From: Vulcanimicrobiota bacterium | GTDB lineage: Bacteria > Vulcanimicrobiota > Vulcanimicrobiia > Vulcanimicrobiales > Vulcanimicrobiaceae | Length of the DNA: 64,000 bases | NCBI GenBank assembly: GCA_027315245.1 | Contig: DAHUYK010000128.1 | Location: 6,648 to 70,647, forward strand | Direction of reading: 5' to 3' | Shown: positions 1 through 64,000 of the stretch, in pieces | How the letters are laid out: the number at the start of each line of letters is the position of its first letter | Numbering within the stretch: position 1 is the stretch's first letter | Notes under the pieces: generated by a model | Database searches by the model: none | What the model was told of the DNA's origin: nothing | The model's input: the letters and a program-made list of their open reading frames with translations, nothing else | Program-made: the position numbers and the translations under genes

Positions 1-1
1 C

Positions 2-29
2 GCCCGGCATGAAGAGTGCCGGGTGTTTT
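2..29 (+). terminator. Intrinsic-terminator-like hairpin plus U-run just upstream of pheS (end of the upstream gene, or terminator arm of a leader/attenuator)
   Basis: Stem GCCCGGCA (2-9) pairs with TGCCGGGT (17-24), 7-nt loop, followed by GTTTTC. The pheS ATG is at 38. Upstream context lies outside the window. Confidence 0.5.
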
Positions 30-37
30 CATAGCCG

Positions 38-1081
38 ATGACCGATGTGGCCTCCAGCCTAGAGGCTTTGGCAAAGCGCCTCGCCGCCGCCGTCGAGGCA
101 GCGAACGACGAGCAGGCGCTCGAGGCAGCGCGCGTTCGGTATCTCGGCCGCAACGGCGAGGTGACCGCGATCCGCCGCTCCATCGGCCGGCTCGCCCCGG
201 CGGACCGGCCCGGCGCCGGCAAAACCATCAACGACGCGGTGGCGGCGATGGAGCGTGTCCTCGACGAACGCCGCGCTGGACTGGCCGCGCGCGACGTGGA
301 GGCTGCGCTCGCGCATCGCATCGACGTAACGTTTCCCGCGCAGCCCCCGGCTCTCGGCACGATCCATCCGATCCGCCGCGTCATCGACGACGCGTGTGCC
401 TATTTCGAACGCCATGGCTTTGCGGTCGTCCTGGGCCCCGAGGTCGAGCCCGATTACTACAACTTCGATGCGCTCAACATTCCGCCGGGGCATCCTGCGC
501 GCGAAGGTTTCGACTCGTTTTGGATCGACGACACCCTTCTCTTGCGCCCGCACACGTCGCCCATGCAGATTCGCACGATGCAGATGCACAAGCCGCCGAT
601 TGCAATCGTCGCGCCTGGGCGCTGCTACCGGCGCGACGCGGTCGACGCTCGGCACCTCTTTCAGTTTCACCAGATCGAAGGTCTGCTCGTCGATCGCGGC
701 ATCCACTTCGGACACCTCAAAGGTATGCTCACCGGTCTCTGCCGCACGCTCTTCGGTGCATATCAAGAGGTACGATTTCGACCCTCTTATTTTCCGTTCA
801 CCGAGCCGAGCGCCGAAGTGGATACGACGTGCCCGAAGTGCACAGGTCACGCGAGCGCATGCAGCATGTGCGGGGGCTCGGGATGGATCGAGTTGGGCGG
901 CGCAGGCATGGTGCATCCGAACGTCCTGCGTGAAGTCGGCTACGACGCGGACGCCGTCTGCGGTTGGGCCTTCGGCTTCGGGGCTGAACGCCTCGCACTC
1001 GTACGATATGACGTCGACGATATTCGCCGCTTCGTCGACAGCGATCCTGACTTTTTGGAGCAGCTCGGAACGATCTCGTAG
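38..1081 (+). CDS. pheS: Phenylalanine--tRNA ligase alpha subunit
   Basis: 347-aa ORF with class II aaRS signatures (RFRPSYFPFTEPSAEVD; GWAFGFGAERLAL). pheT starts 1 nt after its stop. Confidence 0.95.
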   Translation: MTDVASSLEALAKRLAAAVEAANDEQALEAARVRYLGRNGEVTAIRRSIGRLAPADRPGAGKTINDAVAAMERVLDERRAGLAARDVEAALAHRIDVTFPAQPPALGTIHPIRRVIDDACAYFERHGFAVVLGPEVEPDYYNFDALNIPPGHPAREGFDSFWIDDTLLLRPHTSPMQIRTMQMHKPPIAIVAPGRCYRRDAVDARHLFQFHQIEGLLVDRGIHFGHLKGMLTGLCRTLFGAYQEVRFRPSYFPFTEPSAEVDTTCPKCTGHASACSMCGGSGWIELGGAGMVHPNVLREVGYDADAVCGWAFGFGAERLALVRYDVDDIRRFVDSDPDFLEQLGTIS

Positions 1082-3400
1082 ATGAAAGTTCCGATCTCTT
1101 GGCTGCGCGAGTTCGTCGAGCTTCCAGCGGAGTCGAACGCGATTGCGCAGCGGCTCGCAATGCTCGGCTTTCCCGTCGAGGAGATCGTGCGGCGACCCGT
1201 CATCGAGGGCGTCGTCGTCGGACGCTTGGCCGAGGTTGACCGCCATCCGAACGCCGACCGGCTCTTCGTCTGCGTCGTCGATGTAGGCGACGACGCGCCG
1301 CTGACGATCGCGACCGCCGCGACGAACGTGGCAGCCGGTCAGATCGTTCCGGTAGCCCGCATCGGCGCACGGCTGCCGAATCTGCGCATCGAGCGGCGCA
1401 CGATGCGCGGCATCGTCTCCGAAGGGATGCTCTGTTCGCCCGACGAGCTCGCTCTCGATCCACAGTGGTTCGATGCCGACGGCATCATGCAGCTCGACGA
1501 GAGTCTGCCGATCGGCGGCGACGCCGTCGCACTGCTCGGATTGCGCGACGACGTGCTCGACGTCGAGATCACGAGCAATCGCGTCGATGCGATGTCCGTA
1601 ATCGGACTCGCTCGCGAGCTCGCGGCCTCGTACGGCGTGCCGCTGCGCCTACCGTCCTTCGTCAACGCTGCAAAGAAGCCGGCCGAGCCGGCGCCGCGCG
1701 TTGGGATCGCGTCGGCCGATTGCTCCTACTTCGTCGTGCAGCGATTCGACCACGTTCACGTCGGGCGGTCGTGCGCGCGCGTGCGCGTGCGCCTCGCACT
1801 CTGCGGCGTACGGCCGCTCTCAAGTATCGTCGACGTCTCGAACTATGTCATGCTCGAAACGGGAGAACCGCTCCATTTCTACGATGCCGGGAGCGTCCAA
1901 GGCGGACTCGTCGCACGCGATGCCTTGCCCGACGAAGTGCTGACGACGCTCGACGGCGTCACGCGCGCGCTCGATCCCAAGGTGCTCGTCATCGCCGACG
2001 AGAGCCGCGCGCTCGGCGTCGCTGGAGTGATGGGTGGCTCATCGAGCGAGGTGGGCGAGCGAACGACGTCGATTCTCTTGGAAGCTGCCGCGTTCGCCGG
2101 TGCGCGCATTCGACGGTCCGCACAGTTCGTCGGATTGCGCACCGAAGCATCGTCGCGGCACGAGCGCTCCGTTCCACCAGCTCTGGCCGACGCTGCCTGC
2201 GCGCGCGCAGCGCAGATGCTCGTGGAGCTCGGAGCGGTGGCGTACGCACCGGTCTGCGCGGGCTCCGTTCACTCCGCACCGCGTCTTTCGCTGACGCAGC
2301 ATGACGTCGAACGAACGCTCGGGCAGGTTCTGGCGCCCGGCCGCATCGCATCACACCTGCGCGCTTTGGGCTGTGAGGTTGATGACAGAAGTGAGGTTCT
2401 GCAAGTGCTGCCGCCCGCCTGGCGAGCCGATCTCACGATACCAGCCGACCTCGTCGAAGAGATCGCTCGCATGGAAGGCTACGACGCTATCGAGGCCGTC
2501 GTTCCAGCCGTCACGGCGCACGACGTCTCCAGCAGGGAGTACGAGCGCGAGCGGCAGGCGGCTCGCGTCATGGCCGCGCTCGGCTACCACGAAACGATTA
2601 CGTACTCGCTTCGCGCGCGCGGGGGTGAAGGGAGCGTTGCACTGCGCAACCCACTATCGGAAGAGCAGCGCTATCTGCGCAGTGCAATCGAACCGGCGCT
2701 TCTCGACGATCTCGCTCGCATCGGCCGGCCCTTCCGGCTCTTCGAGATCGGCCACGTCTTCGCGTCCGAAGGCGGCATCGTCGTCGAAGTGCCGCTGCTC
2801 TCCATGGCAGTCGCCGGCGAACAAACGAACGAGCCGGCGTGGAGCGATGCGCAGTTCATTCGGCTCAAAGGCGACCTGCAAGCGTTCTTGCGCGAGCTCA
2901 CCGGCAATGCCGGGAGCGTCCGGCCCGTACAGCGTGCGGGACTGCATCCTGGCAAGACCGCTGGCCTGAGCATCGGGGACGTGGACGTCGCGCTCTTCGG
3001 ACGGGTCGAACCACGGGCTGAGCGCGATCGAGGCGCCTCCTTCCCCCTCTATGCCGGCTCGGTGCGGCTCGATCGTCTCGGCGACACGCTGCGACCGCGC
3101 TATCGCCCTCCGTCACGGTTTCCATCGACCTATCGGGACCTCGCTCTCGCGGTCGGTGTCGAGGTGAGCGCTGAAAGCGTTGAAGCAGCCACGGCGCACG
3201 CCATCGGAGATATTTGTACGGCTGTGCGCGTCTTCGACGAGTATCGCGGTCCGCAGATCGAGCAAGGCCACAAGAGCATCGCCGTGCGAGCCGTCATGCA
3301 GCGCTTCGACGGAACGATAACGGACGAAGAGGCAGATGCCGCGGTCGCCCGGGCCGCCGCAACGCTCCACGAACGATTGGGGGCTACGGTGCGCGTGTGA
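1082..3400 (+). CDS. pheT: Phenylalanine--tRNA ligase beta subunit
   Basis: 772-aa ORF. N-terminal tRNA-binding OB domain (VVVGRLAEVDRHPNADRLFVCVVDVG), B3/4-B5 region, C-terminal FDX-ACB-like domain. Adjacent to pheS. Confidence 0.95.
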   Translation: MKVPISWLREFVELPAESNAIAQRLAMLGFPVEEIVRRPVIEGVVVGRLAEVDRHPNADRLFVCVVDVGDDAPLTIATAATNVAAGQIVPVARIGARLPNLRIERRTMRGIVSEGMLCSPDELALDPQWFDADGIMQLDESLPIGGDAVALLGLRDDVLDVEITSNRVDAMSVIGLARELAASYGVPLRLPSFVNAAKKPAEPAPRVGIASADCSYFVVQRFDHVHVGRSCARVRVRLALCGVRPLSSIVDVSNYVMLETGEPLHFYDAGSVQGGLVARDALPDEVLTTLDGVTRALDPKVLVIADESRALGVAGVMGGSSSEVGERTTSILLEAAAFAGARIRRSAQFVGLRTEASSRHERSVPPALADAACARAAQMLVELGAVAYAPVCAGSVHSAPRLSLTQHDVERTLGQVLAPGRIASHLRALGCEVDDRSEVLQVLPPAWRADLTIPADLVEEIARMEGYDAIEAVVPAVTAHDVSSREYERERQAARVMAALGYHETITYSLRARGGEGSVALRNPLSEEQRYLRSAIEPALLDDLARIGRPFRLFEIGHVFASEGGIVVEVPLLSMAVAGEQTNEPAWSDAQFIRLKGDLQAFLRELTGNAGSVRPVQRAGLHPGKTAGLSIGDVDVALFGRVEPRAERDRGASFPLYAGSVRLDRLGDTLRPRYRPPSRFPSTYRDLALAVGVEVSAESVEAATAHAIGDICTAVRVFDEYRGPQIEQGHKSIAVRAVMQRFDGTITDEEADAAVARAAATLHERLGATVRV

Positions 3401-3939
3401 GCGGATCCGTTGGTTGGCCGGACGTCGTCATCGTCACCGTGCTGGCGATCGCAGCGATCAAGGGGTTTGCTCGAGGGTTTCTCGCGGAGCTCCGCGGCGC
3501 GGCGGCAGTCCTGTCGGCACTTGCGGCCGGCCTCTACTACAACGGCGTCTTCGATGCAGCGTTGGAGGAGACGTTCAAGATGAACCTCGGCAGCGCCGAC
3601 ATCACGGGCCGGATCGTCAGCGCGGTCATCGTGTACGTCATCGTCATGCTGTTGTTTTCGCTCCTCTCGCGTTACGCGAAGCTCCCTGCGCTCGGCGCGG
3701 GCAATGCGATCGGCGGCGGTGTCGTCGGCTTCATCAAAGGCGCGATCCTGCTCTGGATCGCGCTCTTCGTATCGCTCCTATTCCCGCTCTCCGGCCAGGT
3801 GCGCTCCGATCTGCACAAATCACGCCTTGTCGCCATTCTCGTGCAGCAGAGCGAACGCGTCGACGCAGCGATCTACGGTAAGATGCCGGACGTCGCGAAG
3901 CCGTTTGTCAAGCCGATTCTCGATCGAGAACAAGTCTAG
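3397..3939 (+). CDS. cvpA: CvpA-family (colicin V production-like) integral membrane protein
   Basis: GTG at 3397 overlaps the pheT stop (GTGA). N-terminus WPDVVIVTVLAIAAIKGFARGF plus several hydrophobic helices is typical of CvpA. The first 61 codons of the track ORF (3214) are an Arg-rich extension inside pheT and were trimmed. Confidence 0.7.
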   Translation: MSGSVGWPDVVIVTVLAIAAIKGFARGFLAELRGAAAVLSALAAGLYYNGVFDAALEETFKMNLGSADITGRIVSAVIVYVIVMLLFSLLSRYAKLPALGAGNAIGGGVVGFIKGAILLWIALFVSLLFPLSGQVRSDLHKSRLVAILVQQSERVDAAIYGKMPDVAKPFVKPILDREQV

Positions 3940-3951
3940 GGAAGGTCTGAT

Positions 3952-6405
3952 TTAGCGGCGCGCTTTGCGCTGCCGGTGAATTCGAGGACGTTTCATTGCG
4001 CCGTTGCGGTGCATGGGAACGACGTTGTTCGCGCGACGGCCGGTCTCGAAGACCGTCGGCGCGATGATGCGCTTGCCGAGCGCGAACTCGAACACTTCCG
4101 AAAGCTGCTCGACGGGATGCAGTTCCATGGCGTCGCGAACTTCTTTGGGAATGTCGTCGAGATCAACCTCGTTGCGCTTGGGGAAGAGCACTTTCGTTAT
4201 CCCGGCGCGCCTGGCGCCCAGCACCTTCTCCTTGAGGCCACCGATGGGCAACACCTGACCAGTGAGCGTGATCTCACCCGTCATCGCGACCGACGGATCG
4301 ACCTTGATCCCCATGAGGACCGAGGCAATCGAGGTTACGAGCGCGATGCCGGCCGACGGCCCCTCTTTCGGTGTCGCCCCCGCCGGGACGTGCACGTGCA
4401 CGTCGTGTTTCGCGAAGTACTCCTCCGGTAAGCCCAACTCGGCGGAGCGCGACCGCAGGAACGACACCGCCGCTTGCGCGCTCTCCTTCATGACGTCGCC
4501 GAGCTGACCGGTGAGAACGAGCTTGCCGGCTCCCGGCATCGCTTGCGTTTCGATGAAGATGATGTCGCCGCCGAAGGGCGTCACCACCATACCGGTTGCG
4601 ACGCCGATCGACGCTACGCGCCGGCGCGCTTCGTTGAAGAACGGCTGCTTCCCGAGGTACTCGTTGATGCTCTGCGGCTTGATGCGAGCGCGCAACTGCG
4701 GCTCGGAAACGATCTTGCGCGCCACTTTTCGGAAAATCGTGCCGATCTGCCGCTCGAGATTGCGGACGCCAGCTTCGCGCGTGTACTCCGTGATGATCGC
4801 TCGCAGCGCGGCATCCCCGATATGCACTTGCGACTCCCGCAGACCGTTGGCCGCGCGCTGCTTCTTGAGAAGATACCGCTTGGCAATCTGCATCTTCTCG
4901 AGCTCCGTGTACCCGGAGAGTTGAATGATTTCCATGCGGTCGCGCAGTGCCGGAGAGACGGTTTCCAGCGAGTTAGCCGTGCAGATGAAGAGCACGTGCG
5001 AGAGATCGAACGGCAAGTCGAGGTAGTGATCGCGAAAGTTGACGTTCTGTTCCGGATCGAGCACCTCGAGCAGCGCCGACTGAGGATCGCCGCGGAAGTC
5101 GGCGCCGACCTTGTCGATCTCGTCGATCATCATGACGGGGTTCTTCGTGCCCGCGTCGCGCATCGAGCGCACGATCGTGCCGGGCATCGCGCCGATGTAC
5201 GTCCGGCGATGCCCGCGAATCTCGGCCTCGTCGCGCACGCCGCCGACCGAGATCCGAACGAACTTGCGTCCCATCGCGCGTGCGATGGAATGACCGAGCG
5301 ACGTCTTCCCGACGCCCGGCGGCCCGACGAAGCAGAGAATCGGCCCGGTGAGGCGCTTTTTGAGTTTGCCGACCGCGAGATACTCGACGATGCGGTCTTT
5401 GATTTTATCGAGATCGTAGTGGTCTTCGTCGAGGATCTCGCGCGCTTTCTCGATGTCGATGTGATCCGTCGTCTGCACTTCCCACGGCAGTTGCACGAGC
5501 CAATCGAGATACGTCCGGATGACGCTGTACTCCGGAGACGCCTGCGGCACACGCGACAGGCGGTCGAGCTCACGATCCGCGGTCTTACGCGCCTCCTCGG
5601 GCATCTTCGCCTCGTCGATCTTCGTACGGAGCTCGTTCGTCTCTGCTTGCTGGGGATCGACCTCTCCAAGCTCTTCCTGAATCGCGCGCAGTTGCTGGCG
5701 TAGGTAGAACTCGCGCTGGTTCTTCTCCATTTCGCGCTGAATATCGCTCTGGATCTTGTGCCCGAGTTCGACGACTTCGAGCTCCTTCGTCAAGAGCATC
5801 GTGAGCTTGCGCATGCGCTTGCCGGTGTCGCGTTCCTCGAGCAACGCCTGACGATCCGGCGTGTCGAGGCGCATCGTCGACGCGACGAGATACGAGAGCG
5901 CTGTTGGATCGGTGATGTTCTGCGCCTCCATCTCGAGCTCGCGCGGCGCCTGCGGCAGATACGACAGCAGCTTTGCAAAGAGGCCCGAGAGGTTGCGCTG
6001 CATGGCGACGAGTTCTTCGCTCTCGACGATGATGTCGGGAAGCTCGGTATACGTCGCGACCATGTATGGCTGTTCTTGTGTGAACTGCTCGGCGCGAAAG
6101 ACTTGCTGGCCGGCGACGATGCAGCGCAGCGTCCCATCGGGGACCTTGAGCATCTTTTGGATGACGCCGATGGTGCCGATGCGATGCAGATCCTCTGGTG
6201 CCGGATTCTCGATCTCGCGGTCGCGCAGGAGGCACAGTCCAATGGATTTTCCTTCGCGCAGCGCCTCCTCGACGAGCGCGATGCCCGGCTTCTTCACGAC
6301 CGCAAGCGGAATCGCGAGATTGGGAAAGAGCACCGCGTCCTGCAGCGGCAGAATGCCGATGGACGGTGCGGCGGCGGCCGGCCGCGGGCTTTTCGGGGAC
6401 GGCAT
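3952..6405 (-). CDS. lon: ATP-dependent Lon protease
   Basis: About 817 aa. LON N-domain, AAA+ Walker A GPPGVGKTSLG, proteolytic-site motif PKEGPSAGIA. The ATG at 6405 shares one base with the hsp20 stop (TGATG). Confidence 0.95.
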   Translation of the reverse strand: MPSPKSPRPAAAAPSIGILPLQDAVLFPNLAIPLAVVKKPGIALVEEALREGKSIGLCLLRDREIENPAPEDLHRIGTIGVIQKMLKVPDGTLRCIVAGQQVFRAEQFTQEQPYMVATYTELPDIIVESEELVAMQRNLSGLFAKLLSYLPQAPRELEMEAQNITDPTALSYLVASTMRLDTPDRQALLEERDTGKRMRKLTMLLTKELEVVELGHKIQSDIQREMEKNQREFYLRQQLRAIQEELGEVDPQQAETNELRTKIDEAKMPEEARKTADRELDRLSRVPQASPEYSVIRTYLDWLVQLPWEVQTTDHIDIEKAREILDEDHYDLDKIKDRIVEYLAVGKLKKRLTGPILCFVGPPGVGKTSLGHSIARAMGRKFVRISVGGVRDEAEIRGHRRTYIGAMPGTIVRSMRDAGTKNPVMMIDEIDKVGADFRGDPQSALLEVLDPEQNVNFRDHYLDLPFDLSHVLFICTANSLETVSPALRDRMEIIQLSGYTELEKMQIAKRYLLKKQRAANGLRESQVHIGDAALRAIITEYTREAGVRNLERQIGTIFRKVARKIVSEPQLRARIKPQSINEYLGKQPFFNEARRRVASIGVATGMVVTPFGGDIIFIETQAMPGAGKLVLTGQLGDVMKESAQAAVSFLRSRSAELGLPEEYFAKHDVHVHVPAGATPKEGPSAGIALVTSIASVLMGIKVDPSVAMTGEITLTGQVLPIGGLKEKVLGARRAGITKVLFPKRNEVDLDDIPKEVRDAMELHPVEQLSEVFEFALGKRIIAPTVFETGRRANNVVPMHRNGAMKRPRIHRQRKARR

Positions 6406-6791
6406 CAAACCGGAACCCGTCTGACGATCATGCGAATCTCCGTCGGCTCGGTCAGGCGATATGGTGTCTGCGCAAGGCCAAGCTCGATCGTCAGCACTCC
6501 GTCCGCGTACGTCGCGTTCGCGCCATCGTACTCCACGGCCAACGGCAAAGAAATGCGCTTCGCGAACTCTCCGTACGCAATTTCCTTCTGGGCGTACGAA
6601 CCCGATCGCGCGCGCTCGCGCGGGCGGCAGCCCCTGATGAGCAGATGCCGCTCGTCGTCGATCGAGACGCGCAGGCTCTCCGGATCGGCGCCGGCGGCTT
6701 CGACCGCGACGATGATCGTGCCACGGGCGTCATCGACGAAGACGTCTGCGTTCGGCTCGAAACAGACGCGCGATCGGATCACGAAATCCAT
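6405..6791 (-). CDS. Hsp20/alpha-crystallin family small heat-shock protein
   Basis: 128 aa from the ATG at 6791. Alpha-crystallin-like C-terminal half (FAKRISLPLAVEYDGANATYADGVLTIEL). The longer track ORF (to 7259) is an Arg-rich extension overlapping the upstream gene. Confidence 0.75.
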   Translation of the reverse strand: MDFVIRSRVCFEPNADVFVDDARGTIIVAVEAAGADPESLRVSIDDERHLLIRGCRPRERARSGSYAQKEIAYGEFAKRISLPLAVEYDGANATYADGVLTIELGLAQTPYRLTEPTEIRMIVRRVPV

Positions 6792-6850
6792 CCTCTCACA
6801 ATACCCGCTTTCCAGCGTTGCGGATGCAGCGGCAGGCCTTCTACGGAGAC

Positions 6851-7396
6851 TTAGAGCGACGGGTCCGGCAACGGCCGTCCCGCCGGCCATCCGACGCACG
6901 GCTGGATGCGAATCCGCAGCGGCTCGAGCGCTCGGGCCGGAATCTGGACGCGAAAAAACCGCTGCGCCCGCACGGGGACGCCGTAGCGCATCGTCGGCGG
7001 AAAGGCCACCGGTTCGACGGGCGACAGGCGAGTCGAGGCGAGCACGTGGTTGATCTGCCGCGCGAGCGCCCCCGACATGTAATCCGCCGTACGCTGTCCG
7101 AGCCACGTCGTTCCATCGGCGGTCGTGTAGAGATAGCCCATCAGCTCGTCGTTCGTCAGCGTGTTCGTCGAGATGACGCGGGCAATGCGCACGATCTGCA
7201 TCTCGCGAACCACCGGTTCTTGCAGGACATGCGGAACGGCACGCGGTGAATCCAGGCAAGGCCCGTTGTTGAGAATCGCGACGACGACGGGTGTCGCCGG
7301 CTGCGGCGTCACGACCGCAGGCAGCGGCGCAGATGGCGCGGCCTGGGCGACGGACAGCGGAGCGAGCAGCGCGACGAGAAGCAGTGAAAGCAGCAT
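6851..7396 (-). CDS. Hypothetical secreted protein
   Basis: 181 aa from the ATG at 7396, with signal peptide MLLSLLLVALLAPLSVAQA. The rest of the 366-aa track ORF overlaps the permease on the other strand and was trimmed. No family recognised. Confidence 0.55.
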   Translation of the reverse strand: MLLSLLLVALLAPLSVAQAAPSAPLPAVVTPQPATPVVVAILNNGPCLDSPRAVPHVLQEPVVREMQIVRIARVISTNTLTNDELMGYLYTTADGTTWLGQRTADYMSGALARQINHVLASTRLSPVEPVAFPPTMRYGVPVRAQRFFRVQIPARALEPLRIRIQPCVGWPAGRPLPDPSL

Positions 7397-7444
7397 GCCG
7401 GGGGACTTCGCATCAGGAGCATCCGAGAACCTCTGAATACGACG

Positions 7445-8788
7445 TTGCTGAGAAGGCTGGGAACACGCGATGCCGCGCTCATCGTCATGGGCGGCATCGT
7501 CGGCTCGGGCATCTTTCGCAACCCTTCGGTCGTGGCACAGCGCCTTCACGCCGGATGGGCAATGCTCGGGGTCTGGCTGGCGGGCGGCGCGGTTGCGTTG
7601 CTCGGAGCGTTCGTCTTCGCCGAACTCGCCGCACGGCGCCCGCATGACGGCGGCCTCTATGCGTATTTGCGCGACGCGTTCCATCCCGTCGTCGCCTTCA
7701 TGTACGGATGGACGCTCCTCCTCGTCTCGCAGAGCGGCGGCATGGCCGCCGCCGCGCTCACCTTCGCCGGATACTTCGCACCGCTGACCGGCGTGCGCGT
7801 CGATCCGGTGCTGCTGGCATTCGCGGTGCTGACGATCTTTACAGTCGTGAACTGCCTGGGCGTTCGCCAGGGCAGCACGCTGCAGAACGTCTTCATGGTC
7901 TTCAAGATCGCCGCGATCGCCGGTCTCATCGCTGCCGGTTTCATGGCGCATCCCACGGCCGCGGCGGCGATCGCCGAGCCGACCGCGGGAACGACGCTCT
8001 CGCTGCTCGGCGCAATGGCCATCTCGATGATCGCCGTGCTCTTCGCGTACAGCGGCTGGCAGACGTCGAGCTTCATGACCGCCGAGCTCAAAGAGCCCGC
8101 CCGTTCGCTGCCGCGCGGGCTCTTGTGGGGCGTCGGAGGCGTCATCGTTCTCTACGTGTTCGTGAACGTCGTCTGCTTGCGCGTGCTTGGGCCCGCCGGC
8201 TTAATGCATACCGACGCGCCGGCATCGGAGGTACTGCGGGCGTTCATGGGAGCGCGCGGCGCGCAGGTCATCGCGGCGCTCATCGCTCTCTCGACGCTCG
8301 GGTTTCTAAGCAATCAAATTCTCGTCTCACCGCGCGTCTACCACGCGATGGCGGAAGACGGCGTCTTCTTCAAGTCAATGGCGTGGCTTCATCCCAGGAC
8401 GCGCGTTCCGGTCGTCGCGATCGCGTTGCAGGGCGCCGTCGCCGTGATCATCACGTTCTGGAAGGGGTACGCGCAAATCCTCAACTACGTCATCTCGGTC
8501 GACTACGTCTTCTTTGCGCTCTCCGCGATCGCGCTCTTCGTCTTTCGCGCGCGCGATCGCGCGCAGGGAGCGCCGGCACCAGGATTCCTCGCTCCGCTGC
8601 ATCCGCTCACGACGGGGCTCTTCGGAATCGTCGCGATCGGCGTCGTGCTCACGACGTATGTGGATTCGCCGCTCAACGCATGCGTGACGGTGGGGCTGCT
8701 ACTCGTCGCGATTCCTGTCTACTTCGTCTTTACGGCGACGTCAGCTTCGTCCAATCGTCGCGCGCGATCCGAAGATCGTTCTCGTTGA
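7445..8788 (+). CDS. APC-superfamily amino acid permease
   Basis: 447 aa with about 12 hydrophobic segments. N-terminal signature LGTRDAALIVMGGIVGSGIF is typical of amino acid/polyamine/organocation transporters. TTG start. Confidence 0.85.
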   Translation: MLRRLGTRDAALIVMGGIVGSGIFRNPSVVAQRLHAGWAMLGVWLAGGAVALLGAFVFAELAARRPHDGGLYAYLRDAFHPVVAFMYGWTLLLVSQSGGMAAAALTFAGYFAPLTGVRVDPVLLAFAVLTIFTVVNCLGVRQGSTLQNVFMVFKIAAIAGLIAAGFMAHPTAAAAIAEPTAGTTLSLLGAMAISMIAVLFAYSGWQTSSFMTAELKEPARSLPRGLLWGVGGVIVLYVFVNVVCLRVLGPAGLMHTDAPASEVLRAFMGARGAQVIAALIALSTLGFLSNQILVSPRVYHAMAEDGVFFKSMAWLHPRTRVPVVAIALQGAVAVIITFWKGYAQILNYVISVDYVFFALSAIALFVFRARDRAQGAPAPGFLAPLHPLTTGLFGIVAIGVVLTTYVDSPLNACVTVGLLLVAIPVYFVFTATSASSNRRARSEDRSR

Positions 8789-9749
8789 GCTGCGCAAGCG
8801 GCGTCTGTGTGAGATCTTCGCGCGCGCAAAGATCCTCCGCTGTCGTGTCGACGAACAGCAGTCCGGTGACGAGCTCGCCCCGGTCACGTGTCTCGTTCAC
8901 GATCTGCAGCGCGCCGACGCGGCTCGTCGGATCGTATTCGCGTTCGAGCTTGCGCAACAGCACGTGCGATCCATCGTCGAAGACGATGTCCTGCACGGTG
9001 CCCGGCTCGTAATCGATCTCGATCTCCTTGCTGCTCATGATGAAATCCGGCGTATGAAGCGCGAACTCGTGCTCCTTCACATACGCGTAGCTCTTCGTCG
9101 AGCCGACGTGATCGTTGAACGTGACGCACGGGCTCACGATGTCGAGCACCGCCGTTCCCCGATGCGCGAACGCCGCCTGTAGAAGCGGCACGAGTTGCTT
9201 GCCATCGCCTGAAAACGAGCGGGCGACGAACGAGGCGCCCAGCTCGATCGCCAGACCGCAGAGATCGATCGCACCGTAGTCGTTCACTGTGCCGTTCTTC
9301 TGCTTCGAGCCCGCGTCCGCGGTCGCTGAGAACTGCCCCTTCGTCAGGCCGTAGCACCCGTTGTTCTCGATGAGATACGTGCAGTCGAGGTTACGGCGCA
9401 CCATGTGACAGAACTGCCCGAGGCCGATAGAGGCCGTGTCGCCGTCGCCGCTGATGCCGAGCACGAGCAGATCGCGATTGGCGAGCTTCGCCCCGGTGGC
9501 GGCGGAGGGCATGCGCCCGTGCAGCCCGTTGAAACCGTGAGCCCGCTCGACGAAGTAGGCCGGCGTCTTCGACGAGCAGCCGATGCCGCTCATCTTCGCC
9601 AGACGATGTGGGTCGACACCGAACTCGTACAGCGCTTTGACGAGGTGGTTTGTGATCGAGTTGTGGCCGCAGCCCGCGCAGAGCGTCGTGGGAAGACCCT
9701 TGTAGACGTCGCGCGCGAGGCCGATGATGTTGACGTTCGTGGTGCTCAT
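8730..9749 (-). CDS. korB: 2-oxoacid:ferredoxin oxidoreductase beta subunit (TPP-binding)
   Basis: 339 aa from the ATG at 9749 (TAATG overlap with the korA stop). Motifs LCAGCGH and LGISGDGDTASIG (TPP/Mg GDG). The upstream Arg-rich part of the track ORF was trimmed. Confidence 0.9.
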   Translation of the reverse strand: MSTTNVNIIGLARDVYKGLPTTLCAGCGHNSITNHLVKALYEFGVDPHRLAKMSGIGCSSKTPAYFVERAHGFNGLHGRMPSAATGAKLANRDLLVLGISGDGDTASIGLGQFCHMVRRNLDCTYLIENNGCYGLTKGQFSATADAGSKQKNGTVNDYGAIDLCGLAIELGASFVARSFSGDGKQLVPLLQAAFAHRGTAVLDIVSPCVTFNDHVGSTKSYAYVKEHEFALHTPDFIMSSKEIEIDYEPGTVQDIVFDDGSHVLLRKLEREYDPTSRVGALQIVNETRDRGELVTGLLFVDTTAEDLCAREDLTQTPLAQLNENDLRIARDDWTKLTSP

Positions 9750-11566
9750 TACTCCGTACTCAAGCTCGGCTCGCGCTCGGCGGCCTGCAGCGGTTCGACG
9801 ATGGCGTGTGCGTCGACCGGCACACCGTCGTAGTGGCGTACCGATTGCAAACGTCCGATGAGATGCGCCGGCAGCTCGGTGCGCAGGATGCCGTAGAGCT
9901 GGCCGTCGCGGTTCTGCTCGACGACGTAGACGCGTTCGTGGCGCTCGATGAAGCTCGCGACGTCGGGCGACAACGGCAGCGCTCGCACGCGCAAGTAGTC
10001 GATCTCCAGACCATCCTCGCGAAGGACGTCGCGCGCCTCCACGACGGCATGGTGCGTCGTTCCGTACGCGATGAGTCCGATTGGGCGCTTCGCGTCGTCG
10101 GCGATCGGCTGCGGCACGCGGGTGCGCGCGGTGTCGTGCTTGTGCACGAGCCGGTCGAGCCCGCGCTTCCACGTCTGCGGATTCTCAGAGTAACGCGCCT
10201 GCTCGTCGTGTCCCGTGCCGCGGGTGAAGAAGCCGGCGTTCTCGTGGTTCGTCCCCGGCAGCGTGCGGTACGGGATGCCGTCGCCATCGACGTCGCGATA
10301 GCGCCCCCAGGTGTCGAGCTTCGCGAGATCGGCGGTCGACAGCACTTTCCCGCGATCAAACGGCTTCTCGGGATACGGAAGCGGCGCGCTCATCCATGCG
10401 TTCATGCCGAGATCGAGGTCGCTCAGCACGAAAACGGGAGTTTGAAAGCGATCCGCTAAATCGAAGGCCTCCATTGCGAACGCATACGCCTCTTCAACCG
10501 TGGCCGGAAGGAGCACGAGATGCTTCGTGTCGCCGTGCGACAGCGTGTACGCGAACGCAACGTCACCCTGCATCGTGCGCGTCGGAAGGCCCGTCGACGG
10601 CCCCGCTCGCTGCACGTCGAAGATGACGCCCGGAATCTCGGCGTAGTAGCCGAACCCGGCATACTCGGCCATGAGCGAGATGCCAGGCCCCGAGGTTGAC
10701 GTCATGGCGCGTGCTCCGGCCCAGCCCGCGCCGAAGACGATGCCTGCCGCGGCAAGTTCGTCTTCCGCCTGGATGATGGCGACGTTTTTCGCACCGGTCT
10801 TCGGGTCGACGCGATACCGTTGCGCGAGCGCGATGAACGACTCGCAGAGCGACGACGACGGCGTGATGGGATACCATGCGGCAACCGTGCAGCCGCCCAT
10901 GATGCAGCCGAGCGCGGCGGCACGATTTCCCTCCATGAAGAGCGTTCCGTCGGTCTTGCCGGTCATCCGCTCGACCCGGAACGCGTCCTGCTTGGGCAGA
11001 TGCTCGCGCGCATACGCTATGCCCAGCTTGACGGCGTTCATATTCGTCTCGACCGCGGCAGGCTTATTGCGAAACTGCGCCTTCACCGCCGCTTCGATCG
11101 TCGCTTCGTCGACGCCGACGAGCTCGGCGAGCACGCCGACATAGAGCATGTTGACGAGGTACTTGCGCAGATCGCCGTTCTCGAAGTTCTTCTTGCCGAT
11201 CTCGGTGAAGGGCACGGCGAAGTACGTCACGTCGTCGCGCTGCGTCTCACCGCTCACCGGGTACGCGCTCTCGTGCACGATCATCCCGCCCGCCTTCACG
11301 CCGGCGACGTCGTCGCGCCACGTCGTCGCGTTGAGCGCGACGAGCACGTCGACGTCGCGCGTTCTGCAGCGGTATCCTTTGGACGTGATGCGCACGTCGA
11401 ACCACGTGGGAAGGCCCTCGATGTTCGAAGGGAATACGTTCTTGGGCGCAACCGGTACACCGAGGCGAAAGACGGCGTTGCTCAGGACGAGATTCGAAGA
11501 CTGACTTCCCGATCCGTTCACCGTGGCGACGCGGATCGTGAAGTCGTTGACGCGAGCGTGGGGCAC
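9749..11566 (-). CDS. korA: 2-oxoacid (2-oxoglutarate-type):ferredoxin oxidoreductase alpha subunit
   Basis: 605 aa. The N-terminal gamma-like domain fused to the alpha domain is typical of two-subunit KorAB enzymes. Directly precedes korB. Confidence 0.9.
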
Positions 11567-11669
11567 GTGGCCTCCTGGAAGTATGTGTCAAGAGATGGTT
11601 ACGGCGACGACCGTCGTGCTCCTCGGCGAGGAAGCCCGCCTTGCCCGAAGAAGCCGGCAAGGGGTGCCG

Positions 11670-13034
11670 ATGAAACGAAGAACCGCTCTGGCTCTAGCGG
11701 CGCTAGTTGTCGCCGGCTGCAGCGGCATGCACGGCACCTCGACCGTGCCGGTCATGCCTGAGGCCGAGGAGACGGGCCACGCCATCCCCCCAGGCGTTCT
11801 CGGCGCAGGCAAGATTCAGCACGTCGTCATCATCGTCCAGGAGAATCGCTCGGTCGACGATCTGTTTTCGGGTCTCCCGGGAGCCGATACGGTCACCTCG
11901 GGTACTGATGCAAACGGCCGGAGTGTGCCCCTCGTCGCGACGCCGCTAACGGCGCCGTACGACCTGGATCACAGCCACCGCGGATTCCTCACCGAGTACG
12001 CCCACGGCGCGCTCAACGGCTTCTCGCGCGAGCGCAGCATCTGCAAAGCAACGTGCCGCGCTCCGCAGACCCGCGCGTACAGCGTCGTTCCGCAGTCCGA
12101 GGTCGCGCCGTATTTCACGCTCGCTCGCACGTACGCGTTTGCCGACCGGATGTTTCAGACGAACGCAGGGCCAAGTTTTCCGGCGCACCAGTATCTCATC
12201 GCCGGAACGTCCGCCGTCGCAGCTGGGAGCACGCTCTACGCCGAGAACAACGCGCACACGCCGGCGCACCATTCCACCGGCGGCTGCGACTCGCCGGCAG
12301 GCTCGACCGTCCGGCTCATCGACGTGATCACCGGCAACGACCTGCAAAAGATGTTCCCCTGCTTCGATCATCCGGTGCTCATGGATCTGCTCGACGCGGC
12401 CGGTCTGACGTGGCGCTACTACGAGCCCGACGTTTACGCCGGGCTGTGGGATGCGCCCGACGCAATCCGGCACATTCGCTACGGCTCCGATTTCGGTGCA
12501 GACGTCGTCACGCCACCGCAGCGCTTCCTTACGGACGTCAAAAGCGGAAGGCTTGCGAACGTGACGTGGGTCGTTCCGAACGCCGCGCAGTCGGACCACG
12601 CACTCATCACCGATGGCAGCGGTCCGTCGTGGGTCGCGTCCCTCGTCAACGCCGTTGGGCATAGCCCGTTCTGGGACTCCACGGCAATCTTCATCACCTG
12701 GGACGATTGGGGCGGCTTCTACGACCACGTAGCGCCGCCGCAGTACAACGCCTACGAGCTCGGCTTCCGCGTGCCGCTCATCGTCGTCTCACCGTACGCC
12801 AAACGCGGCTACGTCTCGCACACGCAGCACGAGTTCGGCAGCATTTTGCACTTCACGGAAGATGTCTTCGGCTTACCGTCGCTGGGCTATACCGATGCGC
12901 GAGCAGACGACTTGGCGGACTGCTTCAACTTCAACGCCGGGCCGCACGCGTTCACCGAGATCGCAGCTCCGCTCTCCCAGGCCTACTTCAAAAGCTTGCC
13001 GCCCGACCACCGCGACCCAGACACCGACTACTGA
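11670..13034 (+). CDS. Phosphoesterase-family (phospholipase C / acid phosphatase AcpA-like) lipoprotein
   Basis: ATG at 11670 gives the lipobox signal [17 protein letters not shown]. Conserved phosphoesterase-family blocks ([19 protein letters not shown]; [16 protein letters not shown]). Confidence 0.75.
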
Positions 13035-13444
13035 GTTGCCTGAGCGCGCAGCGCGTCGATGACCCTGTGAAGCCGCGCGTTGGCATCCTTTGCCACCTCG
13101 GCAACGTGCGGGTTGGCGACGAGATCAAGCATCTTTTCAGCGTCGATGGCAGAGACGACGGTGCGCTCGCCGTCGCGCTGCACGACGACGTTGCATGGCA
13201 GCAGCAAACCCAACTGAGCCTCCGCTGACAGTGCGCGATGCGCGAGTTGCGGGTTGCATGCACCCAGGATGAGATAGGGACGAAAATCGACTCCGGCTTT
13301 TTCCTTGAGCGTCCTCGTCACGTCGATCTCGCAGAGAATCCCGAAGCCTTCAGCTTTGAGCAGTTCACGTACCCCCGCGACGCATGGGTCGAATGCCGCG
13401 TCCACGGCAACGCTGTATCCGTAACTGGTATCACCGTTCATCAT
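13028..13444 (-). CDS. DUF302 domain protein
   Basis: 138 aa. Size and pattern ([17 protein letters not shown]...[11 protein letters not shown]) match the DUF302 family. Confidence 0.7.
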
Positions 13445-13494
13445 TCGTACGTACCCGGCCGTGCGCGCTGCAAAGCGTCACAACGTTAAGGAAC

Positions 13495-13531
13495 CTTTTA
13501 AAGATGGGCCGCGGTCACTCCGCGGCCCATC
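13495..13531 (-). terminator. Rho-independent terminator of groESL
   Basis: 12-bp perfect stem GATGGGCCGCGG (13503-13514) pairs with CCGCGGCCCATC (13520-13531) around a 5-nt loop. On the minus strand it is followed by TTTAAAAG and lies about 35 nt after the groEL stop. Confidence 0.8.
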
Positions 13532-13564
13532 TGGTTTATCCGGTCGTTCGCTCTGCCGAGCGAC

Positions 13565-15256
<1,692 letters not shown>

Positions 15257-15577
15257 TTAGACGCCGACCGGAACTTTGTCGACGATCGCAAGGACGTCTT
15301 TTTCAGAGACGATGAGGTACTCGGTGCCGTCGACTTTGACTTCGCTGCCCGAGTACTTGGAATAGATGACGCGATCGCCGGCCTTGACGCTCATCGGCAG
15401 CGTCTTGCCGTCATCGGTTACGCGCCCGGTCCCGACCGCACGGACGACGCCCTCCTGGGGCTTCTCCTTGGCGGTATCGGGCAGGAACACGCCGCCGGAA
15501 CTCTTGTCGTTCTGCTCCACGTGCTCGATGACCACGCGATCGCCCAAGGGCTTGAGATTCACGGAAACCTCCAACAC
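15257..15577 (-). CDS. groES: Co-chaperonin GroES (10 kDa)
   Basis: [13 protein letters not shown]...[19 protein letters not shown] is typical of GroES. The longest ORF starts at the GTG at 15577. The internal GTG at 15562 (VNLKPL) would give the canonical N-terminus. Confidence 0.95.
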
Positions 15578-15592
15578 AAATGCTTTTTGGGA

Positions 15593-15619
15593 TTAGCACT
15601 CTCAGTCCGAGAGCGCCAA
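15593..15619. promoter_or_regulatory. CIRCE (HrcA operator) inverted repeat in the groES leader
   Basis: TTAGCACTC-tcagtccga-GAGCGCCAA versus consensus TTAGCACTC-N9-GAGTGCTAA. One arm is perfect, the other has 2 mismatches. It lies 16 nt upstream of the longest groES start. Confidence 0.8.
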
Positions 15620-15624
15620 CCCAG

Positions 15625-15653
15625 ATGTTAGCAGAGTCGCCCGAGGAGTGCAA
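15625..15653 (-). promoter_or_regulatory. Putative sigma-70-type promoter of groESL
   Basis: On the minus strand TTGCAC (15653-15648), a 17-nt spacer, then TAACAT (15630-15625). CIRCE begins 6 nt downstream of the -10. Confidence 0.55.
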
Positions 15654-15740
15654 GAAGCGAGCCGGGTATGTCAACGCAAACCTAGGCAAAATTGCGTTTA
15701 GCCTTGATATGATGGTACTATACCTAGGCGCGCTCTAGAT

Positions 15741-16973
15741 ATGGACCCTGCGACTTTTACGTCAAGAAAGACGGGCCAGCTTGTCAGGATCACCGAGGGA
15801 GGCGTGCATGCCTTCCTGCCGGATACGCTGCCCATTCGCCACTTTTCCATTTCTCCTGAGGTCAGCGTAGCCGTAGAAGAAGCGGCAAAAGAGCTTGGAC
15901 GTCTTGACGGTCACGGGCAGCACTTCCCCGACAGAGCAAAGCTGCTCGCCGCTCCGTTGCTGCGGAAAGAGGCGGTGCTCTCAAGTCGGATTGAGGGCGC
16001 GCAAACCACCTTCGAGGACTTGGTGCTCTACGAGGGCGCTAATATCGAACGTGCTGTACGCCAAAAGGATAACCGGGAAGTCTCTAATTGCGTCAAGGCG
16101 ATTCTCTTTGCACAGGAACGAGTCAAGGAAATTCCCATTGGCAAACAGCTCATGTGTGAGAGTCATCAGTTGCTTATGGAAGGCACCGATGACGCCAGAG
16201 TGAGTCCGGGGCAGATACGAGATAAGCAAGTCCATATCGCACGAGAGGGAGTTCCGATAGAGGACGCTCGCTATGTTCCGCCGCCGGCGTATGACGTCGC
16301 CCCGTTGCTGGAAAACTTCCAAGAATACATAGCTGCTCCTGACGTCCTTCCATTCCTGGTCCGACTGGCCATCCTTCATTACCAGTTTGAGGCGATTCAT
16401 CCGTTCTGCGACGGCAACGGGCGTCTGGGGCGTTTACTCATCGTCCTGATGATATGCACCAAGGGACTATTATCGGCTCCCATGCTGTACTTGAGCGCCT
16501 ATTTCGAACGCAGACGTGGGCAGTACAACGAACTGCTGCTTAACATTAGTCGCGATGCGCAGTGGGAAGCCTGGATTTTGTTCTTTCTTCGCGGCGTTGC
16601 CATCCAAGCTCGTGACGCTAATCAACGCCTATGGCAGCTAGAGACCCTGCGCACGGAATATAAGAGACGACTGGGTAACACGACCATAGCGGCCGAGAAG
16701 CTGGTCGATGAACTCTTCAGGCTTCCAGTGATGTCTAATGGTATCGCGCGACGTGTTACCAACTTTACCTGGCAATCTGCGCGCGATACCGTCAGACGCC
16801 TCGAGGACGCCAAGATCATCGTACTGGTGTCGGGCGAGCGCAAAGAGCATGTTTACGTTGCCCCCGAGATCATCGCCATTGTGGACGCTGCCGAGTCGAC
16901 TCCGGCGCCAGAAGAGGCACGGCAGGTCGAGTTTGATCTGGAGGCACCCCCGGAAGTCACCCAGGCCACGTAA
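15741..16973 (+). CDS. Fic/DOC family protein (probable AMPylase) with N-terminal inhibitory helix and C-terminal wHTH-like region
   Basis: 410 aa. Canonical Fic core HPFCDGNGRLGRLL (HxFx[DE]GNGRxxR). N-terminal SSRIEG matches the [ST]xxxE[GN] auto-inhibition motif. The gene is visibly more AT-rich than its neighbours. Confidence 0.9.
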   Translation: MDPATFTSRKTGQLVRITEGGVHAFLPDTLPIRHFSISPEVSVAVEEAAKELGRLDGHGQHFPDRAKLLAAPLLRKEAVLSSRIEGAQTTFEDLVLYEGANIERAVRQKDNREVSNCVKAILFAQERVKEIPIGKQLMCESHQLLMEGTDDARVSPGQIRDKQVHIAREGVPIEDARYVPPPAYDVAPLLENFQEYIAAPDVLPFLVRLAILHYQFEAIHPFCDGNGRLGRLLIVLMICTKGLLSAPMLYLSAYFERRRGQYNELLLNISRDAQWEAWILFFLRGVAIQARDANQRLWQLETLRTEYKRRLGNTTIAAEKLVDELFRLPVMSNGIARRVTNFTWQSARDTVRRLEDAKIIVLVSGERKEHVYVAPEIIAIVDAAESTPAPEEARQVEFDLEAPPEVTQAT

Positions 16974-17056
16974 AGGCGCTTCTCGGGCAAAGGCGCCGCT
17001 CGCGGGCAGCGTGCGGGCCAGGCGGGGGCGCCGCCTGGTCGAATGGGCGGCTTCAA

Positions 17057-18190
17057 ATGATCGGCGAGGTGCGCGTCTCACTCGGTGCGCTTCGGCGCAA
17101 CGCGCGCGCCCTGCAGCAACTCGTCGGGACGGGTCGCGCCGCCTTCGTCGTGAAGAGCAACGCGTACGGCCATGGCCTCACACAAGCGGCGATCGCCATC
17201 GAAGGCTTCGCCGTGCGCATCTGCGTGTTCGCCGTCGAAGAGGCGATCGCGTTGCGCGAAGGGGGCGTCAACGCGCCGATTCTCGTGCTCGGCCCGGTAC
17301 CGCCCGAAGCGCTGGACGCGGCGCTCGCGGCGCGGGCCGAGATCGCGCTCTGGGATACGCGCAACTTCCTCCACGATCTCGCCGGTGCTTCTCGCCGGCG
17401 CTCCGAGCCGGCAAACGTGCACGTGAAGGTGAACACGGGCCTCAATCGCTTCGGCCTGGAGCCCGGCGAAGTGGCTGACGCAATCGAAGACTATACGCGC
17501 ATTAAAGAGTTGCGCATCATCGGCGTTTTCTCGCATCTTGCCGCAGCCGAAGAGATCGACTCGCCCTACACGATGCAGCAGCTCGCGCGCTTCGAACGCG
17601 CGATCGCCGAGGCAAAGCCGCTTCTCGAGCGCAACGGCATCACGCCCTTTCGCCACATCGCGGGGTCGGCCGCCGCGATGCTCTGGCCGCAGACGCGGCT
17701 CGACTTCTCGCGCTTCGGCATTGCGCTCTACGGACTCTGGCCGTCGGCCGCGACGCAAGAGGCGATGGGGCACGAAGCGATCGTGCTCGAGCCGGCGCTC
17801 TCGATGCACTCGGCACTCGCGGTGACGCGCCCGGTCGCCGCTGGTGAACCCGTCGGCTACGGCAACACCTTTGTGGCACCGCACGAGATGCAGATCGGCA
17901 TCGTGCCGATCGGCTATGCCGACGGCATTCCACGGGCGCTCTCTAGCCGAGGTACGTTTCTCGTCGAAGGCGAGCGCTGCCCCATCGTCGGCCGCGTCGC
18001 GATGAACACGACGGCGATCGACATCTCCACGGCGAAGCACGCGCGGCCTGGAACCGCGGTGACGCTCATCGGGCGCGATGGCGACGAGAGCGTGAGCGCG
18101 GACGACTGGGCACAGTGGACCCAGACGATCAACTACGAGATCGTCACTCGCATTCCACCGCACGTCCCCCGCTGCTACATCGACGACTGA
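17057..18190 (+). CDS. alr: Alanine racemase
   Basis: 377 aa. PLP-lysine motif AFVVKSNAYGHG and conserved C-terminal beta-domain (GYADGIPR...RVAMN). Confidence 0.92.
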   Translation: MIGEVRVSLGALRRNARALQQLVGTGRAAFVVKSNAYGHGLTQAAIAIEGFAVRICVFAVEEAIALREGGVNAPILVLGPVPPEALDAALAARAEIALWDTRNFLHDLAGASRRRSEPANVHVKVNTGLNRFGLEPGEVADAIEDYTRIKELRIIGVFSHLAAAEEIDSPYTMQQLARFERAIAEAKPLLERNGITPFRHIAGSAAAMLWPQTRLDFSRFGIALYGLWPSAATQEAMGHEAIVLEPALSMHSALAVTRPVAAGEPVGYGNTFVAPHEMQIGIVPIGYADGIPRALSSRGTFLVEGERCPIVGRVAMNTTAIDISTAKHARPGTAVTLIGRDGDESVSADDWAQWTQTINYEIVTRIPPHVPRCYIDD

Positions 18191-18202
18191 ACGAGCAGGT
18201 CG

Positions 18203-18922
18203 CTAGGCGAGCTCGCGTATCGCCTGCGCGAGATCGATCGTGTCCTTGTACAGGGCGCTGCCGATGATGCACGAGTCGACGGCCTCGATGCCGGCGGCAG
18301 CGAGCGTGCGCAGATCATCGAGGCTGCGCGCGCCGCCGCTCGCCGTGATACTGACGGGAGCGGCCTTCGCGACCGCGCGCAGCGCGTCCATGTCGTAGCC
18401 CATGCCCATGCCGTCGCGGCGAATCTCGGTAAAGATGATGCGCTCGACGCCCCATTGAGCGACACGCCGCACGAGCGCGTCGCGTGCAACCGGCGTGCGC
18501 TCGACCCAGCCGTGCGTCGCAACCTCCTCACCGCGAGCGTCGATGCCGGCGATCACCTTCGCTCCGAGCCGTCCGATGATGTTGCGCGCGATGCGCTCCT
18601 CCTCGACCAACAGCGTGCCGAGAATCACTTCGCTGGCTCCGGCGTCCAGCCGCGACTGCGCCATCTCGAGGGTCCGAACGCCGCCTCCGGTCTGCACGGG
18701 CACCGAGACGGCGGCGCAAATCCGCTCGATCGCACGCACGTTCTCGCCCGATCCGAAGGCACCGTCGAGGTCGATGACGTGCAGACGCTGCGCTCCAGCC
18801 TGCACGAAGCGCTGCGCACGAGCGACTGGGTCGCGGTCGTACACCGTCGCCGTCGCAAGGTCGCCCGCCTCCATTCGGACGCATGCGCCGTCGCGCAGAT
18901 CGATGGCCGGAATGACGATCAT
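18203..18922 (-). CDS. hisA: ProFAR isomerase (HisA)
   Basis: 239 aa. MIVIPAIDLRDG start, (beta/alpha)8 HisA pattern, 4-nt overlap with the hisH stop. Confidence 0.9.
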   Translation of the reverse strand: MIVIPAIDLRDGACVRMEAGDLATATVYDRDPVARAQRFVQAGAQRLHVIDLDGAFGSGENVRAIERICAAVSVPVQTGGGVRTLEMAQSRLDAGASEVILGTLLVEEERIARNIIGRLGAKVIAGIDARGEEVATHGWVERTPVARDALVRRVAQWGVERIIFTEIRRDGMGMGYDMDALRAVAKAAPVSITASGGARSLDDLRTLAAAGIEAVDSCIIGSALYKDTIDLAQAIRELA

Positions 18923-19542
18923 CGCCGCTCCTTCGCGAGCGAGACGAAGTTATCCAGCAAGATTCCGCCCGCGCGCTGGCTCTTCTCGGGATGAAACTGC
19001 GTCCCCAGCACGTTGTCGTGAGCGACGATCGCCGAAAAGCGTTCGCCGTACGTGCACGCGGCCAGCGTGCTCGGCCCGACGGCGACGCGGTACGAATGCA
19101 GAAAGTAGACGTAGTCCCGCGCGTCGACACCCGCCGTGAAGCGATGCGGCGTGACCTGTTCGAGCCGATTCCAACCCATATGCGGAACGCGTGGTGCGTC
19201 GTGGAAGCGGTCCACGACGCCGGCGATGATGCCGAGACCCTCGCAGGCATCGAGCTCCGTCGAGCGTTCGAAGAGGATCTGCATGCCGACGCAGATGCCG
19301 AGAAAGGGAACGCCGCGCGCAATCGCATCGCGTAGCGCGCCGTCGAGACCGCGCGTTGCGAGGGCGTGCATCGTTGCGCCGAACGCGCCGTCGCCCGGCA
19401 GCACGACAGCGCTCGCGCTCCGCACCGCCGCGGCGTCCGCTGCGAGCGTCAACGCCGCACCGCGCCGTTCCAAGGCGGCCACGAGCGAGCCCAGATTTCC
19501 GGCGCCGTAGTCTACGACGGCAATGGCGCTCAGGAGCGTCAC
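18919..19542 (-). CDS. hisH: Imidazole glycerol phosphate synthase, glutamine amidotransferase subunit
   Basis: GTG at 19542 gives VTLLSAIAVVDYGAGNLGSL. Nucleophile motif FLGICVGMQILF and C-terminal GTQFHPEKS. The Arg-rich 34-codon track extension was trimmed. Confidence 0.9.
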   Translation of the reverse strand: MTLLSAIAVVDYGAGNLGSLVAALERRGAALTLAADAAAVRSASAVVLPGDGAFGATMHALATRGLDGALRDAIARGVPFLGICVGMQILFERSTELDACEGLGIIAGVVDRFHDAPRVPHMGWNRLEQVTPHRFTAGVDARDYVYFLHSYRVAVGPSTLAACTYGERFSAIVAHDNVLGTQFHPEKSQRAGGILLDNFVSLAKERR

Positions 19543-19549
19543 GCGCCTC

Positions 19550-20149
19550 CTATTCGAGCACGCCCTTCGTCGAGGGTATCTCGTTGCCGACAATCGCTTT
19601 CGCTTGGCCGAACGCTCGCGCGAAGCTCTTGAAGGATGCCTCACAAAGATGGTGCGCTACGTGACCGTTCATCTGTACGAGATGCAGCGTCATCTTTGCG
19701 TTGTCGGTGACCGCACGAAAGAACTCACCGACCATTTCGGTCGGCATTTCGCCGAGATTTTCGCGCAGAAAGTTCACGCGAAAGTTTAGATAGGGCCGGC
19801 CGGAGAGATCGACGCTTGCCGCGACGAGCGCGTCGTCCAGCGGAGCCATCATCGACCCGAAGCGAGCGATGCCTCGTTTATCGCCGAGCGCCTCGTGGAT
19901 TGCCGAACCGAGCGCAATGCCGACATCCTCGATGAGATGATGGTTATCCATGCCGTCGCCCTTCGCCACCACGGTGAGGCCGATCGCGGCATGGGTGCCG
20001 AGCGCATGGAGCATGTGGTCGAGGAAATCGACGCCCGTCGTGGCCTTCACGGCGCCGCCGTCGAGATCGACCGCCACCTCGACCGACGTCTCGTTCGTGA
20101 CGCGCGAAAGTGACGCCCGGCGATGCACCAGGTGCGCCGTTTCAAGCAT
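19550..20149 (-). CDS. hisB: Imidazoleglycerol-phosphate dehydratase
   Basis: ATG at 20149. Motifs TNETSVEVAVDLDG, DNHHLIEDVGIALG, NGHHLCEASFKSFARA. Confidence 0.9.
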   Translation of the reverse strand: MLETAHLVHRRASLSRVTNETSVEVAVDLDGGAVKATTGVDFLDHMLHALGTHAAIGLTVVAKGDGMDNHHLIEDVGIALGSAIHEALGDKRGIARFGSMMAPLDDALVAASVDLSGRPYLNFRVNFLRENLGEMPTEMVGEFFRAVTDNAKMTLHLVQMNGHVAHHLCEASFKSFARAFGQAKAIVGNEIPSTKGVLE

Positions 20150-20182
20150 GAAGCGGCGGACCCTTGTGAGAACGCAGGACGC

Positions 20183-20608
20183 ATGGAGCCACTCGACCTG
20201 ACGACGCACCCGCCGCGCAGTCCCAGCGTACGGCTCGGCGGGCTGCTCATGCTTGCGCGAACGATCGACAAGCTGCGTGCAACCCTGCCGGGCGGCAATC
20301 TCGGCCAGTACTATATTCGCGGGTTCTCAGCCGTACTGCTCGAGCGGCTCGGCATCGACGAAGGGGCGCTGTCCGACGCGGTTGCACGAGCGAAGACCGA
20401 CGACGACGTCGTCGCCTACGTACTCGAGCACAGCACCGCATCGGAGTACGGCGCGATCAACGCGGTTCTGCGCAGCCGTCTCATCGGCGACCGCATCGCA
20501 GAGGCGGACTTCGTCGCGCGCTACCCGATCGTCACGTCGCTCCCGCGCGAGATGCCGGTGATCGAGATGCTCGATTACGACGATCGCGCGATGTTCCCGG
20601 CTCGCTAG
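20183..20608 (+). CDS. DUF5069 domain protein
   Basis: 141 aa from the ATG at 20183. The DLTTHPPRSPSVRLGGLLMLARTIDKLRA pattern is characteristic of DUF5069. Divergent from hisB with only 33 bp between the start codons. Confidence 0.6.
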   Translation: MEPLDLTTHPPRSPSVRLGGLLMLARTIDKLRATLPGGNLGQYYIRGFSAVLLERLGIDEGALSDAVARAKTDDDVVAYVLEHSTASEYGAINAVLRSRLIGDRIAEADFVARYPIVTSLPREMPVIEMLDYDDRAMFPAR

Positions 20609-20612
20609 GAGC

Positions 20613-21554
20613 CTAGCGGTTGTTTCTCGCAAGTGCGAAGCCCACGAGGCGCCCGATCAGCGCCTCGTACGTGATGCCCGCCGCGGCGCACGCGTCGGGA
20701 AGCAGGCTCGCCGGCGAGAGTCCGGGCAGCGGATTGATCTCGAGCACGTACGGCCTTCCCTCTTTGCTCACGATGAAGTCGACGCGCGAGTAGTCGCGCA
20801 GACCGAGCAGGCGGTGCACGGAGAGCGCGAGCGTCTGCAAGCGGGTCGCGAGGTCGTCGTCAATCGGAGCGGGGGTCAAGTGCGTGCTGCCGCCGGGTTC
20901 GTACTTCGCGGCGTACGAGTAGAACTCGTCGACGTTCGCGATAACTTCAACGACCGGGAGCGCTTCATCACCGAGTATACTGCAGTGAAACTCGCGCCCC
21001 TGAACGTACTCCTCGGCAAGCGCCTGCGAGTAGTTCTTCGAAACATTCAGCATCGCGGTGGTCCACTGTTCGTGCGTGCGAACGATCGAGACCCCGACGG
21101 ACGAACCTTCATAGCGCGGTTTGACGACGAGCGGAAGGTCGAGCGAGCCCGGTAGAAGGGGCAGCGCCCCGCCCGCAAGGTCGAAGACGTCCCATGCGGC
21201 CGTCGGCAGTCCTTCGGCGGCAATGAGCTTTTTCGTGAGGTGCTTGTCCATTGCCAGCGCGCACGCTTCGACGCCGCTGCCGGTGTACGCGACGCGCATG
21301 TACTCGAGCACGCCCTGTATCTCGCCGTCTTCCCCATGCGTTCCGTGCAGCGCGTTGAAGAGCGCGTCTGGCATGAGATCGCGCAGTGCGTCGATGAAGC
21401 GCTCGTCGTAGTCGAGCGAGTGCGCCTCATATCCGAGCGATTCGAGCGCCTTCATCACCAGGCGCCCGGACTCGAGCGATACTTCGCGCTCGGAGCTCGG
21501 ACCGCCCATCACGACAGCGATACGTTCTCTGCGCTTACGCCTCGCCTCAGGCAT
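20613..21554 (-). CDS. ddl: D-alanine--D-alanine ligase
   Basis: ATG at 21554 (8-nt overlap with the murB stop). ATP-grasp fold: IAVVMGGPSSEREVSLESG, EINPLPGLSPASL. Confidence 0.92.
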   Translation of the reverse strand: MPEARRKRRERIAVVMGGPSSEREVSLESGRLVMKALESLGYEAHSLDYDERFIDALRDLMPDALFNALHGTHGEDGEIQGVLEYMRVAYTGSGVEACALAMDKHLTKKLIAAEGLPTAAWDVFDLAGGALPLLPGSLDLPLVVKPRYEGSSVGVSIVRTHEQWTTAMLNVSKNYSQALAEEYVQGREFHCSILGDEALPVVEVIANVDEFYSYAAKYEPGGSTHLTPAPIDDDLATRLQTLALSVHRLLGLRDYSRVDFIVSKEGRPYVLEINPLPGLSPASLLPDACAAAGITYEALIGRLVGFALARNNR

Positions 21555-22500
21555 CGACGAACACGCCGACCAGGTGCACTTCCAACTCCAAATCGACTCC
21601 GCAGTGCTCGAACACGGCCCGGCGCACGCGTGCGAGTAGCGTCGCAACGTCCTTCGCCGTGGCCTTGCCGAGGTTGTTCACGAAGTTCGCGTGCAGAGGC
21701 GAAACCTCCGCGTCACCTTCGCGCCAACCCTTCGCACCGGCCGCTTCGATGAGCCGCGCTGCCTTGCCGGAGGGTGGATTGCGAAAGCAGGACCCGGCAT
21801 TCGGAAGCGCGATGGGCTGGCTGTTCTTGCGGCGCACGAGGCGACGCTGCATCTCGGCTCGCTCCTTGGAGGCATCGCCCCGGTCGAACGCCAGGGTCAC
21901 GCGTGAGACGACCGCATCGTGCGCGAGCGTCGTATGACGATAGTAATACTGCAGCGTCACGGCGTGGGGATCGGGTTTCGCCGGCGATTGCACCCACACG
22001 TCGCGCACGAAATCGCCGATCTCCCGGTCGGTGCCCGCGTTCATGCGCAGTGAGCCGCCGACCGTGCCGGGTATCCCGGCGAGCGACCCAATCGCATGCG
22101 CTCCGGCTGAGGCCGCCTTTGCCGTGAGCGCCGCCATGCCGGCGGAGGCTCCGGCGCTGACGATGATCCCGTCTCCGTCGACGCGGACGTCGATCCGCGC
22201 AAACGCGCCAGCGAGGTGCAGAACGAGGCCGCGAATGCCGCCGTCGCCGACGAGCATGTTGCTGCCGCTTCCGATCACAAACCACGGCATGCGCCGCCGC
22301 AGGCACCAGCGCATGACCTGCGCCAGCTCCGCCTCGCTCTCGACGGTCAGGAGCGCGTCCGCCGGCCCGCCGATGCGCCACGAGGTACACGGCGCGAGCG
22401 GCGCGTCGAACGCCGCATGTTCGCCGGCGATTGCTCGGAGCGCGCCGCGGTCGGCATCGTCGAGCAGCGAACGGAGCGCTGCTTGCGTCGTGACGCTCAC
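21547..22500 (-). CDS. murB: UDP-N-acetylenolpyruvoylglucosamine reductase
   Basis: 317 aa. FAD-binding PCMH domain (WRIGGPADAL...VIGSGSNMLV), C-terminal MurB domain. 4-nt overlap with the murC stop. Confidence 0.92.
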   Translation of the reverse strand: MSVTTQAALRSLLDDADRGALRAIAGEHAAFDAPLAPCTSWRIGGPADALLTVESEAELAQVMRWCLRRRMPWFVIGSGSNMLVGDGGIRGLVLHLAGAFARIDVRVDGDGIIVSAGASAGMAALTAKAASAGAHAIGSLAGIPGTVGGSLRMNAGTDREIGDFVRDVWVQSPAKPDPHAVTLQYYYRHTTLAHDAVVSRVTLAFDRGDASKERAEMQRRLVRRKNSQPIALPNAGSCFRNPPSGKAARLIEAAGAKGWREGDAEVSPLHANFVNNLGKATAKDVATLLARVRRAVFEHCGVDLELEVHLVGVFVDA

Positions 22501-23855
22501 GCGACGCGATGCGCCAGACGCGCGGCGGCGTCGGTAATGTTGCCGGCTCCCAACATGAGCACGAGCGCGCCCACGGGCGCCTCGGAAGCGATGCGTCCGT
22601 CCAACTCGTCGACGCCACCGACGTACTGCACCGCCGTTCCCTGCGCAGCGAGCGGCTCGCCGATGGAGGCGGACGTGATGCCGGGAAGCGGCGGCTCCGA
22701 CGCGGCGTAGATGGGCGCGAGATAGACGCGGTCGGCGCCACGGAGCGCATCGGCGAAACCCCGGGCGAGGTAGGCGGTGCGGCTGAAGCGGTGCGGCTGA
22801 AATGCGACGACGATAGGGCCGGCGTGGTAAGCGCGCGCCGTAGCAATCGTCTCCCGTATCGCCGTTGGATGATGCGCGTAATCGTCGACGACCGTCATAC
22901 GCGCGTTCGCGCAGAGCACATCGAAGCGCCGGCGCACGCCGCGGAAGCCGTGCAGCGCATCTCCAATGCGCACGAACGGAATCTCGAGCCGGCGCCCCAC
23001 TGCAACGGCTGCGAGCGCGTTGCAGACGTTCATCACCCCGGGCACGGAGAGGTCGACGGTGCCCAAACAGACGCCGCCGGCAACGACGTCGAACGACGTG
23101 CTCAAGCCGCGCGCCTGCAGGTTCACGCCGCGCACGTCCGCCGATTGCGCGAAACCGAACCCCACACCGGCGCAGTGCCGAGGCAGCGCCAGCAGCGACG
23201 CAGCGCGCGGCTCGTCGACACCGACGATCGCGAGCCCGCCAGCGGGAAGGCGCGCGAGAAACTCCGCAAACTTCTCAACGAGATGCGGCAACTCGTCGTC
23301 GCTCGATAGATGGTCGTTTTCGATGTTCGTAACGACGGCGATCTCCGGCTCGAGGATCGAGAAGGAGCCATCGGACTCGTCGGCCTCCGTCACCAACCAT
23401 GGTGACGATCCGCCGTACGCGTTTGAATCGAGCGTCGCGTCGATGCCGCCAAGGGCAAGTGTCGCGTCGATGCCGCCCGCGCGCAGCACGGCGTGAATCA
23501 TTGCCGTCGTCGTCGTCTTTCCATGCGTTCCTGAGATCGCGATGCCGCGTCGCTCTCGCAGCAGTTGCGCGAGAAGCTCGCCGCGGTGCAGCAGCGGGAT
23601 CCCGGCGCTTCGCGCTTGCACGTACTCGGGGTTGTCGCGTTCGATGGCGGAGCTGAAAACGACGCGCTGCGCGCCTGCAACGTTTTCGCGCGCGTGGCCG
23701 ATGCGCACGTCCGCACCCTCTTCCCGCAGCCGCGTGAGGAGCGGCGTTTCATGCCGGTCCGAGCCGCGCACGCTGTCGCCGCGCGCAAGCAACAGGCGCG
23801 CGAGCGCGCTCATGCCGATGCCCCCGATGCCGATGAAATGCGTGACCTGCCCCAT
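22497..23855 (-). CDS. murC: UDP-N-acetylmuramate--L-alanine ligase
   Basis: 452 aa. HFIGIGGIGMSALA and Mur ligase P-loop GTHGKTTTT. Confidence 0.95.
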   Translation of the reverse strand: MGQVTHFIGIGGIGMSALARLLLARGDSVRGSDRHETPLLTRLREEGADVRIGHARENVAGAQRVVFSSAIERDNPEYVQARSAGIPLLHRGELLAQLLRERRGIAISGTHGKTTTTAMIHAVLRAGGIDATLALGGIDATLDSNAYGGSSPWLVTEADESDGSFSILEPEIAVVTNIENDHLSSDDELPHLVEKFAEFLARLPAGGLAIVGVDEPRAASLLALPRHCAGVGFGFAQSADVRGVNLQARGLSTSFDVVAGGVCLGTVDLSVPGVMNVCNALAAVAVGRRLEIPFVRIGDALHGFRGVRRRFDVLCANARMTVVDDYAHHPTAIRETIATARAYHAGPIVVAFQPHRFSRTAYLARGFADALRGADRVYLAPIYAASEPPLPGITSASIGEPLAAQGTAVQYVGGVDELDGRIASEAPVGALVLMLGAGNITDAAARLAHRVA

Positions 23856-23864
23856 GGAGGTTCG

Positions 23865-24914
23865 TTATCTTCGCGAGACGAGGGCATCAATCCGGGCGAC
23901 GATCGCGCGCGTTGCGTCGACGCCGTGCAGCGCGCAGTTCGCGCGCATCCCCGCCAGGCGTTGCGGAGCCGTGACCTCGGCGAGCACGGCGGCGAGCCGC
24001 AGCGGAAGGTCGCGGTCCTCGACGACGACCGCGCCCCCCGACGCGGCTGCAGCAGCGGCATTGGCGGCCTGATGCGCCTGTGCCGCATGCGGGTACGGCA
24101 CGAGTATTGCCGGAAGGCGCAGCGCCGCAAGCTCCGCGAGCGTTGAAGCGCCAGCGCGCGCGAGCGCCAGATTCGCCACCGCGTACGCATCCGACGGATC
24201 GTCGAGATACGCGCGCACGACCGCGCGGCCCCGCAGCGCGCTGCGCACCCGCTCGTAGTCACGCTCGCCGGTGAGATGGAGCAGTTGCCACCCCGCCGGA
24301 ATGCGGCCTTCGTCGACGAGCGCGATGATTGCGTCGTTGATCGAACGCGCACCCTGGCTCGCGCCGAATGCAAAGAGCACCATGGCGCCGGGATCGAGGC
24401 CGAGCCGCGTTGCCGCTTGCTCGCGCGGCGGCAGCGCAAGCAGTTCGGCACGAACGGGAACCCCGGTGGTCTTCGCGGTCCACACTTCGTCTGCGAGCGG
24501 CGCGAGGACACGATTGGCGACGCCGGCAACGGCGTTGGGTTCGAGCAGGCAGATCGGCATACGGCGGCGGTACAACATGCGGTGCATGCGTGCCGCGACG
24601 ACGAGCGGAACGCATACGTAGCCGCCGGTCGCGACGACGGCGTCCGGGCGTACGCGAGCGAGAAGACGCAGGCTCCGCACGATGCCCGCCAGGTTGCACC
24701 ACAGCGTTCGCGCGAGATCCAGCGAGATACCCCGAAACGGATGCGCCGAAATGGTTTCGAGCGTGAAGCCGGCCTCCGGCACGAGACGTGACTCCAGGCG
24801 ATCGCGCGTGCCCACGAACCAAACGTCGTCGCCGCGCGCGCGAAGCGCGTTCGCGATCGCGAAGGCGGGGTAGAGATGACCGCCGGTCCCCCCGGCGGCA
24901 AAGAGCACCTTCAC
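23865..24914 (-). CDS. murG: Lipid I N-acetylglucosaminyltransferase (MurG)
   Basis: 349 aa. N-terminal GGTGGHLYPA motif, GT28 architecture. Confidence 0.93.
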   Translation of the reverse strand: MKVLFAAGGTGGHLYPAFAIANALRARGDDVWFVGTRDRLESRLVPEAGFTLETISAHPFRGISLDLARTLWCNLAGIVRSLRLLARVRPDAVVATGGYVCVPLVVAARMHRMLYRRRMPICLLEPNAVAGVANRVLAPLADEVWTAKTTGVPVRAELLALPPREQAATRLGLDPGAMVLFAFGASQGARSINDAIIALVDEGRIPAGWQLLHLTGERDYERVRSALRGRAVVRAYLDDPSDAYAVANLALARAGASTLAELAALRLPAILVPYPHAAQAHQAANAAAAAASGGAVVVEDRDLPLRLAAVLAEVTAPQRLAGMRANCALHGVDATRAIVARIDALVSRR

Positions 24915-24920
24915 CGCGCG

Positions 24921-26084
24921 TTACGCGCGGACGCGGCGGTGGCGACCGACGTTGAGGATGAGCGCTACCGCGATCATATCGGCCACGAGCGCGCTGCCGC
25001 CGAAGGAGATGAACGGCAGCGGCACACCGGTGACCGGCCAGGAGGACGTCACGACGCCGATATTGACAAACGCCTGCACGACGATCATCGCGGCGCAGCC
25101 GACGGCGAGAAGGAAGCCAAACGAGTCGCGCGCCGCCAGAGCGATACGAATCGAACGAAATGCGAATACGACGAAGAGTCCGACGACGAAGAGTGCGCCG
25201 GCGAGCCCCGCCTCCTCGCCGAGCACGGAAAAGATGAAGTCGGTGTACTGTTCGGGCAGATAGAAGAACTTTTCGCGCGACGCACCCAAACCGACGCCGC
25301 TCAGCCCCCCCGTGCCAAGCGCGTAGAGCGACTGGATGATGTGAAAGCCCGTGTTCTGCGGGTCACGCCACGGATCGACGAAAGCGAAGAGCCGTGCACG
25401 CCACATGGCGTTGTGCAGCATTTCGATCGCAACGGGCGGCAGCATCGCCAAGGTAACGGCAACGAGATGCGGGACGCGCGCACCGCTTGCAAAGAAGAGC
25501 ACGAAGGCGATCATCACGAGCAGCGAGGCCGTGCCCAGATCCGGCTCTTTGAGCACGAGGACTGCCGTCACGACGACCGGTACGAGCGCCGGCGCCAAAC
25601 CGCTGACGAGCTTCGTCACGTCGATGCGCGGCTCGCGTCCGGAGAGCCACGCGGCCAGGAAAATCACGAGGCTCAGCTTCGCGAACTCCGAGGGCTGCAG
25701 GGTGATGCCGTGCGTGCCAATCCAGCGATGAACGCCGTTGACACGAATGCCGGCATGCGGCACGAAGACGAGCAGCAGCCCGATCGTGCCTGCGACGAAG
25801 ATGTACGGCGCAAAACGCCGCAAAAGCAGATAGTCGATCCTGTAGGCTCCATAGCCGCACAGACAACCGACGAGCAGCCATAGAAACTGCCGTTTCACGT
25901 AGTAGGCCGTGTCGAGATGCTCTGCATTCGCCGTGACGCTCGACGCGGAATAGATCATCACGAGGCCGAGTGAGACGAGCAGCGCGACCGCGCCGAAGAG
26001 CCATGGATCGGGCGGTATCGCAACGTACGGCCGCCGCGGAGCGGCGTCCTCATACGGGCGGCGAAGCGCTGCGCTGCTACGCAC
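24921..26084 (-). CDS. ftsW: SEDS-family peptidoglycan glycosyltransferase FtsW
   Basis: GTG at 26084 (8-nt overlap with the murD stop). About 10 TM segments, QPSEFAKL motif, dcw position between murD and murG. The upstream 206 codons of the track ORF lie in an alternate frame over murD and were trimmed. Confidence 0.88.
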   Translation of the reverse strand: MRSSAALRRPYEDAAPRRPYVAIPPDPWLFGAVALLVSLGLVMIYSASSVTANAEHLDTAYYVKRQFLWLLVGCLCGYGAYRIDYLLLRRFAPYIFVAGTIGLLLVFVPHAGIRVNGVHRWIGTHGITLQPSEFAKLSLVIFLAAWLSGREPRIDVTKLVSGLAPALVPVVVTAVLVLKEPDLGTASLLVMIAFVLFFASGARVPHLVAVTLAMLPPVAIEMLHNAMWRARLFAFVDPWRDPQNTGFHIIQSLYALGTGGLSGVGLGASREKFFYLPEQYTDFIFSVLGEEAGLAGALFVVGLFVVFAFRSIRIALAARDSFGFLLAVGCAAMIVVQAFVNIGVVTSSWPVTGVPLPFISFGGSALVADMIAVALILNVGRHRRVRA

Positions 26085-27480
26085 GCGTTCCTTGGGCGAG
26101 CATCTCGACCGCGCGCGCGAACTGCCGCCCCCGGTCTTCGGCATCATGGAACATGTCGAAGGAGGCGCAGGCCGGTGCGAGCAGCACGACGTCGCCGGGC
26201 TGCGCGGTGCGATGCGCGCGATCGACTGCTTCCTCCATCGAGGCGGCTCGCTGCACGGGCACCTCGCCCGCGATGCGCGCGATCGCTGGCGCCGCTTCGC
26301 CGATAGCGATCGCGGATCGGGCATGCTCACGTATTGCCACACCCAGGCCGGCGAAATCCGTTTGCTTCTCGCGGCCGCCGGCGATGAGCACGACGGGGGC
26401 GTGAAACGCTCGCAGCGCGGCCACCGCCGCCGAAGGATTCGTCGCCTTGGAATCGTCGACGTAAAGCACACCGTCGATCTCCGCAACGCGCTGCAAGCGA
26501 TGCGGCAGCCCGCTGAAGCTGCGAACGCCCGCCCGCAGCTCTTGTGGCTCGCATCCGGCGCACAGCGCCGCAAGCATCGCCGCCATCGTGTTACGCAGGT
26601 TGTGCTCGCCGAGCAGCGGCACGTCGGCGCGATCCAGCACCGCGACGGGATCTGCCCCAGGCTGCGACGCGCAGATCGTATCGCCGCGGAGCCACATCGC
26701 ATCGGTGCGCTCGGCTCTTTGCGTCGTATACCAGAACCGCGCCGGCGGGCAATCGGCTCGCGCGAAAGCGTCTTCGAGGCCTCGCAGGCGCGCGTCGTCC
26801 CGGTCGAGCACGATCGCGTCGCCGTCGCCCTGGTTGAGGAAGATGCGAAATTTCGCGCGCGCGTACTCGTCGATCGAAGCGTAACGGTCGAGGTGGTCGG
26901 CCTCGATGTTGAGCATCACGGCGATGCGGGGCCGCAGCGCGTCGATCGTCTCTAATTGAAAGGACGAGAGCTCGGCCACGACCCACGAGCGTGCCGTTGC
27001 GCCGGCAACCGCGTTGACGAGCGGCTCGCCGATGTTACCGCCGAGTCGCGCGTCTTTGCCGCAGGCGCGCAGCAGGTGCGCGATGAGTGCGGCAGTCGTT
27101 GACTTTCCTTTTGTGCCCGTGACGGCAATCATCGGCGCATCGCAGAGCCGCCACGCCACCTCCACTTCGCCGATCGCCGGGACTCCTGCGGTGCGCACGC
27201 GCGTCGCGACGACGGAAGATGGCGGCACGCCGGGCGAAAGCACCGCGAGCGTCGCCTGCGCGAGCACGGCATCCAACTCGGCGGGTGCTGCAAACGCGGC
27301 ACCGGCGGCTTCCAGACGCGCGATGCGCTCGAGCAACTCCGCACGGGGCTTTTCGTCCGTCGCGATCACGCGCGCACCGCGCGCACGCAGCGCTTGCGCA
27401 CTCGCGATTCCACTCTTGCCGAGGCCCACCACGAGCACGGTCTGCGAGTCGAATCGCTGCGAGGCGTCAGAGATTCCCAA
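26077..27480 (-). CDS. murD: UDP-N-acetylmuramoylalanine--D-glutamate ligase
   Basis: 467 aa. VVGLGKSGIA Rossmann motif and GTKGKSTT P-loop. TTG start overlapping the mraY stop by 14 nt. Confidence 0.93.
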   Translation of the reverse strand: MGISDASQRFDSQTVLVVGLGKSGIASAQALRARGARVIATDEKPRAELLERIARLEAAGAAFAAPAELDAVLAQATLAVLSPGVPPSSVVATRVRTAGVPAIGEVEVAWRLCDAPMIAVTGTKGKSTTAALIAHLLRACGKDARLGGNIGEPLVNAVAGATARSWVVAELSSFQLETIDALRPRIAVMLNIEADHLDRYASIDEYARAKFRIFLNQGDGDAIVLDRDDARLRGLEDAFARADCPPARFWYTTQRAERTDAMWLRGDTICASQPGADPVAVLDRADVPLLGEHNLRNTMAAMLAALCAGCEPQELRAGVRSFSGLPHRLQRVAEIDGVLYVDDSKATNPSAAVAALRAFHAPVVLIAGGREKQTDFAGLGVAIREHARSAIAIGEAAPAIARIAGEVPVQRAASMEEAVDRAHRTAQPGDVVLLAPACASFDMFHDAEDRGRQFARAVEMLAQGTRA

Positions 27481-28429
27481 TGACCCATCCTACCACGGAA
27501 CAGAGCAGCGACGCGAGCCAAAAGCAGAACGTGACCGTGCGTTCGGGCCAGCCTGCCAGCTCGAAGTGATGGTGCAATGGACTCATGAGAAATATCCGGC
27601 GACCGCCGGAGAGTCGAAAGTAGGCGACCTGCAGCATCACCGAGAGCGCTTCGGCGACGAAAAGGCCACCGATGACGACGAGCAAGAGCACCTCTCCATC
27701 GAGAACCGCCGCACCGGCGAGCAACCCGCCGAGCGCGAGCGAGCCCGTATCGCCCATGAACATGCGCGCAGGATGGCGATTGTACACGAGAAATCCGAGC
27801 GCGCCGCCGATCGCGAAGGCGAATACCGCCGGCCACGCCGTGGGCGACGCGCCGGAGACGAGCGCGAGCGCCCATAGAACGTAGAGCGGCGGGATGATGG
27901 ACCCCGCCGCCAAACCGTCGAGCCCGTCGGTGAGATTCACGGCGTGCGCCGCACCCGTCACGGCCAGGATGCCGAGCACGAGCCAGAGCCAATAGGGTAC
28001 GAGCAGCGCGTGGGTACCGGCTGCAAAGATCGTGTCGTTGGCCGGCACCATCCGCATGAAGATCGCCGCTACGAGCGCCGTCGCCAAGAACTTCGTACGC
28101 GCGCGCAGCCCGCTGTTCGAGCCCGCTGCGATGCCAACGAAATCGTCGGCCACGCCGACCGTCACGCAGCCAAAGACGAGGACCATGAGCGCTCGCACGC
28201 GCTCGTCGTGCGCGACGACCGCGGCGCACGCGATCGCAGCGAGAATCGCGAGACCCCCCATCGTCGGCGTGCCGGTCTTCTCGCGATGGCGTTCGGGCGC
28301 GTCCTCGTCCGCGGTCTGTCGCAGCGCGTAACGCGGTAAGATGCGCAGCAGCAGCCAGCCGGCGGCGAGCGTAACGACGAAACCCGTCGCGACTTGCCAG
28401 GCTAGGTCCGCGAACTGAGCGTGCGTCAT
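27467..28429 (-). CDS. mraY: Phospho-N-acetylmuramoyl-pentapeptide transferase
   Basis: ATG at 28429 (ATGA overlap with the upstream CofE-like gene). Motifs KTGTPTMGG and NLTDGLDGLA; polytopic membrane protein. Confidence 0.93.
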   Translation of the reverse strand: MTHAQFADLAWQVATGFVVTLAAGWLLLRILPRYALRQTADEDAPERHREKTGTPTMGGLAILAAIACAAVVAHDERVRALMVLVFGCVTVGVADDFVGIAAGSNSGLRARTKFLATALVAAIFMRMVPANDTIFAAGTHALLVPYWLWLVLGILAVTGAAHAVNLTDGLDGLAAGSIIPPLYVLWALALVSGASPTAWPAVFAFAIGGALGFLVYNRHPARMFMGDTGSLALGGLLAGAAVLDGEVLLLVVIGGLFVAEALSVMLQVAYFRLSGGRRIFLMSPLHHHFELAGWPERTVTFCFWLASLLCSVVGWVIGNL

Positions 28430-29136
28430 GCGTTCACGGGCGCGTGCACGAGCGGGTTCTTCCCGGCGGCTCGCCACTTCAGGACGACGATCGGCGTCTG
28501 CTCGTCTCCGTTACCGTGCGGATTTCCCCTGAGCACGCGCTCGAGCAGCTCACGGTTCACCGACGAGCTTGCACCGAGGACCTTTGCCTTTTCGAGGTCG
28601 TTTGCGTCCACGACGGCGCAGGCAACCCCGGTCATCGCCTCGGCAGACGCGCAGAAGCCATTGGGGTCGCGCGGCGCGAGCACGATGGCGCGCTCGTACG
28701 GGGGCAGCGTGCCGGTGTAGCCGTCGATCGCCGTCACTGCATTTCCCATGATCTCGTAGAACTTACCGCGATGGCCGCGCAGCCGCGCTGCAACGTGTGC
28801 GATCGCCGCGTAGAGCACCTTACGCGAACCGGCTGCGTCGATGACGAGCTGCAGGGACTCCGGTTGATTCACCGTTGCAAGCGCGCCGGCACGCCGCGAG
28901 AGCGCGTAGGCCAAGCGCGATGGCCGTACGTACTCCGCGACGACGAGTTCGCCTTGCGCGATCGCGACGGCGCTCTCAGAGATCGCGATGACGTCGCCCC
29001 CGCGAGCGATGCCCGCGACGACCGAACCGAGGAGCGCAACGAAGTCGTCACCGGGACGCACGAGCGGCGTGCGCACGGGTATCGCAACGAGTCCGGCTGG
29101 TACGCCATCGCGGGCGACGGAAAGGGGACGGATCAC
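28426..29136 (-). CDS. CofE / F420-0:gamma-glutamyl ligase-like (PF01996-like) protein embedded in the dcw operon
   Basis: 236 aa from the GTG at 29136 (GTGA overlap with the murF stop); its stop overlaps the mraY ATG (ATGA). Three blocks resemble archaeal CofE as recalled: VRPGDDFVALL...GGDVIAISESAVAIAQGE versus IKEGDDLAELI...DGDVLVVCSTVISKAEGR, VLAPRDPNG...ACAVVDAND versus LLPPLDPDG...VGVIITDTNGR, and GNPHGNGDEQTPIVVLK versus GEGGDGIPAVVVRG. Similarity was judged by eye only. Confidence 0.6.
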   Translation of the reverse strand: MIRPLSVARDGVPAGLVAIPVRTPLVRPGDDFVALLGSVVAGIARGGDVIAISESAVAIAQGELVVAEYVRPSRLAYALSRRAGALATVNQPESLQLVIDAAGSRKVLYAAIAHVAARLRGHRGKFYEIMGNAVTAIDGYTGTLPPYERAIVLAPRDPNGFCASAEAMTGVACAVVDANDLEKAKVLGASSSVNRELLERVLRGNPHGNGDEQTPIVVLKWRAAGKNPLVHAPVNA

Positions 29137-30500
29137 GCTCTGCGCAGCTCCTCGACGATCTCTTCCATTTGATATTTGCGCGACCCCTTGAGCAGCACGA
29201 GGTCGTCGTGCGCGACGTGAGCGCGCAGCCATTGCGCGGCATCGTGATTCGTCGCGTACCGCACGATGCGCTGCCGCGCGAGGCCGGCATCCCGCGCACC
29301 GCGCTCGGTTTCCTGCGCGAACTCGCCGCCGGCAAGCAGCCAATCGACGCTGCTCGCAGCGTGCGCACCGACGCGCTCGTGCAGCGCCGGCGCCTCGGTT
29401 CCGAGCTCAGCCATGCCGCCGAGAACGGCGATTCGATGCCGCGCGGGTTCGCCGGCAAAGGCGTCGAGGGCCGCGATCGTCCCCGACGCGCTGGCATTGT
29501 ACGCATCGAAGATGAGCTGGACGCTGCCGAGCGCGAGACGTTCGAAGCGGCCGGGCGGTAGAGAGAGCGACGGAACGGCGTCGGCGACGTCGTCGAGTGG
29601 AACGCCGAACTCGAGCGCGACGGCGATGGCGGCGGCAAGATTCGTATGGTTGTGACTGCCCGCGAGGCGCACGTCGACGGCGCGCTCGTGCCGTTTGCCT
29701 GAAGCGTCGAGAACGAGCAGGCGCCCCCCTCCGAGAAGCGCACTGAGCGGACGCTCCATCTCCGGCTCCCGGTCCCCGGCGTAAAACCAGCGCGGCGGCT
29801 GTGAGAGCGCTGGTGCGCGCTCGCGCGACACCTCGTCGGAGAGATTGAGCACGGCGCGCGCACCGAGTGAAAACATGGCCCATTTCGTCTCCGCGAGCCG
29901 CTCGCGCGAGCCCATGATCTCGAGGTGCGCCTCGCCGACGTTCGTCAGCACTCCGGCGTGAGGGCGCGCGACCGCCACGAGCACGGCAACGTCGCCGTAC
30001 TTGCGTGCGCCCATCTCGACGACGAGCACGTCGTCTGCGTCGTTCGATGCCGCGAGCAGCAGCTTGGCAACGCCGATTTCATTATTTTCATTGCCGGGTG
30101 ATGAGAGCACACGGTACCGGCGCTCGAGCAGCTGCGCCGCGAGCACCTTCGTCGTCGTCTTTCCGGTGCTGCCGGTGATCGCGACGACCTTTCCCGTGAA
30201 CCGTTCGCGTGCCGCAGAGGCCAGCGCAAGGTATGCCGCGAGCGTCTCGTGGACGAGAAGTACCGTCACTCCCGGGACGAGCGCGCGCTCGTCGTCCGCG
30301 ATCACCGCCGCGGCGCCGGCCGCAACGGCGCGCTCGATGAAGTCATGGCCATCGTACCGCTCGCCGCGCAAGGCGAGAAACGTCTCGCCGGCCTTAAGCG
30401 CGCGCGTGTCGGTGACGACGCGCACTCCTGTGGGCGCGCGCTCCGGTTCGATGACCGCAGCATTCGTCACGCGGACGGCGACGTCAAAGGGAAGCGTCAT
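29133..30500 (-). CDS. murF: UDP-N-acetylmuramoyl-tripeptide--D-alanyl-D-alanine ligase
   Basis: 455 aa. Mur ligase P-loop ITGSTGKTTTK. Position after murE with a 4-nt overlap. Confidence 0.93.
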   Translation of the reverse strand: MTLPFDVAVRVTNAAVIEPERAPTGVRVVTDTRALKAGETFLALRGERYDGHDFIERAVAAGAAAVIADDERALVPGVTVLLVHETLAAYLALASAARERFTGKVVAITGSTGKTTTKVLAAQLLERRYRVLSSPGNENNEIGVAKLLLAASNDADDVLVVEMGARKYGDVAVLVAVARPHAGVLTNVGEAHLEIMGSRERLAETKWAMFSLGARAVLNLSDEVSRERAPALSQPPRWFYAGDREPEMERPLSALLGGGRLLVLDASGKRHERAVDVRLAGSHNHTNLAAAIAVALEFGVPLDDVADAVPSLSLPPGRFERLALGSVQLIFDAYNASASGTIAALDAFAGEPARHRIAVLGGMAELGTEAPALHERVGAHAASSVDWLLAGGEFAQETERGARDAGLARQRIVRYATNHDAAQWLRAHVAHDDLVLLKGSRKYQMEEIVEELRRA

Positions 30501-31963
30501 CGATCGCGTTTCGCGAGCGCTTCGCGCGCGACGCTCGCATCGTCGAAGTCTCGCCGGCTGCTTCCCAAGATCTGGTACCTCTCATGTCCTTTTCCCGCCA
30601 CGAGTACGACGTCGCCTGGTGACGCATCGGCGATTGCACGCTCGATTGCTGCGCGACGATCCAGCTCGAGCACGTGCGGGTACGTGCCCATACCGGCAAC
30701 GATCTCCATGGCGATGGCAAGCGGATCTTCGTAGCGCGGATTGTCGTTCGTCAGGTAGACGCGATCCGCAAGGCGTGCTGCGATCGCGCCCATCTCCGGG
30801 CGCTTTCCGCGATCGCGGTCGCCGCCACAGCCGAAGACGACCACCAGACGGGCGCGCGTCACCTCGCGCAGCGCCCGCAGCGCCTGTTCGAGCGCGTCGG
30901 GCGTGTGAGCATAGTCGATGATGACGTCGATGTCTGAAGCTGCGATGCGTTCCATGCGTCCGGGTACGGGTGCGAGGTGGGAAAGCGCAACCGCACTGCG
31001 CTCGTCACCGACGCCCAACACTCTCGCGACGCCGATGGCTGCGAGCGCGTTGTTCACGTTGAAGCGCGCGGGCAACGCAAGCGCGAACTGTTTGCCGTCG
31101 ACCGCGAACGCACTGCCCTCCGCATCGACACGGACTCCCGTCGCTATGAGATCGGCCGGCGCGTCGAGCGCGTAGGTAAGCACCGGCACGATGCCGCGTA
31201 GCTCCTCGCTCCAGAGTCGTCCGTGAGCGTCGTCCACGTTGAGCACGGCTGCGGCGGTCATGGAGAAGAGCCGCCGCTTTGCGGCGGCGTAGGCCTCGGG
31301 CGTTCCGTGGAAGTCGAGATGGTCCCGCGTGACGTTCGTCAGTGCCGCGCACGCGAAGCGCACGTCCTCGACGCGTTCGAGCGCGAGCGCGTGCGAGCTG
31401 ACCTCCATGGCGACGACCGCAGCCCCTGCATCGCGCATCTGTGCGAGGATCGCATGGAGCTCGTGCGGGAGCGGCGTCGTGTGCGCGAGATGCCAGCGGC
31501 GTTCCCCAAAAGACGCGCCGACCGTTCCAATGATGCCGCACGGCAACCCAGCCGCCGCACAGACGGCGGCGATCATCCGCGTCGTGGTCGTCTTGCCGTT
31601 CGTTCCCGTGACGCCAACGACGCGCACGACCGACGACGGGTCGCCGTAGAGCGCCGCTGCAATCGCGGAGAGCGCCCGGCGCGGACGCTCGACTTCGACG
31701 ATCGTCGCGCCTGCGGGGCGGGCGCGTAACGCGCCGCTCTCGACGATGGCCGCGGATGCACCGCCAGCGATCGCACGATCGACGAAGTCATGGCCGTCGG
31801 CCTGCTCGCCGCGCAACGCGACGAAGAGCGATCCGCGGCGTGCCTCTCGCGAATCGATGACGATCTCTGCGACGCGGACGTTCGCATCGCCGGCAATATC
31901 GTAGTGCCCGGGTATGCGGCGCAGCAGCGTCGCGAGCGCGACGCCCTCGCCGAGTGGGTTCAT
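30497..31963 (-). CDS. murE: UDP-N-acetylmuramoyl-L-alanyl-D-glutamate--2,6-diaminopimelate ligase
   Basis: 488 aa. P-loop GVTGTNGKTTTT; the DNPR motif (LTNDNPRYEDP) is typical of DAP-adding MurE. Confidence 0.92.
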   Translation of the reverse strand: MNPLGEGVALATLLRRIPGHYDIAGDANVRVAEIVIDSREARRGSLFVALRGEQADGHDFVDRAIAGGASAAIVESGALRARPAGATIVEVERPRRALSAIAAALYGDPSSVVRVVGVTGTNGKTTTTRMIAAVCAAAGLPCGIIGTVGASFGERRWHLAHTTPLPHELHAILAQMRDAGAAVVAMEVSSHALALERVEDVRFACAALTNVTRDHLDFHGTPEAYAAAKRRLFSMTAAAVLNVDDAHGRLWSEELRGIVPVLTYALDAPADLIATGVRVDAEGSAFAVDGKQFALALPARFNVNNALAAIGVARVLGVGDERSAVALSHLAPVPGRMERIAASDIDVIIDYAHTPDALEQALRALREVTRARLVVVFGCGGDRDRGKRPEMGAIAARLADRVYLTNDNPRYEDPLAIAMEIVAGMGTYPHVLELDRRAAIERAIADASPGDVVLVAGKGHERYQILGSSRRDFDDASVAREALAKRDR

Positions 31964-33699
31964 CGCCGAGCCGAAAGCACCGGCGCCGGAGGAATCCCGT
32001 CGCGCAGCATCGCCGCGCGCGCGATGCGGACGAAGACGGGCGCGGCGACGACGCTGCCGTAGTAGGACCCCTGCGGGCGATCGATCTTCACGAGGATGAC
32101 ATAGCGCGGATGGTCATATGGGATCATGCCGATGAACGACGCGATGTACGCGCCCGGTTCGTAGCGGCCGCTCTCTTCGATCTGCGCCGTGCCGGTCTTG
32201 CCGGCGGTCGCATACCCGGGAATCTGCGCCGACGGATCACCAGTGCCGTGCAACACCACTTGGCGCAGGAATTCGCGCAGTTCGGCGGCCACCTTCGGCG
32301 AAAAGACGCGCCGCACGACCTGCGGACCGAAACGCCGCACCACCGTGCCCGCTCCGTCGACGTACGCCCGCACCAAGATCGGCTTCATGAGCAGCCCGCC
32401 GTTGGCAATCGCGCAATAATAACGCGCGAGTGCGAGCGGCGTCACCGCCACGCCCTGCCCAAACGACATCGTCGCCAGCGACGGAGCGCTGAACTGCGAC
32501 GGCGGCGGCACGATGCCGGGGTTCTCGCCCGCCAGGCCGATGCCGGTCGGCGCACCGAAGCCCGCGGCACGCTCCATGGCGTAGAACGTCTGTGCACCGA
32601 TGTGCATGCCGACTTCCGCCGCGCCGACGTTGTGCGAGTACTCCACGATCTGCTCGAGCGTCTCGCTGCTGCCGGTATTGGGCATGAAGCCGTCCTCGGC
32701 GTTGTGGATCGTCCAGCCTCCGATCTTGATCTCGTCACGCGCCGGGAATCGCGAGCGCAACGTTACCTTGCCCGAGCTTAAAGCCGCCGCCGCCATGACG
32801 AGCTTGTACGTCGAACCGGGCTCGTACGCGTCCATCACCGCGCGATCGCGCATGTCTCGCTGCGGATACCGCTGCCAATGATTGGGATCGAAGTCCGGCA
32901 CGTTCGCCATGGCGAGCACTTCGCCGGAGTTCGGGTTCATGACGACGACGCTGCCGTCCGCGGCGTGAAAACGCGCAACTTGCTGTGCGAGCGCCTGCTG
33001 CGCAACGAACTGCAAGTACGAATCGAGCGCAAGCTCGACGGAGAGCCCGTCCTTCGGCGGCTTGACGACATCCTCACGCGCGAGTGGAATCGGGCGCCCC
33101 AGATCGTCTTCCTGCACGAGCACCTTGCCGAAGAGACCGCGGAGCACGTCGTCGTACGATGCTTCGATGCCCGCAAGGCCCTCTTCGTCGATGCCGACGA
33201 AGCCGATGACGGTCGATGCGAGCGTACCCACGGTATCGACGCGCCGCCCGGTGACCTCTTGCTCGACGCCGACGCCGGGAAGACCGAGTGCCGTCACGCG
33301 CTGTGCCTCCTCGTGCGGCACCTTGCGGGCGATATAGACGAACTGCGCGGCGGGATCGTGCAACAGGTCCAGCGTCTGCGGTGCAAGGGGGCCGACGATC
33401 GCGCGCAGGCGCGCCGCGGTTTCCCGAACATTCGACACCTCATGCGGGTCCACGTAGATCGATTCGGACGGAAGCGAGCGCACGAGCTCGGCACCGTCAC
33501 GGTCCAGAATCGATCCCCGATGGCCTGCGATCGTGATCAGACGCGTGCGTTGGTCGAGCGCAGCGCGCGCGTAGACGGGGCCGTGAAGGACCTGCACGTC
33601 GTAGAGACGCCACACGAGATAGAGCGCAACGAGAAAGCAGCCGTAGAAGAGTAGCTTGGCACGTAATGGCGCAACACGGGAAAACGCACGCCTGTGCAC
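31960..33699 (-). CDS. ftsI: Division-specific class B penicillin-binding protein (transpeptidase, FtsI/PBP3-like)
   Basis: 579 aa. N-terminal TM anchor, SxxK (GSTYKL), SxN (YSHN), KTGT motifs. dcw position after ftsL. Confidence 0.9.
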   Translation of the reverse strand: MHRRAFSRVAPLRAKLLFYGCFLVALYLVWRLYDVQVLHGPVYARAALDQRTRLITIAGHRGSILDRDGAELVRSLPSESIYVDPHEVSNVRETAARLRAIVGPLAPQTLDLLHDPAAQFVYIARKVPHEEAQRVTALGLPGVGVEQEVTGRRVDTVGTLASTVIGFVGIDEEGLAGIEASYDDVLRGLFGKVLVQEDDLGRPIPLAREDVVKPPKDGLSVELALDSYLQFVAQQALAQQVARFHAADGSVVVMNPNSGEVLAMANVPDFDPNHWQRYPQRDMRDRAVMDAYEPGSTYKLVMAAAALSSGKVTLRSRFPARDEIKIGGWTIHNAEDGFMPNTGSSETLEQIVEYSHNVGAAEVGMHIGAQTFYAMERAAGFGAPTGIGLAGENPGIVPPPSQFSAPSLATMSFGQGVAVTPLALARYYCAIANGGLLMKPILVRAYVDGAGTVVRRFGPQVVRRVFSPKVAAELREFLRQVVLHGTGDPSAQIPGYATAGKTGTAQIEESGRYEPGAYIASFIGMIPYDHPRYVILVKIDRPQGSYYGSVVAAPVFVRIARAAMLRDGIPPAPVLSARR

Positions 33700-33711
33700 T
33701 GGGCCCGCCTG

Positions 33712-34119
33712 CTACCGGGAGAGAAAGGCGAGCGGGCGCCCCTGCACCGCGGGTTTCGGAACGAGACTGATGCGCAGGAACTGCGTCGGCTGCACCATGT
33801 GAAGCCGTGCGGCAACCGCTGCCAGGCGGTCGTCGGCGGTCAACGACGCAATCTCGTCTTCGTCACGCGCCACCTGCGCGCGCACCGCCGAACGTTCCGC
33901 GTGCACGCGATCGACGGCGTACGATAGCGACGTGATATTCGCGATGAGCAGGACGTACAAGAGCAGCACCGCCAAACCGACCGCGGTACATATCGTGATG
34001 CGCGTGACCGTCGAGTAGCGGCTGCGTGCGTTACCCGCCATCCGCCGCTGCGTAGCCGTACGGGCGGTGCGCGGATTGCGAATTCGAGGCGTCGCCGCCT
34101 CCAAGCGCAGTGCCGTCAT
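33712..34119 (-). CDS. ftsL: FtsL-like small bitopic cell-division protein
   Basis: 135 aa. Basic N-terminus, single TM helix (ICTAVGLAVLLLYVLLIANI), then a short coiled-coil-like segment. ATGA overlap with the rsmH stop. The true start may be an internal ATG (MAGNARS). Confidence 0.7.
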   Translation of the reverse strand: MTALRLEAATPRIRNPRTARTATQRRMAGNARSRYSTVTRITICTAVGLAVLLLYVLLIANITSLSYAVDRVHAERSAVRAQVARDEDEIASLTADDRLAAVAARLHMVQPTQFLRISLVPKPAVQGRPLAFLSR

Positions 34120-34994
34120 GACGCCCTGCGCTCCCCTGCGCGAAGCTTCGCGCTCCGCGCGCGCGGGTTTTCACTGCGCTCGCGTACGCTCGGGGTGAGA
34201 GGCCGCTTCGTGAGCACGTCGACGCGCTCGTCGTCGCGCAGCGCGTGCTTCACGATACGATCTTCGAGGGAGTGAAACGAGATCGCCACGACGCGGCCGC
34301 CGTCTCGCAGCGAGCCGATGGCCGCAGAGAGACCGGCCTGCAAAGCATCGAGCTCGTCGTTCACGGCAATGCGCAGCGCTTGAAAGATGCGCGTCGCCGG
34401 ATGGATACGCTCGCGCCTGCCCGGCTGGTGCACGACACCGGCGACGAGCTGCGCGAAATCCGAGGTCGTCTTCGGCAGCGTGCCGTGACGCCGCCGCGTG
34501 ACGATGGCGCGCGCGACGCGCCGCGCCGAGCGCTCCTCGCCGAAGGAGAAGAAGATGTCCGCAAGCTCCTTCTCGCTTGCGCTCGCGAGCACGTCGTATG
34601 CGCTTCTGCCCTCGTACTGGTTCATGCGCATGTCGAGCGGGGCGGTCTTCGTCATCGAAAAGCCGCGCTTCGGGTCGTCAAACTGCATCGATGAAACTCC
34701 CAAGTCGAAGAGCACACCGTCCACCCGGTCGACGCCGTAATGCGCCAGTATGGAGGTGAGATCGCGAAAGTTTGCGTGCGTGAAGATGAGTGCCGGATCT
34801 GTGAGCGCACGTGCCCGATCAGCGGCGTGCGCGTCGGCGTCGATCGCGAACACTCTGCCGCCGCGCAGCTGCGCGAGGATCGCTGCACTGTGTCCTCCGC
34901 CGCCGAAGGTGGCGTCGACGTAGATGCCGTCGGGCCGAATCGCGAGATACTCGAGCGCCGCGGCGGTGAGGACTGGTGTGTGCATGGCGTCCAC
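34116..34994 (-). CDS. rsmH: 16S rRNA (cytosine1402-N4)-methyltransferase
   Basis: 292 aa. HTPVL and DATFGGGGHS SAM-binding motifs. Confidence 0.95.
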   Translation of the reverse strand: MDAMHTPVLTAAALEYLAIRPDGIYVDATFGGGGHSAAILAQLRGGRVFAIDADAHAADRARALTDPALIFTHANFRDLTSILAHYGVDRVDGVLFDLGVSSMQFDDPKRGFSMTKTAPLDMRMNQYEGRSAYDVLASASEKELADIFFSFGEERSARRVARAIVTRRRHGTLPKTTSDFAQLVAGVVHQPGRRERIHPATRIFQALRIAVNDELDALQAGLSAAIGSLRDGGRVVAISFHSLEDRIVKHALRDDERVDVLTKRPLTPSVRERSENPRARSAKLRAGERRAS

Positions 34995-35009
34995 TGCATC
35001 TATGGAAGC

Positions 35010-35447
35010 CTAGGAGAGTCCCAGTTCGCCGAAGAGATCGATCTCGCCATCCGGCTCCGCGTGGCGTCCGAACCGCTCCTTGGCCCAAATTTCCACGCGC
35101 GTGAGCGCGCCGACCGAGATGACGTCGCGGTCGATTCCAGCGTAGCTGCGCAGCGCCGCAGGTATCACGATCCGCCCCTGGGCGTCGCAGCCGACGTCTT
35201 CGGTGTGAGCGAAGATCGAGCGCAGCATTCGCCTGAACGCGTCGTCTTTGCGCGGCGCAGCCTCGAGCCGCGTGCAGAACTCCGCCCAAACACCGCTGGG
35301 ATAGAGCGCGAGGCATGGGTCGGGGCGCGCGATCGTGAGGACGAACCCCGCCCCCAAGCGTTCCCGGAACCGCGCGGGCACGACAAGCCGGCTCTTCTCA
35401 TCGAGAGCATGCTCCACCAGGCCCGACAGGCGAGGTGATTCCGGCAA
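35010..35447 (-). CDS. mraZ: Transcriptional regulator MraZ
   Basis: Two DxxxR repeats (DEKSRLVVPARFRE; DAQGRIVIPAALR). The preferred start is the TTG at 35447, 4 nt after GGGAGGA. The longest ORF starts at the GTG at 35468, which itself lies inside the putative operator. Confidence 0.9.
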   Translation of the reverse strand: MPESPRLSGLVEHALDEKSRLVVPARFRERLGAGFVLTIARPDPCLALYPSGVWAEFCTRLEAAPRKDDAFRRMLRSIFAHTEDVGCDAQGRIVIPAALRSYAGIDRDVISVGALTRVEIWAKERFGRHAEPDGEIDLFGELGLS

Positions 35448-35464
35448 AAATCCTCCCTTTGGCT

Positions 35465-35491
35465 CCACAAGATGCCACTTGTAACCACCAC
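35465..35491 (-). promoter_or_regulatory. Putative MraZ operator: GTGG boxes at 10-bp phasing
   Basis: Minus strand reads GTGGTTACAA GTGGCATCTT GTGGAGCC (plus-strand CCAC at 35465, 35475, 35485, plus an extra one at 35488). The boxes lie between the -10 box and the SD of mraZ. Confidence 0.6.
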
Positions 35492-35518
35492 TATACGCAG
35501 GCGCATTCGTGATAGCAA
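35490..35518 (-). promoter_or_regulatory. Putative sigma-70 promoter of the mraZ/dcw operon
   Basis: Minus strand TTGCTA (35518-35513), exactly 17 nt, then TATAGT (35495-35490). An A/T tract (CACTTTTAAAAATC, about 35530-35543) lies in UP-element position. Confidence 0.65.
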
Positions 35519-35547
35519 GGCCGCGCGTGATTTTTAAAAGTGGATGC

Positions 35548-35567
35548 TACCGAACGCACGTTCGGTA
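35548..35567. other. 20-nt near-perfect palindrome between the NHL gene and the mraZ promoter (terminator or operator candidate)
   Basis: TACCGAACG-CA-CGTTCGGTA. On the minus strand a TTTT run follows 8 nt later, so it is not a textbook terminator. Confidence 0.4.
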
Positions 35568-35679
35568 TACCAGGCGGTGGAGGGAGTATCTGATTGGCCG
35601 GGGCACCGCGAGGGGCGGCGCTGTTACTAATGTGCGGGTGGCCTATCAACTTGGTGAGACGCCGTTGACGCTCCGCCCG

Positions 35680-36642
35680 CTATTCGAAGCTTGTAATGCG
35701 CCTCACGGTATTTCCACCCGCGTCCGTGACGAAGAGTGCGTGCATGCTGCTGTCGTAAGCGATCCCTGTGGGTCCGTTGAACTCCGCTGACGAAGCTCCG
35801 CCGTCAACCTCTCCCGCCGACCCGTTTCCGGCCACAACGTGAACTTGAGCATTCGATATGCTCAAGATCTGATTCGTTGACGGATTCGCGACATAAAAGT
35901 CGCCGTTCGCGCCATCATAGGCTATTCCGACGGCTCCTTGGAGGAGCGTTGAATCCGCGACACGCGCAACACCCGAGGACGTGATCTCGCCCAGCTCGCC
36001 CGCCGCCTGGTTGATGACATAGACTCCGTTATCGTTAGGATCGAAGCAGCTACCGTCTACTCCGGGCGACGCGCCAAGCTTGGTGACGCTCATCGAGGGC
36101 GTAACTGTCACGACGTTCCCCGCCCTATTTTCAGTGACATAGAGATTGCCGGTAGAATCGGCCGACATTTCTCCGAGTATTTCAGGCGGAGGTAACGGCG
36201 ACGTTGACACGGTTGCAAAATGCGATACAACGCCGGCAGTGGTCACTCGCGCGATCGCCGACGTGGCGGATTCGCTTACGTACAGGTTTGCGTCAAGAGG
36301 GTTGTACGCTAATCCAGCCGGCGATGAGATGCCGTGCGTCAGCGTGCTCACTGTTCCGGTAACGGTCAATGCTCGCACAGCGGGCGTCTGGGGCTCCAGT
36401 ACGTACAGAACACCTGTGCTCGTATCGAAAGCAATGTCTGTGGGAGCGTTAAAGCTCGCCCCGGTGCCGGAGCCGTCGACGCTTGCCGCGGTGCCGCTAC
36501 CGGCAACCGTGAACACGACTGCCGTTGGGCTCGTTCCGGGCGTGTGCGATCCCACTGGAGCGCCGGCACCTGCACATCCAGCGAGGAAAAGCTCTACGAC
36601 GACAATGGCAGCCACTGCAGTTGTCCACCTGGACTTGCCCAT
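35680..36642 (-). CDS. NHL-repeat beta-propeller lipoprotein
   Basis: ATG at 36642 gives the lipobox MGKSRWTTAVAAIVVVELFLAGC. Repeated NHL-like units (GPTGIAYDSSMHALFVTDAGGNTVRRI; SPAGLAYNPLDANLYVSE; FNAPTDIAFDTSTGVLYVLE). Confidence 0.8.
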   Translation of the reverse strand: MGKSRWTTAVAAIVVVELFLAGCAGAGAPVGSHTPGTSPTAVVFTVAGSGTAASVDGSGTGASFNAPTDIAFDTSTGVLYVLEPQTPAVRALTVTGTVSTLTHGISSPAGLAYNPLDANLYVSESATSAIARVTTAGVVSHFATVSTSPLPPPEILGEMSADSTGNLYVTENRAGNVVTVTPSMSVTKLGASPGVDGSCFDPNDNGVYVINQAAGELGEITSSGVARVADSTLLQGAVGIAYDGANGDFYVANPSTNQILSISNAQVHVVAGNGSAGEVDGGASSAEFNGPTGIAYDSSMHALFVTDAGGNTVRRITSFE

Positions 36643-36665
36643 AGGCACGGGTTCGCTCAAGTGAT

Positions 36666-37583
36666 TTATTGCGGACAGAAGGAGTGCATCGCAGCGAGAA
36701 CGCCCTGGTCCGGGCTTCCGTTGCGAGTCGTGTACGCGATCGAATAAGAGGATGTCGCGCCTTGCACGACGAGCGTGTCCGTCAGCACGTGCATCGTTCC
36801 AATATGCACGGTGGTCGTCGCCTCCAACGCTTGCGCTCCGCAGGTTTGCTTGACGAGATTCCTCGACGCGCGCAAAGACGTGCTGCCCACGTGTGATGTT
36901 ACGGTGCGCCGCGACGATCCGGCGAGCGCCCACGCGGCCTCGAGGCTCGGCATCACCGGACCCTGCGACTCAATGAGCATCTCGCCCATTGCCGGCCCAT
37001 ACCATTCTGCGACCGGATGCATCATTGGCTTTATACGCCACCCGGCCGGCGGAGAGAGCGTTGTGATGTCGGCCGACGCCGCCGGACAGAACGCGTGCAG
37101 GAAATGCGACTCGGTCTCCGTTGCCGCGTACGAGTAGATGATGGCGAGCCCGGATCCTTCGAGGATAAACTCCTGCGTTCCACCGCTGCGGGAGTGTGTC
37201 GTCATGACGTATGCCGGGGATCCGCAGAGTGCTACCGTCGTACTCGCAAAATGGGAGATCGCGGGTGCGTGCGTTCCTAAGATCTCCTTCAACATCTTAG
37301 GAAACATCGCGCTGAGGGCGCGGTTCGTGGCTGGCATGGAGAAAGCTGTCATGATAGCTGACGGCATGCGCACGATCGTGATGAAATCGCGGCCGCTGGG
37401 GGCTTGCCACGCCACCGGTTTCATAAGGAAATACGGCGGTGCCTGCGTCCATCCGGCGGGTGGGGTGAAGGCTTGCGTCGACGACGCTGAGGGCATCGCC
37501 GCCGGTGTTGACGATGGCGGTGCGGTCGGCACGGCGGCCAAGAACGCTGCGAGGCAAAGCGCAACAATGGCGAGACTCCGCAT
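36666..37583 (-). CDS. Hypothetical secreted protein with an internally duplicated domain
   Basis: Signal peptide MRSLAIVALCLAAFLAAVPTA. Two halves each begin PPAGW, contain xCG[SA]xAxxxTT and end [AS]FCP. No family recognised with certainty (PsbP/DcrB-like fold is a guess). Confidence 0.65.
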   Translation of the reverse strand: MRSLAIVALCLAAFLAAVPTAPPSSTPAAMPSASSTQAFTPPAGWTQAPPYFLMKPVAWQAPSGRDFITIVRMPSAIMTAFSMPATNRALSAMFPKMLKEILGTHAPAISHFASTTVALCGSPAYVMTTHSRSGGTQEFILEGSGLAIIYSYAATETESHFLHAFCPAASADITTLSPPAGWRIKPMMHPVAEWYGPAMGEMLIESQGPVMPSLEAAWALAGSSRRTVTSHVGSTSLRASRNLVKQTCGAQALEATTTVHIGTMHVLTDTLVVQGATSSYSIAYTTRNGSPDQGVLAAMHSFCPQ

Positions 37584-37637
37584 GCCCGTCACTTCTAGAG
37601 CATGCACGCTACACGCCTGTCGAGCTAAGGTTTCTCA

Positions 37638-37655
37638 GAAGAGAGGCCTCTCTTC
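37638..37655. other. Perfect 18-bp palindrome between two minus-strand genes
   Basis: GAAGAGAGGCCTCTCTTC equals its own reverse complement. It lies 39 nt downstream of the 37694 stop. No U-run follows on either strand. Confidence 0.4.
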
Positions 37656-37693
37656 GTTCATAACCCGCGACGTCGTCGCAGATCCACAGCAAC

Positions 37694-38080
37694 CTACGGT
37701 ACCATGGCGTTAATTGACGCCCCAGGCCCGAACCCGCGTACCGTAATGGCACAAGTACCTGAGCTGGAAGACGTCACATGTACCGTTCCTGATGGGGCGG
37801 GGGCGGTGGATGACGAGAGTGTCACGCAACTTCCCGCCGATATGCTATAGGTACCGGTTCCTGAGGTGCCGCCGATGGCCCTTATCGAAAGCGTCGCCGT
37901 CTGCCCGGTGCTCTGGAACGTGATAGGGCCTGTCGACGAGCCCGACGTCCAGGTCGACGTCCACGAAAGCGTGATCACCAAAGGAGGACCGGAAATTGCC
38001 TTCGGGGTCGCGCATGCGTACAGCGACGTCAACGGTAATGCGATCCCAGCGTATAGGATAGCAAGGCGCACGATGCTCAC
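37694..38080 (-). CDS. Small Ser/Thr/Gly-rich lipoprotein (hypothetical)
   Basis: 128 aa. Lipobox-like LPLTSLYAC, then a beta-rich S/T/G sequence. The start overlaps the stop of the upstream peptidase remnant (ATGA). Confidence 0.55.
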   Translation of the reverse strand: MSIVRLAILYAGIALPLTSLYACATPKAISGPPLVITLSWTSTWTSGSSTGPITFQSTGQTATLSIRAIGGTSGTGTYSISAGSCVTLSSSTAPAPSGTVHVTSSSSGTCAITVRGFGPGASINAMVP

Positions 38081-38300
38081 TCCGTCGAGCTTAAAGCCCA
38101 GCCGTCGACTGAGCCGATTCCGGACGCACAGTCATAGCCGGCTACAGCCGGGTATCCCGTATTCCCTTGTGTGATACCGTGAAACACGAGCGGCTGGCCG
38201 CTCGCTATACTAAAAGCAGGCGGCCTCGTTGGTCTGCTCGCTTGCAGTGTCGAGCGCGTGCTGCGCTGCATCCAATAAAGGCCGAGCCGCCTCTCCGATC
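38077..38300 (-). pseudogene. Remnant of the C-terminus of an S53 (sedolisin/kumamolisin-type) serine peptidase
   Basis: The last ~45 codons (PLVFHGITQGNTGYPAVAGYDCASGIGSVDGWAL) follow the S53 C-terminal pattern FHDIT.G.N...Y.A..GWD..TGLGSP....L. Upstream ORF sequence is not peptidase-like, and only weak traces (RGGSA) appear in another frame. There is no room for a full ~400-600 aa enzyme before the divergent SLT gene at 38447. Confidence 0.45.
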
Positions 38301-38446
38301 GTCCTTCCAACATAGTAGGGGCTTCTTTCGTACAGAGCGAGCGATCTGGAGCTTGCCTAGTAGCATCTCTTTTTTGGAAGTCACAGCAGCGAACAGCCGT
38401 TCGGGTATGGGGCAAAGGCTGCTCCTGCGGGAAAAACGAAGGGAGG

Positions 38447-38923
38447 ATGCCCATGCCGCGGCTCGCTCCGATCGCATTTGTGTTCGCCCTGCTCTACGGA
38501 TGCGCGGGGGGAGGATACATACCCAGCGCCTCCCGGGCGCTCAGCGACCTGCAGCTTAACGATCTCGTCGCGCAGGCTTCCGCAGCTCACGCCTTGCCTG
38601 CCGGCCTCGTGCGGGCCGTGCTCATGGCGGAGTCCGGCGGCGATCCGTCGGCGATCTCCATCGCCGGTGCCGAGGGGCTCATGCAGTTGATGCCCGGCAC
38701 GGCGGCGCAGTGCGGCATCGATCCGTTCGAGCCGGTGTCGAACGTCGATTGCGGCAGCGCCTATCTGAAGTCGCTGCTCACGCGCTATCACGGAGACGTC
38801 GTGCTCGCCGTGGCCGCGTATAACGCTGGTCCCGGCGCGGTGGACTCGTATCACGGCGTGCCGCCGTACGCGGAGACGCGCGCCTACGTTGCACGCGTCA
38901 TCTCCAGCTACCGGAGTTATTAG
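38447..38923 (+). CDS. Soluble lytic transglycosylase (SLT domain) lipoprotein
   Basis: 158 aa. Lipobox FALLYGC; SLT catalytic region MAESGGDPSAISIAGAEGLMQLMP and AAYNAGPGAV. Confidence 0.88.
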   Translation: MPMPRLAPIAFVFALLYGCAGGGYIPSASRALSDLQLNDLVAQASAAHALPAGLVRAVLMAESGGDPSAISIAGAEGLMQLMPGTAAQCGIDPFEPVSNVDCGSAYLKSLLTRYHGDVVLAVAAYNAGPGAVDSYHGVPPYAETRAYVARVISSYRSY

Positions 38924-38944
38924 GGCGCTTCGCCCAGGCGCTCG

Positions 38945-40099
38945 ATGGCGACGCTGAGTTTGCGCCGGCTCTTACCCTACACGAGGTCGCGCGCGCACTT
39001 TTTGCCCATTCTCGACGCGTACTTGCTGCGAGAGATGGCATGGCCCTTCGTCGGCGCCTTCTTCGCGTACTTCATCTTTTGGGCGCTCAACATCTTCGTG
39101 CTTTCGGCGCAGTACATCATCAACGAGCACGTCTCGTTCTTCCTCGCACTGCGGTTCGTCATCTTGCGCGTGCCGCAAGCGATTCCGATGGCCTTCCCGT
39201 TCGCGTCGCTCGTCGCGGCGCTCCTTGCCATGGGACGGCTCATGGGCGACAACGAGATCAACGCGATGCGCACGTCGGGCATCAATATTCTGCGCATTGC
39301 CGCAACCCCGCTCGTCTTCGGTTTCGTCATGTTCCTCGTGACGTACGCGATGAACGAGTTCGTCGCTCCGCCGTCAGTCGATCTCTCGACGCGCGCGTTC
39401 TACCAGATGATCTATCACTCCGACTCACTGCCGTTCGAGACGCAGTTCTTCCGCAAAGACCCCGACACAGGCAATACGTTCTACGTGACGCAGGTCGGCC
39501 CCGACGGCAAGACGCTCTACGGGGTCCAGATCTTCAAGCCCGGGCGCGACGGGCCGTGGAACGAAACGCTCCAAGCCCGCAAGGGCGTCATCGCCGGTAC
39601 GGTGCTCGTCCTCAAAGACGTGATCGACACGCGCTTCAACGCGCAAGGCTACGTCATCGGCCAGCAGCACGTGCGTTCGGTGACGATCGGCTTGCCGGTT
39701 CAGGAGTCCGCGGCGCAGTTTTTGAGCACGGCCAACAACGACCCGTGGGCGATGAGCAGCAAGCAGCTCGCTCTACACGTTCACGCGATGGAGCAGCAAG
39801 GCATTGGCGGCGCGACGCTTGGCACGATGCAGTTTACGCTTGCCAATAAGGTCGCGTGGCCGTTTGCATGTTTCATCGCCGTCTTGATTGCGCTGCCGCT
39901 CGCCATCCGGTTCGGAAAACGCGGGCGGATGCTCGGTATGGCACTCTCGATCGTGGCGTTTTTCTTTTACTTCGTTTTGACCTCGGCTGCGTCGGCCTTC
40001 GGCACGAGCGGCGCAATGAACACCTATGTTGCAGCCTGGCTTCCGAACATCATCATGGGTGTCACGGGCGCGGCCTTGCTGCGGCTCGAAGACCGTTAG
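38945..40099 (+). CDS. LptF/LptG-family (YjgP/YjgQ) LPS export permease
   Basis: 384 aa. N-terminal ILDAYLLREMAWPF pattern, three TM helices, a ~130-aa periplasmic insert, three TM helices: the standard LptF/G topology. Confidence 0.8.
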   Translation: MATLSLRRLLPYTRSRAHFLPILDAYLLREMAWPFVGAFFAYFIFWALNIFVLSAQYIINEHVSFFLALRFVILRVPQAIPMAFPFASLVAALLAMGRLMGDNEINAMRTSGINILRIAATPLVFGFVMFLVTYAMNEFVAPPSVDLSTRAFYQMIYHSDSLPFETQFFRKDPDTGNTFYVTQVGPDGKTLYGVQIFKPGRDGPWNETLQARKGVIAGTVLVLKDVIDTRFNAQGYVIGQQHVRSVTIGLPVQESAAQFLSTANNDPWAMSSKQLALHVHAMEQQGIGGATLGTMQFTLANKVAWPFACFIAVLIALPLAIRFGKRGRMLGMALSIVAFFFYFVLTSAASAFGTSGAMNTYVAAWLPNIIMGVTGAALLRLEDR

Positions 40100-40115
40100 G
40101 AAAGATACCGTTCGC

Positions 40116-42572
40116 GTGCGTGCCTTTCGCAATCGTCCGGCACTCGCAGCACTGGCGTGCCTCTACGCCCTAGCGAGTGGCAATGTCGCCGCCGCCGCGG
40201 CGGCGGCGCAGACGCCAGCGCTCGAGAACGCGCGTGCGATCTCGCTGCTCGACGCGACGCCCTGCGGCACGGTCCCTCGCGGGAGCATCGAGGTAGCGCA
40301 GGTTCCAGCGACTCCGACGCCATCACCGGCGCCGACGAACGTCCCCGTCGGCGGCCTGCCCCAGCCGTCAAACGGAACGCTGCAGTTCTTCCAAACGCCG
40401 CGGCCGTTTGGATCGCCGGCACCGTCGCCGCCGCCTCTTCCGTCGGTCGCCGCGACGCCCACCGCCGGCCCCATCTTTCTCGTGCGCGGCGGCGTGACGC
40501 CGCCGCCGATCACGCCGGCGGGCCAAGGTGCTCCCCCACCGACGCCGGAGCCAACCGGCGTCCCGACGCTCCCGCCCGGATACGTCGCGATCATCGCCGA
40601 TCACGTCACCGGCAATACGAAGCTGGGGCAGCCCGGTGATGCCGAGGGCAACGTGCACATCTACTACGGACAGGACGAGATCGTGGGGCAGCGTGCGCAC
40701 TACGACGGCGACCGCACCGTCACGGTCACCGGACACCCGTTCATCATCGACGAGCAGCGCGATTCGATTCTCAACGCCAACGAGATCTACTTCGACACGA
40801 TCGATCAGACCGCGCGGCTCGTCAACGGAAACGGCGAGAGCGCGCAAGGCGTCGAGCGCGGGCTCGTGCATTACCGCGCGCAGGACATGCACACCGACGC
40901 GAACGGGACCGGACACGGTCAACATCCCTACGTTACGACGTGCGAGCATCCACGCGGCGGCTACCACATCACCGGCAGAAACATGGACGTCATCCCGGGC
41001 GACCGCATCGTCATCTACGACGCGATCCTTTGGCTCGGCGCCGCCGCCGTCTTCTTCCTGCCCAAGGTCGTCATTCCGCTGCGCCAAGTGGTCACGCGCA
41101 GCGAGCGTCAGCAGTACTTTCCCAACGTCGGGTACGATGCGTACGAAGGCTACTGGATTCAGACGAAGTTCGCGTTCGGCAAAAATCGCTACTACTACGG
41201 CTACTACGAACTCAACTACTACTCGAAGGTCGGCCTCGGGATCGGCTACGTTGCATTCTTCGCGCGCCCCAACGGGCGCCGCAGCGGAAACGTCAACTTC
41301 TATCACATTCACGACCGCCGCGTCGGTCAGACACAGACGAACCTCACCGTTCAAGAGACGGAGAACTTCTCGAACACACTCCATTCGACGGTGAACTACT
41401 CCTATCAGTCGAACTACGGACCGCTGACGAATCTGCCCGCCAATGAGAACCTGTCGCTCAACGTGGCGCATCACACCGAGAAGGACTCGCAAGATTACAC
41501 CTTTACGCACACGAGCGTCGGAACGCAGTCACAGTCCAACGGCCTGACGTTTGCAGACACCATTCAGTTCAACCCTGCCCTGAGCGAGTCGCTGAACTTC
41601 AGTCTCACGAACAGCCAATCGCATTACGGTACGTTCTCTTCCTCGAATGCGTCGGCCACGATCGATTCGGTCTTGCACTGGACGACGAGGGGGGCGGACT
41701 ATCAGCTGACGTGGGATCGCTCGTACTCCCGCGTGCCGTTCGGCGACAACGAGACTCCCCAACTGGATATACGGCCGTACCAGTTCTTTCCGCACTTCAT
41801 TTTTCCGGTGTCGGCACAGTTCACCCTCGGTCAGTACAGCGAGCCGTCGAATGCGTTTCACTCTCAGCGCGCTGATCTCGCCTTCGTGCTCGGACCGGCG
41901 GTGTACAGGGTCTTCGGATCGGACTTTCAGGCGACCGTCGACGTCAACCAGTACGCGTACGGCACGGGTGACCTCAAAGCATCCATCACGCAACTCATGT
42001 CGCTCACGACGCCGATCACGAATCACATCGTGAACATGGTCACGTACAACGAGGCGAACTACAACGGACCGCCGGCGGTTCCGTTTCAATACCTCGACCA
42101 GCTGCCGACGCAGAACACGAAGGGAGCGCAGGACTTGTTGCGCCTCTTCAACGGCTCCGTCTACAATCTTTCGCTCGGCTTTTCGACGCTCTTCGACGCA
42201 AAGGCGCAACCGGTGAGTTATCAGTTCCAGCTCAGCCCGACCGCGAACTCGGTGCTGCTGCTCGGCGGGTCGTATCTGCCGGGGCCGGGGCTCGGCTTCC
42301 AAGAGACGAACGTGCAGATGTCGGTGCCATTCGGACGCGACACGCAACTCGAGTTCGCCGGCAACGTGAACTGGGACATCCATCGGCGCATCACCGACAA
42401 GATCGTCTACCTCACGAAGACAATCGGCCAGTGCTACCAGGTGCAAGTGCTCTACAACGAGGACTCCAAGCTCGTCAACGTCTCGCTCGATCTGCTCGCC
42501 TTCCCAACACACGCAATTGGCTTCGGCGTCGGCCAGGGCGGCGCGCTCATTCCGAGTAACTTCAACTTTTAG
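40116..42572 (+). CDS. LptD/OstA-like outer-membrane protein with a Pro-rich N-terminal linker
   Basis: GTG at 40116, preceded by AGGAAAG. Signal-like ALAALACLYALASGNVAAAAAAAQ, then a ~120-aa Pro/Thr-rich segment. OstA-like segment AIIADHVTGNT...AEGNVHIYYGQDEIVGQRAHYDGDRTVTVTGHPFI. Long Y/N/S/T-rich C-terminal region ending ...IPSNFNF (aromatic terminal residue, as in beta-barrel OMPs). Confidence 0.6.
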   Translation: MRAFRNRPALAALACLYALASGNVAAAAAAAQTPALENARAISLLDATPCGTVPRGSIEVAQVPATPTPSPAPTNVPVGGLPQPSNGTLQFFQTPRPFGSPAPSPPPLPSVAATPTAGPIFLVRGGVTPPPITPAGQGAPPPTPEPTGVPTLPPGYVAIIADHVTGNTKLGQPGDAEGNVHIYYGQDEIVGQRAHYDGDRTVTVTGHPFIIDEQRDSILNANEIYFDTIDQTARLVNGNGESAQGVERGLVHYRAQDMHTDANGTGHGQHPYVTTCEHPRGGYHITGRNMDVIPGDRIVIYDAILWLGAAAVFFLPKVVIPLRQVVTRSERQQYFPNVGYDAYEGYWIQTKFAFGKNRYYYGYYELNYYSKVGLGIGYVAFFARPNGRRSGNVNFYHIHDRRVGQTQTNLTVQETENFSNTLHSTVNYSYQSNYGPLTNLPANENLSLNVAHHTEKDSQDYTFTHTSVGTQSQSNGLTFADTIQFNPALSESLNFSLTNSQSHYGTFSSSNASATIDSVLHWTTRGADYQLTWDRSYSRVPFGDNETPQLDIRPYQFFPHFIFPVSAQFTLGQYSEPSNAFHSQRADLAFVLGPAVYRVFGSDFQATVDVNQYAYGTGDLKASITQLMSLTTPITNHIVNMVTYNEANYNGPPAVPFQYLDQLPTQNTKGAQDLLRLFNGSVYNLSLGFSTLFDAKAQPVSYQFQLSPTANSVLLLGGSYLPGPGLGFQETNVQMSVPFGRDTQLEFAGNVNWDIHRRITDKIVYLTKTIGQCYQVQVLYNEDSKLVNVSLDLLAFPTHAIGFGVGQGGALIPSNFNF

Positions 42573-42587
42573 GAGCCCTACGCGCCC

Positions 42588-43388
42588 CTAGGGAGTATTT
42601 TGGAACTGGCAGCTGATGATGACAGCGCTCTGCGCCGGCGCATTCTGCGCAAGCGCGTTCTGCGTGATGTCGAACGGCGTCGTCGTCACGAGGTTCGGCG
42701 CGACGTACGAGGTGTCGGAACCTCCGAGGATGCCAAGCGAGTCGACGGGCGCGTAGTTCGTATTGCCTTGGCCGCCGAACCCGCTCCCGGTCGTCCCTTG
42801 CGAGGTCACGAAGCAGTTGGACTTCCACGTGGTCGAGACGATCGGCGTCGGCGTCGCGCTCGGCGTCGGGCTCGGCGTGGCGCCGACGGGAGTCGGCGTT
42901 GGTGTCGGGGTCGGACGGGGCGTCGCCGTCGACAAGAGGTTGCTGAAGATCGCGCGATTGAACTCGATCTGGAACTCCGTTTGCAAGCCGTTGTAGTTCG
43001 CGTTGAACGTGATGTCTTGCGGTGCAACGGTCAGCGGGTAGACTGCAGGGACGGCACCCGGCGCGTTGCTCGAGGAAATGAACTGCACCGGCACGGCATT
43101 GACGGCTCCCGACGCGTTGCCGGAAACGATGAAGGCATCGCTGAAGCCGGCATAGTTCGCTTGCGCGCCTCCGTTCGGCAGCGGCGTAATGCCGTTGCCA
43201 GTCGTGTTGAAGATGACGATGTAGTCGTAGGTCTGAAAATCGAGAACCGCGGCGACCGTGAATCGCACCACCATCCAACCGCTTGGAAGGCCACCGTTCT
43301 GCGCGTACTTGGGAAAGGTCACTTGCCGTCCACAGGCGACGATCGTGAGCGCCGTTAACAAGAGTAGGATCAGCCCCGTTCTTCGCAT
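42588..43388 (-). CDS. Hypothetical two-domain lipoprotein with a Pro/Thr linker
   Basis: ATG at 43388 gives MRRTGLILLLLTALTIVAC (lipobox). Central linker TPRPTPTPTPTPVGATPSPTPSATPTP. The upstream part of the 414-aa track ORF overlaps lnt on the other strand and was trimmed. Confidence 0.65.
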   Translation of the reverse strand: MRRTGLILLLLTALTIVACGRQVTFPKYAQNGGLPSGWMVVRFTVAAVLDFQTYDYIVIFNTTGNGITPLPNGGAQANYAGFSDAFIVSGNASGAVNAVPVQFISSSNAPGAVPAVYPLTVAPQDITFNANYNGLQTEFQIEFNRAIFSNLLSTATPRPTPTPTPTPVGATPSPTPSATPTPIVSTTWKSNCFVTSQGTTGSGFGGQGNTNYAPVDSLGILGGSDTSYVAPNLVTTTPFDITQNALAQNAPAQSAVIISCQFQNTP

Positions 43389-44889
43389 GATGTTCTCCTC
43401 GCAGCGCGTCACCGGCACCGTCGCGGCGGTGCTCGCCGCGCCGATGCTCGCATTGAGCTTTCCCAAGGCCGGCGTGGCGTGGCTCGTGGTATGTGGGACG
43501 GCGGCGCTGTTCTGGGCGTTCCAGCAAGGCTCCTGGAGGCGCGCCGCACTGCTGGGATGGCTGAGCGGAACGATCTTCTTCACCATGAGCTTTTCGTGGT
43601 GGACGTACACGATCGGACACGACGTGGGCCCCTTTTGGGCGGAGGCCGCCGTCGTCGTGAGCGCCGCAATCGACGCCCTCGCGTGGGCGGCGACCGGAGC
43701 GCTCTTCGTTCTGGCGCGCAGGCGCGCGCCGGCACCGCTCGCGGCGCTCGCCGGCGCGGCGGCGTTCACGATCGGCGAGTACCTGCGCTCGATCGGTCCG
43801 ACCGGAGTTCCATTCGCACAGTTGGGATACACGCAGGCGGATACGCCGCTGCGGGTCTTCGCCGCGTACGCAGGCTCCTACGGCGTGACGTTTGTCCTGT
43901 GCGCCATCGGCGCACTTGCTGCCGACGCCATCGCTCGCCGCACGCTACGCGCAGCAGCAATTGCCGCCGTCGCGCTCGCCGTGCTCTGGTCGGGATGTTG
44001 GCTTGCGTGGCCCGCGCGCCACGCTCTCGCTGCGACGATTCCAGTGGCAGCCATTCAAGGGAACATCGTGCAGACGCTCAAGTGGCAGCCCGGATCGCTC
44101 CAGCTTGCCGTGAACCGGTATCGTGCGATGACGCTCGCAACCGCGAGCACGCATCCCCGCCTCGTCGTGTGGCCCGAGACGGTCGTCGCCATCCGCGGCG
44201 AAGGGCTGAATCAGGACGATGCGCTCGAGCGCGAGTTCTCAACGCTCGCGTCATCGCTGCGCGCCACGCTCGTCGTGGGTTCGATCGAAGTACGCGACGG
44301 CGATGCGTACAATGCCCTGTTTTTCTTTCAGCCCGGTGGCACACGCAGCGTCTACGAAAAGCGCCAGCTCGCTCCGTTTGCAGAAGACTTTCCAGGGCGG
44401 CGCTATCTCTTCTGGCTGCCGTACGTGGGGTCGCTCAACGGCGGGTTCACCGCAGGAACGCAGGACGGCGTCTATCCCACGGCGGCAGGGTTGCGCGTCG
44501 GCCCGCTCATCTGCTGGGAATCGGCCTTTGCAGATCGCACCCACGCACAGATTGCGCGCGGCGCGCAACTGCTCGTCGTCAGCACCGACGACGCATGGTT
44601 TGGGAAGACCTCGGGACCGTACCAACACGCTCAAATCTCGCAGATGCGTGCCCTTGAGAATGGAACGTGGCTCGTGCGCGCTGGCGCGACGGGCATCAGC
44701 GGCATCATCGCTCCGGACGGCTCCTGGACGCGACGCTCTCGCATGGACACGCAAACCGCCATCGTCGGCTTCGTCGGCCCCCCTCCTGGATCGTTCTTCG
44801 CGCGCATCGGACCCGGCCCCGTCATCGCGTTTCTCGCGCTGCTCTACGTCGCGATCGTGCTGCCCGCGTGGCGTTCGAAGCGTCGGTGA
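43387..44889 (+). CDS. lnt: Apolipoprotein N-acyltransferase
   Basis: N-terminal polytopic membrane domain plus a CN-hydrolase domain with the catalytic E/K/C context (LVVWPETV; YEKRQLAPFAE; GPLICWESAF). The start is uncertain (ATG at 43387 or 43390). Confidence 0.85.
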   Translation: MMFSSQRVTGTVAAVLAAPMLALSFPKAGVAWLVVCGTAALFWAFQQGSWRRAALLGWLSGTIFFTMSFSWWTYTIGHDVGPFWAEAAVVVSAAIDALAWAATGALFVLARRRAPAPLAALAGAAAFTIGEYLRSIGPTGVPFAQLGYTQADTPLRVFAAYAGSYGVTFVLCAIGALAADAIARRTLRAAAIAAVALAVLWSGCWLAWPARHALAATIPVAAIQGNIVQTLKWQPGSLQLAVNRYRAMTLATASTHPRLVVWPETVVAIRGEGLNQDDALEREFSTLASSLRATLVVGSIEVRDGDAYNALFFFQPGGTRSVYEKRQLAPFAEDFPGRRYLFWLPYVGSLNGGFTAGTQDGVYPTAAGLRVGPLICWESAFADRTHAQIARGAQLLVVSTDDAWFGKTSGPYQHAQISQMRALENGTWLVRAGATGISGIIAPDGSWTRRSRMDTQTAIVGFVGPPPGSFFARIGPGPVIAFLALLYVAIVLPAWRSKRR

Positions 44890-45458
44890 AGCACTTGCCC
44901 TTCTCACGCAAAACGCTGCGCGTCACGGGGATCGTCGCCGGCTGCCTCCTGCTCGCGTACATCGTCGTGGGGTTGATCCTTGCAGGACGCGACGAGATTC
45001 CCACGCCGCCCGCCAACGCGCCGGTCATCTTACAGGGCGGTAACGTACGCGCCGGCAACCACACCATCTCGTCGCGCTCCTGGACGCTGTCGTACGACCG
45101 GGGTTCGTTCACACCGGACGGCGTCACCGGCACCCTCGACGGCGTCCACGACGGCATCATCTATCGCAAGGGAAAGCCGTACATCGAGCTTGCCGCGCGT
45201 CACGTAGAGCTCAACGCCGAGACGCTCGACTTCACGGCGCTCGGCCGCGTGCACATTCACATGCTGCACGATCCGTATCAGCGCTCATTCGACACCGACT
45301 TCGTCACCTGGACGAACGACGCGAAGTTGCTCCAAATGACTCATCCGAGTTATCTGCACATCGGAGGGCAGACGCTCGAGATCAGCACGATTACGATCGA
45401 TTTTTCGCAGAACCAAGTGCATCTAGGAAAGATCGCCGGCTCCGTGAGAATTCCTTAG
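44886..45458 (+). CDS. Bitopic membrane protein, LptC/OstA-fold candidate
   Basis: GTG at 44886 overlaps the lnt stop (GTGA). One TM helix (VTGIVAGCLLLAYIVVGLILA), then ~150 aa of beta-rich sequence. The assignment rests on topology, size and context only. Confidence 0.4.
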   Translation: MKHLPFSRKTLRVTGIVAGCLLLAYIVVGLILAGRDEIPTPPANAPVILQGGNVRAGNHTISSRSWTLSYDRGSFTPDGVTGTLDGVHDGIIYRKGKPYIELAARHVELNAETLDFTALGRVHIHMLHDPYQRSFDTDFVTWTNDAKLLQMTHPSYLHIGGQTLEISTITIDFSQNQVHLGKIAGSVRIP

Positions 45459-45461
45459 CGT

Positions 45462-45660
45462 TCTGTCACCCCGAGCGTCGCGAGCGCAGCGCTTTGTCAT
45501 CCTGAGCGTCGCGTGCAACCCGCCTTGTCATCCTGCGCGTAGGCGCGCAGCGCCGGAGTCGAAGGACGAAGGGGCGCCACCAAGCAATTGCGGCGCGGCC
45601 GCTCGCGTCGGTGGTTCGACTTCGCACTCGCTGCGCTCGGCTTCGCTCACCGTGACAGCG
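45462..45660. repeat. Intergenic repeat cluster: three 31-bp-phased direct copies plus a distal inverted partial copy
   Basis: The core TGTCAYCCYGMGCGT starts at 45464, 45495 and 45526. An inverted match (GCTCACCGTGACA, 45644-45656) lies about 170 bp away. GAGTCGAAGGAC (about 45555) also resembles the reverse complement of TCGACTTCGCACT (about 45617). Confidence 0.7.
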
Positions 45661-45687
45661 CTTGGCGTTGTTCAGTGAATGCGCACG

Positions 45688-46011
45688 CTAGCGCTTGCGT
45701 TCGCGCGATTCTTCTGCGATGCGCTTTTTCGCTTCGGCGATCAGCTTCTTGACTTTTTGACCGCCTTTGTGCCCGATCTCCTCGTAGAAGTCCGGGCCAT
45801 ATTTTTCCTTGACGATCTTGCCGCCTTTTTGGCCGATCGATTCGTAGAACTCTACGCCGTGGCGATCGCGCGTTGCCTTACCGCCTTTGCGGCCGATCTC
45901 TTCGTAGAAACCGGAGCCGTAGCGGTCGCGCACGGTGTCGCCACCCTTCTTGCCGGCTTCGCGGACCGACATCTCCCGGTCCGCGTCGTCGGCGGGTTTC
46001 TTTGACGCCAT
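45688..46011 (-). CDS. KGG-repeat general stress protein (YciG/GsiB-like)
   Basis: 107 aa. Four repeats of the type GxKGGxxxxxxYGxxFYEEIG (GKKGG, GRKGG, GQKGG, GHKGG). GGGGAG SD 3 nt before the ATG. Confidence 0.85.
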   Translation of the reverse strand: MASKKPADDADREMSVREAGKKGGDTVRDRYGSGFYEEIGRKGGKATRDRHGVEFYESIGQKGGKIVKEKYGPDFYEEIGHKGGQKVKKLIAEAKKRIAEESRERKR

Positions 46012-46023
46012 GACTCCCCGAGA

Positions 46024-46230
46024 CTATGCAGTCTTGCGCTTCGGCTTTTGCCCGCCTTTTTGGCCAATGACTTCGTAGAACGACGGGCCGTACTTGCTCT
46101 TCGTGGCCTCGCCGCCTTTGCGACCGATCTCTTCGTAAAACTCAGTACCGTATTTCGCCTTTACTCTCTCGCCGCCGCGGCGACCGGCTTCGCGTACACT
46201 CATACCGCCGCCGTGAATCTCGTTTTGCAT
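46024..46230 (-). CDS. KGG-repeat general stress protein (paralog)
   Basis: 68 aa from the ATG at 46230 (alternative ATG at 46203). Repeats GRRGG, GRKGG, GQKGG with YGxxFYEEIG. 12 nt upstream of the paralog, so probably co-transcribed. Confidence 0.8.
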   Translation of the reverse strand: MQNEIHGGGMSVREAGRRGGERVKAKYGTEFYEEIGRKGGEATKSKYGPSFYEVIGQKGGQKPKRKTA

Positions 46231-46273
46231 TCCGTGTGCTTTGAACCTCAAAAGAAAGGGGGTACAGCCTCGT

Positions 46274-46298
46274 TTACCCATACGAGCGCTTGCCAAAC
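46274..46298 (-). promoter_or_regulatory. Sigma-B/SigF-like (general stress) promoter candidate upstream of the KGG gene pair
   Basis: Minus strand GTTTGG (46298-46293), 13 nt, then GGGTAA (46279-46274). The Bacillus sigma-B consensus is GTTTAA-N12-15-GGGTAT. Confidence 0.5.
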
Positions 46299-46371
46299 CA
46301 GGTAAGGGGCTTACACCAATGATGCCCATCTCGGCTGGAAAATCACTGAGGCTGCTGGTGCCCATTATGCC

Positions 46372-46974
46372 CTAATTCGAAGGGCGCAGGCTCGCTTGCT
46401 TGATTAATATTTGATAAACGTTGCGCGTGCGTTCGCGCAACTGCGCGAGCGTTGCGTCGTTCTCGATCGTGTAGTCGGCGCGGCGCTGTGCTTCTTCCGG
46501 CGATATCTGAGCCGCCATTCTGGCACGTACGTGCGCTTCGTCCAAACGATCGCGTGATGTGATGCGTGCGAGACGCTCCTGCATCGGAGCGATGACGACG
46601 ATACTTTTGTCGACATCGCGGTCGTATCCGGTTTCGAAAAGCAGCGGAACGACATGCACGACCAGCTGTCCCGATGCAGCGAAACGATCTCGTTCGCGCG
46701 CGAGGCGACGTACGTGCGGGTGCACGATCGCATTGAGACGCGCACGCGCCTCAGCATCACTGAACACGATCTCCGCTAAACCCGCGCGATCGAGCGCGTC
46801 GTTACGAATGACCTGCGGCCAGACGCGGGCAATTTCCATGAGGCCATCGCTATACGGAGCGACGGCCTCACGAGCGAGAACGTCCGTGTCGACGATGAAG
46901 GCGCCGAGGTCGGCAAACGCTGCGGCGACCTCACTCTTTCCGCTTCCGATGCCGCCGGTCAAGCCAACGCGCAC
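46372..46974 (-). CDS. coaE: Dephospho-CoA kinase
   Basis: 200 aa. P-loop VGLTGGIGSGKS. 18 nt downstream of rpsA. Confidence 0.92.
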   Translation of the reverse strand: MRVGLTGGIGSGKSEVAAAFADLGAFIVDTDVLAREAVAPYSDGLMEIARVWPQVIRNDALDRAGLAEIVFSDAEARARLNAIVHPHVRRLARERDRFAASGQLVVHVVPLLFETGYDRDVDKSIVVIAPMQERLARITSRDRLDEAHVRARMAAQISPEEAQRRADYTIENDATLAQLRERTRNVYQILIKQASLRPSN

Positions 46975-46992
46975 GGCGGGATATCGCAGCCC

Positions 46993-48111
46993 TTACGGAA
47001 GTTCGGGCTGTTCGGGAGCAGTGCCGTCCTCAGCCAAGGCTTCGATCGCTTCGGCGGGCACGTCGGCAACGTGTTGAATCGATGCCGTAATGCGACGTGT
47101 TGCGCGGTTGAGCGTGAGCAGCGTCACCTCGACGTCTTGTCCGCAAGCATAGGCGACGCTCGCATCGAACTCGCCGCTCGGAACCATCGCAAGGATGCCG
47201 GGAACGAGTTCCACGAGGAGATAGTTCGGCGTTACCTTGACGACCTGAGCCGTCAAACGATTCGTTTCGTAGAGTTTGCCGGCGTGTTCGTCCCAAGGAT
47301 CCGGCAACGTGTGCTTGAGCGACAGACTCACCTTTTTCGCTTCGGGATCGAACTTCATGATCTCGACTTGCACGGCGTCGCCGATCTTCACGACCTCGGA
47401 CGGATGCTTGATACGTGCGTACGATAGTTCGCTGTTGTGGATCAACCCGTCGACGCCGCCGAGATCGACGAACGCGCCGAAGTCGGCAAGCCGCACGACG
47501 ATGCCTTCGCGAATCTGTCCGACCTCCAACGTGCCGAGCAGCTCCTGTTTCTTCGCCTGCAGCTCCTCTTCGAGAACCTGGCGCTGCGAGAGCACGACGC
47601 GGTGCCGCTTGTGATCGAGATCGATCACCTTCAAACGCAGCCGCTGTCCCAGCAGCTCGTCGAGATCACCGACCGGCTGGCGCCGAATCTGCGATGCCGG
47701 CACGAAGCCGCGCATACCGAGGTCGACGAGGACGCCGCCTTTGACGACGTGCGTAACGGTCGCTTCGATCACTTCGTCGCGATCGTGCGCCTCAATGACC
47801 TGCTCCCACGTTTTTAGCGCGCGGGCACGCCGTTCCGAGAGGAAGAGCGTTCCGTCGAGATCGTCGATGCGATGCACCATGACCTCAAGCGTGTCGCCGA
47901 CACGCAGCGTCTTGGGATCGACGGCAAGCGAGAGCTCCTTGAACGGGAGCACGCCTTCCGATTTTCCGCCGACGTCGACGAGCAGTTCGTCTTTGTCTTT
48001 TTGAACGATGCTCCCGGTGAGCACCTGGCCTTCGTCCAGAACGCGCAGCGATTCTTCGTAGAGGCGCTGCTCGAATGCGAGTTGGTCCTCCTGGGGAGTT
48101 GTCGGAGCCAT
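46993..48111 (-). CDS. rpsA: 30S ribosomal protein S1 (four S1 domains)
   Basis: 372 aa. Four repeats of the S1 OB-fold pattern (e.g. GxIVxGxVxxxxxxGxFVDLGGxxGLIHxSEL). Confidence 0.9.
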   Translation of the reverse strand: MAPTTPQEDQLAFEQRLYEESLRVLDEGQVLTGSIVQKDKDELLVDVGGKSEGVLPFKELSLAVDPKTLRVGDTLEVMVHRIDDLDGTLFLSERRARALKTWEQVIEAHDRDEVIEATVTHVVKGGVLVDLGMRGFVPASQIRRQPVGDLDELLGQRLRLKVIDLDHKRHRVVLSQRQVLEEELQAKKQELLGTLEVGQIREGIVVRLADFGAFVDLGGVDGLIHNSELSYARIKHPSEVVKIGDAVQVEIMKFDPEAKKVSLSLKHTLPDPWDEHAGKLYETNRLTAQVVKVTPNYLLVELVPGILAMVPSGEFDASVAYACGQDVEVTLLTLNRATRRITASIQHVADVPAEAIEALAEDGTAPEQPELP

Positions 48112-48164
48112 TTGCGTGGTTGTGATGTTGTGTGCCTACCTTTATATATTATTCTGCGGACGCG

Positions 48165-48971
48165 TTAGCGCTGGCAACGCCGGCACCACCACGTTCCACG
48201 CTGGCCGAGCATCGTCCGAACGATCGGCTCGCCGCAGCGCGCACAAGGTGCTCCCAATCTCCCGTAGACGGAGAGAACGTCCTGAAAACCGCCCCGCGCA
48301 CCCCGTGCATCCACGTAATCGTCGATGCTCGAACCGCCGAGCGCGATGGCCCGCGTCAGAACGTCGATGACGGCGTGATGCAACCGGGTTGCGGCCGCCC
48401 TCGTCACGGTTCGTGAGGGACGGCTCGGGCGAACTTCCGCCCTCCATAGCGCCTCGCACGCGTAGATATTTCCAACGCCCGCGATGCGCTTTTGGTCGAG
48501 CAACAGGACCTTGACCGGTGTTTTCCGCCCAGCCAGCATACCCGCAAAGGCTTCCACTGTAAAGCCCGCGCCGAGGGGTTCGATGCCGAGCGCATGGTCC
48601 CAGCGCTCGCCGGGGGCAACGAGCCGCACGCGGCCGAACGTCCGCACGTCCGCGAAGAGCAGCCTGCGCCTGCCCGACAAGCCAAAAACGACGTGCGTAC
48701 CGGGCGGTTCCTCCCTGCTGCCGACGACGAGACGCCCCGTCATTCGTAGGCCGACGACGAGCCGCCATCCGGAACCCAGGTCGAAAACGACGTACTTTCC
48801 GCGGCGCGTGACGCTGGCGATGCGCTCGCCCGTCACACGCTGCGCGAACGAGACTCCGCGCGGCGCGAGGACGTTCTTCTTCGAGCGTATCTCGACGGAA
48901 CGAATCGTCGCGCCGGCGATCGCGCCGTGCAGCCCGCGCGCGATCGTTTCGGCTTCAGGGAGCTCCGGCAC
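48165..48971 (-). CDS. mutM: Formamidopyrimidine-DNA glycosylase
   Basis: GTG at 48971 gives the (M)PELPEAETI N-terminus. H2TH region; C-terminal zinc finger CARCGEPIVRTMLGQRGTWWCRRCQ. Confidence 0.9.
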   Translation of the reverse strand: MPELPEAETIARGLHGAIAGATIRSVEIRSKKNVLAPRGVSFAQRVTGERIASVTRRGKYVVFDLGSGWRLVVGLRMTGRLVVGSREEPPGTHVVFGLSGRRRLLFADVRTFGRVRLVAPGERWDHALGIEPLGAGFTVEAFAGMLAGRKTPVKVLLLDQKRIAGVGNIYACEALWRAEVRPSRPSRTVTRAAATRLHHAVIDVLTRAIALGGSSIDDYVDARGARGGFQDVLSVYGRLGAPCARCGEPIVRTMLGQRGTWWCRRCQR

Positions 48972-49395
48972 AACGCAAGCGAACCCCCGGAACGATGCCA
49001 TCGCGCGCGGCTTCGCCCGCGCCAAGCTCGATGACGTACCGAGCGCGTCCGCTTTCCAGCGGAATGTCATTGTCGGGCGTGTCGAGCGCAACGGTAGGAA
49101 CGCGCGCAAAGACGCGCCGCACCGTGCCGTCGCTTGAAACGAAGACCATGTCGAGTGAGACGAGCGTGTCCTTCATCCAAAACGAAACCGGCCCGTCGGA
49201 GTCGAAGACGAAGAGCATGCCCGTGTGCGGCGCAAGCGCGCTCCGGCTCATCAGTCCTCTCTCGCGCTCCAGCTCCGTCGTGGCCGTCTCCAAACGCAGC
49301 TGCGCGCGCGGCGCGTCGACGATCGTCACGGCGAGCGGCGGATTCGGCGACGGCAAAAGCGTCGCTGCAGCGAGCACGAGCGCGCTATACGGCAT
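48955..49395 (-). CDS. DUF192 domain protein (secreted)
   Basis: 146 aa from the ATG at 49395. DUF192 core GMLFVFDSDGPVSFWMKDTLVSLDMVFVSSDG. Overlaps the polA stop (11 nt) and the fpg start (17 nt). Confidence 0.7.
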   Translation of the reverse strand: MPYSALVLAAATLLPSPNPPLAVTIVDAPRAQLRLETATTELERERGLMSRSALAPHTGMLFVFDSDGPVSFWMKDTLVSLDMVFVSSDGTVRRVFARVPTVALDTPDNDIPLESGRARYVIELGAGEAARDGIVPGVRLRCAGAP

Positions 49396-52000
49396 CGAGC
49401 GGCCCCACGTCGTACCAGTTCGGGCCCGCCTTGAGCGTCGTTTCGAGCGGCACCGAGAGCTGCATCGCGCCTTCCATGACATCGCGCACGAGGTGCGCCA
49501 CGTCGTGCAAGGCTTCTCGAGGAACCTCGAAGATCAACTCGTCGTGTATCTGCAGCAGCATTTCCGCAGGCAGCCCCTTCTCACGCAGCGCACGGTCGAC
49601 GCGCACCATCGCCAACTTCATGAGATCCGCAGCGCTCCCTTGTAACGGAGCGTTGGTTGCTTCGCGTTCCGCCGCGCTGCGAACGGCGAAGTTCGACGAA
49701 GCGAGCGACGGCATGTAGCGCCGGCGCCCGAGAATCGTCGAAACGTATCCGTTGCGGCGCCCCTCCTCGAGCGTGCTCGCAATGAACGCACGTACCAAAG
49801 GAAAGCGCGCGAAGTATGCCGCCGTCATCTCCTTGGCCTGAGCACGCGAGATCTCGAGCCGCTGAGCGAGCCCGAACTCGGACATGCCGTACAGCAGCCC
49901 GAAGTTCACGCTCTTTGCCAACCGGCGCTGCTCGGCGTCGACGCGCGCATCCGGCGTTACCCCGAAGATTTGGCGCGCCGTGAAATCGTGAATGTCCTGC
50001 CCCTCTTCGAACGCCCGGCGCATCGCTTCGTCGCCGCAGAGATGTGCCATGAAGCGCAGCTCGATCTGGCTGTAGTCCGCTGCGAGCAGCGCGTTCCCGT
50101 CGCGGGCGACGAACGCGCGGCGAATGCGCCTGCCCAGATCGCCGCGCACCGGGACGTTCTGCAGGTTGGGGTTCGTCGAGGAGAGCCGCCCGGTTGCCGT
50201 TGCGGTCTGGTTGAAGATCGTGTGCAATCGCCCGTCGCGTGGATCGACGAGCTGCGGGATGACGTCGACGTACGTGTTCTTGAGCTTCGTCACCTCACGC
50301 CAGTCGAGCACGAGCGCGCAGATCGGGTACTCACGTGCCAGCGACGCAAGCACTTCGACCCCGGTTGCCCACCCGGTCTTGCTCTTCTTGACGCTGGGAA
50401 TCTGCAGTTTGCCGAAGAGCACGTTCCCAAGCTGTTGCGGCGACGCGATGTTGAACGTCTCGCCGGCGAAGTCGTATATCTGACGCTCGAGGCCTGCGCT
50501 CGCGGCGTCGATCTCTTTCGCGAGGACGTGCAACTCGCTCTGCTCGATTGCGATACCGGCGCGCTCCATCGTCGCGAGCACAGGCACGAGCGGTACCTCG
50601 ATCTCTTCATAGAGCCGCCGCTGGTCGCGCTCCTCGAGGCGCCCGCGCAGCATTCCGCCGAGCCGAAGCGTCGCATCGGCATACGCGGCCGCATCTTGTG
50701 CAACGCCGGCCCCAAGGAACTCCGCCGCTGCGTCGCCGATAGCAGCGTACGAGCGCGACGGGTTGACGAGGTGCGCCGCGATCATCGTGTCGTCCTCGAA
50801 GTATGCCGTCACGCCGTGTGCTCGCAGCACGTGGTTTGCGCGCTTCGCGTCGTGAACGCTGCGCCGGCTGCTGCCGGCTAGAAGGCCTTCGAAGGCCGCG
50901 CGCACCTCGCCGTGCGCGAGCGCGTCGAGCGCGAAGGAGAGCCCCTCACCTTCACGCGCGCTCAATCCCATTGCTCCTTCGTGGAACGCGACCGCGAGCA
51001 TCGGTGCACCCGCCATCGTCTCCAGCTGGCTCGCGAGGCGTGCGAACTCGGGAGGATCGACGGAGGCGACGTAGCTGCGATACGATCCCGCGATGCGTTC
51101 TGCGTTCGGCAGCAGCGGAAGGTCCGGCGGCGGCTTCATGCGCGCGAGCAGCGTCTTGAACTCGAGTTCCGCGAAGAGCGGGTACAGCGTAGCGTCGGCC
51201 GGCTTTGCGTAACGGCTACCCTTCCAATCGACGTCGAGCGGGAGCGCCCGGTCGACCCGCGAGACGTCCCTGCAGAGTTGCGCCTGCGCGCCGTACTCTT
51301 GTACGAGACGTTGGAGTTTTGGCGTCCCCGCGAGCGTCGAATCCGCCACGAGCGCATCGAGCGAGCCCGCCGTCTGCAACAGCTTCGACGCCGTCTTTTC
51401 GCCGACGCCGGGGATGCCGGGGAGATTATCGGAGGGATCGCCTTTGAGGCCGCGGTAATCCGCGAGCTGCTCCGGTGCTAAACCGAAGCGCTCGTGCACT
51501 GCCGCGACGTCGTATCGCACCAGATCGGTGATGCCGCGCCGCGTTGCAAGCACGGTCGTTGCGTCGTCGACGATCTGGAGCAAATCGAGATCGCCCGTGA
51601 GGACGAGCACCCGCGCACCCGACGTCTGCGCCTTGCACGCAATCGTCGCGATGACGTCGTCGGCTTCTTGACCCTCGATCTCCGCGATGGGAATACCGTA
51701 CGCGTCGAGCACGCGCCGCACGAGCGCGAACTGTCCGCGCAGCTCTTCCGGCATCGTTTGACGCTGTGCCTTGTACTGGGGATAGAGCGCGACACGGTGC
51801 GCCGGCATGCCTTTGTCGAATGCCGCGATCACGTTCGTCGGCTTTTCATCGGCAATGGCTTTGTTCAACATCATCGTGAAGCCGTAGACCGCGTTGATCG
51901 GGGTGCCCTTGACCGTCGACAGCGGCGGCAGGGCAAAGAACGCACGGTAGACGAGGCCGTACGTGTCGAGTAACAGCAGCGTGTCGCGCCCGTGCACCAT
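49385..52000 (-). CDS. polA: DNA polymerase I
   Basis: 871 aa. 5'-nuclease N-terminus (LLLLDTYGLVYRAFFALP). Pol motifs A (LLAADYSQIELR), B (RRLAKSVNFGLLYG) and C (LLQIHDELIFE). GGAGG SD before the ATG. Confidence 0.97.
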   Translation of the reverse strand: MVHGRDTLLLLDTYGLVYRAFFALPPLSTVKGTPINAVYGFTMMLNKAIADEKPTNVIAAFDKGMPAHRVALYPQYKAQRQTMPEELRGQFALVRRVLDAYGIPIAEIEGQEADDVIATIACKAQTSGARVLVLTGDLDLLQIVDDATTVLATRRGITDLVRYDVAAVHERFGLAPEQLADYRGLKGDPSDNLPGIPGVGEKTASKLLQTAGSLDALVADSTLAGTPKLQRLVQEYGAQAQLCRDVSRVDRALPLDVDWKGSRYAKPADATLYPLFAELEFKTLLARMKPPPDLPLLPNAERIAGSYRSYVASVDPPEFARLASQLETMAGAPMLAVAFHEGAMGLSAREGEGLSFALDALAHGEVRAAFEGLLAGSSRRSVHDAKRANHVLRAHGVTAYFEDDTMIAAHLVNPSRSYAAIGDAAAEFLGAGVAQDAAAYADATLRLGGMLRGRLEERDQRRLYEEIEVPLVPVLATMERAGIAIEQSELHVLAKEIDAASAGLERQIYDFAGETFNIASPQQLGNVLFGKLQIPSVKKSKTGWATGVEVLASLAREYPICALVLDWREVTKLKNTYVDVIPQLVDPRDGRLHTIFNQTATATGRLSSTNPNLQNVPVRGDLGRRIRRAFVARDGNALLAADYSQIELRFMAHLCGDEAMRRAFEEGQDIHDFTARQIFGVTPDARVDAEQRRLAKSVNFGLLYGMSEFGLAQRLEISRAQAKEMTAAYFARFPLVRAFIASTLEEGRRNGYVSTILGRRRYMPSLASSNFAVRSAAEREATNAPLQGSAADLMKLAMVRVDRALREKGLPAEMLLQIHDELIFEVPREALHDVAHLVRDVMEGAMQLSVPLETTLKAGPNWYDVGPLDAV

Positions 52001-52007
52001 GCGCCTC

Positions 52008-54353
52008 CTAAGGAAGGTCCACGACGGAGGAGCCGACGATCACGCGTCCGTCCTGCGCGATGTCGAGCACCGACACCGTGTAGCGGCCTGGCTGCGACGG
52101 AAGCTCGACGGCAAACTCGTCCCCGTCCACGTGGTGCACGCTCCACGAAAGTGCCGTCGTGTCGGCCTGCGCGATCGTAAGATCGGGCGGCGGCTCCGTA
52201 CGGCGCACGAACTCGAGCACGAGCGGATGCTCGCCGGTCGAGTCGACCCAAGGATGCCACGTCGTGCTCTCCGGGGCGCTCGTCTGCGCCGTGCTGACGC
52301 CGAACTGCAGCAGGCCCGGTGCGGTGCTGAAGAGAGCACTGCCCGACGGGTCGCCCTTCGTGAAGCGAACCACGACGGTTCCAGGCGTTGCGTAGACGCC
52401 CGAAAGAGAGAGCCGCGCGCCGGCTGGCGGCTGCGCCGACGGCGTAACGTGCAGCACCGCGCGGGCGGCTCGTCCGCGCGCGTCGACGTCGACGGGAAGC
52501 GTGCTCGATTCGACGGCGCCGTCGTGCACGAAGGCAACGCCGAGCTGCAGCGCCCCCGGTGCATCGACCGCGCGCAGAGTCGCACGCGCTCGACCGCCGT
52601 CGACGCGAGCGATGCTCGCTTCGACACCGAACGCGCCGGCAAGCGTCAGGAGCGCTTCTCCCGTCGCACCGGGCGCTTGCGCGTCGACGAGGATCGGGTC
52701 GCCAGGCCGATAAACCGCGCGGTCGAGCTTCACGGTGACGTTCTCGCTATTGGCGAGCCTCGCATCCGCTGTGGCTTGCGCGACGACCTCGAGCTGTGTG
52801 GCGTCCAGCGCGCGCTGCGATCCGTCGTCCAGGCTCGCAAGCATCAAGTTCGTCCCGAGGTCAGCATCGTGGAAGGCGCCACGCGCATGACCGTCATCGC
52901 CAAGAACGAGCGTCTGTTCTTGCCGCGCTCCGCCGTGCGAGAGCGACACGGTCACGCGCCCCGAACTCGGGCGACCCGTCTGCACGTCGTTTGCATAGAC
53001 GTCGAAGCCGATCGGCGTCCCGAGCTGCACCTGGTCGCGATCGACGTGCAAGCGCACGGTCACGCGCGCGGTAGGAACCACGATGCGCGTATCGGCCGTG
53101 GCACCGCCGGATTGGACTCGCACGCCGTACGTCGACGCAAGGCCGTCCTCGGGTTTTGGAATGCGTATCTCGGCGCGTCCGTCTGCGCCGGCCTGCAGGC
53201 GTTGCGTGTACCACGCAGTCGTCCCCCACGGCGTCGTCTGCGGCGTGTAGCCCACGTAGACGTGCGGCGAACGAATGACCGTTACGAGCAGATCGGTGTC
53301 GGGTCGCGATGCGTGGAGGATCACCGGAACGTCCTCATTGGGATTGCAGTCGTCACCGCATGCCGACGCGACATCGAGCGTCAAGCCACCGGCGTCCGCA
53401 TCGACGTGAACGCTTGCGCCGCCGACGCCGTCGCCGACCTGCGCGAGAATTGCGTCGTCGCCGGAGCGTGCGTCGGAAGGCACGCGCAAGTCCGTGCTGA
53501 ACGCGCCCGCGCCGTCGACCTGGACGCGCACGTGGTCGAGAATGCGCGCTCCGTCGCGCAACGATACCTCCGCATCGCCGCTCGCGGGCTCGAGCGCGTC
53601 TCCGCGACGCACGCGCGCGAAACCGATCACGCGGACGATGCCGCCGCCGTGTACGACGGCGGATGCGGTGCGCACGCCGACGACCGCCGAGGGAACGGGC
53701 GCAACCGGCAACGGGCTCAAGAACGCGACGCTGTCGCCCCACTGTGCCAGCACGAACACCGGCCGATCCCGCCCTCGGTAACGCAGCGATCCGTCGACGC
53801 CGGTGTATCGCGTCACGAATCGATCGTTGACCAACAGCATGACGCGCATGTCACGCAGCGACGCACCCGTGCCGAGATCCACTCCGTGTAGAAAGAGTTC
53901 ATCGGGTGTTTGCTGTGCGATCAAACCGAGCCGCGTGCGGTTGATCCATACTTGCTCGCCGACGTTGCCGCGCCGCGCCTCGACGACGAAGAATCCTTGC
54001 GCCGTACCGAGCGGCACGTTGACGTAGTTTGGCTGAAACTGATAGCCGCCGGGCGGCCTAAAGGTAAAGCGCGCAACCGGCCGGAGACGGCGCGTATCGA
54101 TCGCGCGCGGGCGCGCATTCGATCCGGCGGTGAGCACGTCGCGCGGATCGACACGATAGACCGAAAACTGAACGGGCGCACTAGAATATGTGTCGAGCCG
54201 TACGCTCGTCGGTTTCCATGGAACGTTTGAGTCCGCTGCGAACAGGGCAAAGTAAGCGTCGAGTTTATGCAGATCGACGATGGGCCTGGCGGCCTGCGCG
54301 GGCGCGACGCAGAGCAACGCAACCAGCACGGCGGCAAGAGCTCGAAGCGGCAT
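52008..54353 (-). CDS. Large secreted beta-rich repeat protein, alpha-2-macroglobulin MG-domain-like (no thioester motif seen)
   Basis: 781 aa from the ATG at 54353, with signal peptide MPLRALAAVLVALLCVAPAQA. Repetitive beta-sandwich-like segments throughout. No CxEQ thioester motif found. Its stop is 7 nt from the polA start. Confidence 0.5.
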   Translation of the reverse strand: MPLRALAAVLVALLCVAPAQAARPIVDLHKLDAYFALFAADSNVPWKPTSVRLDTYSSAPVQFSVYRVDPRDVLTAGSNARPRAIDTRRLRPVARFTFRPPGGYQFQPNYVNVPLGTAQGFFVVEARRGNVGEQVWINRTRLGLIAQQTPDELFLHGVDLGTGASLRDMRVMLLVNDRFVTRYTGVDGSLRYRGRDRPVFVLAQWGDSVAFLSPLPVAPVPSAVVGVRTASAVVHGGGIVRVIGFARVRRGDALEPASGDAEVSLRDGARILDHVRVQVDGAGAFSTDLRVPSDARSGDDAILAQVGDGVGGASVHVDADAGGLTLDVASACGDDCNPNEDVPVILHASRPDTDLLVTVIRSPHVYVGYTPQTTPWGTTAWYTQRLQAGADGRAEIRIPKPEDGLASTYGVRVQSGGATADTRIVVPTARVTVRLHVDRDQVQLGTPIGFDVYANDVQTGRPSSGRVTVSLSHGGARQEQTLVLGDDGHARGAFHDADLGTNLMLASLDDGSQRALDATQLEVVAQATADARLANSENVTVKLDRAVYRPGDPILVDAQAPGATGEALLTLAGAFGVEASIARVDGGRARATLRAVDAPGALQLGVAFVHDGAVESSTLPVDVDARGRAARAVLHVTPSAQPPAGARLSLSGVYATPGTVVVRFTKGDPSGSALFSTAPGLLQFGVSTAQTSAPESTTWHPWVDSTGEHPLVLEFVRRTEPPPDLTIAQADTTALSWSVHHVDGDEFAVELPSQPGRYTVSVLDIAQDGRVIVGSSVVDLP

Positions 54354-54434
54354 CGATGGTTCGCCCTTCGACGGACGGGCGATGACGGGCCTGCGGAGAA
54401 GGGCCGCCGGACGCAGGCGCGTAAGGCTCCTCGC

Positions 54435-54599
54435 GTGGACGAGCAAGGCACCGAGGGTTCGACGTCGACGTACTGCCGCTACTGCGGCTGCGACGACGAT
54501 GCCGACTGCGCTACGGAGATGCGCGACAAAGCGCACATCCAAGTCGTCGTCGCCTGCGGCTCGTGCGGTCACGCGTTCACCGCACTGTCGCGAAACTAG
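54435..54599 (+). CDS. Candidate small zinc-ribbon protein (two CxxC pairs)
   Basis: 54 codons from an in-frame GTG at 54435: ...TYCRYCGCDDDADCATEMRDKAHIQVVVACGSCGHAF... It lies in the divergent intergenic region. It overlaps the next ORF start by 37 nt and could be a high-GC chance ORF. Confidence 0.25.
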   Translation: MDEQGTEGSTSTYCRYCGCDDDADCATEMRDKAHIQVVVACGSCGHAFTALSRN

Positions 54600-55117
54600 G
54601 TCGGAAGATACGCTCCTTTGCGGTCGTCGTGGCGGTCGCGGTCGCCGTTTTGGCGGCGGCGCCGGCGCCACACGCGCACACGCCGCCTGCTCATACGCCG
54701 CCGCACGCCTTGCCGCGCGTTCCACGCGTGCGCGTGCCGACGGTTCCACTGCACACCGAGTTCGTCGTCGAGGTCAACCATCTCGGCCAAGTCGTTCGTG
54801 TGAATAGTGCAAAGGGCTGCAAGAACTACTTCTTTAACGCGCAGACGTACGGCAACGTTTTGCAAATGTGGATCCGCCATCCCAACGGCAAGGCCGACGT
54901 CGGACTCTATCGCGTCAGCTACGACTACAACCCCCATTCGCGTACCGTCTCACGCCACGTCGCGCTCATCCGCCGAGGAGGAACGTGGGGGAACGCTCAA
55001 GGCGCTGCAAATCAGATGGTCGAGCAGGCGCGGCGTGAAAACGCAGCGATGAACGGACACAATCTCCCGTCGCTGCAGCACATCCTTGGCACGCCAACGC
55101 CCCATCCCAAACACTAG
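54563..55117 (+). CDS. Hypothetical secreted protein
   Basis: 184 aa. Basic N-region plus hydrophobic stretch FAVVVAVAVAVLAAAPAP, short HTPP repeats, then a globular C-terminal part. GTG start; no family recognised. Confidence 0.5.
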   Translation: MRSRVHRTVAKLGRKIRSFAVVVAVAVAVLAAAPAPHAHTPPAHTPPHALPRVPRVRVPTVPLHTEFVVEVNHLGQVVRVNSAKGCKNYFFNAQTYGNVLQMWIRHPNGKADVGLYRVSYDYNPHSRTVSRHVALIRRGGTWGNAQGAANQMVEQARRENAAMNGHNLPSLQHILGTPTPHPKH

Positions 55118-55964
55118 GAGCCTGCGCTACGCGACCTTCGTCACGGCGGGCTCACAGCCGCGCCCGGCGATCGTCGAAGGTGACCTGCTGCGCGTCATCG
55201 ACGCGCCGAGTCTGCTCGCGTACATCGCCCTCGACGAGCGCGAGCGCTCCGCGGCGCTCACAGGGACGCGGCTGCCGCTCTCGGAGGCTAGACTCGACGC
55301 GCCCGTTCGTCCGCACCGCAACGTCTTCTGCGTCGGACGCAACTACCTCGAACACGCCAAAGAGGGCGCGCGCGCGCTTGGACGGGAGCTAACGCTCCCG
55401 ACGGTACCCACGTTCTTCACGAAAGCGCCTACGGCAATCGCCGCACCCGATTCCGTTCTCGCCCTGCAAGCTCGAGTCTCCGCCGAGTACGACTACGAGG
55501 CGGAACTCGCCGTCGTGATCGGAACGCGGTGCAGAGACGTGGAGGAGGCGGCGTGGCGAAGCGTTGTCTTCGGGTACACGTGCCTGAACGACGTCACAGC
55601 ACGCGACCTCCAACGCGCACACGGTCAGTGGTTCAAAGGAAAGAGCCTTGACGACGCGTGCCCCATGGGCCCGTGGATCGTCTCGGCGGACGAGATCGAC
55701 CCCGCGCGCCTCGCGATCTCGCTGCGCCTCAACGGCGAACTGCGCCAGAGCAGTAATACGACCGGCATGATCTTTGCGATTCCGCGACTCATCGCCGAAC
55801 TCAGTCGCGGCATGACGCTCGAAGCGGGAGACGTCATCGCGACCGGAACGCCGGAGGGTGTCGGCTTCGCCCGCACCCCGCCTACGTTTCTCGCCGACGG
55901 CGACGAAATGGCCGTCACCATCGAAGGAATCGGCACGTTGCGCAACCATATTCACATCTCATGA
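55086..55964 (+). CDS. Fumarylacetoacetate hydrolase (FAH) family protein
   Basis: Motifs FCVGRNYLEHAKE, EAELAVVIG, GDVIATGTPEGVG. The TTG start at 55086 is uncertain. The stop overlaps the pntAA ATG (ATGA). Confidence 0.85.
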   Translation: MARQRPIPNTRSLRYATFVTAGSQPRPAIVEGDLLRVIDAPSLLAYIALDERERSAALTGTRLPLSEARLDAPVRPHRNVFCVGRNYLEHAKEGARALGRELTLPTVPTFFTKAPTAIAAPDSVLALQARVSAEYDYEAELAVVIGTRCRDVEEAAWRSVVFGYTCLNDVTARDLQRAHGQWFKGKSLDDACPMGPWIVSADEIDPARLAISLRLNGELRQSSNTTGMIFAIPRLIAELSRGMTLEAGDVIATGTPEGVGFARTPPTFLADGDEMAVTIEGIGTLRNHIHIS

Positions 55965-57076
55965 TCCTCGCCGTTCCGCGCGAGAGCGCTCCCAAAGAGC
56001 GGCGTGTTGCGCTCGTGCCCGAGAGCGTCTCGCGGCTCATCAAGCTCGGCGCCGCCGTTCACGTCGAACGCGGCGCGGGCGCACATGCATCCTTCCCCGA
56101 CGCCCTCTACGAGAAAGCTGGGGCAGCCATCGTCGACGACGATACGACGCTGGCACGCGACGCAGACGTGCTCTGCTGCGTCGGACGCCCGAGCGACGAA
56201 CTCGTCTCGCTGTTGCGCAAGGGTACGACCCTCGTCGGCTTCTTCAACCCGATCGGCGATCCGGCGTACCTCGAACGTCTCGCCGGGCGGGGCCTCACGG
56301 TCGTTGCGGTCGAGGCGATCCCGCGCATCACGCGCGCGCAGCCGATGGACGCGCTTTCGTCCCAAAGCAACATCGGCGGCTACAAGGCCGTGCTGCTCGC
56401 AGCGTCCTCTCTGCCGCGCTTCTTTCCGATGCTCACGACCGCTGCCGGAACGATACCGCCGGCAAAGGTCTTCGTCATCGGCGCGGGCGTCGCGGGGCTG
56501 CAAGCAATTGCGACGGCTCGCCGGCTCGGCGCAGTCGTCAGCGGATACGATGCGCGTACGGTCGTCAAAGAACAGGTCCAGTCGCTCGGCGCGACCTTCG
56601 TCGAGTTCGATGCCGGCGACGCCGAAGGCAGCGGCGGCTACGCGCGAGAGTTGACTGCCGAGCAGTTGGAAGCGCAACAGCGCGCGATGGCGCAGACGAT
56701 TGCAAAGAACGACGTCGTCATCACGACGGCCGCCGTTCCGGGACGGCCCGCTCCGCTCATCGTCACGCAAGAAGCCGTTCTGGGAATGCAGCCTGGCTCC
56801 GTCATCGTCGATCTTGCGTCCGAGACGGGCGGAAACTGCGCATTGACCAAGCGCGACGAAGTCGTCGTGAGCGAGAACGGCGTCACCATCGTCGGGACGA
56901 CGAACCTTCCCTCGACGATGCCGTACGATGCAAGCCGGCTCTACTCGCGCAATCTCTTCGCGTTGCTCTCCCCCTTCATCAAAGACGGCGTGCTGATGCT
57001 CGATCCGCAAGACGAGATCGTCAAAGGTGCGTGTGTCGTTCGCAGCGGCCAGGTGCTCACAGGAGGCAAGGGTTGA
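55961..57076 (+). CDS. pntAA: NAD(P) transhydrogenase subunit alpha, part 1 (dI)
   Basis: 371 aa. Alanine-dehydrogenase/PNT fold, Rossmann motif VFVIGAGVAGLQAI. Confidence 0.92.
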   Translation: MILAVPRESAPKERRVALVPESVSRLIKLGAAVHVERGAGAHASFPDALYEKAGAAIVDDDTTLARDADVLCCVGRPSDELVSLLRKGTTLVGFFNPIGDPAYLERLAGRGLTVVAVEAIPRITRAQPMDALSSQSNIGGYKAVLLAASSLPRFFPMLTTAAGTIPPAKVFVIGAGVAGLQAIATARRLGAVVSGYDARTVVKEQVQSLGATFVEFDAGDAEGSGGYARELTAEQLEAQQRAMAQTIAKNDVVITTAAVPGRPAPLIVTQEAVLGMQPGSVIVDLASETGGNCALTKRDEVVVSENGVTIVGTTNLPSTMPYDASRLYSRNLFALLSPFIKDGVLMLDPQDEIVKGACVVRSGQVLTGGKG

Positions 57077-57387
57077 CAGACGCCACTCATCTCGTCCAGC
57101 TCCTCACGGTGCTCGTCCTCGCGGTCTTCGTCGGATTCGAGGTGATCTCGAAGGTCCCAACGACACTGCACACGCCGCTGATGTCGGCGACGAACGCCAT
57201 TCACGGCATCGTGCTCGTCGGTGCGATCGTCGTCGTCGCGGCGCTCTTCGGCTCGCCCGTCCACGGGCCCGCGCTGACGGCGCTCGCGATCGTCGCGGTT
57301 GCGTTCGGGTCGATCAACGTCTTCGGCGGCTTCGCGGTCACCGAACGCATGCTGCAAATGTTCAAGCGCAAGAGCGGGCCGCGATGA
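57073..57387 (+). CDS. pntAB: NAD(P) transhydrogenase subunit alpha, part 2 (membrane dII-a)
   Basis: 104 aa from the TTG at 57073 (TTGA overlap with the pntAA stop, AGGAGG 7 nt upstream). Three TM helices ending GGFAVTERMLQMFKRK. Only this tail of the 509-aa track ORF is real. Confidence 0.85.
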   Translation: MTDATHLVQLLTVLVLAVFVGFEVISKVPTTLHTPLMSATNAIHGIVLVGAIVVVAALFGSPVHGPALTALAIVAVAFGSINVFGGFAVTERMLQMFKRKSGPR

Positions 57388-58784
57388 GCGGCGCCGCACT
57401 CACCTTTGCCTTGCTCGATCTCGTTGCCGTCGCGCTCTTCATCATCGGCTTGCATTACCTCAACGCGCCACCCACGGCGCGGTTCGGCAATCGCCTCGCC
57501 ATGCTCGGCATGCTCGTCGCACTCGTCGTCGTGCTCGTCGGCTCGCTGAACGTCGGGTGGTGGGCGATTGCAGTCGGAATGGTCGTTGGCGCGTTCATCG
57601 GCATCGTGGCCGCGCTCAGAGTGAAGATGACCGCGATGCCGCAGATGGTGGCGCTCTATAACGGCGCCGGCGGCGGCGCCGCGGCCCTCGTCTCCACGGT
57701 GGAGCTCGCGGTCGCGCGCAGCCACGGCGGGGCGCTCGATCCCGTCGTCGCGGTGTCGCTCGCCCTCTCCGCGACGATCGGCGCTGTCAGCTTCGCGGGG
57801 TCGCTCGTTGCGTTCGCAAAGCTGCAGGAACTCATGACCGGCAGGCCCGTTACGTATGCCGGACAGCAGCTCGTCAACGGCATCGTCGCGATCGCCGTCG
57901 CGCTGCTCCTCGCGTTCTTCGTCGCGCGTTTGGGCATCGCACCGGCGTGGGTCTATCCAGGACTCGTCGCGGCGGCGTTGCTTTTCGGGGTGCTCTTCGT
58001 CTTGCCGATCGGCGGCGCCGACATGCCCGTCGTGATTTCGCTCCTCAACTCGGCGACCGGCGTTGCGGTCGCGATCGCGGGATTCGAACTGTCGAGCACG
58101 CTCCTCATCACCGGAGGCGCGCTCGTCGGGGCGAGCGGAACCATTCTCACCGTTGCGATGAGCAAGGCGATGAATCGTCCTCTGACCAACGTGCTCTTCG
58201 GCGCGTTCGGAGCGGCGGGAGGCGCTGAGCCGGCGGCGGGCGCGAAACCGCAGAACGTGCGCAGCGTCTCCGTCGACGATGTGGCGGCGATGCTTGCATA
58301 CGCATCCAAGGTCATGATCGTTCCGGGCTACGGCATGGCGGTCGCGCAGGCGCAGCACAGCGTCAAGGCGCTCGCGGATCAACTCGAAAAGCGCGACGTC
58401 AAAGTGCTGTACGCCATTCATCCCGTGGCCGGGCGCATGCCGGGTCATATGAACGTCTTGCTCGCGGAGTCGAACGTGCCGTACGAAGCGCTGCTCGATC
58501 TCGACGACGCGAACGCCGAGTTTTCGACGACGGACGTTGCGCTCGTCATCGGCGCGAACGACGTCACGAACCCCGCGGCGCGTACGGTGAAGAGCTCGCC
58601 GATCTACGGCATGCCGATTCTCGACGTCGACAGAGCCGCAAACGTCGTCGTACTCAAGCGCTCGATGCGCTCCGGCTTCGCGGGCATCGAGAATCCGCTC
58701 TACGAACTCGCGAACTGCTCGCTGCTCTTCGGCGACGCGAAGGCGTCCGTCGACGCGCTCGTCGCCGCCGTCAAAATACTATAG
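57384..58784 (+). CDS. pntB: NAD(P) transhydrogenase subunit beta
   Basis: 466 aa from the ATG at 57384 (ATGA overlap). Membrane domain plus the dIII NADP(H)-binding domain (VPGYGMAVAQAQ; IGANDVTNPAA). Confidence 0.93.
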   Translation: MSGAALTFALLDLVAVALFIIGLHYLNAPPTARFGNRLAMLGMLVALVVVLVGSLNVGWWAIAVGMVVGAFIGIVAALRVKMTAMPQMVALYNGAGGGAAALVSTVELAVARSHGGALDPVVAVSLALSATIGAVSFAGSLVAFAKLQELMTGRPVTYAGQQLVNGIVAIAVALLLAFFVARLGIAPAWVYPGLVAAALLFGVLFVLPIGGADMPVVISLLNSATGVAVAIAGFELSSTLLITGGALVGASGTILTVAMSKAMNRPLTNVLFGAFGAAGGAEPAAGAKPQNVRSVSVDDVAAMLAYASKVMIVPGYGMAVAQAQHSVKALADQLEKRDVKVLYAIHPVAGRMPGHMNVLLAESNVPYEALLDLDDANAEFSTTDVALVIGANDVTNPAARTVKSSPIYGMPILDVDRAANVVVLKRSMRSGFAGIENPLYELANCSLLFGDAKASVDALVAAVKIL

Positions 58785-58823
58785 CGTAGGGGCCGGCGGC
58801 GTTGTGCCTAATGCGCTTGCGGC

Positions 58824-60896
58824 GTGCAGAGCCTCGTCCACTCCGCGAAGAGCGCATTCCGCCTCGACTTTTCAAACGTCGAGCGCGGCTTCGCACTGCG
58901 GTGCTCGATCGGCATTGCGATCCCGCTCGTCGCCGCCGTTGCGCTAGGTAAGCCGCAGCTCGGCGTCTCTGCCGCACTCGGAGCGCTCTCTACCGGCTTC
59001 GCATCGCTGCAGGGCGTCTATCGCACGCGCGCCGCCGCGATGCTCGCAACCGCGTGCGGCATGTCGCTCTCGATGCTCGCCGGGGGCTACGCAGTACACG
59101 CGACGCTCGCGATCGTCGCCGCAGCGGCGCTCTGGGGATATGCATACGGCCTGCTCTCCAGTCTCGGCAACGCAGCGGCAGCGGTCGGATTGAACTCGGT
59201 CGTCGCACTCGTCATTGCGGATGCCTTTGCGGGCACGTCTATCTCGGGTGTTCCCTTGCAGGCGCTCCTCGTGCTGGCTGGCGGCCTCGAGCAGACGCTT
59301 CTGCTCGTCGTCCTCTGGCCGATACGCAGATACGCTGCCGAGCGGCACGCCCTCGGTGACGCGTACCGCGCGCTCGGAGGCTTCGCACGCGAGATATGCG
59401 CCATTGCGGTAGCGGCTCCTCACCCGGGCGCGATCGCCGGCGCGCTCACGACGCTCGCCGATCCAGCGCCCTTCGCTCGACGCGGTGACATCGCGGCGTT
59501 TCAAGCACTACTCGACGAAGCGGAGCGCATTCGAGCCGGCCTCGGCGCACTCGTCACCGAGCGGTACCGATACGAGCGACGCAATGATGTAGCTCGCGTG
59601 CACTCCGTCCGCGCATTCGGCGAAGGCGTCGCACCGGCACTCGACGAGCTGGCAAACGCCCTGCACGAAGCGCGCGCGCCGGTCGTCGACGAGCGGCTGT
59701 GGGTCGCGGTCGAGCGTGACGCTGTGGCGCTCGACGCGCCCGCGCAGGCACTGCTCGGCCAACTGCGCACCGCATTCCGCCTCGCGTCTGCCCCCGCGAG
59801 CGAACGAGGCGCGGGGTTGCCGCCCGTGCGCCGGCGTACGACCTTCCCGCCCGTCGCACAGCACTGGCTAACGCTGCGCTCGAATCTCTCGCTGGCTTCT
59901 CCGTATGGGCGACACGCTGCACGACTCGCATTCGCGCTCGGGGCGGCGATGCTGCTGGCTCGGAGCGGCCCCTTCGGCCGAGGTTACTGGATTCCGATGA
60001 CCGTCGCGCTCGTGCTTCGGCCCGACTTCCGCACGACGTTCACGCGCGGCATTGCGCGCATCGCAGGAACGCTCTTCGGCGCCGTGCTTGCAACGGCGAT
60101 CGTCGCGTCGGTGCCGGCCTCAATGCACGTGGATGCCGCTCTCGCGGTCGCATTCGCCGCTCTCGGCTACTTCGTCTTCGGCCTAAACTACGCGGCCTAC
60201 TCGGCAACGGTCACCGCGTACGTCGTCTTCCTTCTCGCGCTCGCCGGCAGCGTGCCGGAGCACGCAGCCGTGCTGCAGCGCACGCTCGCGACGCTCGCGG
60301 GCGCAGGACTGGCAGCCGCCGTATACGTCGCTTGGCCGACGTGGGAGTCGACGCGTGCGCGCACGATGCTCGCCGCGCAGCTCTGCGCATACCACCGTTA
60401 CGCGCAGGCTATCTTCGTGAGTTATATCGAGCCGTCGAAGGCGAGCGGCGTACACATGCACCAACTGCAGCGCGCTGCCTGGCAGGCGCGCAGCATGGCG
60501 GAGGCGTCGATCGACACGATGATCGCAGAACCCAAGCGCAGACGCGCCATCGAAACTCGCATCGCGCTCGGCGTTCTCGCTGCCATGCAGCGGATCGGCG
60601 TCGCGCTGCTCGCGCTGGGCGCACAGGCTGCACGTGTGCATCCGCACCCGGAGATCGCGACATTCGAACAGGGTTTGGATCGCGCATGGGACCACTGCAT
60701 CGCACTGCTGCACGGCGACATACCGGCGGAGCCGATGCCGCCGCTGCGCGAACTCTATCGCGACCTGGAGCAGCGCCTGGGCGGCAAGGCAGAAGATGCT
60801 GAGGCGGAAATCATTTTCGCCGAATCGGATCTCATCGTCGACGGGCTCAACACGATCGCGGCACTGCTGGCTGCGCAGCGCCCATCCCAAACGTAA
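58824..60896 (+). CDS. FUSC / YccS-YhfK family integral membrane protein
   Basis: 690 aa. Two hydrophobic multi-helix blocks separated by a long cytoplasmic helical region, as in fusaric-acid-resistance-like/YccS proteins. GTG start. Confidence 0.65.
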   Translation: MQSLVHSAKSAFRLDFSNVERGFALRCSIGIAIPLVAAVALGKPQLGVSAALGALSTGFASLQGVYRTRAAAMLATACGMSLSMLAGGYAVHATLAIVAAAALWGYAYGLLSSLGNAAAAVGLNSVVALVIADAFAGTSISGVPLQALLVLAGGLEQTLLLVVLWPIRRYAAERHALGDAYRALGGFAREICAIAVAAPHPGAIAGALTTLADPAPFARRGDIAAFQALLDEAERIRAGLGALVTERYRYERRNDVARVHSVRAFGEGVAPALDELANALHEARAPVVDERLWVAVERDAVALDAPAQALLGQLRTAFRLASAPASERGAGLPPVRRRTTFPPVAQHWLTLRSNLSLASPYGRHAARLAFALGAAMLLARSGPFGRGYWIPMTVALVLRPDFRTTFTRGIARIAGTLFGAVLATAIVASVPASMHVDAALAVAFAALGYFVFGLNYAAYSATVTAYVVFLLALAGSVPEHAAVLQRTLATLAGAGLAAAVYVAWPTWESTRARTMLAAQLCAYHRYAQAIFVSYIEPSKASGVHMHQLQRAAWQARSMAEASIDTMIAEPKRRRAIETRIALGVLAAMQRIGVALLALGAQAARVHPHPEIATFEQGLDRAWDHCIALLHGDIPAEPMPPLRELYRDLEQRLGGKAEDAEAEIIFAESDLIVDGLNTIAALLAAQRPSQT

Positions 60897-62967
60897 CGCG
60901 CACGGAGGTTCCGTCGTTCTCGCGCTTGATCTCCACGTCGTCCGCGAGTGACTCGATGATGCGCAATCCTCGCCCACGGTCCTCGTGCGGCGCCCGGTCG
61001 CTCCAGCGTCCGAGGTCGGCGATGGAGACGACGAGGCGGCCTTCGGTGTTATGCGCGCGAATCCGCACGGTTCCATTACGTCCGCCGTATGCGTGCTCGA
61101 TCGCGTTGTTGAGCGCTTCGCACGAGGCGAGCACGAGATCGGCCGTACGCTCTTCGGAAAGATTCCACGCGCGGGCGAAACGCAGCAGCGCGCGGCGCCC
61201 GATCTCCGAGCGGCTCGCAAGCGCCGGGAGCGTCATGTCGATCTCGCGCACCGGTTCGAAACAAAGAGCGAGCAGGGCAGCATCGTCGATGTGCGGGCTC
61301 CCTCCGGCAACGTCGCGCGCGAGCTTCCTAGCGTCGAGCGCCGCGCAATCGTTACCGATCTTCCGCAGTTCCTCGCGCAGCAGATTCGTGCCGGCGATGA
61401 CGTCGCGCGCGTATTCGACGATACCGTCCGTGTAAAGTACAAGCACGCCTCGTTCGGGCAACTGCATACGTTCGTTCGCGAACGCTGCGTGTTCGAAGAC
61501 GCCCAGGGCGATACCAACCCCGTCGATCGTCACAGGCTCGCCGCCCCGTACGAGGAACGGCGGCGGATGGCCGGCCGTTGCCCATTCCAGCGTCATCGCC
61601 ACGGTATCGATGACACCGACGAATGCAGTCGCCAGCTCGGGGTCGCCGCCGTAAACGACGTCGTTCGCCAGCGCTAGCGCCTTTGCCGGCGTCGCGCCGT
61701 CGAAAAGCGCCGCCCGTATCGTGTGTCGCAGGCGCCCCATCATCGCTGCCGCCGTAATCCCGTGCCCCGCCACGTCACCGATCGCGATCGCGAGCCGGCC
61801 ATCGTACAACTCGAAAGCATCGTACCAGTCGCCGCCGACACGCATCTCGTCCTGGCAGGGAAAGTACGCGGCGTCGATGCGCAAGCCGCACCGCTGCGGC
61901 AACGCATGCGGCAGAAGCTGCGATTGCAGCGTCGTTGCTATACGCCGTTCGTTGCTGTAGAGGCAGGCGTTGTCGAGCGCAACGCTGACGCGTTCGCCGA
62001 AATCCTCGATGAGATCCCGGTCGCGACGCTCGAGATGCTCGCGGAGCGCGATGACCAACCTGCCCAAGGTGCCGCTGCGCGCGCGCAGCTCGACGGCGGC
62101 GTACTGCCGGTCGTCGATGGTGGCGATCGTGGGGCCGCCTTTAATGGCCGTATCTTCGCCGAGCGTCGCGTTTTCGCCGACCAGCCGCTCGAGATCTTCG
62201 TCCGTCGTCGCATCCGTCGGTTCTCGCATCACGATCGTGTCGTCGAGGTGCCGGAACTGCAGCGCCGCGGCATCTCCGAACTGAGCGGTGGCGAGCTGGC
62301 AGGCAATGAGCGCGACCTCCTTGGGATCGAACGAGCGGTAGAGCGCGCGACCGGCGTCTGAGAGAAAGCGTAGCCGTTGCGTCGCCGATTCGGCGGCGTT
62401 ACGCTCCACGACCTCGTCGTGGATGTCGGTAACGAGAATGATCCATTTGATGACGACATGGTCGCGCAGCAAGGGCTCCGCCGAGAAGCGCTGCCATCGA
62501 TACCCGTCGGGATGCCGCCGCAGGCGAGCGTGGAGCGTAAACGCTGAGCGCTCGGCGATGCCGCGCCGCCACTGTTCGAGAAACGACGCGCTGTCGTCGG
62601 CCTCGAGCGCGGCGGTAATGCTCGCGAGCGACGGGAAGCGCTTATCCCCCGTGTACTGCTTCCATTGCTTGTTGTAGTAGTCGATGCGTCCGTCGGGACG
62701 CGCCGTCAGCACGATGCCGGGCAGAACGGAGAAGAGATCGGACCACGGCGTCCGTTCGCCGGCGAGTTCGGCATAGAGCCGTGGTATATCCGCGACCGAG
62801 AAGGCGCCGGCGATCACTGCGTCGCTCGGTCCTTCGAGCGACGGAATGGGCAGCGCGAGCAGCGAGGCATTCGCGAGTTCCAAGGTCAAGAGCTTGCGCG
62901 AGGTACGCGCCTCTTCGGCAACGCCGCGAAGCGTCGCGTAGAGATCACCCTTCGTGCAGGACGCCAA
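60847..62967 (-). CDS. PAS-GAF-PP2C (SpoIIE/RsbU-type) phosphatase fused to an RsbW-like HATPase anti-sigma kinase domain
   Basis: 706 aa. PAS-like segment (ARPDGRIDYYNKQWKQYTG...HPDGYRWQ). PP2C core (TLQSQLLP...GGDWYDAF...AIGDVAGHGITAAAMMG...TDGIVE). C-terminal HATPase_c_2-like domain (ALNNAIEHAY...GRGLRIIESLADDVEI). The TTG start is uncertain. Confidence 0.8.
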   Translation of the reverse strand: MASCTKGDLYATLRGVAEEARTSRKLLTLELANASLLALPIPSLEGPSDAVIAGAFSVADIPRLYAELAGERTPWSDLFSVLPGIVLTARPDGRIDYYNKQWKQYTGDKRFPSLASITAALEADDSASFLEQWRRGIAERSAFTLHARLRRHPDGYRWQRFSAEPLLRDHVVIKWIILVTDIHDEVVERNAAESATQRLRFLSDAGRALYRSFDPKEVALIACQLATAQFGDAAALQFRHLDDTIVMREPTDATTDEDLERLVGENATLGEDTAIKGGPTIATIDDRQYAAVELRARSGTLGRLVIALREHLERRDRDLIEDFGERVSVALDNACLYSNERRIATTLQSQLLPHALPQRCGLRIDAAYFPCQDEMRVGGDWYDAFELYDGRLAIAIGDVAGHGITAAAMMGRLRHTIRAALFDGATPAKALALANDVVYGGDPELATAFVGVIDTVAMTLEWATAGHPPPFLVRGGEPVTIDGVGIALGVFEHAAFANERMQLPERGVLVLYTDGIVEYARDVIAGTNLLREELRKIGNDCAALDARKLARDVAGGSPHIDDAALLALCFEPVREIDMTLPALASRSEIGRRALLRFARAWNLSEERTADLVLASCEALNNAIEHAYGGRNGTVRIRAHNTEGRLVVSIADLGRWSDRAPHEDRGRGLRIIESLADDVEIKRENDGTSVRVTFGMGAAQPAVPRSC

Positions 62968-63123
62968 CTGCCTTCCGGCGGCGTTGGCGTATACCTGATT
63001 GCTCCAGACGCCGAAGGCCGGGCATTGCGCCTTGTCGATCGTGACGAGCAGTCGTGAGAGCGTCGGTCTACCCCTTTTTGTCAGGCTCGGGGAGTCTGCA
63101 TTACGGCAGTCTTGCGGCCGGTC

Positions 63124-64000
63124 CTATCGCTTTTCCCCATTCCGAAGCGTCACGAGCCAGCGTGTGATCCCTCGCATGGTTACGGCTCGGATACTTGCCT
63201 CGAACTCCCTCGTATCCCCGCCGTCAGCTTTCGACGTGGCCTTGAGCGCGCCGCTCTTCAGCTTTGCTTTCGGCAGCTCGCTGAGAGAGAGCGATCGCCC
63301 CTGCGCGCCGAGACGCAGGCTGGGGAGGTGTCGTTCCGCTGCGGCGTTGCCGAAGAGGACGACGCCATCCTCTGAGACGAGCACGACCGGCTCTCCGACT
63401 TCGTCGAGTGCCGCGCGAAATGTGTCGCGCTCTTGCTCGGAATCGAGCAGCGCCGTCTCTCGCGCCTTGCTCACCGACTCCAAGCTCCGTCCGCGCGCTT
63501 CGAGTTCGTCGTTCGTCGTGTTGAGCTCTTCGACCGTTGCTTGCAGCTCTTCGTTGAGCGTCTCCAGCTCTTCGTTCGTCGCCTGCATCTCCTCGTTGAG
63601 CGTCTCGATCTCTTCCGTCGACGAGGCGGATTCCTCGAGGCTGACGAGCAGCTGCTCGTTCGCACTGCGCAACTCGAGGTTCCCCGACGTGAGCTCATCG
63701 TTTGCCTCGAGGAGCAGTCGTTGGCGCTGCGCCAGCTCCTCGCCGCGCGCACGGGTCGTCGAGAGTTCCGCGCTGCGCTGTGCTGCCTGCTGCTCGAGTT
63801 CGCGCCGGGATGCCGCCATGGAGGTGACGTCGACGAGAATCAAGACGACGGCTTGGGCGCGGGAACCCGACGACTTATCGGTATAGGCCGAGACGCGTAG
63901 GTAGCGGTCGCCGTCTCCCGTACCACCGTTCACCGTGATCTCGCGCGTGACTTCTCCGTCTTCGCCGCGGAGGACCGTGTCGATGAGTTCGCGTAACGCG
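63124..64000 (-). CDS. C-terminal part of a CheR/CheB-type chemosensory-like fusion protein (PAS, heptad coiled coil, PAS-like); 5' end outside the window
   Basis: The reading frame stays open to position 64000. It carries the diagnostic coiled coil EEIETLNEEMQATNEELETLNEELQATVEELNTTNDELE found in CheB/CheR-PAS fusion proteins. No kinase domain follows. Confidence 0.65.
   Translation of the reverse strand, partial: ALRELIDTVLRGEDGEVTREITVNGGTGDGDRYLRVSAYTDKSSGSRAQAVVLILVDVTSMAASRRELEQQAAQRSAELSTTRARGEELAQRQRLLLEANDELTSGNLELRSANEQLLVSLEESASSTEEIETLNEEMQATNEELETLNEELQATVEELNTTNDELEARGRSLESVSKARETALLDSEQERDTFRAALDEVGEPVVLVSEDGVVLFGNAAAERHLPSLRLGAQGRSLSLSELPKAKLKSGALKATSKADGGDTREFEASIRAVTMRGITRWLVTLRNGEKR

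Follow-up and report, generated by a model that had tools for sequence, protein, structure and literature searches.

The window analysed here, a stretch of 64,000 nucleotides from a Vulcanimicrobiota bacterium, carries a dcw cluster in the order mraZ-rsmH-(ftsL)-PBP-murE-murF-X-mraY-murD-ftsW-murG-murC-murB-ddl, where X denotes a CofE-like ORF (Table 1). X counts as a gene of this cluster, being on the same strand as and contiguous with the mra, mur, and fts genes and kept there across species. Its codon-position GC content (0.73/0.50/0.79) equals that of the neighbouring genes. A sequence-only reading of this DNA had placed a 236-codon ORF exactly between murF and mraY, with a GTGA overlap at its start and an ATGA overlap at its stop. 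Translation together with the domain matches of the flanking genes confirmed the placement, and both overlaps can be read directly: murF ends '...AGA GCG TGA' and X begins 'GTG ATC CGT', and X ends '...AAC GCA TGA' and mraY begins 'ATG ACG CAC'. A scan of both X junctions for promoters and terminators found none; within coding sequence, terminator-like matches numbered 12 against the 6.2 +/- 2.8 expected from shuffles, a modest excess.

Table 1. Coordinates of X, its partner genes, their junctions, and the motifs within X (window positions).
Feature	Position	Strand	Basis
CofE-like ORF (X), 236 codons + stop, GTG start	28426..29136	minus	translation, PF01996 match
murF, upstream partner, 455 aa	29133..30500	minus	Mur_ligase N, M and C domains
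mraY, downstream partner, 320 aa from ATG at 28429	27467..28429	minus	Glycos_transf_4 + MraY_sig1
GTGA overlap murF/X: GTG (29136-29134) has TG in common with murF TGA (29135-29133)	29133..29136	minus	read from sequence
ATGA overlap X/mraY: mraY ATG (28429-28427) has TG in common with X TGA (28428-28426)	28426..28429	minus	read from sequence
GAGGAG Shine-Dalgarno-like hexamer in murF 3' end, 11 nt 5' of X GTG	29148..29153	minus	read from sequence; function inferred
X N-terminal block, residues 21-102, including invariant D48, E54, and 'ESAVAIAQG' motif	28831..29076	minus	only part directly matched by Pfam PF01996 and PDB CofE sequences
X Asp138 codon, 'AIDGYTGT' motif	28723..28725	minus	aligned to Asp of canonical CofE 'AGIDESN' (hhalign)
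X Asp177-Ala-Asn179-Asp180, 'VVDAND'	28597..28608	minus	aligned to CofE 'ITD150-T151-N' metal-site motif
X family-specific invariant motif N205-P-x-G-N-x-D-E-Q-T-P215, no canonical CofE counterpart	28492..28524	minus	family alignments + hhalign

Other ways of reading the same DNA were rejected. A plus-strand ORF at 28444-29172 (242 aa) is a high-GC antisense shadow of X. A longer version of X with a TTG start (28426-29343) was set aside because the extension lies inside murF and because the N-termini of homologues fit the GTG start.

The sequence-only reading had also proposed a survey of murF-X-mraY synteny in related genomes. Using a seven-sequence alignment of X, we retrieved 80 loci, all from Eremiobacterota (other phyla were reached via contigs encoding homologues), and the order murE-murF-X-mraY-murD was kept in 80/80 of these species loci. 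The same arrangement is also present in a lineage whose X is 55% identical. Of 76 loci, 72 allow an X start codon in a 4-nt overlap with the murF stop; at the other end, the X stop and a possible mraY start form such an overlap in 64 of 78, with a -1 geometry in another 5. Across related loci, the median identity to the window protein is 67% for X vs. 54-60% for MurE, MurF, MraY, and MurD; judged by these identities, X appears to be under stronger constraint than the Mur enzymes. Gene order by itself is no proof of the function of X.

Although very divergent, X truly belongs to the CofE superfamily (PF01996, COG1478), as the sequence-only reading had suspected. Pfam PF01996 matches X at 45.7 bits (cutoff 25), covering only profile positions 2-81 of 218, i.e., the N-terminal third. 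This is the sole domain match in X; the Pfam scan found no Mur_ligase, ATP-grasp, or Asn_synthase domains, and X thus lacks the Mur_ligase_M plus Mur_ligase_C domains that mark the Mur ligase family. The AF2 model of X (pLDDT 87, pTM 0.84) retrieved 2PHN, 7ULD, and 2G9I (A. fulgidus CofE) in a Foldseek search, with E-values of 1.3e-9 to 5e-9, probability 1.0, and TM scores of 0.49-0.54; the next match came only at E>1. An hhalign comparison with canonical CofE from F420 operons, for which sequences were obtained by tblastn on plasmids, gave a probability of 97.4% and an E-value of 1.4e-11 over 186 columns. A tblastn search of X itself against plasmids returned no match. The expected pattern of three CofE-like blocks around a divergent middle also held up, the blocks being the Pfam-matched N-terminus, 'IDG' (D138), and 'VVDAND' (D177-D180), and the helical middle aligning poorly.

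Homologues of X number 1773 at E<=1e-3; the closest are 70-77% identical, and one database protein is 100% identical. The public annotation of close homologues is 'coenzyme F420-0:L-glutamate ligase', and this label, the PF01996 match, and CofE being the sole structural match would all suit X being a bona fide CofE that elongates F420-0 with gamma-glutamates and sits in the dcw cluster by chance. Nevertheless, we regard this as extremely improbable. X scores far below the cutoffs of the NCBIfam CofE equivalogs, reaching 27.9 bits against 180.65 for TIGR01916 and 25.1 bits against 274 for NF009809, in both cases over the N-terminal 80 residues only, and its identity to CofE in the Foldseek alignment is merely 18-20%. 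Per hhalign, X lacks ~28 residues that canonical CofE has between its DT motif and C-terminal strand, and X reads 'NDLxK' where canonical CofE has 'DTFGRPWR'. As for genomic context, the ~42 ORFs scanned in the 64-kb window include no cof or fbi gene and none for an F420-dependent enzyme, whereas the canonical cofE genes that we retrieved adjoin cofH and npdG, and X stays fixed between murF and mraY in every species surveyed. Eremiobacterota are also absent from the F420 review.

More distant relatives of X occur in other architectures. The 75 multidomain cluster representatives include 6 with Amidase_3 and 6 with an AsnB-like domain, and the family's fusion partners also comprise MurF (a single MurF::X fusion, from one 2.9-kb contig), TPR repeats, M20, and a polysaccharide deacetylase domain (one fusion), with no folate enzyme among them. 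Amidase_3 is the most recurrent enzymatic partner; it is also encoded as a neighbour in two further lineages, in one of which a class A beta-lactamase gene lies beside it as well. The AsnB fusion is without obvious cell-wall neighbours. The commonest relatives, of ~400 aa, are encoded outside dcw clusters. They carry an N-terminal anchor whose charge bias is N-out/C-in in 99/104 sequences, which would therefore put the domain at the membrane on its cytoplasmic side, where NTP and lipid-linked precursors occur. For one modelled 404-aa relative, the N-terminal domain proved to be an Ig-like beta-sandwich of generic type, with adaptin-ear or ApaG-like matches and no clue to function.

One of these common relatives is translationally coupled to folD, which raises the question of whether X could be a dihydrofolate synthase/folylpolyglutamate synthase of the FolC2 type replacing a missing FolC, like Chlamydia CT611. 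FolC is a homologue of the Mur ligases, which speaks for such a replacement, and the high conservation of X would fit an essential cofactor enzyme. Furthermore, a COG1478 member complemented E. coli folC (PMC1971073, PMC4161248). We nonetheless find a folate role very unlikely: chlamydial folC2 lies in a folate operon, whereas X is flanked by murF and mraY in all loci surveyed; folate genes were not found within the 64-kb window; the fusions of the family never involve a folate enzyme; and the folD adjacency comes from a single lineage.

The recurrence of Amidase_3 bears on another reading, in which X would be a salvage ligase analogous to Mpl or MurC that couples UDP-MurNAc, through its D-lactyl carboxylate, to a recycled stem peptide, remaking the bond cut by Amidase_3. 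The Pfam description of Amidase_3 is N-acetylmuramoyl-L-alanine amidase, an enzyme that cuts the MurNAc-lactyl-L-Ala amide, and the natural CofE acceptor is likewise a lactyl carboxylate, namely the phospholactyl group of F420-0 (PMC10861534). We rate this purely hypothetical salvage role as quite unlikely, since MurC is encoded in the same cluster and since the role would not account for a salvage enzyme being better conserved than the de novo ligases.

The conserved residues of X offer a view of a putative active site. D48, E54, D138, D177, N179, D180, N205, N209, D211, E212, and T214 are invariant in 121/121 Eremiobacterota X sequences. Among 25 diverse family members, D48, D138, D177, N179, D180, and N205 remain invariant, and at least 90% of these members keep E54 and T214. 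In CofE, the Asp of 'GIDESN' and the 'D150-T151' residues reportedly bind metal. The HMMER second domain sets X D177 opposite Asp150 of the 2G9I chain, and the hhalign register is 2 residues off. The glutamate of the CofE 'ADE' motif, a third metal ligand, falls in an alignment gap vs. X in hhalign, and the Arg of the CofE 'QGR'/'AEGR' motif is Glu or Gln in the X clade; the chemistry of X may therefore differ or be lost. A Lys/Arg is retained in the last strand of X. In A. fulgidus CofE, the elements that hold the chromophore are a domain-swapped beta-hairpin, G153-C155, F92, and R234, and the G153-C155 segment, which touches the F420 chromophore, adjoins the DT motif (PMC10861534).

The replaced arginine and the unaligned glutamate raise the possibility that X is a non-catalytic subunit for ligand binding or scaffolding, one that binds UDP-MurNAc-pentapeptide or bridges MurF and MraY, in parallel to YvcK/GlmR. 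Such a part would agree with the existence of a MurF fusion and with the near-stoichiometric synthesis of the three proteins that the overlaps of murF, X, and mraY imply. We think this unlikely, however. The clade has eleven polar or acidic residues that never vary, several of which are also constant over many phyla and architectures and which include both motifs aligned to the CofE metal site; such a pattern is typical of catalysis, and the fusions to Amidase_3, AsnB, and M20 enzymes suggest consecutive chemistry.

The fixed position between murF and mraY, together with conservation above that of the neighbours, thus suggests that X may be an undescribed cell-wall precursor enzyme and not an F420 enzyme. 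Specifically, we tentatively favour, at a little short of an even chance, X being an NTP-dependent amide ligase of the CofE/FolC2 superfamily that was co-opted to act on muramyl-peptide precursors. Behind this reading stand the observed fold and homology, the order and overlaps of the genes, the conservation, and the links to peptidoglycan enzymes elsewhere in the family; the catalytic activity, the nucleotide used, and both substrates are what we infer by analogy with CofE. X would be a cytoplasmic protein whose gene shares a transcript and translational coupling with murF and mraY. Asp138 and Asp177/Asn179/Asp180 would hold two divalent metal ions that place a nucleoside triphosphate, as in CofE. 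A free carboxylate of a muramyl-peptide precursor would then be converted to an acyl phosphate, which an amine, most likely that of an amino acid, would attack to yield an amide. The precursor could be UDP-MurNAc-pentapeptide fresh from MurF or lipid I fresh from MraY, with the D-iGlu alpha-carboxyl and the mDAP epsilon-carboxyl as candidate carboxylates. The MurE of the cluster has a DNPR motif, which we take to indicate the mDAP-adding type, and an mDAP stem with free carboxylates is therefore expected. The paper on V. alpinus, the one cultured member, gives no peptidoglycan composition (PMC9758169).

A broader form of the amide-ligase proposal, which we consider somewhat doubtful, holds that X performs a previously undescribed cytoplasmic precursor step with a ligase fold unrelated to the Mur ligases, ATP-grasp, or AsnB/MurT, either attaching a further residue to a carboxylate of the stem peptide ahead of MraY or coupling the D-lactyl carboxylate of MurNAc to a peptide. 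In Armatimonadota and further phyla, the relatives of X, with their amidase or AsnB-like fusions or membrane anchors, might then be widespread, overlooked muropeptide ligases that are mis-annotated as F420 enzymes. The literature searched gave no account of a CofE-like component within the dcw cluster, and the sequence-only reading likewise knew of none.

On the chemistry alone, we would like to note that the D-lactyl carboxylate of MurNAc is the chemical analogue of the phospholactyl acceptor of CofE, and that joining a peptide to it would reverse what Amidase_3 does.

The cytoplasmic peptidoglycan pathway (MurA-F to MraY to MurG) is generally held to be complete, and the gene order of the dcw cluster is among the most conserved in bacteria. 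Throughout a phylum, X keeps its place where the pathway passes from its last soluble step (MurF) to its first membrane step (MraY), and its position and constraint point to a missing activity or partner in the peptidoglycan pathway of Eremiobacterota, a soil phylum of global abundance from which one member has now been cultured. If the proposed role is correct, hundreds of genes labelled 'coenzyme F420-0:L-glutamate ligase', a label that inflates the apparent F420 capacity in metagenomic surveys, would have to be re-annotated, and the CofE fold would gain, beside F420 and folate, a third class of substrate.

Among known systems, X shares its fold and superfamily with CofE and the FbiB N-terminal domain (PF01996, TIGR01916; 2PHN, 2G9I, 7ULD). 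The N-terminal 'GDD...GD..(V/I)..E/Q..(V/A)..(A/S)(Q/E)G' block is common to CofE and X, and the sizes are ~250 aa vs. 236 aa. In contrast, the middle of X (residues ~74-135) is remodelled and helical, the invariant NPxGNxDEQTP motif is found in X only, and X lies in a dcw rather than a cof/fbi context. FolC2 of Chlamydia trachomatis (CT611; COG1478) belongs to the same superfamily and acts on folate, a role inferred from operon context (PMC1971073, PMC4161248). It is a precedent for an acceptor switch within the superfamily, and so serves both as a model for substrate switching and as a rival; the folC2 gene clusters with folBKPA, whereas X clusters with murF and mraY. With MurT/GatD, AsnB1/LtsA, MurC-F, and Mpl, the proposal for X shares the logic of activating a carboxylate of a peptidoglycan precursor with an NTP and then forming an amide, and AsnB-like domains are fused to the X family in some lineages, but the folds of these enzymes are unrelated to that of X. 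To our knowledge, none of their genes normally lies between murF and mraY. Lastly, YvcK/GlmR is a CofD homologue found in bacteria that lack F420, where it was repurposed for cell-wall precursor metabolism as a UDP-GlcNAc-binding regulator; in contrast to X, it belongs to the CofD family and not to CofE, and its gene lies outside the dcw cluster.

The sequence-only reading had placed a CofE-like gene exactly between murF and mraY, with a GTGA and an ATGA overlap, and both junctions read this way in the sequence. The flanking products are MurF and MraY per Pfam, the codon-position GC of the gene (0.73/0.50/0.79) is the same as that of the adjoining genes, and a GAGGAG hexamer lies within murF, 11 nt 5' of the GTG start. 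The minus-strand cluster runs mraZ, rsmH, an ftsL-sized small ORF, a class B PBP gene, murE, murF, the CofE-like gene, mraY, murD, ftsW, murG, murC, murB and ddl. A motif scan returned no promoter- or terminator-like site at either junction, the sole sensibly placed promoter-like match being 5' of mraZ. The ORF antisense to the CofE-like gene was rejected as a high-GC shadow ORF, i.e., it is no gene, and naive ORF callers might favor it. No ftsQ, ftsA or ftsZ adjoins the murC-murB-ddl end of the cluster. Elsewhere in the window, an envelope-biogenesis-like block fits a diderm organism.

Positions of the features discussed, in the window or in retrieved loci (L) that carry relatives of the CofE-like gene
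Feature	Sequence	Position	Strand	Description
CofE-like gene	window	28426-29136	-	unbroken translation, 236 residues plus stop
murF/CofE-like junction, GTGA	window	29136-29133	-	'...CGC AGA GCG TGA' closes MurF; 'GTG ATC CGT' starts the CofE-like protein
CofE-like/mraY junction, ATGA	window	28429-28426	-	'...GTG AAC GCA TGA' closes the CofE-like protein; 'ATG ACG CAC' starts MraY
Codon of residue 63	window	28948-28950		position of the 'QGR' Arg
Shadow ORF	window	28444-29172	+	242 aa, GC3 0.73
End of dcw cluster	window	17057-23855		murC-murB-ddl, then directly hisB, hisH, hisA, same strand
Alanine racemase gene	window	17057-18190	+	just past dcw/his genes
ORF in ftsL position	window	33712-34119	-	135 aa, between rsmH and PBP genes; no Pfam match
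Envelope-biogenesis-like block	window	38447-44889	+	SLT lytic transglycosylase, LptF/G, 848-aa ORF, apolipoprotein N-acyltransferase Lnt
ORF in envelope block	window	40026-42572	+	848 aa; no Pfam match
ORF 5' of polA	window	52008-54749	-	913 aa; gene-like codon bias, no Pfam match
Multidomain protein gene	window	60847-62967	-	706 aa; PAS, SpoIIE-type PP2C phosphatase and HATPase_c_2 (anti-sigma kinase-like) domains
Partner gene	L081	5272-6837	-	divergent to ~400-aa CofE-like gene
Partner gene	L082	5161-6834	-	divergent to ~400-aa CofE-like gene
Partner gene	L084	4436-6589	-	divergent to ~400-aa CofE-like gene
folD (THF_DHG_CYH)	L082/L083	8206-9060		start is last base of 401-aa CofE-like gene (1-nt overlap)
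cofE homologue	L086	1492-2142		in frame through 'NAGIDRSN', then out of frame

Synteny in related genomes, a point raised by the sequence-only reading, was surveyed with one genome per GTDB species (528 relatives), and the order murE-murF-CofE-like-mraY-murD is kept at every sufficiently flanked locus among the best 80, all of which are Eremiobacterota/Vulcanimicrobiota-type sequences. A possible start codon of the CofE-like gene overlaps the murF stop by 4 nt at 72 of 76 loci, and the overlap between its stop and a possible mraY start is 4 nt at 64 of 78 loci (1 nt at 5 more); these counts are somewhat biased by the choice of the nearest start codon, and the frame relationship is conserved regardless. 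The overlapping arrangement is likewise present in a lineage whose CofE-like protein is 55% identical. Compared with their counterparts in the window, the CofE-like proteins have a median identity of 67%, MurE proteins 60%, MurF 57%, MraY 56% and MurD 54%. The 120 closest database homologues are 70-77% identical, those with names being Eremiobacterota (Baltobacteraceae, Tyrphobacter and relatives), and D48, E54, D138, D177, N179, D180, N205, P206, G208, N209, D211, E212, T214 and P215 are 100% conserved in 121 Eremiobacterota sequences. Four loci labelled 'Candidatus Acidiferrales' or 'Verrucomicrobiia' (L047, L050, L051, L064) also have the gene between murF and mraY, at 67-71% identity; mis-binning of Eremiobacterota contigs into these MAGs is the probable cause.

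The proposed likeness to CofE held up in profile and structure searches. PF01996 (F420_ligase) matches at 45.7 bits (gathering cutoff 25) over residues 21-102 only, i.e., profile positions 2-81 of 218, and phmmer against PDB sequences retrieved A. fulgidus CofE alone and weakly (E 0.015). With the family profile this match improves to E 2e-5, and a weak second segment places 'VAVVDVN' on CofE 'VGVIITDTN', so that Asp177 coincides with the Asp that is residue 150 in the 2G9I chain. The AlphaFold2 model is confident (pLDDT 87.0, pTM 0.84, 136-sequence alignment), and its Foldseek matches in the PDB are CofE structures 2PHN, 7ULD and 2G9I (E 1.3e-9 to 5e-9, probability 1.0, TM 0.49-0.54, identity 18-20%), with no non-CofE structure at E < 1. 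Canonical cofE genes were taken from plasmids of Agrobacterium rubi (neighbors cofH and npdG), Sinorhizobium meliloti (npdG) and one Streptomyces plasmid; hhalign of the family profile against canonical CofE (probability 97.4%, E 1.4e-11, 186 columns) matched Asp138 ('AIDGYTG') to the Asp of 'AGIDESN' and the invariant 'VVD177-A-N179-D180' to 'V(T/S)D-(T/S)-FGR', CofE motifs that presumably form its metal site. Since two family motifs fall on this site and the acidic and amide residues stay invariant across widely differing architectures, the most economical interpretation is that the family would have kept CofE-type chemistry and would have changed the acceptor: NTP and two metals would be used as in CofE, an acyl-phosphate intermediate would form, and amide formation would follow. 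Nevertheless, a non-catalytic binding or scaffold protein is possible, since the 'QGR' Arg is lost in this clade and the 'ADE' glutamate of canonical CofE falls in an alignment gap. Most other family members have Arg at residue 63, as does canonical CofE ('AEGR'), and 120 of 121 Eremiobacterota sequences have Glu, Gln or Ala there, a replacement that may mark a change of specificity or mechanism in the dcw-embedded clade.

An exhaustive HMMER search recovered 679 relatives among 1.84 billion cluster representatives; outside the Eremiobacterota clade, identity is 30-45% and the domain is usually the C-terminal half of ~400-aa proteins. Among 75 multidomain representatives scanned with Pfam, about 11 have TPR repeats, 6 an Asn_synthase/GATase_7 (AsnB-like) domain and 6 an Amidase_3 domain (N-acetylmuramoyl-L-alanine amidase); MurF, peptidase M20, polysaccharide deacetylase and GNAT occur once each, and the others have no annotated partner domain. 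Outside the phylum, the MurF fusion lies after murE (one 2.9-kb contig), an Amidase_3 fusion is 3' of an Orn/Lys decarboxylase gene, a stand-alone gene is divergent from an Amidase_3 gene in L093/L094, and L097/L098 have an operon of Amidase_3, ATPase_2/DUF234 and the CofE-like gene, adjoined by a class A beta-lactamase gene. A muramyl-peptide would most likely be the acceptor, on three independent lines: the gene is fixed between murF and mraY phylum-wide, a MurF fusion exists, and Amidase_3, which acts on the MurNAc-L-Ala bond, is repeatedly fused or adjacent. The AsnB-like and deacetylase fusions and the beta-lactamase neighbor give weaker support. MurE of the window cluster has a DNPR motif, presumably a sign of an mDAP-type stem, and free D-iGlu alpha and mDAP epsilon carboxylates would therefore be expected. 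A chemically attractive and wholly conjectural alternative would be Mpl-/MurC-like ligation at the MurNAc D-lactyl group, since the acceptor of CofE is itself a lactyl carboxylate (PMC10861534).

The 400-aa class lies outside dcw clusters, and its partner is a conserved protein of no known function. The 520-720-aa partners in L081, L082 and L084 are mutually homologous (blastp E 1e-38 to 1e-66), without a Pfam match and with SHOCT-like repeats at the C-terminus; a STAS-domain gene is 3' in two of these loci. The unannotated N-terminus of the class has one hydrophobic helix and then an Ig-like beta-sandwich (AF2 pLDDT 92.8) with generic adaptin-ear/ApaG-like structural matches only. Median Lys/Arg is 0 before the helix and 3 in the next 15 residues, with more after than before in 99 of 104, so that by the positive-inside rule the catalytic domain is predicted to be cytoplasmic and membrane-tethered. 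The overlap with folD, present in one lineage, is the only folate link found for the family and keeps alive the reading as a FolC2-like folate enzyme, which has a real precedent in Chlamydia CT611, a member of the same superfamily that complements E. coli folC (PMC1971073; PMC4161248), but neither the context of the dcw gene nor the fusion partners of the family support it. The break in frame of the cofE homologue on a 1.6-Mb replicon of Natrinema gelatinilyticum (L086) points either to a frameshifted pseudogene or to an error in sequencing.

In a full-text literature search, neither this subfamily nor any dcw-embedded CofE-like gene turned up. The protein belongs to the CofE/FolC2 ligase superfamily, with a probable new substrate class, and new peptidoglycan chemistry is a realistic prospect. 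Public annotation names homologues 'coenzyme F420-0:L-glutamate ligase' (NCBI: P0014, P0036, P0061, P0077, P0079, P0099, P0290-P0292 and others), a label unsupported by the window protein's 27.9 bits against the equivalog cutoff of 180.65 (TIGR01916); NF009809 gives 25.1 against 274. Metagenomic 'cofE' counts could thus overstate F420 capacity. A true F420 enzyme is very unlikely, given both equivalog failures, the genomic context, the lack of cof genes within the 64-kb window, and the absence from the family of a canonical CofE segment, the ~28 residues between the 'V(T/S)D' motif and the last strand. The family has an invariant 'NPxGNxDEQTP' motif of its own, and the AlphaFold2 model shows only helices in the middle region (residues ~74-135). 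In A. fulgidus CofE, the F420 chromophore is held by a domain-swapped beta-hairpin, the G153-C155 segment, F92 and R234 (PMC10861534); the counterpart of G153-C155 here is 'DLxK'. From the profile scores, the structure matches and these hhalign differences, the protein is therefore a true yet distant CofE-superfamily member and no CofE equivalog.
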